From Takakia lepidozioides (lineage: Eukaryota > Plantae > Bryophyta), in contig CM060731.1 of NCBI GenBank assembly GCA_030704615.1, forward strand, positions 32,550,001 to 32,614,000: a stretch of DNA of 64,000 nt. Direction: 5' to 3'. Under the pieces are notes generated by a model. It did no database searches, was not told where the DNA came from, and saw only the letters and a list, made by a program, of their open reading frames with translations. Each line of letters starts with the position of its first letter. Within the stretch, counting starts at the first letter, position 1. Made by a program: the position numbers and the translations under genes. Below are positions 1 through 64,000 of this stretch, piece by piece.

Positions 1-649
1 TCGCCTACGGCCACATCCTCGGTACATCCATACTGCACGACACAAGCTTGCAGGTCCTATCTACAGGTATTATCCTCTATCTGGACAAACGAAATCTCTG
101 AAGTCCTAGCTGCAGCCCAGGAGTTGCCAAGTGCTACCCTAATCGGAGAACCTTCCAAGTTACGCAAGAAACACTCATGTCCCTTCGAGACTACCGACAG
201 GACAAAATACTCAAAAACAACGTTTGTCCAATGTTTCGGCAACTTCACAGATGCCACGTCATCAAAAGTTGCTGGAACCAGCGGAGCATCATAGCGTTTT
301 CAGACGAATATGTGACAAATGGGTCCACTGGACAAGATATCGCGCTCAATTGTTTGGTTTTTTTTGTCAAGGTTTCTTGTCGGAGTATCGCACACAGCCA
401 TGGAGCCTTGGGGAAGGGATCTCCTTGCAACACTTGCTCTTCAGTTTTCCATGTTCATTATTTTAGAGGCTATGTCGAGTAGACATTCTCTAGCAATCAA
501 CAATCATCTCGAAACTCATTGATCATGCTTCACAGTCGGTATGAGGTAAAGAGCTTTGTGAAAATTGACTTCCAAAGTCGTCGTCATCTTCTTCCGAAAA
601 GTAATCTTCTCGATTCATGCTTCACTTTGCTCTGGCTTCACGACCACAC

Positions 650-3200
650 CTGTTGTAAACCTGTCCCTAATCCCCCTTTCCACAAGGTAGCCAAGTAGAG
701 AACATGTTGTAGCTTATGGCTTAGACGACTAGGTTCATAATATAAACCTGCACCTGCATCCACCGCCAGCACTCCTATGGTCTGATGGTCATCAACCCAG
801 CCTCACCACCGACAACATGCTCTAGGATTGGCCGGTGATCAAATCCGGACCAACCTCCTATAAAAACAAGCGCCTACACAAAATTGACATGACGCACAGT
901 CAAGCATGTAGGTGTGGAAGGGATCCAAACACAAGAAAATCAAAACAATAACTCCCCCGCACCAAAAACACTCCACAGTGTCGCTCCTGCAAGACACCCC
1001 AGCCCAAACCCGGACTGACTCTTGCCTCCACCTACGGAAAGGTTTTGGCCTACAGAGATGGTGGAAGACTACAAGGAAGAGAGACTAAAGCAATTCCTAT
1101 CACAGCATGGTCTCATCCCACTACCCTATCTCCACATTTTTTTGCTTAAGCTTAAGCAATAGACAAGACCTTTCAAGGATCTCTCAAATAACTCTCTAAG
1201 AGCCCTCAAGATGTCCCTCAAACAATCTCACTAAGGCTCCCAAAGCTTGTACCATTGGACTCCAAATAGTCCACCAAAACCCCAAAAGCCTGCCAAATCT
1301 TGGCCCTCAAGGACCCCATCGAAATAATCCTTCAACAAGTCGTCAAAGACTCCTCAAGCTCGCCAAATGTTGGCCTCCAAGGACCCCAAATAGTCTTCCA
1401 AACAGCCCTCCACAGGCTCCAAAGACTTGTCCAAACTTGGCATTCAAGGACCCCAAATAGTCCTCCAAACAATCATCCAAACACCCCTTCAAGAGCTCTT
1501 CAAAATGCCTTACAAAAGCTCATCAGAGTGTAGATGTCCAAAAGCTCCTAAAAGGACCCCAAAGATCCCTCAAACAATCTTCCTAAAGGCCCTTGAAAAT
1601 CCCCTATATTGTCTTTATATGTCACTATGTTCCCAGCCTATAATGACCGTTCCCACATTACGATGATGGTTCCCACACTTTGGTGACCGTTCCTACACTA
1701 CAGTGACGGTTCCCAGACTACGATGACCGTTCCCAGACTTTGATGACCGTTCCTATACTACAGTGACGGTTCCTAGACTACGGTGACCGTTCCCATACTT
1801 TGGTGACTGTTCCCATGAATCTAGGGTTTCATGTGCATCTCATGTTAGGGTTTGTGCTTCCTAGCTTCATGCTTGATCTTCTCAAGCCTTCATGAGTTCC
1901 ATGTGATACCAAGACAAGCTCTTTTAATCTTCTTCACCTCAAGGTGCAACCAAACTTGGTTCCAACTCCTCTAGTAATGCATTTGCCACACAACAAGCTT
2001 CACCTCTCTTTGGAACTCAAGAACAAGTTTTTTACCTCCTTTAGCAAGCCACCAAACCTTGTCTCCTCTCAAGCCTTGGTGATTCAAGCTCCCTTCACTT
2101 GCTAGCTCAGAGCCACTTCTCTCAAGATTGAAAGGGCAAAGTTTAAGCCAAAAACATGTTCCACACATCCACCATCTCATACACAAAAGAATGAACTTGC
2201 TCACTTCACCTTCTAGCTCTCCTCAAGCTTGAAGTTGGAAGCCACACTTGGAAAGCATGTTCTACAGATGCCCTACTTGCTTGGTCAACCACTTGCTTCA
2301 TCAAGAGCAATCCAAGAACTCATAGAACTAGCAAAAGCACTTCCTTCTAGCGCCTTAGCTTCCTTCTTGTCAACCAAATGAAACCTCACTTGGCTTCATT
2401 TCACCATGGATAGAACAACCACTTCTTAGCTTCTCTTGAGCTACTCAATGCTCCTCAAGCTACCCTTGTTGTACTCCTTCTATGGTGTTACCAACCCAAG
2501 CAGGTGCCGCTCTTTAGCTTCTCTTTCACACCATGAACAACTAGAGTTTGCTCTTGAAACCCTAGTGCCTATCTTCTTCATATATAAGATGCTTCTCTTG
2601 TGATGCAAGAGCTTTTTTCCAAGCTCTCAAACCCTTAGTGCACATACAAGCCCTCTCATTTGCAAGACCATGCAAGCTTTGTGATGTAAGAGAGTTATCC
2701 TTGAGTGCTCTACCTCTATAGAACAAAGTTATGCTTCTCAAACCCTAACATCCATGTTCTTCACGCCACAAGGATTTTCCTTTGCAACACCTTGCAACAC
2801 AAGAGCTCTCTACCACGCTCTCTTCAACAAGCTCTCAAGCTCTTCAACACACAAGTGCTAAACTAACCCTTACACTCTGCACTCACAAGCATAATGAGAT
2901 CTTCTTGTAGTGATAATGGAAGTGAACATAATGGAATCCCTCCACTCATGAATCCACTCAATCACATAAACTAAGTCAAGCCAAGGGCATCGTTGCTAAG
3001 GGAATCCACCCTACAAAGCACTCATCATACTCCCTCTCAATACCTAGAGCTATGGAGGTGAGAGAGGCTCATGGAGGCTCAACTACAAGAAGATGAGCCC
3101 TTCTCAACCCTTATAAGGGTTTCACCCATCCCCATGTCCCAAGTGAGGTTTGACACCTCACTTGGCATGTGAGACCAAATGAAGTCCCAACACGCAAAAT
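650..3200. mobile_element. Probable long LTR or non-coding part of an LTR retrotransposon, degenerate
   Basis: ORF-poor, low-complexity sequence rich in CAAG/CTT, with degenerate ~65-70 bp repeats (ggccYtcaaggacccca..., ~1290-1470) and a 20-bp tandem array. A decayed acidic ORF start (MNREDYFSEEDDDDF) reads leftward from ~619. No clean TG..CA termini or PBS were found. Confidence 0.35.
1621..1817. repeat. 20-bp tandem repeat, ~10 units, with 60-bp higher-order structure
   Basis: Units of the type YGRTGACCGTTCCCAVACTW at an exact 20-bp period. 1681-1740 and 1741-1800 are near-copies of each other. Confidence 0.9.
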
Positions 3201-5345
3201 ATATATATAAATATCTAAAATGTCATAGTTAACTAGAAGTAGGTAATTCTAGTTAACCATAACTAAAACCATGACAAAGAAAAAAACAATATGTGAGAAT
3301 TGTTAATTAGGAGCGTAATTACAAAATATAAGCATTTATTGCGCGTGCGCTATAATCTGTAGGGTGGATACGCCCATTCATGTGGAGATAAACATTGTTG
3401 TCAAAAGACAAAGACTTTTCACATGCAGCACTAGAAGGATATTCTCTTTTACGACTCTGTTTACGACTCATTTTGAGTCATAAACGACTCTCCGACTCTA
3501 ACTTAAAAGACTAGTTACTATAGACAACATAATATTTACTGGTTCTACATTATTGAAAGAGAACCACGTGTCGCTTTCTTACGGCCTGCGTGAGTCTTTG
3601 ATTTTGATTTTTGGAGCATTTAATTATATGATCGGAGGAGTTGTTTTCTCATGTAAGATTTAATACATGCAAGTTGGAAAATCAACTAGACTTTAACCTC
3701 TATATAACTTCTAATAGAAAAAAAATCAGTGGATTTTAGTGCTCATAAGGGGACATGTACTCATCAAGCGAACTTGTAAGTGGTTTCAGCTTCTTGTATT
3801 TTACTACGTGAATCACTCAAAGTGCTTACATTAACTTTAGGAACCGTGCTTAAACTTGTTGAAGTTCAAGTTGCTTATGCAACAGTTAGAAGTTTAAAGC
3901 ATTGATGCAATGCTCTAAAGAAAAGTGCTAGAAACTACAACTAACAAGCATTGAAATTAAATTATGCTAAACATACCAACTCATTCACAACACTCCATGT
4001 AAAATAATGTCAATTGGACTACAAGAGAACTGATAATGTCAGTGGAATTGAGAAAGCAATGAAGATGGAATACATCCCACCAACTCCATGCACATAAAAG
4101 AAACGATTCAGAAAATCCATCCGACCGTTTGAGCTTTTGCAAAATGTCACAAAAAGGCTTTACATCATCCAATGCTCGGAATTCACCATGGAAAATGATA
4201 GCTCTGAAGTGACATGGCAAATAACACACGTGGTGGGTAGACACCTCATGAGCACTCTCAAAGCTTCAATACCATACGGGTACTATCCCATCCAAAGGTA
4301 CGATAGCCAGCATTTGATGGGAAGTGATGATTTTTTGCACGCTTCACCCTAAGATAAAAAATGTGTTATTAGCTTACTTAACAATGTTCACTAATGGCTT
4401 TTCTATCTGTAGTCACAGACATACATTAAAGAAACTTTATCCTTTATATGTAGTCATACAATCATTGACTCACTAGAAACTAACAAAACTTGAGCAAGGT
4501 GATCGGTGATGAATTTATTTTCTCATGTGTATCATCTCATACAAGAAAGCAGAGAAACATCCAAACAAGGTAGGAATTTAAGTTACTATATCAAATGTTT
4601 ATTGTTGTTGTTTAAATAAACCACCATATGTGCTAGTGGTGGTGGCATGTGCCTCAAGGAAACAATCAATAGTCTGATGTTGCATGGCAATGTTTCGTAG
4701 AAGATCGTCATTTTTGAACTTTGAAAACCAAATACATTGAGCGGCATTTTCCCTTTGCAATAAGTTCTTGACATCCTACACACCCAACTTTTATGTCAGC
4801 TTGGAGCTCTTGAAGAAAATTGTTGCTACTAAAAACAATCAGATAACTTTTTGAAGTAATAGGATAGAAAGCATACAGATCAGAAGATCAGGGGATCGGA
4901 CCGATGGGGAGCTCCGCAACTTGCGGTCTCTGTGGCTTGGACTTAGCCATTTCAAGCTCTCCTCACAGCTCCCTTCTCTCGTTCTTCCTCCTCAGGCGTC
5001 CCCTCCTTCGTTCGTTCACAAGGAGATATCTCTTCTCTATGCTCGACGAATCTCTTTCCCTCCCTTTCTTACATCAACATGAATTCTGAACAGCCTTGGT
5101 CGGCTCTTTGGACTTGGTGTCTAGACAGCTCAGTGAGCGATGTTACTTCTCTGGGAACGCCCCACCATTTTCCCGACGCTCTTCATTCCCCACGCTCCGC
5201 CTTAATTCCAACAGTATCTCTACGTCGTTTGCTCTAGTCCCCTTCTCTTTGGTCTTCTTATTTTCAAAGTGCGACCCCCTAGTCGGTTCCTCAAGGTCTA
5301 ACGAGGCATCCCTTGTTAATCTCCCCAAGTTTCGCTCTCGTTGCC

Positions 5346-7217
5346 ATGGCGTACGTCCCTGCTGCATTCGGTGCCAACAATCATAGGGGGGAAGCTCACC
5401 GACACTCTAGAGCTAGAAAAAACGCTAATGGCAGAAGGCCCTCTTCCACTGGTCCTGGAGTGCTGGGAGCTGGCCCCAGGCGACCAGCCTCCCCGATCAG
5501 TTCTTCCTATTGTTGGAGCAAAGAAGTGGCCCCAGTGGAAGAGGCTCAACCCATTCTCCAACTCAACATGGAGATTATCATGGAACATTCCCAGCTGCTT
5601 GCTGAGCAAGGTGTTCTCTTATACTTCCCCGACAGGGTCCGCAACAGATTGTTCGCCAGGAACTGGGCCACGGAACATTTTGGCCTTGAAGCGGGTCTAA
5701 CTAATCATTTCTGTATGGCGTTGGGGAGAAACTTCTACTTGCTCATGTTCAGCTCTCCCGAGTTTGTTGTCAGGGCTCTAGCCTTCAACATTAGCCTCTC
5801 CAAGTGTCGTGTGCACATCTTCCCATGGTCAGCCGACTGGGGACATAGAGGTGGTATCACATGCAAACCTAGAGTCTTGGCTCTCCCTTACCTCCCTGGA
5901 AACTACCTCAGATCTCTGCCTGAGATAGATGCTCATTTTGGGGTGTATATTGGCTCAATGAATGTTATTGATCAGATTCATCTTGACGCTCAAAGTATTG
6001 ACAATGAAGTGTTATCCTTTGATGCCCAAAGAGACGGAGGAGCTCCCCAAATTGTGGTCATGATGCCAGTGGAGGCCTCCATCATCCCCACACTCAAATT
6101 ATCGACTTTGGACAACTCCTTTGTCACAGTGGTAGTCAAAGAGGTCTATATTCCGGTGATTTGCTTTCATTGCAATGTAGAGGGGCACATTAAGGCGGAT
6201 TGCCCCAAGCTTCTAGGCAGACCGATGGCTCCCAAGCCTTCAGACGATGCACAGTTGGCTTCCCAAGATGCTATGACAGGGCCTTCTAGGAAAAGATTTG
6301 ATGTCACGCCACCTCTGCCTCCTCCGTCCAAAAGATCGCGGCCTGATATCGTGGCTTCTCCGGCTGCAATCAGCCCTCGAGTTTACCTGCTCTCTTCACC
6401 GTCCCAGGGAACTCCTTATATAGCTGAAGAAATACTGGTTGTCTTTCCGCTCAACCCCAAGGACGGGACTCAAAGCTTGGCAACGTACTGCCTTCATTTG
6501 AAGTCATTTGCAGATGTGCATCTGCCTGATGCTTCTCAGCTGGCAAGGGCTCATTCGGTGGCAATCACTATAGCCCCCATTATCTACGGCTTCCCGGACG
6601 GGATCCCCTCGATGCTCTTCTCGGGAGGCAACAAGTTCGCCTCTGCCTGGATCACCAAGAAGGACGTTTTCACCCTTTCTCAAGGAAAAGAGCTGGAGCT
6701 CATTCTTGCCAAAATAAGGGAGATTTTCTCGTCTTCTCTTCCCACTTTTCAGTTGTCTTCGGAAACTGTTGTGTTTTTTGGCTCCAGAGTGCATCAATCT
6801 GCCTCTAACAGCAATCTATTCTTCGTTCAAGTTTTGCCAGTCATCAAGCTATCTGACGTTTCTTCCCTACAGGCTGCCGACTCAACGCTAAGGTGGAATT
6901 CTGGTAGTTCGGTCCCAGTCGAATTGGGAAGCGCGGCCAGCCGCCCCTACTTATCTGCAACTTACGAAGCTAGAAAGCTCTTGGTAGAGGGCTTGTGCTC
7001 CTCACAGAAATATTCGCGCAACTTGGATAACAATGCTGGCTCCAACGATTTGGCCATAGTCCCAGTCCTCGATTCGGACAATTCTTCATTCTGTTTGGCG
7101 CCCCTGGATCTGGCCATGCCCTATCAAATCCTCCCCACCCCCTCTTACCTCGGTTTCACTATTAAATACTTAAGAATCCAAGAGGGTTTCATGTTGTGGT
7201 GGGTAGTGCAATGGTAA
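5346..7217 (+). mobile_element. LINE (L1-like) ORF1 with zinc knuckle; no ORF2 follows
   Basis: Open ORF from ATG 5346 with a DUF4283-like segment (LGRNFYLLMFSSPE...HIFPW) and a CX2CX4HX4C knuckle (CFHCNVEGHIKADC). No endonuclease or RT is seen downstream. Confidence 0.7.
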
Positions 7218-7277
7218 GGAGGTAGCATTGCAGATGGTGAGGTTTTGGGTTTGACTCTTGATGGGAGGCTCTTGTAG

Positions 7278-7460
7278 TATAACCCGGGTATTAGTGTAAC
7301 CCTCTGTAACCCTCTGTAACCCTCATGTAACTATGGTTAATTCATTTATACTTAGCCAAAACTCGAGACCAAGTGTGAGTTACACGGAATTCCATCCAGT
7401 GTAACCCTGAGTGGAGTTACACACCTCGTCGTGTAACCCAATGTAACCCCAAGTGAAGTG
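7278..7460. repeat. Cluster of GTAACCC/GTTACAC motifs, possibly DNA-transposon subterminal repeats
   Basis: About eight copies of (T)GTAAC(CC) in both orientations within 180 bp, upstream of RPL35. Confidence 0.5.
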
Positions 7461-7903
7461 GAGTTTATACTCCTTCAGTACCATGTCACTCTCAAGAGAG
7501 GGTAGGGAAGATTTGACATGCCGGAAACCGGCGTACCATCCTGTCAGAGGTTGCATGTGTGTATTAAGTTCTTACATTATTCCTGTTATCTTCCAATTTC
7601 AAGATACAAAAGAAATTTTCTAAAAATTGTTTAAAAAAGCCCTTCGTAGTGGCTCGGTTTTTCAAGCCTTCACCACTCAGGCGGTACAAACTTCTTAGAT
7701 GTAAAGTGTGGAGTGGTGTGGGAACCCCCACAGACATGGGCTCAATTCTAGTGGGCCGAAAGAGACTCCAACGCAAATGATACATTTTTCTTGTGTGGGT
7801 TTGGGCAGGTAACGTTGCCGAACGTGTGGAGGGCAAGCAGCTCAGACACGGCGGGGTTCGAAGCTCCCATACCAGATCAACCACACTCCTCCACACACCA
7901 GCC

Positions 7904-9196
7904 ATGGCCATGGTGACGGCAACAGCGATGCTGCAGCCTTGCACGCTGTCGCGACCCGTTGCTGCATTCAGGTCATCCTTCAAGGGTATTGCTCTGCACA
8001 ACGCCAGCCTTGCTTTTTCGCGCTTGTCTCTCAAGTCACAGCCTGTGCTGCAGGCCCCTGCTAAGCTTCCTGTGCAGCCCGTGGCTCATACGGGGTACAA
8101 GTTGAAGTCTCATAAGGTGCGTGTAAGAGTACCTCCCGTCGCTACCTGTTCATTCGCTCCATTTTCTCATTTTCTCAACTGAAGTAATGTCTTCCCTCTT
8201 CCTCACACGCAATTCCTCCATCGAGGTTTTCTGATATGGAGTTCAGGGAAAGGCTATGAGTGGCTTTCTTCTCTTGGATGTTACGCAGCTAAGTTGCGAA
8301 CCCCTCGGTTCCAATGTCAGATGGGGCTTTGTCATGGGCGTACGACTTTGTATTGTATTGTCTTGTTGTTTATTGCGAGCTATGATGCGCATTTTGTTGT
8401 CAACATGCTTGCCTGTTCTGCATTGATACCCTTATCACATTTGGGTGGTCTTTTGCCTTCCACTTCCGTGTTATTCTAGTGAGGTAGCGCTTCGGGATTG
8501 CCTCACAACTCCCTTTTCAGATAAGGTTACATTTTAAAAGAAGCAAAAGTCATTGAAGCAGGAGTCCATCTACGGAACCCAGTGCCCATGAAGTCAAGGT
8601 GGCCGCCATTATTTGAGTGTGACCTCACTTGGAAATTTGATCAATGGCTGGGGTGGCTACGAATTCGATTCGGTTGTTAGTAAGATTTACTCGGGGGGAG
8701 ACTACTTGGCAGAGGTGCTGACAGATTATATGGCTGCAAACAAGTTGCACTAAAGAGAGAGGGATATGGGGCTGCAGGCATCAGCAAAGCGATTTTCTGT
8801 CACAGGTAGTGGTCGGATTATGCGCAGACAGGCATACAAGCAACATCTACTACGAAAGAAGAACACCAAACGGAGGAATCGTCTTACGGGCAAGGTATAT
8901 TTCCCTTAGCTTGCCTCTCTTTTCTTCTGTCTCCAAAAAGGAACTATTGCATTCTATCAAATCTTTGTATTAGTGTGATGAAAGTAATTCACAGGGTGGT
9001 TGGGCTTCTCCCTCTCTGCTTGCTACTGCCTGTGTTTACTAGATGTCAGGTAGCTGCTGCAATTCTGACCATAGCATGCGACACACTAGATTCTATGATT
9101 TTATGAACAAGTGGGCTGGCTTTGCAGGTAGGGGTAGACCTATGTGACTATGCCAATGTGATAGGAGCTCTGCCCTACTTGAAGGTGTCGCGCTAG
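7904..9196 (+). CDS. RPL35: Plastid 50S ribosomal protein L35 precursor, 3 exons, ~132 aa
   Basis: Exons 7904-8116, 8778-8894 and 9128-9196 with GT-AG introns. They give a transit peptide followed by GYKLKSHK|ASAKRFSVTGSGRIMRRQAYKQHLLRKKNTKRRNRLTGK|VGVDLCDYANVIGALPYLKVSR*, the bL35 signature with the plant C-terminus. Confidence 0.95.
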
Positions 9197-12169
9197 CGCT
9201 AAACCTCTACCCCAAGAGACCTTGGGGTTGCTTGATTGGTGGTGCTTGCTTCTAGAAGTACTGCAGGTTACCAGATTATCTTGGAAAGCAGTTTTGGTCA
9301 CATCCTACTCTGTTCCAGGTTTGTCCTTGCCTTGTCTTTGGAGCCTACCCACACAGTGTGTCCTACATTTCAAAGGAGATTTGTTTGAAAGTTGGAGTTG
9401 GCTGCCTTCAATGAAAGCCAGGTTTGGCTGGGGAAGGATGATGTTTGTTAGAGGGTAGACCTATAATTTACATTTTTCTGTTATTTTAAGTAGTATAGAG
9501 ACAAATTGTTGATTGTGTAGTTCTTATACCTTGGATGTCAGACTAGAAGTGCCAAATGTTCCAAGGGCCAATTTACCCCATGGCCCATGGTTGAGAATCC
9601 AGAAGAGGAATTTTTGTTTCTTTCTTGTTTTTCAATTTATTTCTGTCCAAAATCCTCGAAAACCCAATAGCGTTTGCTCTGTAAAATGCCCAGCGATCAA
9701 GTGGAAACCCAAGTTCTCTTAGTTTTGTATGTGAGTTGCCACTGTATCAGGCATCACCATGTTAGGCTGCTGCATGTAGCCATCTGCTGTCTCAGGGAAA
9801 ATTGGGAAACCAGTGCTATGGGACATCCTAGCTTTGTGCCCTCATTTTCCCCTGACTCGGCTGCCAGCAAGGCTTTGGTATTCTTTTCAGAGCCTTAATG
9901 TAAAGTCTCCAAGGTCATTTGTCAAACTGTGGCGAGTCACTTCATTGCCATTGCAGTCTGGGTTCCCAATTGGGCTGTAGCCTGAAGTGGCCTTGCCTCA
10001 TGAAGAATTGCGGCTTGTGGCACAAGCATTTGACACTGGACTGTATAGTGGGGCATCGTTTTGTTGACTGAAAGTACTGTTGCAACTAAAACCAGGTGAT
10101 CGAAGTAATGAGGGCTATAAATTAGATTGTTTTTGAACAATTTTTCAAACTTCAGGGAGTTCCAATCAGTTAGTGTTACTCTTGCATACAAGATGTTCAT
10201 GTGGTGAATGTGATTTCCATGAACTGACAGCTGTGGCACTCAAAAGAGAGGTGTGATTATGCAGCTTTAATGCCTTGAAAAATCATGAAGGACCAACAGA
10301 TAGTTGAGCATAATGTCAGTCTTCATATTTTCATAGTTTAACTTTGTGCCACCTGAAGGTGGTAAGAAATTGTGTTTCCAATTCGGTCAGTAATGTTCTG
10401 AGCGGTTTATTCACTGCTACATTACTTTCTTAAGCATGGCATTGTTCTTGAAGTTAGTTAGTTACAAACTAGGCAACCTCTCCAAGGTTGAAAAGGGTCG
10501 CCGAGCACCTCCTTCATTTGAGTAGGTTGGAAATCATTTGCTGATGAACGATGCAGTTCCTCATTTCGCTAAATGGATGTCCATGTCTTGAAGGGCTAAT
10601 GCTGCAATTGAAAGTTATAGTGCAGTAGAACCCGGCATTTAGTGTAAATCTGACCAAAAACCCTAAATCTGACTTGTATTGATGAAGTCCTTGCTCTCCT
10701 GATAAGCAACAATTGAAACCTTCAAGGTTGCATGCATTTGTAGAACAACTAGCAGCTCTTGAGAAGATACATGTCGCATCATTCACAAGGTTCCTGCTCC
10801 ATTCAAATGGTCATCAGGAATTCTGAGCCCCCACCTTCCTACACTAGGACTTTGCACATCATCGACTATATGAACCCTGTCTAGGTGAAGATCAGTGCTG
10901 CAGTTGTCGCACGGTGACGAGCTTTTACGCTGTGGGTGTCACAATCGGAGAATTTTCTATCCGGAGGAAGTCGACACATGCACAGAGAGAGTTAGGTTGT
11001 ACAGATGGAAGCTACGAGTACGTGCTTCCACCAAACCAAAAAAGTGGGGAGTGCAAAATGCATGCCTGAAATGGCAATTCGGATGCAAAGTATAGCGAGT
11101 TTTCGGATGATACGGAGAGCTGCGCGTGATCGTTGGCGTCCGGGACTAAGTAACTTAGTTCCTGAGAAAACTGAGAATGAAGGAGAGAAGGTGGTTTGGT
11201 GGAAGGATCAGAGATGATAGGAGCTGAATTGCGAGAAATTTCTCTCGCACCGATCCTGCATGCAACAGCCTGCGCGCCGTCAAGGGAGAGTCGGCGGCCG
11301 TCATACAGTTATGAGAGCCGGCATTGAATGTCCTGAACCTCCATGACCTGTGGCCACGGGAGGTTGTGTTGTGAGTGCGGCCGTCGGTCGGCTGTCACAG
11401 CATGGCCTGCGCCTTGCTGTGGGCATCCTAACGGGCGTACTTAGTGACTGCTGCAGAATTGGGTCCACCACATTTGCACTCGTCTAGTACCTATCCCCTG
11501 GGAATGTTTCCTTACTAGAAATACACCAGGAGGACCCACAATGCCTGACAGCAATCCCGCCTCCCTTTTCAATCTACATAACTGTCTCGACTCCACAAAG
11601 TCGAGCAATTGCTAGCTAGGCCTGCTGGGCTGTCATGGCATCAAGTGTGGGGAGACATTAAAGGCGTGGAGTAGGTAAATGTTTGCTGGAGCGCAGAGGC
11701 AGAGACATAAGGTGAGGAGAAACAAATGGGGTGGGGAGCTGATCACATGCAGTGGGTTCCTGTGAGACACGCATCCCAGCGTGTCGGTAAAAAAATTGCC
11801 ACTTGAGGCATTATAATCCCGCCATCCTCGTATTGTATTGATGGTAAATGAAAAAGTTATGATAGGCGGAAGAACGAAAAATGAGTAGCTAAAGACAGAG
11901 GAGTGAAATAATTAGGAATTGAAGGCAGCCCATGTCGGCGTTGTGGACAGCTTTGGAAGTTGGAAGTGTCTCTCTCCCCACACTTGAGGCCGATCTCAGC
12001 GTTGTGTCAGAAAATCCTGCAGCATCTATCATTTAATGAGGAGCAACCTCGCTAGCAAGCGGAAGGAATGGATGGAGGGACGCACCTGGAGTCATTTTGG
12101 TACGACCTGACAGAAGAGTAGAGTAGAAGGGGACAGTGTGAGCAGGCATTGGTGGGCAGTACAGGAATC

Positions 12170-13877
12170 ATGTCTAAAGAAGTAAGTGTTCGCAGTTTCA
12201 AGGCGGAGAGAGACTTGTTGCAAGTGGAAGCTCTGGAGCAGCGATGTGAAGCAGGGATAGCAGGATCTAGCTCCATCTCCCTCTTTGCAGACTTGTTGGG
12301 TGATCCACTCTGTCGAGTACGGCATCTTCCTGCCTTCTCCATGCTGGTATCGTCTCTCTCTCGCACAAACACACATTACTGTCGTCATGCAGCTCTTGTC
12401 ACGGCTGGAGCATTTGTTTGTCAGGAGTCTTGGAAGACTTGGCCCCATTCAACCAGTTCAAGTACAGCAGGATTTGTGAAGTCTCAACGTCTTCCAATGG
12501 ACTGTCGTTTTGCAGACTCTTTGTAGTCGCTGTCTCTTACTGCCCCATGAATGCATGGTATCAGTACTCATTTAGCTGGCAACTGAAGCTTATTGCCTGG
12601 GACTATGGATGAGCAGGTGGCCGAGGTGGAGGGTGAGATTGTTGGGGTGATCAGAGGAGGCGTCAAGGATGTAGTGTATAGACAAAGTTCCTCGGTGAAT
12701 GGGAAGAGCTCGAAACAGCTGCCTTCATACGCCCGTGTTGGCTACCTACTTGGCCTTCGAGTTTGTCCTTCACGCAGGTACCTTCATCCGACAGTGGCAA
12801 TGCATTATGTGAGGCCTAGCATTTCCCCTTGCACGATGTAAACTCACAGTTATAGCAGATGCGATTCTTCCTCTTTCTCCATTCTGGTAATGCTGGTGTG
12901 CAGAAAGAAGTCCAAGAGTGTGAACTCACGGTTTGTTGTCTCTTTATATACATTCCAGGAGGATGGGAGTCGGGTCGAGGTTGGTAGAACGAATGGAACA
13001 ATGGTGCAAAGACGAAAACGCCGAGTTTGTTTACATGGCCACAGAGGAGGACAACGTGGCATCTGTGAAGCTTTTCACTAAGCGCTTGAAGTACATGATA
13101 TTTCGAACGCCAGTCTTACTTGTGCACCCGGTTTTCATGCATTCACGGTCCATCCCTGCTGGAATTCAGCTTACCAAACTGAGTGTGGACCGGTCTATCT
13201 CGTTGTACCGAGCTACCATGGGTACGCGCGAATTCTTTCCAAAAGACATCGATTTGGTGCTGGGTAATAAGCTTTGTGCAGGCACCTGGGTGGCCACTTT
13301 TGGTGATGAACAATACAATGCACTGAGCAGTCTAGGTTCTGAGGAGCGCGGTAGTATGACAATGCAAGGTGGGTGGGCTCACGGAGCATCTTGGGCGATG
13401 CTGAGTGTGTGGAAAAGCAACGAGCTGTTCAAGCTTCAAGTGGCGGGAGTTTCACTAGCATGTCAGGCATGGGCAGCACTGTCTCGATGGGTGGATTGGG
13501 CACTTCCATGGTGCCGGGTGTCCTCCATTCCCAACATCTTCACCTCCTTTGGAATGCAGTTCATGTTTGGGTTACACTGTGAGGGTGAGAGGGGCCCTGA
13601 GCTGCTGACAGCCTTGTGCTGGCATGCTCACAACGTTGCCCGCAAGCATGGCTGTCAAGCAATTATGGCCGAGGTGTCACCTTCTGACCCTGCTCTTGCG
13701 TGCATTCCCCACTGGAAGAAGTTATCAGGCACCGGCGACCGATGGTGCATCAAATGCATTGCGACGAAGAACGCTGTATCACTCCCTTCACTTGACCTGC
13801 AGACGTCTCCGGAACCATTCGACTGGTGCAAGTCTCCTCAGACTGCACCTATATTTGTGGATCCCAGGGAGGTGTAG
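12170..13877 (+). CDS. HOOKLESS1-like GNAT N-acetyltransferase, 3 exons
   Basis: Exons 12170-12346, 12617-12777 and 12959-13877. Motifs DLLGDPLCRVRH, VAE..EIVGVIRG, GYLLGLRV, YMATEEDNVASVKLF, IPHWKKLS and C-terminal IFVDPREV* are typical of the HLS1 family. Confidence 0.92.
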
Positions 13878-16473
13878 ATCTTTAGAGAGTCGGTTGTCAA
13901 AGTCAAGCCATCCACAAGGTGGCACCATCTACATGAATTCCGCAATGGGTCGGAGGTTGTTTTCCACTACTGATGTGGCGGCATGGTTTGCATCAAAAAC
14001 ATCATTTGCTTGCTGAGTAAGAAACTCACGATCTTCACTTGACCTGCAGGGGTCTGCAGAGCCGGCCACTCGTGCAAGTTTCTTCTTTTTGTGGACCTCC
14101 ACTCTAGCAAGGGAGGTTTAGTCGGTTGGCAAAAGCTACTACACTTGTACAATAGGACTAAATTTCTTATGGAAAATTGGTTTCCTCTCCAGTGCACTTT
14201 TAACTCTTGGTCTCCCTCTCTTCACTAGTTGTTATTGATCATTCTTCCTTTCAAGGAGAGAGTGTGACACGGGCAATCTAAAGCGCACTTGAACTTCGTC
14301 TAGCTCTCTTACAAACCATTTTGGACCACTCTTCTGGGGAAATTATGAAAACTGTTTTTCTTACTAGTTACTTAAGATCTTCGGATCTGACTAAGCAACT
14401 GCTGTACATTTGATATGTGATCAGTGATTCAAGATCTCTTGGTTAGATTTCTGCTCCGCTGTCGTAGGCGTCAACATTCACAGACATTCTAAGTGAAGGG
14501 CGTAGATTCAAATTTCAGTTGCGCAGACCGGATCCCTGCCGTCAAATTTGAAATCTGATGCAATTTGGGCACTACAGTTACTGGGGAGCTCTGGCTATCG
14601 ACAAGTTCTGACATATGCAAGCCCAGGGGCCAGGATCATTTTTACTCTGTAAATGGCCATGCCAATAACAAACTTCCTGCAGCCGCCAACGATGCCTGCA
14701 GTCACAGCGTATTTCACAACTAAAATCTCAATACTTTCACCAGGAGCGCACTTAAAGTAATGCGTGAAAGACACTACTATTAGCATCTGTGAAAACTTTT
14801 ACCGTATTAAGTACCAAAGTTGGTAATCGTGTTCAAAGTAATAGCATCATGCATGCAGGCTGTGCTTGAATTGACTAATCATTCCTAAGATGTTTACTTC
14901 ACTGTGGTCTCCGTCCTTCCAATAGTACAGTAGTATACAGAAAAGGTTGAGAGTAGCACACAGAACAGGTTGAGAGCGACCTCAGATGAAACTGTCTCCA
15001 GTGGTTAGGAAGGAGGAGCCAGTTGGGTAGTCTGTGATCCACCGAAATCTTGTTAGGTGTGGGTCCTCACCACCGCCATGATCTCGACCTGTGTCACTGT
15101 CAATTAGGTGGAAGACATCTGGGAGTCCAATGACGGAGAATGGGTTCTCGCTGGGAGGTCAGGTTAAATACTAGTGTGTCCACTGTCGATGGGCTAGTAA
15201 CTCCAGCCTACAAAGTAAAGTTAACAAGGGCAGAAGTACTCAAGTTGCATTTATGTTGATAATAGGCCAGGGGACAATATCTATCGTACTGTCCTGGACA
15301 AAAGCTCGGCAAACTGACTTGTGCTCCCCTAGCGTGTAGAGAGACTGGGTTCTCAAGGATCTTTCAGGTACTTGATCTGACTGTTTACAATTAAAAACTC
15401 CTGCAAGAAGGTACACAGCCCATTTTGTTGAATTTGAATATGCAACTCCCCAGCTAACCATGGGGTGACAAAGTCGTAAGGCACAAATGCCCAAATGGGA
15501 AGACACAGGGTACCTACTTGTGGGCACATCCGTGGATCGGAACTGACAATCGCTGCAGCGCTAGCCTTACTTCATTTCTCACGTGGTTTTGCAACTTATT
15601 CGCATCATGGCAGGAGGGAAGTCTCCAATGAGTGGGCAACAAGAGGCAGATTGGCGTAACATTCAAGTAAAATATGCTCTCGCTGAGACTGTGTGACAAC
15701 TGGATGGAGTGGGATCTCCTCCAGTGTGAGCCAGCAACGAAAGGAACGTACATTGAAGCACAACAAGGCGAAGGAGAAGCTTGCCTTCGTGTCATCAGCA
15801 GGACGAAATCAATGAGAACTGGTAAAGTCCACGACGTCTGTGTTGCTCTTGATGACTGTGTGAGACTGCATTGGAGAGCGGAACGTGCCGCTGGGCCTGC
15901 TGACAAGCTTACCCCACCATCGCTTGTTCTCAGCACCCACAAACTTCAGCCCTTCATTCTCCTCGGAATTGATGGGGAATTCATATCTTCTCCGAATTGA
16001 TTGGGAATCATAAAGCTAACTTGCAACTTGACCCACACAAGTGATGACAGAAGGGTGCAAGGTTATGGGGGCGAAACATAGTGATGGCTTGTCAGCCAAA
16101 CTTATATACAGCAAGTTACGACTTCAAATGGCAACATCACGAGAATGACCTGCATTACTCTTGAATGCAAGATATCCATGCTTGAGTAATAGGTGTAGAT
16201 CTGCTGTCAAGTTGCCACCTAGAAATTATCACACCATCTTTCAGCAATTAGCTGGATGGGCTTGGCATGACAAAGCATTCATTTTGCAAGCTGGGTGCAA
16301 ACTTAGAACCCTTTGGTTAGTCACCCTTAGGAAGACACATTGAAGCACATTGTTGCTTCCAATCTAAGTGCAGGCTGCTGTGGGGCGCGAGCATTCTAAG
16401 TAAAGAGCTCCAGCACAAGTATGTCTGAGCTGATTCAACTATTCAGGTTAGAAATGGGAGGCTTTCACTGATA

Positions 16474-19400
16474 TCAAATTAGGTTGCGCTCGGTGTGCTC
16501 CTGCAGAACGGCAGTATGCAAAGTCGTCACAAATGTGGAAAGATCGCAAGCATCACTGCTGCTCAAGTTTGTGTGTGCCAGAAAAGGTAACTTACGTAAT
16601 GCTCGCCCACTCAGCCCCTGCAACAGAGCACCGCATCCTAAATTGTTAAGGTTTCTGATCAACTTGATATTCACTTTCTGTCACCTTCCCAGGCAAGATG
16701 ACATTCTGGACTTCCATGTCCAGCAGTTTTTGCCCCAATATAGTTGTCTTTGGTAGAGAGTTTGTCAGAGATTCAAATCAGTCAAGCTAGTCATATGTGA
16801 GCAATTACTGGTGCATGGCACTTGGTTGTATGTACTTAGAAAAAACTCTCCACGGTATACATGAACTGCTGTCAAGCACAAGCCATCAGGGGTCTGGGGA
16901 GTTTTCTAGGTTTATTCTGTAAATGTCCCCAGCTACTATGCCAACATATACAGATCACTGGTGGCATTAGCTTGTATATTGCAATGTTGTGACTACAGAG
17001 CTGGTCATCATCACATCATAACTGGAAGTCGCTAAAACATGTGAGGCACAACAAAGGGGAGGTTTAATTGCAATACCTCACAATCGTCTGCTATAACCAG
17101 CAGTTGCTTTGACAGTTCCACAGATGTGTCTGCCACTTGACCAGTTTGCATGCTAGTCTTTAACAAAGACTGCAGGGTCTCGTAGCTGACCAGTCTTCTT
17201 TCTTCATGGCCTGCTGGCTGCTGCACCCCACCAATCGTTTCTTGTCAGGAGCATCCTGGCTGCCAAATCCCACAAAAAATTCGAACTTTCAAAGAGAGAT
17301 TGAGCAAAGAAAACACCAAAGGTGATTGCAAAGAAGGCATCAGTGTTAAACCTCCTACGACCCTTCCTCTTGCACTTCCTCCTACCTACTTTTCTGCCTT
17401 ACTACTTGTCTCTCGTTTGCAACAGATGTAACCAGCAATGTATTACACAATGCTGATAGTAGAGATGCTACTCCCTAAGGATTCAGAGCTGTATATATTC
17501 ATGGAACAATCATGGCACTCACATGGGTGTATTCAGTGTGCCTACCATGATAATAATTCCAGTGCGGATCAGCTCCTGCAGGCAAGAGTGAAGTATGGCA
17601 TAGCGTGCCTCCACAGAAGGTGGCCCGATGAACACTTTTATGTCAGCTCTGTCCACAAACGCAACATCTGCACCCCTTGCCCTTTTAAGGCCACCTAACA
17701 CCTTCAACAGTCCCTTTATCAAGCTAGCTTACTTTTTATTATGCACTATGCACAAGAAACAAAAGTGAAGCTACATGGCAGCAGTACATACCAATTGCAC
17801 CAGTTATGTTGGAGGTGGTGAGCACAACAACGTTGGGCCATGATTTGAGGCGGTCCAGCTGTGTGAGTAGAGCATTTACAGCCTGTCCAAGCCCATGCCC
17901 TCTCCTGAATTGAGACTTGGGCACATTCTTCACTGTATCCATAAGTAACACCCACAATGATTTGAGCTAAGCAGAAAAGTATACAGCTGCCAACGTTGAG
18001 AATATGAATATGATTCATTCAAGTTGTCATAATGCAATTCATGATTAGTATCTCTGCACAATTTGTGGCAAACTTGGCAGTGCTCTTCTGAATGTTGCTG
18101 ATTAGATCAATGGTCAGACACTCAGCTTACTCCCATTTATGAAGGGATAAGAATGATTCCAGGGCACGTACTCTGATAGAATCAGATGGCTCTGAGCCAG
18201 ACAGGGCTGCCTGCCTTGCTGCTGCCAAGCTTTCCACCTCATCTGTTCAACAAGCACCTCCATCGCATGAAATGGCATGCCCAAAGTCTAACGATATCAC
18301 CATTACCAGGCAAGCAATCTTGGAAGGTGCTCTGCTTCACAAATACCCTAAGTAATTGCAACAAGAGGTCCAGAATGCAAATACAGAGTCACATACAGAA
18401 AGTTACAGTGAGATACCCTGAATGATGGGCATCCCACCCTAATGCCGTCTGTCTTGCTTCTTCGGCCTGGTCAGTCAGTGTCTATCTCCTGTGTGTCCTG
18501 TATTTGCTATTGAGATGTATCACTAGACTCAACCCACAACACCTGTTCTACCAAATATGCAGTTAACCTGCCTCGGAGGTCAAAGAGGAGGAGGTACCAA
18601 TGAGGACCAAAACCAGGGTATCACCATCCTCTACAAGCTCATGAATCTTTTGAAAAAGCTTCGTCACCTGCTCCGTTGTCCAATTATGCAACACACGTTC
18701 ACATTAGTTCTCCATTGGTTGAGGGGCACTGCAGCAAAGATGAAGAGGAGTAAACTCAAGTGTCGAAGGCCTCTGTGTCCTGCCTATCAAAGTAGAAGTG
18801 GAATGGTTTCACCCTCCAACATAGTCATGCTTGAAAATTTTGAAGAAGTGCAGCGGGGTGAAATATCATCTGTACCAGCTTGCCGCTTTCAGAGAACCAT
18901 TTGCTGAACAGCGAGTGAGCATTGACCTCCACCAGCAGTACCTGTGCGTACCTGGTTAGGCATGTCCGGTTTTCTTTAGAGAGTCATACTCTTCTCAAAG
19001 GTCCAGAGCATGTTCATACCACAATGGAGTACATATCTACAAATGCTGACGCTATGCAAGTAAACAACTGCGGAAAACATGGTCTAGTGGGGTAAGAACA
19101 AGAGGGAATTGACACAAGCCTGCGGAAGCGGATGGACAGCTTTTGCGCAAGTGCTCTACATAAAGATGTCTTTCCTGAGCCTGGGGGCCCATGCAGCAAT
19201 ATCACCCTGAATCCCGCCCCACCAAACAGACATGAGCTTAACCATGCAGCTATTGAATGGTTCAACACTGCACCATGCACCCTCACCTGGGTTCGAGAAC
19301 AGATACTGTCCTGTCTGAACTCAAATAATGATCACTCCATCAACCTGGAATCCAAACCAGCAATTGCTCAAAACTTCACACTGGAGGATGAAGTACCGAT

Positions 19401-22400
19401 TCCAGGAGACAAGGTGTGGATTCACGCCTTTCTCTGCAAACAGCAGTGCTCTGCCAACATACCGCAGGAGACGCTGCTTTAATCCTTTTTCCAGCATCAA
19501 ACTGTCCCACCAAGTTTCACTCGCTGTCAGTGCAAGGAACAATTCTAATCTGAAAACCAAGTAGAATGGATGGTTTTCCTAGTATCTCATCAGTTCGTGT
19601 TATGCCATAGTCAAAGGCTGTGGACCCAACTCAAGTACAGTAAAAAAAATGGAACGATGAAGCTCTGTCCCCAATTGTGTGTGTGAGAGAGAGAGAGAGA
19701 ATGTACTCATAAGACGTTGTTCGGCTTAGTCTTGTGTGGCCATAGACCCCACCCCCACTTTGGGCGGAACAAGAGGGAACAGACACTACCTTTGTGAGGG
19801 GCTCACTCCGGTAGTGGGACTTGGTATAAACAATTAGTTTGGGCTTTCCACATATCCTCTAGAGTGCCATTCGCATCAATCTGCTGTGCATGAGCTGCCC
19901 CTCACTTAGACCCCAACAGGGCTAGGGCCAGAGAGAGAATGTACTCATGCTGTTCCCTGCAAACGTTGGCTTGCCATAGCCTTATGGCCATTGACCCTGC
20001 GAGAAACTAACCCTCCCGAAGCCTTTTCTGTTTGCACGCACCAGGGTTTAGCTTATCCCCACAGCTCAGCTGCAGGTATAAACTTCTCGTCTCGCAACTG
20101 CCATTAAGGTGCTCACAGAGGCACTTGTCCCCATGCAAACTCGACAGCCCGGTTGCAGAGTTATGGATTTTAGTATTATAGCCCTGCGTTTACAACAGAA
20201 ATGACATGCATGGGAAATAAAGAATTAATCCGGGTTTTCCAGATATCCTCTAGAAATCCCTTATCAATCTGCTGTGTGATTTGCCCAAAAACTAGGCCTC
20301 AGGAGGGCCTGGGCTTTTGGCTCAGCCTCGAGACTTTCAAAGTTGGTAAACAGGGGTACAGGCACAATTCCCTTGATAGAGTTGAAGAGAGCGTCTCTTT
20401 GGTGAGAGAACCCCGGACAGTGTATCAGAAAATGAATACTGTCTTCAGATTGCCCACACAATGGGCAATTGCACAATGGGCCACAGAGAGACAGAGAGAA
20501 TGTACTCTTTCGACGTTGTTTGCCATAGACCCTGCGCCCAATTTGGGAGGAACAAAAGGGAACAGACACTACCTTTGTGAGGGGCTCACTCCGGTAGTAT
20601 GACTTACCATTATAAAGACAATTAGTTCGGGTTTTCCGAACTAAGAGACACAGAAAATGTACTCATACGACGTGTTTGCCGTAGCCTTGTGGCCATTGAC
20701 CTCGCACCCAGTTGAACGGAATACAAAGGGACAGAAACTACCTTTGTCAGGGCTGACGCCGATAAGAGACAGAGAATGTACTCATAAGACGTCGTTTGCT
20801 GTAGCCTTGTGGCCATTGACCCCGCGCCCAGTTTGAGCGGAACACAAAAGGCTGCACCGGTAGTATGACTTATCTTGAAACAGACAATGGATCAAGTTTT
20901 CCAGATATCCTCTAGAAATCCCTTCACACAAACATGAATGTGCTGTGTGTGATTTGCCCAATAACTAGACCCCAAAAGGGCCTGGGCTTTTGGCTCAGCC
21001 ACAAGATTTTTCAAAGCTGGTAAACAGAGGTCCAGGAACAATTCCCTTGATGGATTTGAATAGGGTGTCTCTCTGGTGAGAGTACCCAGGACAATAAATC
21101 AGAAAGTGGATATTGTCTTCAGGTTGCCCACACACCCGGCATTTGCAATCCCCCTTTCCTCGCTGCGTCTGCTTGCTGTTCAAAGGTAGGCTACCCAACC
21201 TGAGTTTGAATTTCAGTCTAGTGCCGAGAGTGTCTAAGAGACAGAGAATGTACTCATAAGATGTTATTTGCCGTAGCCCACTTTGAGCGGAATGAGAGAC
21301 AGAGAGAGAGAGAGAAGGGATGTGATACATGGCAAGTGCACCTCTCCCAGAGACCATCGAATTCTTGGGCCGGCAGCAACCATTCTTGAAAGCTTGCAAC
21401 GGACTCATTGCCCTCTATTTCCTCCCCTGGGCCATCCTGATTCAGCTGAAGCCAGACACACACTTCAGAACTTTCATAACATGACTACACTTCAGGATCT
21501 TTCCTCTAATTCCAGACATTGAAAACAGGATGAAGGACAGAAAATTGCACCTGATAAACATACACTTGGAATGCCACTTGCCAGAACAGTAGTACTCCCT
21601 GCCCCTCTGCCACTCTTAACCCATATATGTGAGTTATGTCAACCTGCTGGGACAAGGGTGGTGGCTATGCCTATCTCCCTCAAATACCAGATTCCTTCGG
21701 TAGAGAGAAGCCTAGGATAAGTAAGGACGAGATTTTACAGATCAAAGTTTCTCAGAGTAAATTTGGCAAGATGTGCCAAGCCACAAAGAACCAACAATAG
21801 CATCATGAGACACGTTAGGTAGTTAAAGGAGCCAGCATGCCTTGAGTTGAGTGATTAGAGCATTCTAGTGTCAGCTATCACTTGTCAAAATGCAAGAAAA
21901 TGGTGGGCAGAAGACCAACAATAGTGGTGAACAATGACAATACCACTATCACAGATGCAGATGCAGTGAACATGTTCGAACAAGTAGGGCTCATCCTCCT
22001 GGCATATTGAAAGTGGACCATCAGCATATGTCATTACCTGCTTCTCAAGCATTCTGCACCAGACACTTTACCCGCCACATTCAGGCAAACCTGTCGATAC
22101 TGCCTCTAACTACCTACCTTTCTTTCTGTCGGTGTATCTGACATGAATCCCTTTTGTATTTTCACGCTTCAGTTTGGTGTCATTTAAGAGACCCTATGGC
22201 ACATTTACACACCCTCCCCACTCCAACTAACAGGAACAGAAACAGGAACATGAACAGGTTCAGAGACAGGAAACAAAGGAAAATCGAAAGAAAGAGACGT
22301 CACCTTTCAACAGCCACACGGATATCATCATGGGACACAGTGCTCGTCATCTTCAAGCATACTTCCACTGTGTCAGACAATGTTCAAACTGTTACAGATT

Positions 22401-23466
22401 TTACTGGCTTAACCACAATAGCTAAAAACTTTTGCATATTTGTCTCAATGGTCCCATCCACAAAGAATGCCCCTTACTAAGGTGGAACAAAAGTATACAT
22501 TAGCCACACTTGGTTTCTTCAGCAGGACAACCCTCCAGCAATTGTTTACACACACTGATGCTTGCGGCTAAAGATTCAGCCCAAAATTGCACCAGCCACT
22601 GCAACATGCCTGACAGACTCAAACATAACCCTCTTGGTGCTGTTCAAATCCCAAATCAGCTCTTTCAGAACTGTGGAACCATACATCTGTTGGATCCCTC
22701 CTCTCTCCCCTTCCCTTGTCCATTGCATAGGTCCAAAGGAAGACTGCCTCGCCACATTGGTGACTTTGGCCAGCTCCTGTTCTTTGTGATGTGAACAAAG
22801 GAACCAGCACTTAGTTGTGGCTAAAGCTTTGCAGATTATTATCTTGTAGGAAAATCGTATGCATAGATGCCAATTGTAACACTGAGCTGATTATGGAAAG
22901 TTAATTTGAAAGTACATAGTGTCTTAGCTTTCAGTCAGAATGTATATGGTGCTCGTGAAAGACTTTGTAACATGAATGTGAAAGAAAATGAAACACGTAG
23001 AGAATATTGTCGGTATTAGATTGAAAACAAAGCGCAAACATTGTGGCAGGTATTGTCCGATTTGGCGAAGAAAGTATGGATGTTCCTACCTCGCGGTCAT
23101 ATAATGCACGAAGTCTTTCAGTTTGTGTTACAGATTTTTTTCCTGGAGTACAATTTAGATAGGGAGTGAAAGCTATATGTCACCAATATTATCAATACCT
23201 GACCTTTATCCCGCAGTATCCCATACATTTCTCAGGTTACAGATTGACATTGCGTGCTCCGGGCAAAGATTGAATGCATTGCAGCACCTAGACATGATCA
23301 CCAATGCGGTCTGAAACCCCTCGACCCTTCCTTTCCCTACACGAGTTTAAATCAGAGACATACCAGCTATCGTCACCTTGTTTGTCGGCGGCAAAACTCC
23401 CGACGGCTGTTCAATCACCACCTCCCCTGTCTCACCTCCTTCCGCACACACCTCCATGCCTTCCAT
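16474..23466 (-). CDS. PCH2: Pachytene checkpoint protein 2 (PCH2/TRIP13) AAA+ ATPase, ~14 exons
   Basis: Exons (minus strand): 23466-23364, 22367-22304, 22053-21944, 21606-21551, 21445-21342, 19501-19397, 19206-19120, 18951-18876, 18667-18598, 18242-18172, 17882-17792, 17667-17546, ~17220-17077, 16617-16474. Motifs: [15 protein letters not shown], Walker [29 protein letters not shown], Walker [33 protein letters not shown]. Confidence 0.93.
19686..21315 (-). mobile_element. Head-to-tail stack of ~7 5'-truncated LINE 3' ends in a PCH2 intron
   Basis: The 3'-end signature (plus strand AGAGAGAATGTACTC or a close variant) recurs at ~19695, 19932, 20494, 20652, 20770 and 21242. Two copies retain the ORF2 C-terminal CCHC finger ([18 protein letters not shown]; [18 protein letters not shown]). 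(GA)n flanks both ends. Confidence 0.8.
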
Positions 23467-23625
23467 CTCTCCTTCTCGCCCTCACATCCTCCCATCCCCC
23501 ACTCCTCTCCCCATCTCTGCTGCAGAACCACCAGGCAGCCTCCACAGGCAGGAAGCCTTGCTAGCTTTGAATCATCCTATCAAACACTTGTTAAGAGCAT
23601 AACAATCCCAAATGGGATCATGGAA

Positions 23626-23698
23626 GGGGGTGTAGCTCAAATGGAAGAGCGCTCGCTTTGCATGCGAGAGGTACCGGGATCGATACCCGGCGTCTCCA
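23626..23698 (+). tRNA. tRNA-Ala (anticodon UGC)
   Basis: GGGGGTGTAGCTCAAATGGAAGAGCGCTCGCTTTGCATGCGAGAGGTACCGGGATCGATACCCGGCGTCTCCA folds as a cloverleaf with the G3:U70 Ala determinant and discriminator A. A TTTT terminator lies at 23712-23715. Confidence 0.9.
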
Positions 23699-23973
23699 CT
23701 ACTTATCAACGTTTTCCTAGAATTTACAACGCAGCACTGTTTACTTAGCACACACCCACCCACCGATGTGACCATAAATGATGGCTAGGGTTATGGGCCA
23801 TGGCGCAACATTACCTCCGTTCAGCTCATAAATTCCGGTCAACGCATCTGTGCACATTAAATGACTAATCACCCCTCGGACGTGGAAAACCAGCCCTTTG
23901 ACCAACCACAAACACGTACGGAGTCCCGACCGGCTTCATTTTTTTATGGTTCCTGGCGGGAAGGTGATACATA

Positions 23974-25623
23974 CGGACTCCCAAAAAGGCCATACTAGTA
24001 TACTATCCCGGGATATGGAATATATAGAAGATTCTCTATCCCGGAATTAAGGTTCCAAAATCCCCGGACAAGATTCTCATGCCTGTGGTTTGGTTGAAGA
24101 ACATGACGCATCTCTAATGTACCCTGAGTAACCCTAGTTGACCAAGGGTCTAGGTATATACCATGTATTTAACTTGTATGTCTTTAAAGTACAAATAACT
24201 CGTATGCATTAGTTGTACCTGACATAGCACGAGCAGTTTGCACGATGGCTGGAGCTTGGAGTGCCCGAGCTTTCTCCAAAGAGCTGTAACTCACTAAACC
24301 GCCTTACACTTCTTTTAGAGCCTAGAATTAGGTTACATGTAGTAGCTGATCATCTATGTCGGCTCGATTCAGGTGAAGATTCCAAATTCGGCACACCACG
24401 CGCCTCCCCAAACAGCAATACAAGAAAGAACCAAAGGAAAAGGTTTGTCCAAGATTGTAGATTTTTCGAGCTTGAATAATCTCTATTTCAAATTGATGAC
24501 TACAGTATTGAAGAGGTGAACTTATGATTGTGGACAGAATGAGCAGTTGCTACAACTGGGCAGGAACAGTCGTGGTGATCTCTCTGAAGTCAAGCAGGTA
24601 TTTCAGGAGGCCACATAGTTTGAAATTCTGTACCTCATAACTCAAAAATTCCCAAGGCGACCTGAATGGAGTTGCCCAAAAATGGACTTTTCACGATAAC
24701 TTTTGGGATCTAGGGGGCTCTCTTCAAGACTGTTTTGCTTGAAGAGACGCCGCCATGTTTACAGGCTGGTCTGCCAGGTCTAGCAACATATGGGGCAAGC
24801 AGAGTCAGCTTTTGACGTGGACAACTGAGGTAATTCGCATGCAAAGTATGCATGCAATGAGGTCCTACTCAGTTCTACGCTGTGTAGCTCGATGAAGTAC
24901 AAGGGTTAAATGTGGAAGGCCTTCCCCACGTTTCTTTTTAAACCTGCATGGAAGCTCTTACTTAAAGGCCGTTTGTGGCTTTATTGTGGATGTCTGATAT
25001 GTAGGATTACAAAGGAGATATTTTGGCAACCGCATCAACAGTCAGTTAAAACAACAGGCTGCAGAAATCCTGATGCACAATACCACTGTAGCATTTCTGT
25101 GGATTGAAAAATCAATCTTATAGAAAGGCATTGGACCAACCATCATTGCACGAACGGAGCAATGATTCTCCCACTGAAGCGCTTTGATTCAAATAGCGAT
25201 ACTCTTGAGCAGGTCTTAGCTTCGCATGTTCTGCAGTATTCACAGAAAAATCCATCAGGAAACTGTCAACAACATCTGGCCCCTTCAGGTCTTTCAACAT
25301 ACACGAACTTTAGGTGTACTAGTACAGGAGAAATATGCATTATGCTTAGATACACGAAGTATACGCTGACCCAAGGTCGACTAGGGTTAGTTAGGGGACA
25401 TGCGACATAACTCATGTTTTTCATCCAAATCCCTGGGATGGGAATCTTATCCAGATCTTAAGCCCGGGCTCTAGAATCTGTCCCGGGCTTTTCGGAAAAT
25501 TAAGCCCGGGCTAAAGAATCTTTACAAGAATATTGGAATGTTTGGGCCTGGGCTAGACAATATTCTAGAGAATTATAGAATCTTAGGCCCGGGCTATTGG
25601 AATATTTACTTTTTGGGATTCCG
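23974..25623. mobile_element. Non-autonomous TIR DNA transposon flanked by TA (Tc1/mariner-like TSD)
   Basis: TA|CGGACTCCCAAAAAG ... CTTTTTGGGATTCCG|TA: 15-bp TIR with one mismatch. Multiple subterminal CCCGG(G) repeats at both ends. No intact transposase. Confidence 0.65.
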
Positions 25624-26963
25624 TAGATATATCCCATACCGTTTTCCCTAAACTCCATAGGGGTAGGCAATATATATCAACGTATATGGACTCCGATTAC
25701 CAGCGCCCGGCCGACGCTCGGGCCGCCCGCCGCGATAGACGTGTGGGGCCCCCCTACAATTGGCAGTGCCCGCGAGGGCGGCGGGACGGCGGACAGAACT
25801 CTGCAACTTGCCCCTCCTTCATGTTCGTTCTCATCCATGACCGCATCCCGAGGCCATCCATCCATCCTCTGAATCTGATGCATGCATGCGTCCCGAAATA
25901 ATTAAAGAGAACTATATACAGAATCCGTATGATGGCATGCGATGCGATGGGATGGGATGGGATGGGATGGGCGGCATTCCGGTTGCAGGAGGATAGCGGT
26001 GCTGCTAACTGCAAGCACGCAAGCAAAGGAAGGCTGCCACCAAGGATTCTGGAGGGTAGAGTGCGAGAGCAGGTCGGGGGAGCACCGATCGAGCTTTCAT
26101 GGTGGCGGATTCGGTGCTGGAGTGGGGCACATGAGGTAGGAGACGGCGCACTGGCGGCGCATTGTTGGCTCTGAGGAGAGATTTTCTGTGAGGAGAGATT
26201 TTGCGTGAGCAGCTTGATCTGGGGACTCGGGCTAGTGGGAGCAGGCTTGACGGGGATTCAGTTAAGAGAGGGCGGGGGAGAGGGAGAGGGGGGAAGAGAG
26301 ATGAGGACCGGGGACGGGAGGAAGCTGTGGGAGTAGGGTGGACTGTACGACATATCATGCCTGTGGGGGTAAGAGAATGCTCCGACTGCCCTTTCGTGGT
26401 ACCTTTCGGGGTGCAAGCAAAGCAGGAAGGATCGGACGAGTTGCAGAGAGTACTCAGGTGCGGTTGATTGCGTGATGTTCACTGGCATTTTCATCTTTTG
26501 CAAATTGTTGTCTGCGCTTCTTGCAGCGGGCATAGTTTTGGGGCTCGGAACTCGTCTGCCTGTGTTAGCTGTAGGATGTGCCCTTGTTCCAGACCTGCAT
26601 TGATCTTTACATACACTCCAGCTGTTGAAATTTTTGCCGAGAGATTTGTTCGCAAGTTTTGTATCGTACCGTCGGTGTGTAGCAACATGTTGGGAAATAG
26701 CAACATAACAACATAACACCCTTCATGCCCCTAGCTGTAGCAACATACATTTTCCCTGCAGATCTCCAGACTTTACTACTGGCGACCGTTCGTTTGGTGG
26801 GCAGGGCTGACTTGTCCCTTGTGTGCGTGTTCCAAACTGGTGTGGCATGTCTGCAGCTATCAGTTCCCCTATAGCAGGGGGTGTTGCTGCTGTGGGAGGC
26901 GGTGGGGACGAGGTAACGCAATCGGCGGACTTCCTGACCATCATCACCGAAGCAAAGTATGAA

Positions 26964-29900
26964 ATGAGCCTCCTGTCAGTGTGGCTGGCGTTGTTGTCGT
27001 CAGAGTATTTGCTGGAACTCGGCGGCGAGGCGAAAGTGAGACTTAGAACAATGTTTATGAAGAGACGATGCATCAAGAAGGTGGAAAGTGTAGACGACAG
27101 GCAGGAGTGTATGTCGGTGTTGGATCTGCCAGAGCTTGCAATAGAGGGCATACTCTCTCGCCTGTCAGCTGCCTCACTCTGTCAGGTGGCAGGTGTCTGC
27201 CGAGACTTGCGGAAGAGGTGTGGCAGCGACCATCTCTGGAAGCACTTGTTTCATGCCAAATGGGCAACTATTGCAGGGCCATCGTCCTACTGCGAGTGGC
27301 AGCGGCATCTGCTGGTGCAAGCAGAGATGGGTACAGCGATAGAGCGGAGTGCAGGCCTCTGGGGTTGGCCACTGTCCTGCCTCTGGCCCTTCTCTTGGCT
27401 CAATCTACAGGGGCAGGTTCCCGTTAGCCCTCCTCCCAACTCACTCATGGCCTGGTATTGTGCATTGGAGAGCGGCACTTTCTGGTTCCCTGCTCAAGTC
27501 TACAATCGGGAGGTGGGTACTCTGCTGCACTGCATATGACACCTACAGCGCTCTATGTCTGTACCCTGTGGTCCCTAGACCTGACCTGTACCTATTCCTG
27601 CCAGGTACCAGCTCCTCTTTCATCTTTCACAAGGTCTCCCCTCCAGTATCCTCAAGTGGAAAGATCTATGGAGCTATCAGCTTCACAGAATTTCCTAATA
27701 TGATACAAGTGGCTATTAGACTAATACTCACGAAATGGAAGGGCTGGAAGGAGGTGACCAGGCATTGTCCTCAAAATGTAGTTGCCCGTGTACTCTGAGC
27801 TGGTGTTATATTAGAGTTATGGCTACTGCCATGGTGGTGGTGATCTGGTCGACCTGTTTTTGCACCCTCATCAGCTTGTTGAGTACTTCACATGCCCACT
27901 CTCTTCTGCTGCAGTTTTCTGAGATCCATCCCACCAAATGAGTTTGGAAAGATGAATTCGGCACACTTTATTACCCAAGAAAGTTGTCCACCCTCACGTA
28001 CTGCTTGTCTTTGGTTCTCCTTTGCTTCTTGCAACCTGATCACTTCCTAATCCTTTCTTTCCTCTAGCCAGACCTCTGCACCTCTCTCAGCTTGATTGTT
28101 TGAGGTGACTCCCACAACTGGAGGAGCCTTCTGCACTTGGTCACCATGAATCCCCTGTTGTGTTCTGCCTTCTCTTCTTTGTCTATGGCAAGCAAAGCCA
28201 GCGTATTTGATCCCATCTCTGTTCCTCTCCTTCCAAATGCATGGTTTATGCTGACAGTGTGCATCATAATTTGAATGGATTTCTGTAGCAGAACGGGCAC
28301 GTGGGATTTATGTTGTCGTGCTATGATGCTGAATTGAGCTATGATCGCCAATCAGACTCCTTCCGTGCTAGGTAAACCCCGTTTCTTTTGCACTCTTTGG
28401 TCTAGTCTGTTGATCTGTAATCGACCTTTTTGGGGTCCACCTCTTTGCATGTGTACTATTTTGTTGTTATCCCAGGCCAGGAACTGCATTTGTCTCAAAG
28501 TTAAGTTCCCTTAGTGGAGCGAGCCTTCTTTTACCCCTTACCCAGCTCAAAGGTCTACGGCCTCGAGGCTACAGCGAGCAACGTCTAACGAGTACATCCC
28601 TGAACTGACTTGCGGAAAAGGAAATGCATGTGTCCAATTTCCGGGCATGATGGTGAAGGTAGCATTTGTCGGGATATTGAGTTGGTCTAGGTGTCCTCTG
28701 CAAATCACCAGGCTGGATGTCACTGCACTCCCTTGTACTCAGTTTGAGAGGTGCAAGAAGTGTGGCCCTCCTTGAGCCCATAATTTTGGGATGAAAGGTG
28801 GTAAGTGTTTTGAGGAGGCCACATCTACAAGGAAAGGTAGGTCCCACTACTATGGTGGGCCCCAAGTGATGGTAGTGGTCCACATCCGTAGTGTCCCTGT
28901 ACCTTTGTTCACCAACTTCCAAAAAACTAAGGCTGAGCCTAAAGCCCTGTACCCGTTGGGTCTGATTGCTGAGCAGCCCACACACAGCAGAAATATGCTT
29001 GTGTGGGGGGCTTTCTAGAGGAAATCTGGAAAGCCCGAACTAATCGATTATATCAAGGTAAGTCCCACTACTGGAGTGAGCCCCTCACAAAGGTAGAGTC
29101 TGTTCCCTCTTGTTCTGCCCAAACTGGGCCTGGGGTCTATGGCCACAACTCTCTCAAGGATAGTTGTTTCTTTATCCACTTGTCTGTCCTCTTTTTTTTT
29201 CCGTTAATTGGATGATTAGACAGCATTAAATGGAATGCTTTGACTGAAGGACACAGATCCCTGGAAGTTAAGTCCCGAACCCAGGACCACAATACAACCC
29301 TCACTCATTGTATGACGTCCTCACTAGTCCTATCCACGAAATCTGGCTTTTAAGCTTCAGTGATTGGAAGACTTCGTCATGCCAGCCTCAGTTCTGAGGG
29401 TTTCTGGAAGATGCTACCGCATGCCAACTTGATTTCGATAATAGGCTCAAGCTGGTGGCTCTTTAATGCGCACAATCTCTTCCCTGCACCTTTCCATGCT
29501 TCCAAAGTGTGGAGAAGAGAGGCAGTTCAGCCTGCATTTCTCACTGAAGGAAGAGATTGACAGCCATGGGCTCTTCCTCAAGCACACTTGGGTAGAGGGC
29601 ATGAGCTAACAGGTTTTCCTTACTACCTCATGCATTGATCTAAATGCTAGAGCTTTGCAGGGCTGTTATGTTTGATGGTCATTTAGACTTACCTTTCTTG
29701 GTGTACGTGGATAACCACTAGTTCAGGCCGACAGAGTCTACTATTCCTCACTAACCACCTGCTATTGTTTGTGGCTCTGGATGGGATGGGAGCAGGTGAG
29801 GCGTCACTTTTGCCTTGATAGCTAGGAGTGGCTGCTGTCTAATGGCTTTCTTCTCCCAACCTTGTAAATGAGGTTTGGTTGCTTAGCATAAGAGTTTGGA

Positions 29901-32038
29901 AAGCGTATGAGGGGTATTCTTTCTATATGCTGACCGATTCGTCTATGATGCTGTGGTTCAATATCTATCATAGCTCTAAAATACAGGTGGTCAGCAGCAT
30001 TGGCTTGGGTAGTATCTGATGTTCTAGTCTTGTTATCTAATGCTGGACTTTGAAGGTGGTGTTAAACCTTTTGTGGTTATGGGAACTAAAAGTGACTCAG
30101 TATCTACTTCCCACCCCACCCCCGGGGACTAAAGGTAAGCTGAAAATGAAAAAGAGACTGTAAAGTATGATGAGGCCTGTTTCAGGCAGATGGATGTCAT
30201 TAAATTCTGGACTGATTTTGTATGAGTCAGCAATATCCTGTCTTTGCATAATAGCAGTAACATCTCTCTTTAAGATTCCCCATTACAACTAGAAAGAGTT
30301 GGCTTGCCCCAGGTATCCACCACATGGACCACGCACAATAGTGGTGGAGGAGGGAGTCCCATGGGAGCGCTTGCGGGCTCCGCCTATCAATACACCAGCA
30401 CATGACCTGCACTCGTCTGATTGCCTTGAGGAGTTGGTGCCTGGTGACCATGTCGAGGTGCAGTGGCGCAGAAACAAGGAATTCCCATATGGTGAAATTA
30501 CCTCCTTTGAACCTTCTCTCACCTCTCCCTTATTTAAAGAAACCTGAAAGCAATCAATCCTTGTGGTTCACTCTCCCCCCTTTAGTGGAGATTTTTAATT
30601 TTATTCCCTTTTTCCTCTTCCTGCTCATCAACTCCCCACCGTAAGTGTGCACCCTCCTATCAGGGCATGCTTGTAGTTTTACCTGTTCCTCCTAAAGCAT
30701 GTACTTTTGTAGGTGCATGTCACAAAATTTGGTGAGTTCACCTAGCAGTGCAAAACTTGGTACTGTAAGCATTGCTTGTGCTGCAAGTTGATAGGCATAT
30801 CAACAACAGGGATGCCCATGTCTAGTCTTCATTTTTCCATGCCTTGAGGATCTTGAGAGCCGTGTTGACCCTGAGCCGTAGAAGATGGCTCTGCTATATA
30901 CTTGTTACCTAGAGTAGCCCACCACCAGCCTGTAGTTTTGCTAAGTTGCCCACAATGCACCACAGAACCCCTTGTAGCTGCAGAGACCTTATAGCTTCTT
31001 TCCTTTGTCATCTTTCTCTCTCCCTAGTTTACTATAGGTGCTCTTTTTCTCTTTTTGCTCTACTTGACCCATACAGACGCACTGAGATAATTTTGAAGCC
31101 CCTTCATCTCTGTGTCTTTGGAGCTCCAGAAGTTCCCCACAGCCCAACAGTGTACCTTCTTTTTCTTTTTTCTTTTTTTCTTTTTTTTGGGGGAAAAAGG
31201 GGACAGTACCCCTGAATAGTATTAAAAAAGGTGCAAAAGTAATTACCATGAGGCCTTCTTTCACTCTCAACAACAATAAGTTAGCCGAAACTAAATAAAT
31301 TAGCCATATTTTTCATCTTTAGTGTCCACAGGCTGGTTTGCTCTCTTAGTGTGATTTCATACATTCGAACTATGTTATGTATGGGGGGCTATTTATTAAG
31401 TGGGATAAGATTGAGGATGGCAGGATGGTGGTATGGAGTGGTGGGACACGCGGAGACATGCAGCCGGGACAGGCACCGCTGCCTCTGCCATTTGCAGGGT
31501 CTGTTATCATATCTCACCTCATGATTTGTAGTAATGTAGCTGTTACAATGTGTGTTGGAGTTTCGTGGAGAGTAGGACAATCAGAACGTATGTTTGAACG
31601 GTTCCTTCCTTTGGAATGTTGACCTTTGGTTTTAAGTATCCTGAATGAATGCTTGAAAGACCAGCGATTATGTTTTTTCTTGCTTCTCTCTCCTTATTAA
31701 CTTCCACTAGCCAGCTCCTATCGTGCATGCAGCTTGAGGTGATGTTGCACATCAGTGCCGAGTTGTCCTCTGGCTCCACTGACCTTTGCAGCTTCACCTT
31801 CAAGGCACCTTAGTACCAATGTATGTTCACAGGTGCATATCTGTGTGCAGATACAGTTTGGTTGGAGTTCAACCAGTACACATTTGCATCACGCTGGCGA
31901 CGAGCTGCAATTGATCGCAAAAGCCACCGGGAAGAGGGCAATGATGCAGAGGGTTTCTACGGGGGCATCAGGAAATTACGCACCAAGGAAGAGATATCTA
32001 TATGGGAGCGGATGTGGCCGACGGAGACATTGGAATGA
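26964..32038 (+). CDS. F-box protein of the At2g32560/At2g26850-like family, 5 coding exons
   Basis: Exons 26964 (alternative in-frame ATG 26847)-27512, 28292-28371, 30313-30491, 31424-31498 and 31851-32038. F-box [15 protein letters not shown], then [11 protein letters not shown]|[39 protein letters not shown] and EFNQY...GFYGGIRKL. Confidence 0.92.
28500..29156 (+). mobile_element. Two further 3' fragments of the same LINE family as in the PCH2 intron
   Basis: 28890-29156 matches the PCH2-intron copies ([14 protein letters not shown]; gagtgagcccctcacaaaggtag; gtctatggccacaa followed by CTCTCTC). A second, degenerate 3' end finishes near 28598 (caacgtctaacgagtacat). Confidence 0.7.
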
Positions 32039-35000
32039 GCTGTGTGAAGATTCCCTACCCATTGATTACTTCGCAGCTGTATTGCTCTTGTAAAGTGCAC
32101 TCAATTTCTTAGAGCTTTTGGAAAGCTAATTTAAGTATTTACAGCTGAACACTATGATTCTTTTTAGGTTGATGTAGAAACTAGAGGCGCAAACTTGCGC
32201 ATACTATTAATACATTAGCAATTTGCTCTCCATCTTCACTGTAGCTTCTGGCCTTAGATAGGTGGAAGCTAATTAAACATTAAAAGTATGCAACATTTGG
32301 GTTAATTCGATTTTTTTATTTGCAAGATCCTTTGTCCACAGCCATAATATGCCAGACGATGTATGTGGAATTCAGGGATATGCTTACCCATCTGAGCCAT
32401 ATAGCATCATTGACTATACGGGTCATTCTCCTGCCTCAATGAATGAGTAGATTGGTTGATTCTCGAAGGCACTGGTGAACAGTGCACATTCCTGTGGGTG
32501 CACATTCGAAAGAGGAACTTTCAACCTAATCACAAGCTCATGAATTGGTCAGAAGCTTACATCACCATTTGGCCTTGGGTTTCTCTCTCTATTTCACCCC
32601 AGACTTTCGAAGTGCCAAATTAAAATGGTGAAAAGTGTAATGAAAGAAAAGCCAAAAATCCCACTATGGGAGCACACACACCAAGTAACTGTCTGGGAAA
32701 AAGGGTAGTAGAATCGCAACTCTCTTGTGGACCAATTCCCATCTGAGAAACTGTTTCAGTCTGGCCTAAAATCGAAGACCCATTACAGAGAAAATTTGGG
32801 AAAGTTCTACTATGGATGAGTTTGCAAGACCTGTGGCAGGACCTCCAATGCCAGTCCAAGTGCAGGTAAGAAACTGAACTCGCTGTAGTTGATAAGAACA
32901 CATGAAGATTACTGTCGAGTTTTTTGCTATGGCTTATGAGAGGCCCTACATATGCTTTTGTTGGCCCTGCCTTCCTAAGGCAGGCAGGACTACGCAATGG
33001 GTTTTTGATGCTTAGCACCGATAGTTTGGATTACGCTCCGAATTACATTGAGACAAGTGTAACTGGAATATTACGTCCGTATTTGTAATGAATGAAATCC
33101 GTTGCATGATAGATTCATGCACTCTTTCAAATTACTCTCTGCCCTTGGGAACTATCTTTTCTAGTTTATTCTTTAAGTTGGAACTGTATCAGAAACCCTT
33201 TTCACAAAGTACCTCAGCAAATCAGAAAACTCCCTCTCTCTCTTCTCCCTTCCCCACTTCAAACATTGCCACTGCACCATGATTTATAGACCTACTTGAC
33301 TCAACAGCCGTAATGCTAAAAATGCTTTGTTGGTATTTGCTCATATTCCACATGGACAGTAGTGACAACAATAAGCAAGATAACCCTATTGTAGCCCCTA
33401 AATTTTCCATAATGTAGTTTGTTTCAAGTTCTGCATGTTTCATTGCATCTAATTATTCCATGTTTATTATTTTAATGTTTTGTTGGTCATCAGATCGGTT
33501 TATATCTTTATATATTTGCCATCAGCTAAAAGCAATCAGCCATAAGCCATAAGCAATCAGCTATCAGCAAGGGTCACTTGGTATTTGCAGAAGTGACAAA
33601 GCAAAAGCTTCATCAGCTAAAAAATGATTACATGTTAAATTCAAGTGTATTTTCTTCGGTCCTTTGTGTGATTTGAACTAGTTTCCAATCCCACTCCGAG
33701 GGCCCAAGGGAGAGCTTAATTGATTCCAGTTGTCAATTGGGCATATAAAATGAAAACGGGCAATGATTGTCCAAGATCAGAAATGATGCGATTCTTAGAT
33801 AATGAATAAACTGATGTATCTAGGCTCTATAACGGAGTTGTGAGGTAAAGAGGCCGCATACTCGGAGGCAATCCTAATTAATTACAGTGGATTTCTCCAG
33901 TCTAAAAGGTGCATGCTCTATCCTCCCATGAACTCTATGAAATCAGGAATTATAGATGGCCATGTAATAATCTAGCAGCAGATGGAATAACGAACTGGTC
34001 CAAAAGAAAAGTCATTGCCACCAACACACATACTAATAAATAATATTATAATAATATTTATTGAAAATTATATCAACTCTTTATCAAGTTAATTTTACCT
34101 ATAGTTGTTGTGATGATACTTAAGTCACAGCCTCAATTAGCTTCAGTAGCAATGAAACTCAAGTCAAATACTAGAATAGCAATTAGAGAGATAATTCAAG
34201 TTCAGCATGTAGTTATATTATAGTTATCTCAATTGATTTTACTAATTTAGCTAAAGATTCAAGTTAGAGTAAAAAAATAGCAGTTGGAGATAACTCAAAT
34301 TGAGCTTAGTTATCTAAGCTAATTCTAGTATAGACCTTGAGTATAAATAGGAAGAGCTCGAAAGGGAATACCAGCTGTTGTATTTCTATGGTTGGGTGGC
34401 TTGCATGCATTTGTATTTGCGTTTGCATGTGATCCGCCAAATGTAAATAGTCACGGACTAACATATGCAGCATTATTATGTTTTAGAAAAAAACTAAATT
34501 TGTTCCTCTTAGCTCATTTTCAAGTCAAAAATTTCAATGTAGATGATAACATACGCGAAGTAATACACAAACTAGAAACAAAACATTAAATTCACAGCAT
34601 CTATATTGTACAAATCTAATCATACAATCATTTTTTTTTTAAAACATTGAATATTTGTTCAACTCACAACCAACCTCGACTATCGTGATATTATGAACAA
34701 CTAAGAATCTATGATCATCATTTTACAACAGATTTGTAACTACAATGAGGTAGGGCTTGCATGTATTCCATGCATTTGTTCTTTCAGTCTCACTCAGCAC
34801 CTCATCCATACCTACCTCATCTTTATTTATCCTCACAGATTGGCACTTTAACAAACTTACATTTGAGTATTGTCAACACCTGTGAAATTGACACTAGCAT
34901 CAAACACAGATGCCATACCAGATTGGACATTGTTTGCCAGCTCCTCTCATGAAAGGACAATTTTGTCATCTAAATAGAGAACTAAACGCATTGCAGAACA

Positions 35001-36329
35001 CATGAACACATTGGAGAATACACAACCACAACAGAAATTGACAGTACCATGCAAAATAAATCTTTATTATCTCAGTTGAAGAATTTAAAGCCTCTCATTT
35101 TACAATAATTGGGACATTATGGCACACGCGCGAGCTGACCGGTGGGCCCCGCGCTCGGACGCCCGGCTCCTCCCACCCACCGCCGCGCGCGGTCGCCCAG
35201 CAGCTGCCACGGCCCCAGCAGCCCTGCCCGCGCTCCGCCGCACCCCCAGTCCGCTGCCCGTGAGTCCAGTTCCCCTCAGTCCGCCAAACCGCCCGTCCGC
35301 TGTGCACGCCAGTCCGTTGTGCCAGTCCCCACAAGTCCACCCAACAGTCCGTTGTGCCCGTCTGCTGCCCCCCAGTCTGCCAGTCTGCCAATCCGCGCCG
35401 GCCGGAGGATCTGGATTGTCCATCCTGAGAAACCCATCCGCGCCATCCATGCATATGCAAGTGGGGGCGTGTATACATTGCAGAATTTATGTCCACCGAT
35501 GAGACTGTTCAAGGGAGGACGTCTCTGCCACCACATGTCTGGGAACTGCGGAGAGTGTGAACGGAACAGGATCCAGTCCGAAGGTCCTCAAACATCCAGA
35601 TGCACCTCCTGAGTCATCATATCTCAACCACTACCGTCTCCTTGAAAATTGGACAATGGAAAAGGAGACGTAGCCTGAGAGATGTGGATTCATGTTGCTT
35701 GTGGATGTTCGAGGTCCTTACGACTGCAAATGCACGTGGATCAACAGGCTCTTCGACTGCGTCTTTGTCAGTACTTTTTCTAAGCAGGGTGTTGTGCCAT
35801 GAGTATGGGCATATGTAAGTCTGCTAGACGGATGAAATGCAACGACAGCATGACGGCAATGCCAAGCGTGGTTCTGATGGGATATCAGTCTGGTCTGCTG
35901 GACTGTTGGTCTGTAGGGATACCAGTCTAGTGTGGCGCGAAATCTGTTCTTCACTGGACTACCTGGCCGTCAATGCCTGCCGAATTCCGAAGTGTCTTCT
36001 CTCGTCGTATCCCCGAAGTCTCTCCTCTCGTCAGTCTGTTGAACCATCGGTCAGCTGAAAGTCCGTTTAACTACTACCTGCATCTGGAGGCGTACAACCA
36101 CTCTTGCCTACTGTGATAGTCTCACATATACCACTAACAGAGTGGTGTGCAAGTGATTCATACATTATCTCCATGTTGTTTGGGTCTGTAGGGAGGAGGG
36201 AGTGCGATGTAGGCTCGACTGTCCCATCTTGAGGGTAGTGTGGTTGCCTTGTCAGAAACCCAGATCCCCACGATTGAGGGCACATTGGCCACTATAAAAG
36301 CTGAAGTGGCTAAGGCTTCCAAGGACAAT

Positions 36330-36610
36330 GCCCAAAAACTGGATGCATTGATGGCAATGATGCTGGGAATATCGACGCCCCTCCTCCAATTGCTATCCCA
36401 ACATGTCATTTAATTGCACCAATGGATGATGATGCAGGCTTGGAAGGCAACACTTTTGTGCAAGAGGTGGGTTACATTATTCTTCACCCCACGTTTTTTT
36501 TTTTTGGCGTCCCTAAAGTATTTCTTGAGTTTGAGATGAGCTGTTGTGGTATGTTTTTGCTCAGGTGTAGGAAGAAGCTCCACAAGTTGGGGAAAAGCCA
36601 CATTCAGTGG
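36330..36610 (-). pseudogene. Degenerate MULE transposase C-terminal fragment
   Basis: LPTPEQ..HLKLKKYFRDAK and WDSNWRRGVDIP resemble the post-catalytic region of plant MULE/SWIM proteins; frameshifted. Confidence 0.45.
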
Positions 36611-36989
36611 TTGAGGACCCTGTAATCACTACTGTACGGGTGGGGCGCAAGGGGGCTCCTGAAAAATTGCCACGCAAGAAGGGAGGTGCAAGTGGGACAA
36701 CACTAGCTGCTGGTGATGACGTCTACTCCATTGACAATGTTGGTAAGGGTGATAGTAGGGTGTTGGCAGACAAGAATGTACCTATTCCTCACCAGGCAAC
36801 TTCCCCACAGAAAGAGGTGCCTCCTCCTAGACTTTATCTTGTTTCATTTTCTTGGGCAGACTGTCCGTCATCTGTTACTCTCATGTATGTTTTATTTAAT
36901 GGTGTGCGTGACACCAATATAGCCATGAATGCATTATGAACATGTTGGTAAGTACTCATGTACTGTACCATGTTGTTTCTGGCATGTAA

Positions 36990-37314
36990 ATAGGGGAGAA
37001 AAAGATCCGGAAGGCTTGCCGGAAGGATGAGCTGGCGAAGTCCGTGATGCAGGACTTGAGGATGGGGGTTAAATCGCAGTTCCACTTGCAAAATGGACTG
37101 CTCCGGTATAAGCAAAAGCGTCTCTACGTACCGAAGGGAGGGATCAGAGATAGCCTCTTGAGAGAATGCCATGATAGCCCGCTTGCGGGCCACGGCGGAG
37201 CCAAGCGCACTGCGGCACTCTTGAAGAAAAAGTATTTCTGGCCCAAACTGAGGGAGGAGGCAGAGGAGTATGTCAAGACATGCACCACATGCCAACAAAA
37301 CCGGAGCGAGTACA
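36990..37314 (+). mobile_element. Ty3/gypsy integrase N-terminal HHCC domain, inverted relative to the gag-pol half
   Basis: RLYVPKGGIRDSLLRECHDSPLAGHGG...YFWPKLREEAEEYVKTCTTCQQNR. Confidence 0.88.
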
Positions 37315-38080
37315 CTTGACTCTACTCTCCACTAGCTAGTTCGGCCGACTTCCTCCAAGTCCCGGCCAAGGGTGGAACCTCTCAAGCTCCTCCCAGTGCA
37401 CTCTTCTTGGCCTACTTCAAGGCCAAGGAACGATCCTCCCCGAGTATCGAATCGCCTTACTGCAACAACATTGCTTGCGATCGCTCATGATGCCGCTTTT
37501 GGCACCACCTTGAGCAAGGGTTCACTTCGAACCCTCTTTGACTAGGAAGATAACCTTGAACCAACCGTGCGCCCCAATCACTACAATTGGGTCCGCCTTG
37601 GAATGCTGGCCTGAGGTACGGGAACATGCCGAAGCCGCACTACGACTTTGTCCCGAGGCTACACGATTATAGTACGTGAACGGAAGCACGTAGCTTCCGC
37701 GTTAACCCGCACTACAAGGCAACCCCCTCGGTAGCGCAGTTATAGTACGAGCATGCGCCATGTGCGCACTAGCACGTGAACTCCCAAAGAAGGCGCAAGT
37801 TTCCTTGCCCCTTGGATGGGGGTCACCCGATTCGGCACTACGCAAACACACGATTAACCCAATTTACCTCTCCCACTTTTATAAGCTAGCATGCATTCTA
37901 CACACTAGCCAACCATACCATGCATCACCATTCCAAACAAAATAGGAAGCACAACATTTGGAAGCCATTTCATTTATAGCACGTTTTGTACAATACAAGT
38001 TTTTGCAATCGGATTCCTAAGCTAGCTAAGCCGGGCTAAGCATGCATTTCCTCCCCCACGCTCCAAGGTTGATGTCCCCA

Positions 38081-39000
38081 TCAACGCTTCTTCCGCTTTT
38101 GAGGTCGCCCTTCGAAAGCTGCAACCGCCTCGGGTGCGTTTCCCATTTCTGAGGCACGCACCCAAGATGCCTCCACATGATGATAGCCCTTCCATTTGAC
38201 GAGATACTCCGTTTCTCGGTTCTTGAACCTCCTCGACTTAAGTATTGCCTCCACCTCGTACTCAGGTTCATTTTCATGATCCAACAGCATAGGTGGCGGA
38301 CGCAACACTTGATGCCGATTTGGACGCGCTTCATCTTTGAAGTAAGGCTTCAAAAGGGAGACATGGAATACTGGGTGCACCTTGCTGTTTGCCGGCAGCT
38401 CCAATTCATACACATCCTCATTCATAACCTTCCGAATGCGAAAGGGTCCCGCATACGGAGGTACGAACTTCGGACTCACTTCCGGAGGTAGTCGGAAATT
38501 CTTGATGTTCAACCAGACCTCTGTGCCTGCCTCAAACTTCACTTCCCTCCGCTTCCAATTTGCCTACCTTTCATACCATTTCCTAGCTTTGGCAATGTTG
38601 TACTTTGCGAGCTTCAACAAACGCTCGCGTTCTTCCAGTACCGCCGCTACTGCCGGTTCCTCAACGTCCTGGGCGGCCCAACTTGTCGGCACCAGAGGTG
38701 CTTTTCCATAGACCAATACGAAAGGGGAAACTCCCGTTGCGGAGTGTTCTGTGTTATTATAACAGAACTCTGCCGCGTCTAAGTGTTCCACCCAGTCTGT
38801 TTGGTCTGCCGACACGTAATTCCGCAAGATCTACTTCACTACGGAATTCACTCTTTTTGTTTGGCCGTCGGTCGTAGGTCGGAAGGCGGTGCTCATCTTC
38901 AGTCTCGTCCCCATCTTCTTCCAAAGTGCCTTCCAAAATTTACTCGTAAACTTTGGATCGCGGTCCGAGACAATATCCTTCGGGACTCCATGATGCTTTA
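38081..39000 (-). mobile_element. Ty3/gypsy integrase core, GPF motif and chromodomain, with in-frame stops
   Basis: [77 protein letters not shown]-like TGGGGGAGGAAA follows at 38058-38047. Confidence 0.92.
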
Positions 39001-39154
39001 AAGACGTGGGCGAAGTAAAGTCGCCCTGTCTCCTGCCATGGGACGCCATGGTACGGAAACAAACTCCTTGATGTGGGACGCCACAACTTGGATGTTCGTT
39101 TCTACAAAATGGACAAGTCGATGAGGACATCGACTCCCCGTTGGTAGGGGTGTG

Positions 39155-39872
39155 TGTCGCAGCCCTTTGCCTTGAGGGCAGGGGGTCAGGACACATGAGG
39201 GGCTGCCCCTGTGGTGGGGGCAGCGGCAGCGATAGGTATGGGGGGCTGAAGCACCCTTGAGTGCCCAAGGCACTCAAGGAGGCGGAGGCGCTCACTAGGT
39301 GGAGCCCCGCACACCGGGTTGCGGTGGGGGTGGCTCCACAAGGGGTGGTGGTAGCTTAGCGGGACTTAGTGGGGGTGGCATAGGACTCACCATGGGGGCG
39401 GAGACCTCGTGGTGGGAGTCGTGGGGAGTCTTAGGACTCATCACGGTCCATAGGGGCCGTGGTGAGTGGGCCAAGACTCACCGCGACTCATCGGGAGTCG
39501 AGGGTTTTCGTGGTGGTTCGCCATAAAATGGCATGGCTGGTTGTGAAACCCCCGCGGACAGCTACAGAAGTATATATAAGGGGAGTAGTGACCCCGAGAA
39601 CGGTGCAAGCCCGTTGGTGACCAAAAACTAGTGAGTAAGCGAGCGAGCCGTAAAACGACCAAAGAGTGGGGGAGCTGTTCTGGACTGCCATCTACCAAAG
39701 GGAATTCCACTAGGCCCAAATAAGTGGAGGGTTTAGTGGGAGATCGAAGGGGGACCGTTATGTCCCGGTGAGCAGCCGAAGCTCCAAGTTGGCCCGGCGG
39801 CCAGGTTGGGAGTCAGGCGCGCGCATCAAAGCGAGTAACTATGACTTGAAGGGGAGCTTACCGAAGTGAGGT
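39155..39872 (+). mobile_element. 3' LTR of the chromovirus, inverted relative to the 5' LTR
   Basis: Reverse-complement near-copy of 45927-46654 (several substitutions and a 3-bp indel). Starts TGTCGCA after a purine tract (TGGTAGGGGTG). The terminal few bases are disrupted. Confidence 0.9.
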
Positions 39873-39899
39873 GCACTTTATGCGACTCCGATCAAAACC

Positions 39900-40010
39900 A
39901 CACAGACCAAGGTACTTCGACATTACCCACTCAATATCAATTTTTCAATGATGTCTTCGAGAAGAAAAATGCAGACATGTTGCCAGAACAACGACCTTAT
40001 GATTGTGCAC
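39900..40010 (+). mobile_element. Stub of pol (RT N-terminus) from the Tcn1-like host element
   Basis: Translates LPTQYQFFNDVFEKKNADMLPEQRPYDCA, the conserved gypsy pre-RT motif. Confidence 0.7.
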
Positions 40011-42299
40011 ACACATCAGTTCTTAGACCTTGTTGAAACCCTTCAATGATGACTGAGAAGATGGTGACTTGTGTGGGACACTCACATCAATTTTTAGGCC
40101 ATGGTCTAACTGGCTTTCAGCTTGTTAATAAACATGGCAATGATGGCAAAGATTATGGCGGCTTGTGTGGGACACTTACAGCTCTTGTTTAAAACTCAGC
40201 ATGTTTTAAATAAAGTGGTTCAGACTCTGATTGATTGACTGTATGCAAATATGCATACCTTCTTCAGAACCCTATAGGCTCATGCTATGTGTTTGTTTTA
40301 TTAAAAGACCCCACCCTCCCACCCTATGATTTCAAGAACTTTGAAATCCAGTCTCTTTTATTTAAGATGACATATTTATGGAGGGAAAGTGTTAACATGA
40401 TGATAGGAGGATACCTTGTTATAAGGATCTTTTTTTGGATTGTACATGTAAAGACATGTTTGACAATGCCTTGTAATGAGGCTGCTATGTCATTTTTCTT
40501 GACAATGACTTTTATCAAGTCTTGTCTATGTCTTGACATGACATGAATATCTTCCCTCTGTACATGGATCCTGTTGGTAACCTATTCCATAACCCAGAGG
40601 GTTTGGTACTAAGGTAATTTTTTACTAAACTATAATTAACTTCTGCTATCTTCATCCATACCGGATATAGTTAATAATGGATGAATTCCATTAAACATTA
40701 ATTCTGGTTATCATTTTTTACCTGGTTCCTTTGGATTATTAAGGTCATTTATATCTAACCCTAATGAATGCCAATTTCTGGTCATCGATTTTAGGATGTC
40801 ATCCCTGCTGGATGACATGGCGATGACAACAGGGGAATATTCACCTTTCATTCCTTATTTTTCATCCGACATGGATGAAATCGCAATGGTTTGCCATATC
40901 TCCTCTCCTGCCATAAAACTTGCACGATACTCGTGCGTTTTTTCTACGGGAGATGAAGTGATGGTGTCAGAGGGATCTCTTAGCATGAATTTTATGATTT
41001 TGATGGCTATGAAGACGCTTCAATGCTGCTTACAAGTACTCTGGCAAGATTCCAGTCATTTCTCTTTTCCCTTGGGATGCGTAACGGCGGCAGTGCTTCA
41101 ATTCCCTCAGTATGGTGGCCTATTCCCTTGGCGGGCAATCTACCTTAGGCTGCCCGATTGCTTGTAGATCATCTCTGGATCATTAAGTTTCAGCACTGCT
41201 CATAAAAACTCAGGGGGTTTCTTCACCTGTTAAAATGCGCATAGATTTCAGCAAACCATTGCTTGTTTGTGCTGTTGATTGTCAAGTGCTTGGAGCGATG
41301 TCGAGTCCTCTTCCGCAATCGATTAAGGTTGTGGATAACCCAACTTGTGTTTAGAGTTGATTCTTGCTTTAGAACTCATGTTGTACAGCGATAACAAGCG
41401 TGAGACCTGATTCACCTGGGGTTCCACAATTCTCACTAACCTCTTGGTTCTTGTGGGGGCTTGTGATGGGACCAGGTGAGGGTCCTCACTTAATGTGATT
41501 TTTGAAGCTTGAATCTGATGACAAACTTGCAAGTGAAGTGACATTGACATCAGCTGATTATCCAAGGAGATGTCTCATTTTTGCCTCCCTACCTTGACCA
41601 ATCTGGATATGCTTACAACCTTTATCTCTGTGTTGAAGCAGCAAGTGCATTAGTGAGCCTTTTTAGAATACATGAATTCTATTAAGGACTCTGGGTTATG
41701 ATTTCCGCTGCATTGAAATATGGTACTGGAAGTAGGGTTTCCAGACCAAATATATGCTCTTTTTTCATGCTTAGAGCACGATTTGCTACTCTGATATGTA
41801 CACTTTCTAGCAACACGGTAGGGGAGAGGCCAGAGCTTGCATCTGGTTTATACTAAGCCCTGTATGCCTTTATGTGCTCAATCTATGGAACCTCTGTGGC
41901 TTTCTGAACCCCCTTTCCTTTTTTACCTTGCATACAATCTGCTAAGGTAAGTAACTTGCTACCTCTTCATGTCACTCTGTAATTACAGATTGTATACAGT
42001 TGTGTTTATGGCTTTTGGGTTACAATAAAAGAACACAAGACTCATTGTTTCTGCTCCACAAGAAACATGGACTGGTGGGGACCCAAAATTACTCTTCTAA
42101 AAGCAAGCTTTTGTTTTTTAGAAAAACATGTACTGGCTTTATAGACTCTTGGTTCCAGAAGGTTGGGTTGGATTGAAGATATCAGCTGCTCTGATATCTG
42201 GCAACACAGCCTTTTTTTCAGATGTTATGACTTCAAAACCTGTGTAACATTGGGGTTTGAACATGTATTGGCACTATAGCCTTTCTGAACTTCATTAAA

Positions 42300-42526
42300 A
42301 TGTCTTTTTTTACCTTCCCCAGCTTGCTGGCGGGTCATGCCCCAATTGCAGCGACGTACCTGAATCGCAAGCTGGCGAAGCGTCACCGGAGCGGCGTTGC
42401 GGCGACGTGCCGACGTCGCTATTTCCGGGCCGAGCGCCTACGCGGCGCAGCAGTTGCAGGAGAGTCGTCGCGTCTGGCGCGCTCGGGGTCCCGGCGTCGC
42501 TAACCCCCCCCCTAAACGTAGTAGTG
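42300..42526. mobile_element. Single CACTA (En/Spm)-like terminus with GCGACG/CGTCGC subterminal repeats
   Basis: Ends ...CCCCTAAACGTAGTAGTG (reverse complement CACTACTACG). No partner end or 3-bp TSD was found. Confidence 0.55.
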
Positions 42527-42759
42527 TTTCTAACAGACTAATATCCCAAAAGACAAAGTATCTCATATGCGGCCGGGTGATATGGGAGTAGAGGCTGAAC
42601 CGTAAACCGCACTTTCTGTCTGAGTTCGAACGCGGCGCGAGATCACTGGCGCCCCTTCCCGCCGTCGTTGCATTAATAGGTCCAGCAGACTTACACGTGA
42701 TCATAATGACGGCTCAACAGACCCAGCGCAAACAGACTTGCACCACAACAGACTGACTC

Positions 42760-45700
42760 CCGCCGTCTCGCCCTTGTACACCAACAAGAGCTGCTGCTTT
42801 CTACTTAGAGCATCGGCCACCACGTTGTCTTGTCCCGGTTTGTATTGGATATCCACGTCGAACACCACCAAAGTATCTTGCCACCTAAGTTGTTTTGGGG
42901 ACAACTTGGGCTGCGTGGCAAAATACTTCACCGTGACATTGTCCGTGAACACCTTCAATGGGTTGGAACCAACATAGTGGCGCCAAAGCTCAAGACAGTG
43001 CACCACCGCCTTCATCTCTTTCTCGTGCGTTGGCCACCGTCGCTCCACTTCATTCAGTTTCTTACTTTCGTAAGCCACTGGACGTCCATCTTGCATTAGT
43101 ACACCCCCAATCGCGAAGTCCGATGCATCTGTATGTATCTCAAACGGACGATCGAACTCCGGGATTTTCAAGACTGGAGCTTCCGCCATCCGCTGCTTCA
43201 ATTCAGCAAAAGCTTGGCCACAAAAGGTGTTCCATGCCCAGACTTTAGATTTACACAGAAGGTCTGACAGCGGCCCCGCGATTTTGGCGAAATTTCTCAC
43301 ATACTTCCGGTAATAGGAGGCGAGTCCTAGGAATGATCGCACTCCCGGGACCGAAGTCGGAGGCTCCCAGTCCAAGATCGCCCTCACCTTTCTGTCATCC
43401 ATTTTGATCCCATCCTGTGTAATCACATGCCCCAGGAACTCCACTTTTGTGACCCCGAATTCGCACTTTGAAGCTTTGGCATACGCTTCCCTTCTCGCAA
43501 TTTTTGGAACACCCTTTTCAGGTGCTCCAGGTGCTCCTCCTTTGTTTTCGAGTACACCAAGATGTCGTCGATGTACACGATCACAAAGTCATCCAACCAC
43601 TCCTAGAAAAGGCTGTTCATCAGCGTGCTAAATGTCGTTGGTGCATTGGTGAGCCCAAAAGGCATCACCAAGAACTCATATGAACCATACCTTGTCCTGC
43701 ACGCGGTCTTCTCCTCATCTACTTCCGCCACCCGAATTTGATGATAGCCGGAGCGCAAGTCGATCCGGCTGAAATACTTCGCTCCTGCCAATTGATCGAA
43801 GAGGTCGTCGATCCTTGGCAAATGGTACCAGTTTTTGATAGTCACCTTATTCAGAGCCATGTAATCGACACACATCCGCAGCGTCCCATCCTTCTTGTCT
43901 GCAAATAGCACCGGGGCTCCGTAAGGTGACTTATTCGGCCGGATGTACCCCTTTGGCATTAGATCCTTGAGCTGAGTCTTCAGTTCGACCAACTCTCTAT
44001 GGCTCAACCGGTAGGGCGCCTTGGCAGGCGGTTCCGATCCCGGTATCACCTCAATCTTGTGGTCAACTCCTCTTCGCGGTGGCAAGCCGCTTGGCAAATC
44101 CTCCGGCATCACATCATGGTATTTCTCCAAAATCCCCTTGATCCAATCTGGGCTTGGCTCTCTATCGCCTTCTCCCTTCACTTCTCTAATGTAGAGCAAA
44201 AACTGGGGCTCGTGTGCCTCCTCCACGGCCCACTCCATTGCTGACGGGAGGTTTATTCGCCCTCCCACGGGTCTGGGTGTTTCCGAAACTCGTAAGACCT
44301 CGCCACCATTCCAACATGGCAGCGTGACTACCCTCTTGCGGCCATCTATGACCGCTCCGGATTTGCTCAAAAAGGTCATCCCCAAAATGAGATCCACTCC
44401 ATCGATCTCGCAGACGGTGAAGTTCTCACGTCCCTCCCAACTCCCTAGTTGAAGAGGAACATTGAACGCCAACCTCGTCGCCGATTGCGGTTCTCCTTTG
44501 GCAGAACGCACCTCAATAGAGGCCCCTACGTCAGTTGTCGGGAGTCCCAGCTTTTGTGTCGTTGCCGATGTCATGAAGGAGTGCGACGCTCCTGTGTCCA
44601 CCAACAATGACACGTTAGTTCCGGATATTATCCCATCCACGAACAATAAGTGACTCCTTTTACGCAATGCGCTAGTTTTCTGATACAACTCACAAGAATA
44701 TTTGCCTACCTTGCAAGTCCTGGCGACCACCGCTTCCACCAAGCGACTGATGGTATCTTCCGACAGCTCTGTGGTTGCCCGAGTCATGTTCAATTGTCGG
44801 GGCTTCATGCACTTCTTGGCCATGTGCCCGGGCTCCCCACAATTGAAACACACTCCATCAAAGGTTGCCTTCTGTCTGCCATAGGCCGCTTTACCCGCTT
44901 TTCCTTTCGAAGCACCGGGTGCCGCCTTGACTTGTGATGGCCCTCCCTTCGATTTCTACGTGCCATTGTCGCCGCGTGGCCTATCCCACTTCTTTTCCGG
45001 TCGGAAGGAGTCACCTTCCCGCCGGGTCTTCCTGTGGTTCAGCTTCGTACGGCCTTGTCTTTCACCCCTAGGGACATCTGAGAAACATTCAGCCCTCTCA
45101 ATTGCCTCGTTCAAAGTCTTAGGTGGCTTCTCCTCCAACTTCCGCCTGGCCCATGGGGCCAGTCCCGCCACAAAGTTGAAGACCATTTCCGGTTCTGCCA
45201 TGTCCGCGACTTCGAGCAAAAGCACATTGAAAGCCTGGACATATCCCCGAATGTCGTCTGTTTGCTTCAAATTCCTCATCTTGTCCCGGGCAAGCCAGGA
45301 CGCATTGAGGGGCACAAACTGTCTCTTCATCAATTCCTTGAACCCACTCCAGTTCAAGGTTTCCGGACTTGGACCTCGGTCGTGAAGGCGTTTTCTGCCA
45401 CCATTGTTGAGCATAGCCTCTCAAATAGGTGGGAGCCACTTCCACCCGATCCTCGTCACTCAACTTGGCCGCCCGGAAGTACTACTCTAGCTCCAAGAGC
45501 CAGGTGTTGAGTGCCTTCCGATTTCGGACGCCCTCGAAGGTGTCGGGTTCCTTAGGCTTCACCTTAAACTTTGCCTTAGTGGAAGTGGCATTAGCCGCCC
45601 TCAACACGTCTTTCAGCGTCCCGCCAAACTGCGCCAACAACCCTTCCCAAAAGGCTGCCGGCATGGGAGGCATCTGTTGGTCGGTCGGAGCTCTCACGGA

Positions 45701-46654
45701 TTCCTCGGGCTCCGACTCCTCGGATTCCTCCCGCTCTTGAGCGGCCTCGTTTTCGGAAACGTGCATCGCTCCCTCAAACGGCCGCCTCGGTGACACGTCG
45801 CCCCCATCGGGCTCACCAGGATCATCATCTTTTGGGCCGTTCCGCTTTTGCTTTGGCTTGCCCGACCCCATGATGAGGCCAATCCCAAGGACGATCGCGT
45901 ACTGAACTCTAGGCTTTGATACCAAGTGTCGCGTACCTCACTTCGGTAAGCTCCCCTTCAAGTCATAGTTACTCGCTTTGATGCGCGCGCCTGACTCCCA
46001 ACCTGGCCGCCGGCCAACTTGGAGCTTCGGCTGCTCACCGGGACATAACGGTCCCCCTTTGGTCTCCCACTAAACCCTCCACCTATTTGGGCCTAGTGGA
46101 ATTCCCTTTGGTAGATGGCAGTCCGGAACAGCTCCCCCACTCTTTGGTCGTTTTCCGGCTCGCTCGCTTACTCACTAGTTTTTGGTCACCAACGGGCTTG
46201 CACCGTTCTCGGGGTCACTACTCCCCTTATATATACTTCTGTAGCTGTCCGCGGGGGTTTCACAACCAGCCATGCCATTTTATGGCGAACCACCACGAAA
46301 ACCCTCGACTCCCGGTGATGAGTCGCGGTGAGTCTTGGCCCACTCACCACGGCCCCTATGGACCGTGATGAGTCCCAAGACTCCCCACGACTTCCACCAC
46401 GAGGTCTCCGCCCCTATGGTGAGTCCTATGCCACCCCCACTAAGTCCCGCTAAGCTACCACCACCCCTTGTGGAGCCACCCCCACCGCAACCCGGTGTGC
46501 GGGGCTCCACCTAGTGAGCGCCTCCGCCTCCTTGAGTGCCTTGGGCACTCAAGGGTGCTTCAGCCCCCCATACCTATCGCTGCCGCTGCCCCCACCACAG
46601 GGGCAGCCCCTCATGTGTCCTGACCCCCTGCCCTCAAGGCAAAGGGCCGTGACA
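42760..46654 (-). mobile_element. 5' half of a Ty3/gypsy chromovirus: 5' LTR, PBS, gag, PR, RT, RNase H (frameshifted)
   Basis: LTR 46654-45927 with TG..CA ends. tRNA-iMet-type PBS TGGTATCAAAGC at 45924-45913. gag with [14 protein letters not shown], protease [20 protein letters not shown], RNase H HTDASDFAIGG...VADALSRK. Breaks off at ~42760. Confidence 0.95.
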
Positions 46655-47754
46655 GGCATGGTGTGTCGTCGACCATCCAGATCGCTTCTCTTGACGTCTT
46701 TCGAACAAACGATTATCGCATGCAATGACTTGGGTGATGAATTCGCTCAATGTACTCACGTTTGGCATCGTCAGCAACAAATATTTTACATCCTCTTTTA
46801 GGCCACATCGAAACTGACTAATGAGACTCTTCTCATTCCAGTCGAGGTCGCACGCAAGTTGTCGAAATTCGGCAGCATAAACAGAAGCTGGACGTGCTTC
46901 TTGTCGAAGACTTCGCATCTTTGTCTCTGCAACTCTCTCTCTATCATTCTCTCCAAATGTTGCAGTGAACTCGGACATGAACGCTTCAAAATGTATAGTA
47001 AATGCGAATTTTTCTCTAATAGCGGTGCAAACCAAGATAGGGCAGTGCCTACGAATCCCACTTGAATACCTTCATCAGGGTAGTGTTGTGGATGTAGTCG
47101 TAGGAACAATCGTACTTGTTGAACAAAACCGCGAAATCTTGATCTCGTCCCAGATTTTGGAAACTTCTCCAGCCAGTCTCGCCAACACCAGTTCAAGCTA
47201 CTCTTGTTTCCAGTTTCCAGTACTCCAGTCCAGTTCCCAATATTTTAGCCCAGTTTCCAGTATCTGGTACTCCAGTGCAGTTTCCAGCATTCCAGTATTC
47301 AAGTCGTGTTCCAATATCTTGTACTCTTATTCATTGTTATAAAGATCATCTTGATTCCTATTTACTCATCGTGCATACGGCCACGCCCACCTTGACTTCT
47401 TGTTTAGTCTTGTACCTCTAGTTTGATCTCTTGTTTGTGTTCAGTCATGTTCTCGTCCTTGACAATTTGGCGAGACTGAAGAGTGTCCAGTCTCGCCTCC
47501 TATATATACTGGCTAGTAAGAAGCTTCCCTTATGGAGGTTTCTTGCTAGAGAAGTTTCCAAGATTAAACAAAGGTTTGTTGATGGAGAAGTTTCCTCCAA
47601 ATGAAGCTTCCTGAGCAGTTTCCCAAGTTACTCTTGGTAATTTGGTAAGTAATGGTAAATCATGGTAGATCACGGTAAATCATGGTAATTTTCGGTAACT
47701 TGGTAATTTTCTGTATTTACTCCTGGTAAGTTCCTCTGGGCTATGTCCATTACA
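46655..47754 (-). mobile_element. Older Tcn1/Tf1-like gypsy element: 5' LTR (47754-47335) and decayed gag, interrupted by the chromovirus
   Basis: 420-bp TG..CA LTR with TATATATA. gag motifs FRGFVQQVRL..HP, LRQEARPASVYAAEFRQLACDLDWNEKSLISQFRCGLKEDVK. Confidence 0.8.
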
Positions 47755-47759
47755 CAACC

Positions 47760-48200
47760 CGGTGTTGTTCATGACGTGCTCTTTATGTTCCATCATGATT
47801 TGGACGACTGACAGGCCTCGGCACAGACACTTCATGACCCATCCTTTCAATTCCTCGCTAATGTGTGGTGCATACCTGAACTAAGCGGACTTCCCATGAC
47901 AGACGTTCCATTTCGCGTCTGTATGCTCCATATTGTTGTAGTACGTGAAGACACAAATGTCGGGGGCGGGATAACATTGTTGGACCTTGAAACAGCATTG
48001 GCAACCACGTTTGTAAGACTCTCCACATTCTGACTTCTTTATCCTTGGGCCTTTATGAGGGTGAGATGTTCCAGCACAAGAGATCAACCACGTTTCAGTT
48101 TGGGATCCTCCACTATCGCATTGTTGATGCGCTTGTCATCTGGACCGTAGCAGCATTGATACCTGGACATAAAAATCACAATCGATATCCATCGACTTCG
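47760..48200 (-). pseudogene. MULE transposase N-terminal (WRKY/GCM1-like) DNA-binding domain remnant
   Basis: KRGCQCCFKVQQCYPAPDICVFTYYNNMEHTDAKWNVCHG...ISEELKGWVMKCL matches the RGC.C.F.V...H.D....CHG...ISEEL motif of plant MULE/SWIM proteins. Contains stops. Confidence 0.75.
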
Positions 48201-48478
48201 GTAAGCATGAAATCACAGTACGTGGATACGAAAAATGACAACAGACATGCAATCAGACTACAAAAGGATGATGAGGATGGTGCACACATGATACTGTTCA
48301 GAAAATTGTTGGCTCTCGGCTCTTTTAACATGTCGGATCTCACGGTATGCATGCATTCTGAACATTCACTCGCGCACCCATATAACCATATTGCGTGTTT
48401 CTCTTCTATTGGAGGTCCTTCGTGTTGAAGGGTCCTGGTTTGGGTGTTTGCAAACTTTGTCGAAGAGGCCGTATAATC

Positions 48479-48781
48479 CAGTGTTGTGCGGATATTGATT
48501 TCAATATACCCTTAGGGTGTAAGTAAATTATTTTTGTCAAACCATTTACCCTCTGGGTATGGATAAATTAACTTTTCAAATTTCTATATAACCCCCGGGT
48601 ATGGATATATATGCCAAAATATACCCTGAGGGTATGAATAGTTTCCGGGTATGGATAGTTATTTCCATTAATATATAATTTAATGGTTTTAAAGAATATA
48701 TTAGTGTTTTTGTTTTTCCAAAAAAAAGGAAACCTGGGAGCGACTGCTCACAAGATGTTCTTCAATATGTACAAAACAAAA

Positions 48782-48821
<40 letters not shown>

Positions 48822-49594
48822 AATCTATGGTAAAAGAGAAAATTGATAAGATATTGCATAATATTTTGGTGTTAATTTCCAATGCAAGATGGAGGAGGTT
48901 TGAGATTAAAAAAAAAGCACATCGGCTGGTAGCTCAGCTGGTAAGTACACAGTGTGTGTCACTCAGGTGGTTCGGGGTTCGAACCTGCTGCCCTGCCCCG
49001 TGTGTGGGATTGTTCGTGTGACGGTATGTTTGGGCGTTGATCGTCCTGTAAGCCCATAAATGAAAGGGGGTTAATCTTTCCCCCTCCTCAAGGGTCTGAA
49101 TTGTGGGCTGTCGCTCCCAGATTTCCTTAAATAAATAAATAAATAAAAACCCCTCAATGACCTAAATTGTGGGCTGTCAGGTTTCATTTATATATATATA
49201 TATATGCGAGATCTGAAGAGGTATTGTTTGGGTTATATGACATTTAAGGAATGATATTTATGTAACATTTGTTTTAGCTATGATTGGAGCTTTCTTATAG
49301 CTCAAAGCTCCCTAACAACACAACAAAAAGAGAAAAGACCTAGCACATAAAGGCTATGAAGGCACATAAAGGCCCTTCTATACCCTGATTAGATATACCT
49401 TTCATTTTAACATATACCCTTCAGGAAAGTAGGGTATATTGAGCGTCTTGATGTAGGGTAAATATAAGGATAAGGGTATATCATAAAAATATACCCTGAT
49501 ATAAGGGTATACTTCCGGGTACCTAAACTTGCCACACCATGGTATATATATATATCGGGTATGTCAGGGTAATTCATATACCCGCCCAACACTG
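48479..49594. mobile_element. Non-autonomous hAT element
   Basis: TIRs CAGTGTTGTGCGGATAT / ATACCCGCCCAACACTG, perfect 8-bp TSD GTATAATC (48471-48478 and 49595-49602), and many ATACCC/GGGTAT subterminal repeats. Confidence 0.9.
48917..49149 (+). mobile_element. tRNA-derived SINE inside the hAT element
   Basis: A box TAGCTCAGCTGG (48930-48941), B box GGTTCGAACC (48976-48985) and a (TAAA)n tail. Does not fold as a tRNA. Confidence 0.8.
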
Positions 49595-50320
49595 GTATAA
49601 TCCAGCTATCCGTTTTTAGTATATCATCGCCTTCTGCTTCCACGTCCATGCCCTGTACAGTACAGAGGACATGCTTCAGAACCTGCAAGAAACGCGCCGC
49701 AGTACACTGAACACTATGGACAATGTGCAAAGAGCATCAGTGCGCAAGTTCGCGGCTGCTGGCAAGTGGCAGGCGGCGGGGATAAGGTTTGAATTCATGC
49801 CCTAAAAATGGAGGGTTCGGACGGTCCAGATGCGGCATCATCAGTGGACCGGAGAAAAGTGGACTCATGGGCGGCGGATTGGCGGGCAGACTGTTGGGTG
49901 GACTGGCCGGGAATGGCGCAGCGGACTGGCATGGATGGCGCGGATGGGTTTCTCAGAATGGACGATCAAAATCCTTTGGCCGGCACGGACTGGCAGACTG
50001 GGGGTTGCAGACGGGCACATCGGACTGTTGGGTGGACTTGCGGGGACTGGCACAGCTGACTGGCGTGCACAACGGACTGGCCGACAGACTGGCGGTTTGG
50101 CGGACAGACGGGAACTGGACTCACGGGCAGCGGACTGGCCGTGGGCGCAGCTACTGCGAGCAGGCCTGGTGGGCCGCGGCTGCTGAGGCCGCAGCAGCAG
50201 CTGGGCGACCACGCGCAGCAACGGGCAGTGGGAGCTGGGTGTCCGTGCACGGGGCCCACCGGTCAGCTCGGGCGTGCGCCATACCGTCCCAATTGTTGTA
50301 AAATGAGAGGCGAATTTAAA

Positions 50321-51060
50321 CAGGCAGACATATTCGACTCGGGCACACAGTCAATAAATGAGCATGAAAGGGCTAGACTGAGGGGGCACAAAAATAGAAA
50401 CAAACTGGACCGACCTCTGGTTTTGGATAGCCGAGACATGACACAACCATGTCTCATACATGAGGACACAATCAAAGGACTTTGCTGGATTCCTTACTAC
50501 AAAATAGACCCAAAAGCACAACCCAAACCTATGTTATTACGTAAAAGTACAAAAATCTCCAAGTGACTCAATAATGTTCCAGCTGGCAAACACCCATGCT
50601 ATCTGTGAATGTGCTGTACCAGGGGCGCCCCAGCACACTACCACAAGAACACATGAACACATTGCAGAACACACTACCACAACAGAAATTGACAATATAC
50701 TTCCCATACAAAAAAGTTTTTATTATCTCAGTTAAAGAATTTAAATTGGCAGACTTATTTGACCCTGGCACTCAGTCAATAAATGAGCTTGAAAGAGCTA
50801 GACTTAAGGGGCAAAAAAAGAGAAACAAATTGGACCGACCTCTGGTCTCGGATAGCAGAGACATGACACAACCATGTTTCATACGTGAGGACACAATCAA
50901 AGGACTCTGTTCGATTCAGCTACTACAAAATAGACCTAAAAGCACAACCCAGACCTATGGTATTACGGAAAAGTACAAAAATCTCCAAGTGACTCCAGTC
51001 GGGTCAATAAAGTTCCGGCTGGCAAACACCCGTGCTATCTGTGAATGTGCTGTACCAGGG
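50321..51060. repeat. Tandem duplication (~420 bp) of the QS terminal codons and 3' region; the distal copy is split by the MULE
   Basis: 50321-50625 matches 50746-51060, and 34990-35089 matches ~50640-50745. Confidence 0.88.
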
Positions 51061-54000
51061 CCTCTGACAACCTTCCCGTCGCCTGCAAATATCAAACCCA
51101 CATAAATCCTCCTCATGCATAAAATTCATAACTTCCCATGCTCCAGCTCTTTAAAGCACATGAAAAGACGTCAAATAGGATCACCGTACCTCTTTCAGAA
51201 CCCATCCTGAAGTCAGGCTCTAGGAAAGCTATATGGTAAGAGTAAGTACCTGAAAGTGGCGCATGTGAAGAATGGGCTCGCATCCAAGATCTGCCACCTT
51301 CTGCCCAGCTATTTCAGCTGTGAACACACGTGCACGGTTGGCAGCCAGCAATTGCTCGCCTGGAGTTTTCACGAGTCGACAGACTCGGAGCAAGGAGTCC
51401 AAAGAATTCATCTGAGCACCCATCACAGCCAATCCCAACGATCCATGTACAGTGAGCCATGTTTGTGTACTACATTGTCTGTAGCGGTGCTTTCGGAAAC
51501 CCCAACTGATGTCACCCCTCACATAAGTTCTTTCACTATCAATGTAGAAAACTGATAGGAGTAGGTTTAATGAAGTACCACTTACTTGGAAGTCAGAGAA
51601 TATCAAAAGAGTAAAACCATGAACAAGAAACAGGGTTTACTAAGCCTCACTTTTTAAGTTCGTCTGGATCCAGCGTGGCATAATTGACTCAGTCAGCGAC
51701 CAAGACAACCTGACAACAATCCATTGGAAATGCAACAATTCTACGAGAAATACTGACCTTCATGTATGGACATGAAGCACAGCCTCCATTAAGCGAGCAG
51801 CCTTCTCCAGAAGCCACTCCTGGAACAATTGGCAGCTTTGCCAAAGATGATTCATACCCCACAGTCTGTTGTGAGGTTGATGTAGCACTGATGGCATCGG
51901 AAGAAACTGGGAAGACAATTTCCACCTCAACATTTACCTCTCTGTCATTGGCTTTAGCTTGACCCTGCTCTAAAAGCTTGCGCACAGCTCCTACAATTGC
52001 TGTGATCATACCAGATTCTGTTCCCAACACGAACTGGAGACGGTCGTCAAAGCCACGGTCTAATGATTCTTGCACATGCAGCTGAATGAAGTCTAGTATG
52101 TTTTGTGTAGATCCAACTACTCCCCTACCCCGCTGTTTGGCCTCCATTGCTAGTGCAAACATCTCCCCGGGGACCTCAAAGTGGGCTGTCTGATACGCAT
52201 CCCCATAGCCTTGTCGAACTCTATCCACCACATCCTTACCAAACAGATCATGCACCATGCATGACCCATCCTGCAAATATTCAACATTACCTTTCAGTCA
52301 AACGCAGAATTAGAGAACAGAGGCATTATTTCATTGCATGCTCCGTGATTCAAAGCCACCAAAGCACATCTCTCCAGGAATAATGCACAAAAGACCTCTC
52401 TGATACTGCACAACTGGTTGATGCCCAAGTGTATGTTCAGCTAGAACTTGGACCTCTCCATTGTTTTACAATTAAGTTGTTGAGGAACAAAGATAGGGCA
52501 GAGTGTATTTCTCAGAGGGGAGTCTGAACCTGCACTCCAGTTGTCATCCCTTTGCCACGGTAGTGATGATCAAGACACAACCTAAGCTTGTAATCTTCAT
52601 AGGGGCAGAATCTTCCTAAATGTCATGCAGGAGTTGACAACTTTGCAAACCACCCTCACACTCATATGCTGACCAACTTTACATATTAGACTACTACTTT
52701 ACATAATAGACCAGATAATATACTCACTGCTACCATCAAAAATTCCATCGCAACCAAACTCTGAACACCTTGAACTTGAGCTTGAACAGAAAGGCGAAAA
52801 GCAAGGGAACGGACCTGGAAGTAGTGAAGACGGGGTAAGAGTGCAGCAATGGTACGCCTTGTGTGCAAAGGATGCACAGCCTTTATCTCATCATCACTCA
52901 GAGCCAGCATCTGCTGAAACATCTCCACCAGGTTTGCGCCCATGTACGAATCTGGGCCATACCATACAGTCACGTCTGGCACTTGGGCAAATGCCTGCAC
53001 CAACCATCCAATAGCCCATATCAGTGCTGATCCCAAGGGGGCAGATGACATAGTTTCAATCTTTCGCCCTCATAACCTTTACTGACAAATTTCCATTGAT
53101 TCAGTGAGCATACACTTGTCTTCCACCCCCCTTCGTCAGTCCCTTCCATTTCAACACCACAAAACCTGATCCACAACCAAGACCTGACAGTAGAAGACAC
53201 TTAGTAAATATCAACCAGCAAAAATAAAACGCAACCAACCTTAGGGAGGGGGACAAAGCCAAGGACTCAACCTGCAGCACGGTTTGCACTACGTTGGATG
53301 ATGTGCACGTAATGGTGGGGACCAAAGCATGAGCATGCGCCTTTGTCTCAAGTGATGTATTGATGTAAATCACATGCAGTGATGCCGGAGTTGCCGATGC
53401 TGCATTCAAAAACTTAAGATAGGTGGGACTCTCAGCTGCCTCTGCCAAAGAGCATCCAATATGATCTGCTGACATGCGAAATACCCCCACCTATAACAAC
53501 CATCCAACCAGTCCAGTTAGTGCGATCCAGGGAGTCACTCTCCCATTAACAAGAAATTATCCAATAGGTATATGGAAGTGACCTTCAAAGTTAGAAAGAA
53601 GGTGCTCCCCCAGAGCAGATCTCTGGGCCAACTACACAGGACCTTGACTGGACTGGGGCAAGACACTAGGTTCTGGGACCCATGTAAGAGCCCAAATCCT
53701 CTCTGTATCTATGGGATAAAGGAGATAAGGACAACAAACCCACCTGCTGATGCTCGGCACGATCAAGGATGGCTCTCACGTTTTCAGCCATGAAATCCAC
53801 TCCTAACACTGCAATATGCTGGCAACCGGCATTCGCCATCTTGACAGCACGGTCAGCCATCACCAATGAATCTGAGATATGGATGTGCGGCCATATCTTT
53901 TGAGCTGCTACAAGCACCCCTTGCACCTCAGGGTCCATGTAGAAGTGTGCTACCACACCTATCTGTTTCTGCTTCAGCAGCTCTGCTAGCTCCAGCACTT

Positions 54001-56071
54001 TTGTTGTGTCAGGCATCAAGTACTTAACCTGCAGCATCCATGTTTCACATACAATGAGTCAAACAGGACACATCCAGTTAGTCAAGCATGATAGTCCACC
54101 AACTCCATATTCCTATGTAGTGATTGCTGCTCCCACAGCTGATTATTAAGCTCATAGTTGCAAAACAAGGGCAGTGACAGCCTACAATAGAACTTGACCG
54201 TTCCCAGACCAGTTAACCACCCTAACCATAATGAAATGCAGCCAACTGAACGTTGTGAGAAAACCCCAACCTTAGTTCAGACCCTACCATATTTCTATGT
54301 AATTCGTATCTCCAATTCAATGCTAGCAAGCAAATACCAACAAAGAAGTCATACAACACAAATGCACCCTGTGGGCCATGAAACCTAACTGACAAATTTG
54401 CCACGACTAACATGCTGCATGCGGCTGGGTGGACTATGTCAACATAAACCAAATTCTTAAGTGCAGCTGCCTGCAATGTGGCAACCACTTGGCTATCTTG
54501 TGGAAGCTCGCTAAACAAAATGCTAGCCAATCAGAGATCTAACTAGCCACACCAACTGCACATATGGGAGACCCAAATTAATGTCCCAACCCACTACCTC
54601 AATAGAAGCCTCAAGTTCATGGAGAAAAAGCCCAAAAACCTGGAGGACCCCTAATCATGGTAAACTCAAATGAGTCTGTCCACAACAAACATGGTCAATA
54701 CAACACCCCAATTTGGTTTCCGTCAAGAGAAATGCCCACCTGGGCTTCAGCAAAATCCCCCTGTGCCTTCACATCATTAGCTGTGACAAGAAGAGAAGGG
54801 AATGGCTCAAAGGGCGCAAGGCCAGCCCGCTGTGCAGCGAGCATACTGGTACGTTTCTGCATAGTGAGGAGTACATTGTACCAGGTGTTAGAGCGTGATT
54901 GAGCCTCCATGCCAATGCCCAGCCCTCTCAGGGTGTCTGCTGGCACTGCCAGCACATGTTCAGGTAAACTCCCATTAAGCGCCTGCAGCAGTAGTGCACA
55001 TAGCCCTCGTGTAACCTCTGCATCACTGTCTGCCCCAAAGTAAACTCTGCCATCGGCGCCAAGTTTCACTGTGATCCACACCTGTACCCAGAAATTATTT
55101 GCACTGAGAGGTTAACAATATCTCTGACCAAGTTTGCTTCAACTACTAGCTAATCTCTGCCTGGGCACCACAAGAACAACAAAGATTCTTTTGAGACAGC
55201 CAAAACTTGACACTCACAGACCAACATGACAAAGCTAACCTCGTTGCATAACTTTGAGTGCATGGGATATACAACACTGAATTTTTCCAAACCTGCGCTG
55301 TGCAACCCATGACCCGATTTGCTGGGACATGTGCCTCTGGCGGTAGGCGTGGCAGCCGCGCGGCGTACTGCAACACTCGCTGCATCCGAGAGCGAATATC
55401 CTTCAGCTTCGAGATCTCCTCAACCAGCCGCTGCAACTTGTCAGCCCCACCCTCTTCCTGGCCAGCTGATGACATGACATCATGCTCAATGAGAGCGCAT
55501 CTAGCATTGCCCTGCAGGATTTTGCAGTTGGGTGTAAGAAGATGGAAACTTCGCTTGATCTCCTCCTAGTACTCTTCGCAAAGTATTTGAAAACAAAATT
55601 GACTGCCCTGTAAACACCTATTCCATCCAGCGAGTGAATCAAAGCAGCTCCTGCGAACATTCTCGCAATAACCTCTGGATTCTTTCCTCGATGTAAACCG
55701 CACCCACAAAAGGTTCCTTGCAGCGCTCGACCATATTGACAATTCTCTGTTGAATCCCCTCGCTAGTCTGTAGATGTTTATACAACCCACAACCAAATTC
55801 CAAACGCTAAACAACAAAAAATATAACTCACCCCACATCTAGCGACATTGTACTCCGAGCATCCATTGCGGTCTACAAACTTGCCTACCCTTCTTGATGA
55901 GCGGCCTGCGTAAATCCCACATCCTTGCACCAACGGCATCATTTGAGGTGTAGCCTTCAAAGCAGAAGAGGATGTGCCCGCCTGCGTGCATGAGCGAGGG
56001 CCTACAGCGTTGGCCAGCACGGTCGCGCCCACAACCTCCCTCACCACCGCCATCGACCCCAACACCACCAT
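51035..56071 (-). CDS. QS: Quinolinate synthase, plastid (SufE domain fused to NadA), 9 exons, ~753 aa
   Basis: Exons 56071-55832, 55565-55293, 55081-54740, 54028-53744, 53490-53272, 52994-52815, 52270-51758, 51411-51250, 51082-51035. SufE motif NRVMGCTAQVW. NadA motifs VAHFYMDPEVQ, ISDSLVMA, LGVDFMAE, YINTSLETKA, GTESGM. Three Fe-S cysteines in GCSLA, GSCMVH and CPYMK. Confidence 0.96.
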
Positions 56072-56619
56072 GGTGCCGGCCACGCCAAGCAGAGGCCCCT
56101 AAACGCTTGACCTCAATTACTATCACGCCCAGCCCACAACCACATGCACAGGGAAGGCACGCAGTGCAGTAGCTAAGGAGCTAATGCCCCTCAACCCTCG
56201 GCAGTGTGATGCACGCGTGGCTGCCAGCAGAAGTTACACAAACACAGTGATCAAAGCCAATCCGCAGCGAACAAACGCAGACCACCAGCCCCGCCACGGA
56301 TAGCTTGGTTGAGAAGCTAGAAAGCGACACTGCTACAAATGTGGTGGAGCAGTCTGGAGACAAGACAAAGTGAGACACTGGTGTACTGGTCTCCGATCCA
56401 TGGCATAGGGGCAGCAGCAGGTCAAGGTAGGTGCGGACGAGAAGCAAGGCTGGCAGCTTCTAGCGCTGCTGCTGGGGACAGCAGCAGTTTCTTTCCGCCC
56501 TTCCGTGTCTGTCCACGTACCTCCCGAGCCCTTCATCTGGATCTTGCGGTCTCTTTTGAATGACCCCACCCAAGCTTTCAGCAAACTAGAAAGATTCTGA
56601 TTCCACAAGATTCAGAAAG

Positions 56620-59600
56620 TTTCATGTGTTTTCTATATTATGATGCTCCCGAGTCCCTCCACTTTCTTCCAGTCCTCTTCACATCCTCAGAGGGTTCATC
56701 ATTGCAGCACTGCAAAGATGTGGATTCATCCGAGGCTGCACAGGGAAAGAGCAAGCGCCCCTTCCACTGTCATGCGTGTCATCTTCACGGCATCTTTGGA
56801 TATATGGATTACCTTAAATTAAGAACCATCACACGGAGCTGCCAGTGGTCAGACTTGGGCTTTCCAGATCGACACTCAACAACATGTCAACTCAGCTTGA
56901 AATTAAATTGCGCATCACAACCAGATCAATGCGCCCAGCGTCCCGACCTTTCTAATCTATACAAAAAGGAATGGCATCATTCATGCACCCACCCTACCCT
57001 TGTCTCTCAGGTTGTCTTTTTACGCGCATCAGAAGGCTTGCGCGACACCAGCGTACGTGTGCGGCTCTTTATCAGTCCCACACAAATGGTACTTCTTCAT
57101 TTCAGCCCAGTGTCTTGAACGCGCCACCTCCTGCCTCTGCTTGGCATTGGCTTTCAGCGCTAGATGTTCTGGGCGCATTTCAGCTAGGACTGCCAAGGCC
57201 TCGTCTTTATACAAGAATTCCGGTGGCACTACGTCATGAGGTCCAACTGACACTCCGTCTACCCTTAGACATGCTGGCTCGTGATCCTGATGATATACCA
57301 GCATGGTATTTTTCTTGTTATTTCCTCAGTGGTGTTTGGTTTTGCCCCCTCGTGGTGGTCAGTCAGGGCACAGAGAGACGCGCATCCGTCTTCGCCGTTT
57401 TTTATCTGGAGATTGAGAGAGTCTGCAAGATGCGCATCAATTACGGGCACTAGTTCTTGCGGCACGCGCCCCTCCCGCTTCCTCCATGCAGCCACCCTCA
57501 TCGGCCCACAGGCGACTTCGTCATAGTCTCATGTTAGGCCGCGTTGGCGAGTATTCACGCGCGACCAAGGCTTTAACACCTTCCTCACCAACGCCTCCAT
57601 AACCGGATACTGTTACTGCCTTCGAAGCCCTTCACCCATCAGCTCAGGATATTCTGCCGCTTTTTGTTGAGGACTTCGAGCCAGACCAGGATCTCGGGAG
57701 CTCTTCACTCAGGCCTTCACGCGCAGTCCCCATCTTGCAGCGGCAGGTCCTTCCGGTCTCCTGTATGAACACTTACGCGACTGTTTCTCTCCACAAGACT
57801 CTGCTAGTGGCTTCTCTCAGCTATTTCAGATTTGCTCATTTATTGCTGCTGGCCGTATTCCTGTCCCAGTGGCCCGTCTCCTTGGGGCCTCCAGATTGTT
57901 GGCTATGAGCAAACCCTCAGATACTGACATCCGCCATATCGCAGTTGGAGTGGTTTTTTACCGCCTTGTCAGCCACTCACTTTGTCTTCAGTTTCGAGAT
58001 GCCTTCTCCGGACACCTCTTTCCGCACCAGTTCGGGGTCGCCACTCCAGGCGGTTGCGAGGCGGTGGTTCAGGGGATTTGTGCAGCTCTTGATCTTCATC
58101 CGGATTGGGTGGTTCTCTAGGTCGACGTCACCAACGCTTTCAACATTGTGTCACGAGCGGTTATCTTTCAGGAGCTCCGTTCAGCTGGAGGAGATTTCCA
58201 CCAGCTCATTCCGTTTGTTCGATTATTCTATGCATCCACCACTCCCCTATACTACAGTCATCATTCTCACCTAGGTGAGTGCTCCATCATTCAGTTCAAG
58301 GTTGGGACCCGCCAAGACGACCCTTTAGGAGAACCTTTGTTTGCCATGGCTCATGTCCGCGCCCTCACGGTTTCTGCACAAGTTCACTCATCTTGTCTTT
58401 TTCCGTCGGTGGCAGACGACACGCACATTGTAGGCCCTGCCTCACAAGTACTTTCAACTTACTATCATTTTGTCACCCAACTCTCTGCCGTGGGCCTTTC
58501 AGTGCAACCTCGCAAATGTGCGGTGTGGTCTCCGTCCGGTCTTCTTGCAGATTTTGTCCTCCCTGCTCACTTCATTGCTCCGCCCAATGGCATCAGAATC
58601 CTGGGAGTCCCTTTTGGCACCACCCAGTTCACAACGTTCTTCTTGGAAGATGCACTCCACCAGGATGCCACCCACGCCGATCTCCTTCCTATGCTCGGAG
58701 ATGTACAGGTAGCATATGGAATCTTGACCAAATGTTTCCTTCAGCGTCCCTCATATCTCTTGCGTACTGTTCCACCCAGCCCAGATTTCCTACACCTCTT
58801 ATTTTGTGTTTGATACTACCATGATGACTATCTTCGGGAGATTGTTAGGACCAGAAGCTCTGGAGGGTGTTCAGGGACTTTTTCCACGACAGCAAGCCAC
58901 CTTGCCCGTCTCTTCCGGTGGTGTGGGTCTTTTGTCCACTGTCACTACCGCCCCGTCAGCTTTCCTCGGCAATTGGGCATTGGTGGCGCCAGCCCTCGCT
59001 TCACGATTTCTTTGTGACCATCGTCCCATCCTTATGGACGCCGTTGCACATGTCGATAGTGGCATTTTACCCTTCCTGCAGCATCTCCGCTCTGCACGAG
59101 ATCTTCTTCCGGCACCGGCGCGAACATGTCTACCACCATTTGAGTAGTTGGTTGCTCAAGGCCTCGACCATCTTCAGGAGTCCATTTCCGAGCGCGTGCA
59201 CCGTCGTTCCTTTTCCGACATGCTCTCAAGTGCTTCTTCTGAGTTGCATCGAATCCGACTTCTATCATGCGCAGGACCCGGAGCAGGGGCATGGTTGACA
59301 GCATGACCCACTATCGCACATTTTCGCCTCTCATCCCTTATTTTCACTACTGCGCTCCGCCTTCGACTCGGTTTGCCTCATCCTTCGGCATTGGGCCTTC
59401 AACGCTGCGTTTGTCTTCAGCCCATCGATGACCTTGTCATCCATCTCCTCCGCTGTCCATGTGGTGGTCAGCGCACTGCATCTCATGATATGGTTCGCGA
59501 TGCGGTGACATCTATTGCTCGGGAGGCAGGGTATCATGTACTGCGTGAGCAACCACATCTACGACCCACGCTCACGTCCCACTCTACACGCCGTCGTGTT

Positions 59601-60270
59601 GACATCGTCCTATCTAAAGATGGTTTGCGTACCTTAGCAGATGTCGTTCTCGCCGACCCCACTCGAGTGGATCTGCTATCTCGCGCAGCTACCACACTAG
59701 GCATGGCAGCCACTGTAGCAGCCCAGGCCAAGGAGCGCGACTATAGCGATCGTCACCCCACCGACACATTTCTTCCGCTGGCGGTCGAAATATTTGGCTC
59801 ATTACACCGGCACTTCGACGATTTCCTGCGGACATGTGCACATCATGCAGCCAAGAGCGGGTCCACTGGCATCCCACATGCCTCTGTCCTTGTCGCCTAC
59901 TATCGACAACGTGTTTCAGTTGCTTTGCAGAGAGCACATGTCATCTCTATTTTGCATCGGGCTGATGTGGCTAGCTCCGCGTCATCTTGTCTTCCGCCTC
60001 TGCCTGACACTTTGCCTATCTCCTTGCCTGATCTCCTCCAGGCTGTTGGCTGGGAGGGTCGTTCTGCTTGAGTAGTTTACTATAGCTTCTGTTTTCGTCG
60101 CTGGTTGAGTAGCTTACTATAGCTTTTGTTTTTTTCTCTAGCTGAGTAGCTTACTATAGCTTTTTGTTTTCTTCTCTTGTTTCTTGTTCTCCCCCCCCTT
60201 TTTGGGAACTTCACATCATATGCACGTTCATCCATTGTACATGTTGTAAATAAAGTCTTACAGGGTTTCA
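56620..60270 (+). mobile_element. CRE-clade-like non-LTR retrotransposon (RT plus C-terminal restriction-like endonuclease), inactive
   Basis: RT motifs RHIAVG..YRL, HQFGVATPGGCE, DVTNAFN, GTRQDDPLG, ADDTHIVG. CCHC region followed by HDMVRD, RVDIV, DVVLADP, AKERDY and FLPLAVEIFG (RLE). N-terminal Cys/His clusters. Multiple stops and frameshifts; boundaries approximate. Confidence 0.85.
60069..60170 (+). repeat. Three ~37-bp tandem repeats in the retroelement 3' UTR
   Basis: TGAGTAGYTTACTATAGCTT occurs three times, starting at the ORF stop codon. Confidence 0.85.
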
Positions 60271-61459
60271 TCATTTTCAATTGCTGCTCACAACAAAAAT
60301 AATTCGGAGTGCTGAGGGATCTCATGCTCATTTCCTTCGGTGATTATTAGTTATTAAGTACGCCTTTCGAGATCAAAGAGCAGCATTTGCTACTTGAATC
60401 GATTTAGGAGGTCTCATGGCTCGGATTATGCCATATGGGTGGCCATATCAAACCGTGTTTGTAGGCAAGATCATGTAAGGAATCTCTAAGTATTGAACGA
60501 TGATGCAGCAACCCACGACATCACAATCGACACATGCATTCAACCACCACACCTCACCCTCTCTGTTCGTTAAAAGTCCGCAGACCTTTTCTGCGCATTT
60601 CTGCTGTCTTGTTTGGTTGAAGTCACCTGTCAGGACACTGGACGCTGTACATAAAAGGCCCCGTGCCAGGCTACAGTAAGGTGAATCTGTACGTATCTAC
60701 AATAACTATTCATCTGACTCAAAGGGCGGCGGGTGGGCACCTGAGCCTGGAGATCCTTCGTGGGTCCTTTCTGATATGAGTAATAAAACTTATTAGTCTT
60801 CCTTTCCTGCTCCTAGCCTGACCTTCTCACATCGAAATTCCTGAGACACAGGGTTGGCAATAGAACTTCGGTCTTTTGCTGATGCCAAGTCGTCGGTTTT
60901 GTCCAAGTGGCCAGGATTTAATTCCGACCTGGAGTTTCGGTGGTGACAAATCCTTCAGAAACAGTGTGGCTGACATCCTTTCTTTTGGCAATCATACTGA
61001 GTCTACAACAGTTGACCCATTTACGATGCACTAACATTCTTCTGTGGGTATTTTCAGTAAAAGGGTAGTTGCTTCTTCCGAGCATTGAAGGGGCCCCACA
61101 GAAGTTGCTATATTTATCGCAATAAAAGCAGAGGGTGGCCATTCGGCACTCAGCCTCGAGCACAGCAAGACCTGAAAAGGAATTTCCACAGAATCTAGAC
61201 CCAAGGAGGACCACAGCTTCCTCGAGTGTCTCGAATTGAGCGGGTAGAGAGTCTTGCATGGTTTGGGAGACGGAAAGTGATCAGTGACTGGTTGCAAGCG
61301 TCTTTCAGAGAATTTAGACGGGCCGCGCTCTGGGAGTTCCTGAATTGAGCGAGTACTGGAGGTGGAAGTGTATTGTATCTGTCTGCTGGGTTCAAAAGGG
61401 AGAAGTGAAAGTTTGATGCATGTATTCACCTCGGATTTGATATCCAAGGCGGGGCCTAG

Positions 61460-61960
61460 CTTGGCCCATTGTGTGAAGGCGTTGAAGTGAGGGAATAGGT
61501 TGGCGGTCTATTTGCTTATTATAGAAGTAAGGTGGGCGGGGGGGCGGGGAGAGAGAGGATCTTTCGTCCTGTTTAGGCTGCGTATCTGCTCGGTCTTCTG
61601 CACCGCCGGCCCATCAGGTAAGCTGCCGTTTGGTTTGTGTGAAAGGGGGAAAATTCACTTGAGAGAACAGGAGCAGTGAGGTCGTGGAGAGACCTTCTTG
61701 TGGGGAGCAGTAGGCATGAAGATAATTTCTGTTTTGCAGTGACAACTGTATCGGAGACGATAATGTTTAGTTCTGGCAACTTTGATTCAAACTAGCCCTG
61801 CTTGGAAGTAATTGGATCGTCTTCATTCTCCTGCCTCTTGCTCCTTCTTCTTCATGCTTTGACGCACGCCACGCTGGTCTCTTAACTAACGATTTTTTGA
61901 TCATTGCGCCTTTGGCATTCGTGCTGCAGGGAAGTTGGTTGATTGGCTTCTTTCTACAGG
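61460..61960 (+). promoter_or_regulatory. Putative AO core promoter and 5' UTR intron
   Basis: Site II-like GGCCCA at ~61463, AT-rich TTATTATAGAA at ~61516, strong donor CAG|GTAAG at 61618 and acceptor TTCTACAG| at 61959. Confidence 0.5.
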
Positions 61961-62010
61961 AAGATATCTGCGGATCTGGTTTGCAAGAGGGAAGAAGGAG
62001 GAGCCATGCC

Positions 62011-64000
62011 ATGCAAACAGTAGGCATGGCAAGCGAAGGGGGGATCCCTGCCGTGCGCCAATCCCCTATGTCCATCGTCGCCTCGTTGCAGGCACGCCCT
62101 CAAGGTGCCCTAGTGTTCCGTAACAAGGCTCCCCGAGGCACCGGTGTCTGTAACTCTGACCTTGTACTGAAAGCCTCCATATTGCGTGGGTTGCACACTC
62201 TGTACTCTCCTCCCCAGTTGCTGAAGCTTATGGCACTGGGAAGAACTTGGAACAGTTTCAGATCGATTGCAGGGCAGTGGAGACCAGTAGTCCAGGCTGA
62301 GACTTATGGACAGGAGTATGAACAAGGAGGCCACCTACAGGTGAAGAAGAATGAGTGGCTACAAGGGCCCACTCTGCACAAGGGAATGCCTGAGACTCCG
62401 CACAATTGCAGCCATGTGGGCAATCACATGGAGATAGGGCACTGGGATACTGGAAAAGTGTTGGGAAAATCCCTGGCAGGTTTTCAACCTGTAATGGGTT
62501 CTGTTGATGATTTGCATGAAGGGGCACTGAAATCTGATCGCAGCGTTGAAAGCAACCTGACAAGGCACTTCGATTTTTTGGTGATAGGGAGTGGTGTGGC
62601 AGGCCTGAGATATGCACTTGAAGTGGCTAAGTTTGGGTCGGTTGCGATTGTGACAAAGTCGGAACCTCATGAGAGCAATACAAATTATGCTCAGGGGGGT
62701 GTGAGTGCAGTCTTGGACCCATCCGACTCTGTGGAAAGCCATATCCAGGATACTATTATTGCAGGGGCGTTCCTGTGTGATGAAGAGACAGTTGAGGTGG
62801 TCTGTCGAGAGGGTCCTGAGCGAGTGAGGGAGTTGATGGCATGGGGTGCCCTGTTTGATCAGAGTGAGGATGGACAGCTGCACTTGGCAAGGGAAGGGGG
62901 CCACTCTCACCATCGAATTGTGCATGCGGCTGATATGACAGGACGAGAAATTGAACGAGCCCTTCTTACTGCTGCTCGCACTAATCCCAACATTGTCATG
63001 TTTGAACATCACTTTGCTGTGGATCTGCTCACACTTCAGGAAGGAGCAACTGTAATCTGCTATGGCTTGGATGCTCTGGACATAAGAAATCAAAAGGTGG
63101 TGCGCTTCATTGCTGGAGTAACTATGCTGGCTTCAGGCGGAGCAGGTCATATTTATCCAACCACCACTAATCCTTTGGTGGCAACTGGCGATGGGGTGGC
63201 TTTGGCACAACGGGCACATGCAGTGGTTTCAAATATGGAGTTTGTGCAATTTCATCCCACAGCCTTGGCTGACGAGGGATTACCAATCAGGCCCGAGAAA
63301 CGGGAGAATGCTTTCCTCATAACTGAGGCAATGAGGGGTGCTGGGGGAATCCTCTACAATCAGAGTATGGAGAGATTTATGCCTCTCTATGATTCGCGAG
63401 CAGAGCTGGCACCTCGTGACATGGTAGCCCGGAGTATTGATGACCAGCTGAAGAAACGTAATGAAAGATTTGTGTACCTTGACATTAGCCACAAACCACG
63501 AGATGAAATTCTGTCCCATTTTCCTAATATTGCAGCGGAGTGCTTACAGTATGGAATTGACATAACCAAGCAACCTATACCAGTAGTTCCTGCGGCTCAC
63601 TATATGTGTGGGGGGGTGCAAACTGGGCTACTTGGAGAGACCTCAATTGTGGGGCTTTTTGCTGCAGGGGAAGTCACCTGTACTGGCTTGCATGGAGCAA
63701 ATAGATTGGCTAGCAACTCCTTGTTGGAAGCGTTGGTGTTTGCACAGAGAGCTGTGGGACCATCAGTTGACCATGCTCTGAAAGTGGGAGGTGGACAGCG
63801 AGAGACCGATGAGGCCAAGGAGTGGCCACGACCAGTTGTGGCAGTATCCTTGATGGACTTCCAGGTAGAGGAGGTACTTCGAGTTACAGCTCTCCAACGG
63901 AAGCGGCTGCAGCAAATAATGTGGGACTATGTGGGCATTGTCCGATCAACAGAGCGCCTTCAAGTTGCACAGGCAGAGTTGGGTGAACTTGAACATGAGT
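62011..64000 (+). CDS. AO: L-aspartate oxidase, plastid (NadB); partial, runs off the window end
   Basis: Uninterrupted frame from ATG 62011. FAD motif FDFLVIGSGVAGL, NTNYAQGGV, LAREGGHSHHRIVHAADMTG, TTNPLVATGDG, EFVQFHPT, LITEA.RG, ELAPRD, PAAHYMCGGV, GLHGANRLASNSLLE. It is absent from the ORF track, presumably because no stop lies in the window. Confidence 0.97.
   Translation, partial: MQTVGMASEGGIPAVRQSPMSIVASLQARPQGALVFRNKAPRGTGVCNSDLVLKASILRGLHTLYSPPQLLKLMALGRTWNSFRSIAGQWRPVVQAETYGQEYEQGGHLQVKKNEWLQGPTLHKGMPETPHNCSHVGNHMEIGHWDTGKVLGKSLAGFQPVMGSVDDLHEGALKSDRSVESNLTRHFDFLVIGSGVAGLRYALEVAKFGSVAIVTKSEPHESNTNYAQGGVSAVLDPSDSVESHIQDTIIAGAFLCDEETVEVVCREGPERVRELMAWGALFDQSEDGQLHLAREGGHSHHRIVHAADMTGREIERALLTAARTNPNIVMFEHHFAVDLLTLQEGATVICYGLDALDIRNQKVVRFIAGVTMLASGGAGHIYPTTTNPLVATGDGVALAQRAHAVVSNMEFVQFHPTALADEGLPIRPEKRENAFLITEAMRGAGGILYNQSMERFMPLYDSRAELAPRDMVARSIDDQLKKRNERFVYLDISHKPRDEILSHFPNIAAECLQYGIDITKQPIPVVPAAHYMCGGVQTGLLGETSIVGLFAAGEVTCTGLHGANRLASNSLLEALVFAQRAVGPSVDHALKVGGGQRETDEAKEWPRPVVAVSLMDFQVEEVLRVTALQRKRLQQIMWDYVGIVRSTERLQVAQAELGELEHE

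What the first reader, a model, noticed from the sequence alone, without database searches (positions are those of the whole stretch)
51035..64000. Head-to-head QS-AO pair: a candidate NAD de novo biosynthesis mini-cluster in a plant nuclear genome
Seen: QS (minus, ATG 56071) and AO (plus, ATG 62011) are immediate divergent neighbours, separated only by leader/promoter DNA and a decayed ~3.6-kb retrotransposon; removing it leaves ~2.3 kb between start codons. Known: AO makes iminoaspartate, a chemically unstable intermediate that QS condenses with DHAP to give quinolinate. The enzymes are unrelated in sequence, nadA/nadB are often operonic in bacteria, and the Arabidopsis genes (At5g14760, At5g50210) are not adjacent. 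Inference: tandem duplication cannot explain this adjacency, so it may be a selected, co-regulated primary-metabolism gene pair on a bidirectional promoter. Both genes have the plant-type architecture (N-terminal targeting extensions, SufE-fused spliced QS), which argues against a recently acquired bacterial operon.
Basis: partly seen in the sequence, partly recalled or inferred. Interest (0 to 1): 0.9.

Follow-up and report, generated by a model that had tools for sequence, protein, structure and literature searches.

The report
Head-to-head NAD genes in a moss
Two consecutive enzymes of NAD synthesis really are divergent neighbours in this moss genome, but eight other land plants lack the pairing, so it is more likely a leftover of how the moss aspartate oxidase gene was assembled next to quinolinate synthase than a conserved co-regulated cluster.

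Summary
An intact 9-exon SufE-NadA quinolinate synthase (QS, minus strand, ATG 56071, stop 51035) and an L-aspartate oxidase (AO, plus strand, open from ATG 62011 to the window end) are immediate divergent neighbours. The 5.9-kb spacer holds only a decayed reverse-transcriptase element.

The "selected, bidirectional-promoter mini-cluster" reading is not supported. QS and AO are not adjacent in Physcomitrium, Ceratodon, Sphagnum (both AO paralogues and the QS locus), Marchantia, Calypogeia, Selaginella, Diphasiastrum or Adiantum. The start codons are too far apart for a classical bidirectional promoter.

New evidence links the two genes historically in mosses:
- Moss AO has lost all introns of its enzyme part; Marchantia has seven coding exons.
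- In Physcomitrium/Ceratodon-type mosses, AO exon 1 is built from the start of QS exon 1 plus the tail of QS exon 7, apparently using the same splice-donor position.
- In another moss, a decayed QS exon 4 lies just upstream of AO.

My best reading (about 45%) is that the adjacency is a relic of early physical QS-AO linkage. Chance is about 30%, and a selected co-regulated pair about 15%. The scan holds one other note on this AO gene.

The parts
51035..56071 (-). Quinolinate synthase gene (SufE-NadA, plant type), 9 coding exons, about 735 aa
   Evidence: Pfam SufE and NadA on exon ORFs. Colinear tblastn with P0193 and P0478. GT-AG junctions all in phase 0 and stop at 51035.
55832..56071 (-). 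QS exon 1: N-terminal extension, presumed plastid transit peptide. It begins with the moss QS motif (VREV..TVLANA).
   Evidence: ATG in a CACCATGG context and a GTGAGT donor. The N-terminus is shared with Ceratodon QS P0481, P0478 and L097. The targeting function is inferred.
54740..55511 (-). QS exons 2-3 encoding the SufE domain (5' end of exon 2 uncertain, 55565-55511)
   Evidence: PF02657 at E 2e-9 and 2e-15. Junctions.
51035..54028 (-). QS exons 4-9 encoding the NadA domain. Conserved Cys motifs lie in exon 5 (..IGCSLAEA..) and exon 7 (..GSCMVH.. and ..GGCASCPYMK).
   Evidence: PF02445 hits. Exon translations. The last mini-exon, 51082-51035, matches the C-terminus of moss QS P0478.
56072..56950 (.). 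QS-side spacer: QS leader and presumed promoter
   Evidence: No ORF with a domain and no RNA family. The boundary with the inserted element is set by the AT-skew shift and is approximate.
56950..60175 (+). Decayed retrotransposon fragment, non-LTR type inferred. RT-like ORFs are in shifted frames and the element ends in a 3 x 37-nt tandem repeat (60064-60174).
   Evidence: ORFs 57869-58120, 58148-58813, 58806-59147 and 59373-60071. Atlas features give RVT_1 at 0.95. The second ORF matches unnamed clusters scattered across eukaryotes. No LTR-like direct repeats. Unique in the window. No Pfam hit.
60176..62010 (.). AO-side spacer: AO leader and presumed promoter
   Evidence: No domain, RNA family or tRNA. 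The frame upstream of the ATG is closed at 61785.
62011..64000 (+). L-aspartate oxidase gene: a single open frame of 663 codons that runs off the window end
   Evidence: Translation without a stop. FAD_binding_2 at E 6.5e-92. 5kxj/1chu at E 1e-113. 80-87% identical to moss AO proteins.
62011..62487 (+). Lineage-specific N-terminal extension of AO (159 aa), with no detectable relative among other moss AO N-termini or in QS
   Evidence: Similarity to Sphagnum AO starts only at 62488. No Pfam hit. Shuffle tests against QS are not significant. Whether it holds an intron is unknown.

Best explanation
The window holds two intact, presumably plastid-targeted genes for the first two steps of de novo NAD synthesis, placed head to head in a moss genome. 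The pairing is specific to this lineage and is not a conserved cluster. Today each gene most likely runs from its own promoter, because an old retroelement insertion of about 3.2-3.6 kb has been tolerated between them.

The adjacency is most likely a historical trace. In the moss stem lineage AO became a processed, intron-less gene that had to recruit 5' sequences. In the Physcomitrium/Ceratodon clade it recruited them from QS itself: the start of exon 1 fused to the tail of exon 7, which ends at the position of the exon-7 splice donor. In a third moss lineage a decayed QS exon 4 still lies upstream of AO. Such fragments are most simply produced by local duplication, so QS and AO were probably physical neighbours in early mosses. 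This early-branching lineage has kept that neighbourhood.

Shown: both genes, their orientation, the non-conservation of the pairing, the intron loss, and the QS-derived AO exon. Inferred: that these facts share one cause, ancestral linkage.
For: - Genes and spacer.
- Organism: the AO tree places the window inside mosses (98/98), as a lineage separate from Sphagnum and from the clade L009 + L010-type + Physcomitrium + Ceratodon (98/96).
- Intron loss: Marchantia AO has 7 coding exons, whereas the enzyme part is one exon in the window, Physcomitrium, Sphagnum and L001/L009-L012.
- QS-derived AO exon 1, N-terminal part: the Ceratodon QS N-terminus aligns with the Ceratodon, Physcomitrium and L011 AO N-termini from the initiator Met over about 33 aa. 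Scores are 72-83, and 0 of 5000 shuffles reach them. The L097 QS N-terminus against AO exon 1 in L010-L012 gives E 5e-4, and against P. patens E 0.005.
- QS-derived AO exon 1, C-terminal part: the end of the same AO exon aligns with the tail of QS exon 7 (KLPIVPGVASGEG..K|gt). In L011 the distance to a phase-0 donor is identical. P is 0.0004 or less and 0.0055 or less. It is the top tblastn hit in the whole 64-kb window at E 0.004-0.04.
- Controls: Marchantia, Calypogeia, Selaginella, Diphasiastrum, Sphagnum and window AO N-termini are not significant against the moss QS P0478. In one search Marchantia gave one marginal value (p 0.005 against the exon-7 tail) that did not hold up.
- QS exon-4 relic: L009:203-379 lies on the same strand as AO and about 400 nt upstream. 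It carries a stop and indels and includes the intron-exon boundary. E is 4e-10 against the window and 8e-9 against P0478.
- The same two genes are therefore involved in two independent rare events within one plant group.
Against: - No QS-like remnant and no long inverted repeat lies between QS and AO in the window itself.
- The QS fragments in other mosses are on the same strand as AO, whereas the window's QS is divergent.
- In Physcomitrium, Ceratodon and Sphagnum the functional QS is not near AO, so the QS fragment could have come from a dispersed or whole-genome duplicate rather than from a neighbour.
- No flanking synteny links the window to the other loci.
- The window's own AO N-terminus is unrelated to QS.
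- The scan that flagged the pair looked at thousands of windows, so a chance adjacency is not excluded.
Confidence: 0.45

Rival explanations
1. Chance juxtaposition. QS and AO were brought together by ordinary rearrangement in a transposon-rich region, with no functional or historical meaning. The QS-derived AO exon of other mosses is an unrelated event.
For: The adjacency is absent from all eight other land plants checked. The neighbourhood is rich in transposons: a Ty3/Gypsy element at 38-46 kb, the element in the spacer, and MULEs just beyond the window according to unchecked scan notes. There is no QS remnant on the AO side of the spacer and no shared flanking genes. A genome-wide scan over many enzyme pairs makes one chance pair unsurprising.
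Against: It requires the same two genes, out of tens of thousands, to be joined independently by adjacency in one moss lineage and by exon capture or fragment insertion in two others.
Confidence: 0.3
2. One reading: a selected, co-regulated primary-metabolism gene pair driven from a shared bidirectional regulatory region. The benefit would be matching the supply of unstable iminoaspartate to QS.
For: Head-to-head orientation with nothing but leader DNA and a dead transposon between the genes. AO is considered rate-limiting, AO, QS and QPT all act in plastids, and each is an essential single-copy gene in Arabidopsis (PMC9085827). A natural single-ORF AO-QS fusion (P0213/L013, 1097 aa, FAD_binding_2 + Succ_DH_flav_C + NadA) shows that tight coupling is favoured somewhere. 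Capture of the QS 5' exon by AO in other mosses would also equalise targeting and perhaps expression.
Against: The pairing is not conserved, which is the usual signature of selection on gene order. The start codons are 5,939 nt apart, or more than 2.3 kb without the insert, far above the roughly 1 kb or less typical of bidirectional promoters. An old insertion splits the spacer without harming either gene. No QPT was seen among the large ORFs of the window. There are no expression data.
Confidence: 0.15
3. Assembly artefact: the two genes were joined through the repeat-derived spacer.
For: The junction runs through a transposon fragment, and no read evidence could be obtained.
Against: The element is unique within the window and degenerate, so it is not a collapsed young repeat. 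The sequence is continuous with no N runs in the stretches read, and composition changes smoothly.
Confidence: 0.03

Closest known systems
Bacterial nadB-nadA(-nadC) operons (for example the Bacillus nadBCA type; from general knowledge)
   Same: The same two consecutive enzymes are encoded side by side. The rationale is also the same, coupling an unstable intermediate.
   Different: The genes here are divergent, spliced, monocistronic eukaryotic genes with targeting extensions. Viridiplantae AO and QS come from different bacterial donors (PMC4217691), so this is not an inherited operon. In the 80 bacterial NadB loci most similar to plant AO, tblastn with the plant NadA domain found no NadA within the flanks fetched, even at E 1. 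The sensitivity of that test is uncertain.
Plant metabolic gene clusters and divergent co-expressed gene pairs
   Same: Non-homologous genes of one pathway are adjacent in a plant nuclear genome.
   Different: Only two genes are involved. They belong to primary rather than specialised metabolism. The arrangement is not conserved, the spacing is wide, and no co-expression has been shown.
Transit-peptide or 5'-exon acquisition by exon shuffling, as described for nuclear-transferred plastid genes (background in PMC8018952 and PMC7488351)
   Same: In Physcomitrium/Ceratodon-type mosses the AO gene took its first exon, including the N-terminal targeting region, from another plastid-protein gene.
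   Different: The donor is the next enzyme of the same pathway. The captured exon is an internally deleted QS copy (start of exon 1 plus tail of exon 7) that ends at the position of the QS exon-7 splice donor. I found no description of this in the papers searched.
AO-QS fusion protein P0213 (JGI sample 3300031522, contig of 3769 nt, locus L013)
   Same: It is a physical coupling of the same two enzymes, a Rosetta-stone type of link.
   Different: It is a single polypeptide (NadB part, then NadA part, no SufE) from an unidentified organism. It is not a gene pair, and its AO part is only 30-39% identical to plant AO N-terminal regions.

Membership tests
L-aspartate oxidase (NadB/AO) | FAD-binding domain of the succinate dehydrogenase/fumarate reductase flavoprotein type, with an N-terminal GSGxAG dinucleotide-binding motif | tested here: met
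   PF00890 at E 6.5e-92, covering the full model 1-414; motif DFLVIGSGVAG.
L-aspartate oxidase (NadB/AO) | Closer to solved L-aspartate oxidases than to SdhA/FrdA, with the conserved substrate and catalytic motifs | tested here: met
   5kxj, 1chu and 1knp at E about 1e-113, against 1e-69 for SdhA/FrdA. The motifs ELAPRD.VAR, HY.CGG and GANR.ASNSLLE are aligned and identical. Assigning these motifs to catalytic residues is from memory.
L-aspartate oxidase (NadB/AO) | Complete C-terminal helical domain | not testable with these tools
   The window ends after 33 of 130 positions of PF02910.
Plant-type quinolinate synthase (SufE-NadA fusion) | An N-terminal SufE domain fused to a NadA domain in one gene | tested here: met
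   PF02657 on exons 2-3 and PF02445 on exons 4, 5 and 7. The gene is colinear with the 716-736 aa plant QS proteins P0478 and P0193. The architecture is as described for AT5G50210 (PMC7332101).
Plant-type quinolinate synthase (SufE-NadA fusion) | Intact reading frame with canonical splice sites and the three conserved Cys motifs expected to bind the 4Fe-4S cluster | tested here: met
   Nine exons, GT-AG, all phase 0, 2208 nt. The Cys motifs are seen in the translations of exons 5 and 7. Their role as cluster ligands is from general knowledge. The joined protein was not searched or folded.
Operon-like plant metabolic gene cluster | Three or more non-homologous genes of one pathway in one neighbourhood | tested here: not met
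   Only QS and AO. No QPT-like domain among ORFs of 140 aa or more in the window, though this is a weak test for a spliced gene. Scan notes report an OSB gene and then MULEs beyond the window end.
Operon-like plant metabolic gene cluster | Gene order maintained across related species | tested here: not met
   No QS within 10 kb of AO in Physcomitrium, Sphagnum fallax (two paralogues), Marchantia or Selaginella. No AO within 10 kb of a Sphagnum-type QS. The genes are on different chromosomes or scaffolds in Ceratodon, Diphasiastrum, Calypogeia, Adiantum and Selaginella, judged by locus tags and record sizes.
Operon-like plant metabolic gene cluster | Co-expression of the members | not testable with these tools
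Bidirectional-promoter gene pair | Head-to-head orientation with start sites less than about 1 kb apart | tested here: not met
   The orientation criterion is met. The start codons are 5,939 nt apart, or about 2.3-2.7 kb after removing the inserted element. Transcription start sites are unknown.

The most novel reading that the evidence does not exclude
The head-to-head QS-AO pair is a living relic of how mosses rebuilt their AO gene. A processed, intron-less AO copy settled beside QS and at first lived off QS regulatory and targeting sequences. In later mosses a local partial copy of QS (start of exon 1, exon 4, tail of exon 7) became the 5' exon of AO, so AO carries the transit peptide of the next enzyme in its pathway. 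This lineage alone still shows the original neighbourhood.
Probability: 0.4. Interest if true: 0.65.

Novelty: new variant of a known kind. Interest (0 to 1): 0.5.

Why it matters
Adjacent genes for consecutive steps of primary metabolism are rare in plants, and the reasons for such pairs are debated. Here the pair is real but not conserved, which argues against an operon-like unit under selection.

The comparison did uncover a concrete, testable case of pathway partners becoming physically entangled. An essential plastid enzyme gene lost its introns in mosses. In one large clade it then took its first exon, including the N-terminal targeting region, from the next enzyme's gene.

This gives a natural experiment on three questions: how retrocopied genes acquire promoters and targeting signals, whether sharing them equalises expression and import of enzymes that hand over an unstable intermediate, and how gene neighbourhoods decay after such events.

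Tried and rejected
- Metagenome scan. I used them only to note that none has a NadA-like hit (sensitivity uncertain).
- Pfam on the spacer. It gave nothing on the spacer ORFs even at E 5. The transposon call therefore rests on language-model features and on the frame-shifted ORF layout.
- Structure search. A PDB sequence search with QS exon 7 alone found nothing.
- Flanking synteny. tblastx between the window and ten AO or QS loci found only artefacts and one Gypsy match.
- Remnants in the window. Searches for QS remnants or inverted duplication inside the window spacer were negative.
- Marginal control. The Marchantia AO N-terminus gave p 0.005 against the QS exon-7 tail. It did not hold against the moss QS P0478 (p 0.03, whole protein 0.30), so I treat it as noise.
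- Rejected: recent bacterial operon. Both genes are spliced or plant-type, and the tree places AO inside mosses.
- Rejected: an extra host gene in the spacer.
- Steps left out. Exons were searched one by one by reference, and only exon lengths and phases were summed. Complex prediction was not used, because the report does not rest on a claim that AO and QS bind.
Full report
**1. What is in the window**

On the minus strand, ORF pieces between 51.0 and 56.1 kb carry SufE (E 2e-15 and 2e-9) and NadA (E 2e-8, 2.5e-7, 2e-4) matches. A full-length angiosperm QS (P0193, 736 aa) and a full-length moss QS (P0478, 716 aa) align colinearly with nothing missing.

Homologue-guided choice of GT-AG junctions gives nine exons, all in phase 0:
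- 56071-55832
- about 55511-55293 (5' end uncertain)
- 55081-54740
- 54028-53744
- 53490-53272
- 52994-52815
- 52270-51758
- 51411-51250
- 51082-51035, a 16-codon terminal exon whose stop ends at 51035

The total is 2208 nt. The ATG at 56071 has a CACCATGG context, and exon 1 ends at a GTGAGT donor. I summed exon lengths and phases only.

On the plus strand, one frame is open from the ATG at 62011 to the last base of the window, 663 codons. The preceding stop ends at 61785. The ORF matches FAD_binding_2 at E 6.5e-92, and the start of the C-terminal flavoprotein domain is cut by the window edge. It matches solved L-aspartate oxidases at E about 1e-113, far better than succinate dehydrogenase or fumarate reductase flavoproteins.

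The 5,939-nt spacer holds frame-shifted RT-like ORFs on the plus strand, at roughly 56.95-60.17 kb. Protein-language features point to RVT_1 at 0.95, and a second ORF resembles unnamed clusters scattered across eukaryotes. The element ends in three 37-nt tandem repeats. It has no LTR-like direct repeats and no second copy in the window. Pfam, Rfam and tRNA scans of the rest of the spacer are empty.

The two genes are immediate, divergent neighbours separated by leader DNA and one dead retroelement.

**2. Which organism**

The closest AO proteins are as follows:
- An unnamed Logan contig (P0001/L009), 86%
- Sphagnum, 83%, two paralogues
- An unnamed moss group (P0004), 83%
- Physcomitrium and Ceratodon, 80-82%

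A maximum-likelihood tree puts the window inside a moss clade (98/98). That clade is an unresolved three-way split of the window, Sphagnum, and a clade made of L009 + L010-type + Physcomitrium + Ceratodon (98/96). The genome is thus a moss outside both Sphagnum and the Bryopsida-containing clade. I do not name a species.

**3. Is the adjacency conserved?**

I fetched up to 10 kb on each side of AO and searched the flanks with the window's QS exons and with moss QS.

| Species or locus | Locus id | QS near AO? |
|---|---|---|
| Marchantia polymorpha | L002/L003 | none |
| Physcomitrium patens | L004 | none |
| Sphagnum fallax, both AO paralogues | L006-L008 | none |
| Sphagnum-type metagenome contig (4.2 kb upstream available) | L001 | none |
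| Selaginella moellendorffii | L098 | none |

In the reverse direction, a Sphagnum-type QS locus with 10 kb on each side has PPR and GRAS neighbours and no AO (L094).

Locus tags and record sizes printed by the searches add further cases:
- Ceratodon: QS on chromosome 11, AO on chromosome 10.
- S. fallax: QS at 01G174500, against AO at 01G026200 and 02G169500.
- Diphasiastrum: chromosome 6 against chromosome 18.
- Calypogeia, Adiantum and Selaginella: different records.

In Arabidopsis, QS is AT5G50210 (PMC7332101).

No flanking synteny links the window to any of these loci.

**4. Bidirectional promoter?**

The orientation fits, but the spacing does not. The start codons are 5.9 kb apart, and still about 2.3-2.7 kb apart without the insert. 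An old, degenerate insertion sits between the genes. Both are intact, and in Arabidopsis the orthologues are essential single-copy genes (PMC9085827). This suggests that what each gene needs lies on its own side of the insert.

**5. An unexpected link between the two genes in other mosses**

(a) Intron loss. Marchantia AO has seven coding exons. In every moss locus examined, the whole enzyme-coding part is one exon preceded by short, lineage-specific 5' exons: one in Physcomitrium and two in Sphagnum. This is the pattern of a processed copy, or of cDNA-mediated intron loss, in the moss stem.

(b) AO exon 1 in the Physcomitrium/Ceratodon/L010-type clade. This exon encodes 79-81 codons.
- Its first 25-33 residues align, starting at the initiator Met, with the N-terminus of moss QS. 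For the Ceratodon QS against the Ceratodon, Physcomitrium and L011 AO N-termini, local scores are 72-83 and 0 of 5000 composition-preserving shuffles reach them.
- tblastn of the L097 QS N-terminus against all AO loci hits exactly the AO start codon region, at E 5e-4 in L010-L012 and E 0.005 in P. patens.
- Its last roughly 40 residues align with the tail of QS exon 7, around KLPIVPGVASGEG. This is the best tblastn hit of these peptides anywhere in the 64-kb window (E 0.004-0.04). Shuffle p values are 0.0004 or less and 0.0055 or less.
- In L011 the exon then ends, after exactly the same number of codons as in QS, at a phase-0 donor following a Lys codon. In P. patens the exon ends two codons later at the same kind of junction, mapped with a transcript contig.
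- Control N-termini from Marchantia, Calypogeia, Selaginella, Diphasiastrum, Sphagnum and the window's own AO are not significant against the moss QS P0478. In one search Marchantia gave one marginal value (p 0.005 against the exon-7 tail) that did not hold up.

So in this clade AO exon 1 is an internally deleted QS copy that apparently still uses the QS exon-7 splice-donor position.

(c) A QS exon-4 relic in L009. L009 is the sister lineage of that clade. A decayed copy of QS exon 4, including the intron-exon boundary and carrying a stop and indels, lies about 400 nt upstream of the AO ORF on the same strand. E is 4e-10 against the window exon and 8e-9 against P0478.

(d) A natural fusion. 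A single-ORF AO-QS fusion of 1097 aa exists on an environmental contig (P0213/L013).

**6. Interpretation**

Two rare events tie the same two genes together within mosses. One is the adjacency here. The other is the QS-derived DNA at the 5' end of AO in two other lineages.

If the two events were independent, that coincidence would be improbable. A common cause is simpler: early physical linkage of QS and the newly processed AO gene, followed by local partial duplication of QS in one descendant lineage and loss of linkage elsewhere. Several of these mosses have duplicated genomes.

I give this about 45%. It remains an inference for four reasons:
- The window has no QS remnant on the AO side.
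- The fragments in other mosses are co-oriented with AO, whereas the window's QS is divergent.
- A dispersed or whole-genome duplicate of QS could equally have donated the exon.
- No shared flanking genes were found.

Pure chance keeps about 30%. That model is compatible with the history above but has no positive evidence of its own. Misassembly keeps about 3%.

A bacterial-operon origin is excluded. Both genes have plant structure, and published phylogenies derive Viridiplantae AO and QS from different bacteria (PMC4217691, PMC7455551).

**7. Novelty**

The two enzymes and their plant architecture are well known. A divergent QS-AO pair, and especially an AO first exon derived from QS, were not found in the literature searched. 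Acquisition of targeting exons by shuffling is a known kind of event, and gene pairs of one pathway are known. This is a new variant of those.

**8. Earlier scan notes**

One other first-stage note on this genome claims that the window's AO N-terminus derives from exon 1 of an adjacent OSB gene beyond the window edge. I could not test that. It fits my finding that residues 1-159 are lineage-specific. Another follow-up called the genome a moss or liverwort, and the AO tree narrows this to a moss.

Noticed in passing
L013:254-3547 (protein P0213): A single ORF of 1097 aa fuses an L-aspartate oxidase part (FAD_binding_2 and Succ_DH_flav_C) to a NadA quinolinate synthase part, with no SufE. It lies on a 3769-nt contig of JGI sample 3300031522. 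The organism is unknown. The NadA part is 53% identical to the window QS.
   Followed up: partly
L004:10001-10243, L010:1617-1859, L011:244-486 and L012:425-667, compared with window 55832-56071 and 51758-51890: AO exon 1 of Physcomitrium/Ceratodon-type mosses is built from the start of QS exon 1 and the tail of QS exon 7, and ends at a phase-0 donor at the same position as the QS exon-7 donor. AO therefore carries the N-terminal targeting region of the next enzyme in its pathway.
   Followed up: yes
L009:203-379: A decayed copy of QS exon 4 with its intron-exon boundary lies about 400 nt upstream of the AO ORF (771-2576), on the same strand. It is on a Logan contig of an unidentified moss (SRR36092047).
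   Followed up: yes
L003:10001-13771 compared with window 62488-64000, L004, L007 and L008: Marchantia AO has seven coding exons. All mosses examined have the whole enzyme part in one exon, which suggests a processed copy or cDNA-mediated intron loss in the moss stem lineage.
   Followed up: partly
window 38081-45925 (-): A Ty3/Gypsy-type LTR retrotransposon (zinc knuckle, aspartyl protease, RVT_1, RNase H, integrase C-terminal and chromodomain ORFs) lies about 5 kb beyond the 3' end of QS. An F-box ORF (26823-27539) and a GNAT ORF (12933-13877) lie further away.
   Followed up: no
window 60064-60174: Three tandem copies of a 37-nt unit (100/84/70% identity) lie at the presumed 3' end of the decayed retroelement.
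   Followed up: no
Proteins P0128/P0148 residues 1-95 and P0122: The annotated Sphagnum AO models start with two small 5' exons unrelated to QS. A 79-aa member of the same 90% cluster is named as a LigB-family dioxygenase subunit, so these N-termini may come from another gene or from a merged gene model.
   Followed up: no
L014-L093: The 80 bacterial NadB loci most similar to plant AO (46-59% identity) show no tblastn match to the plant NadA domain within the flanks fetched, even at E 1. Either nadA is not linked to nadB in these bacteria, or the plant-type query is too divergent to detect it.
   Followed up: partly
Proteins P0485/P0487 compared with P0481, P0478, L097:605-787 and window 55832-56071: The QS N-terminal motif (VREV..TVLANAHS) is shared by the window, Ceratodon and several unnamed mosses, but not by Sphagnum QS, which starts with an unrelated sequence.
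   Followed up: no
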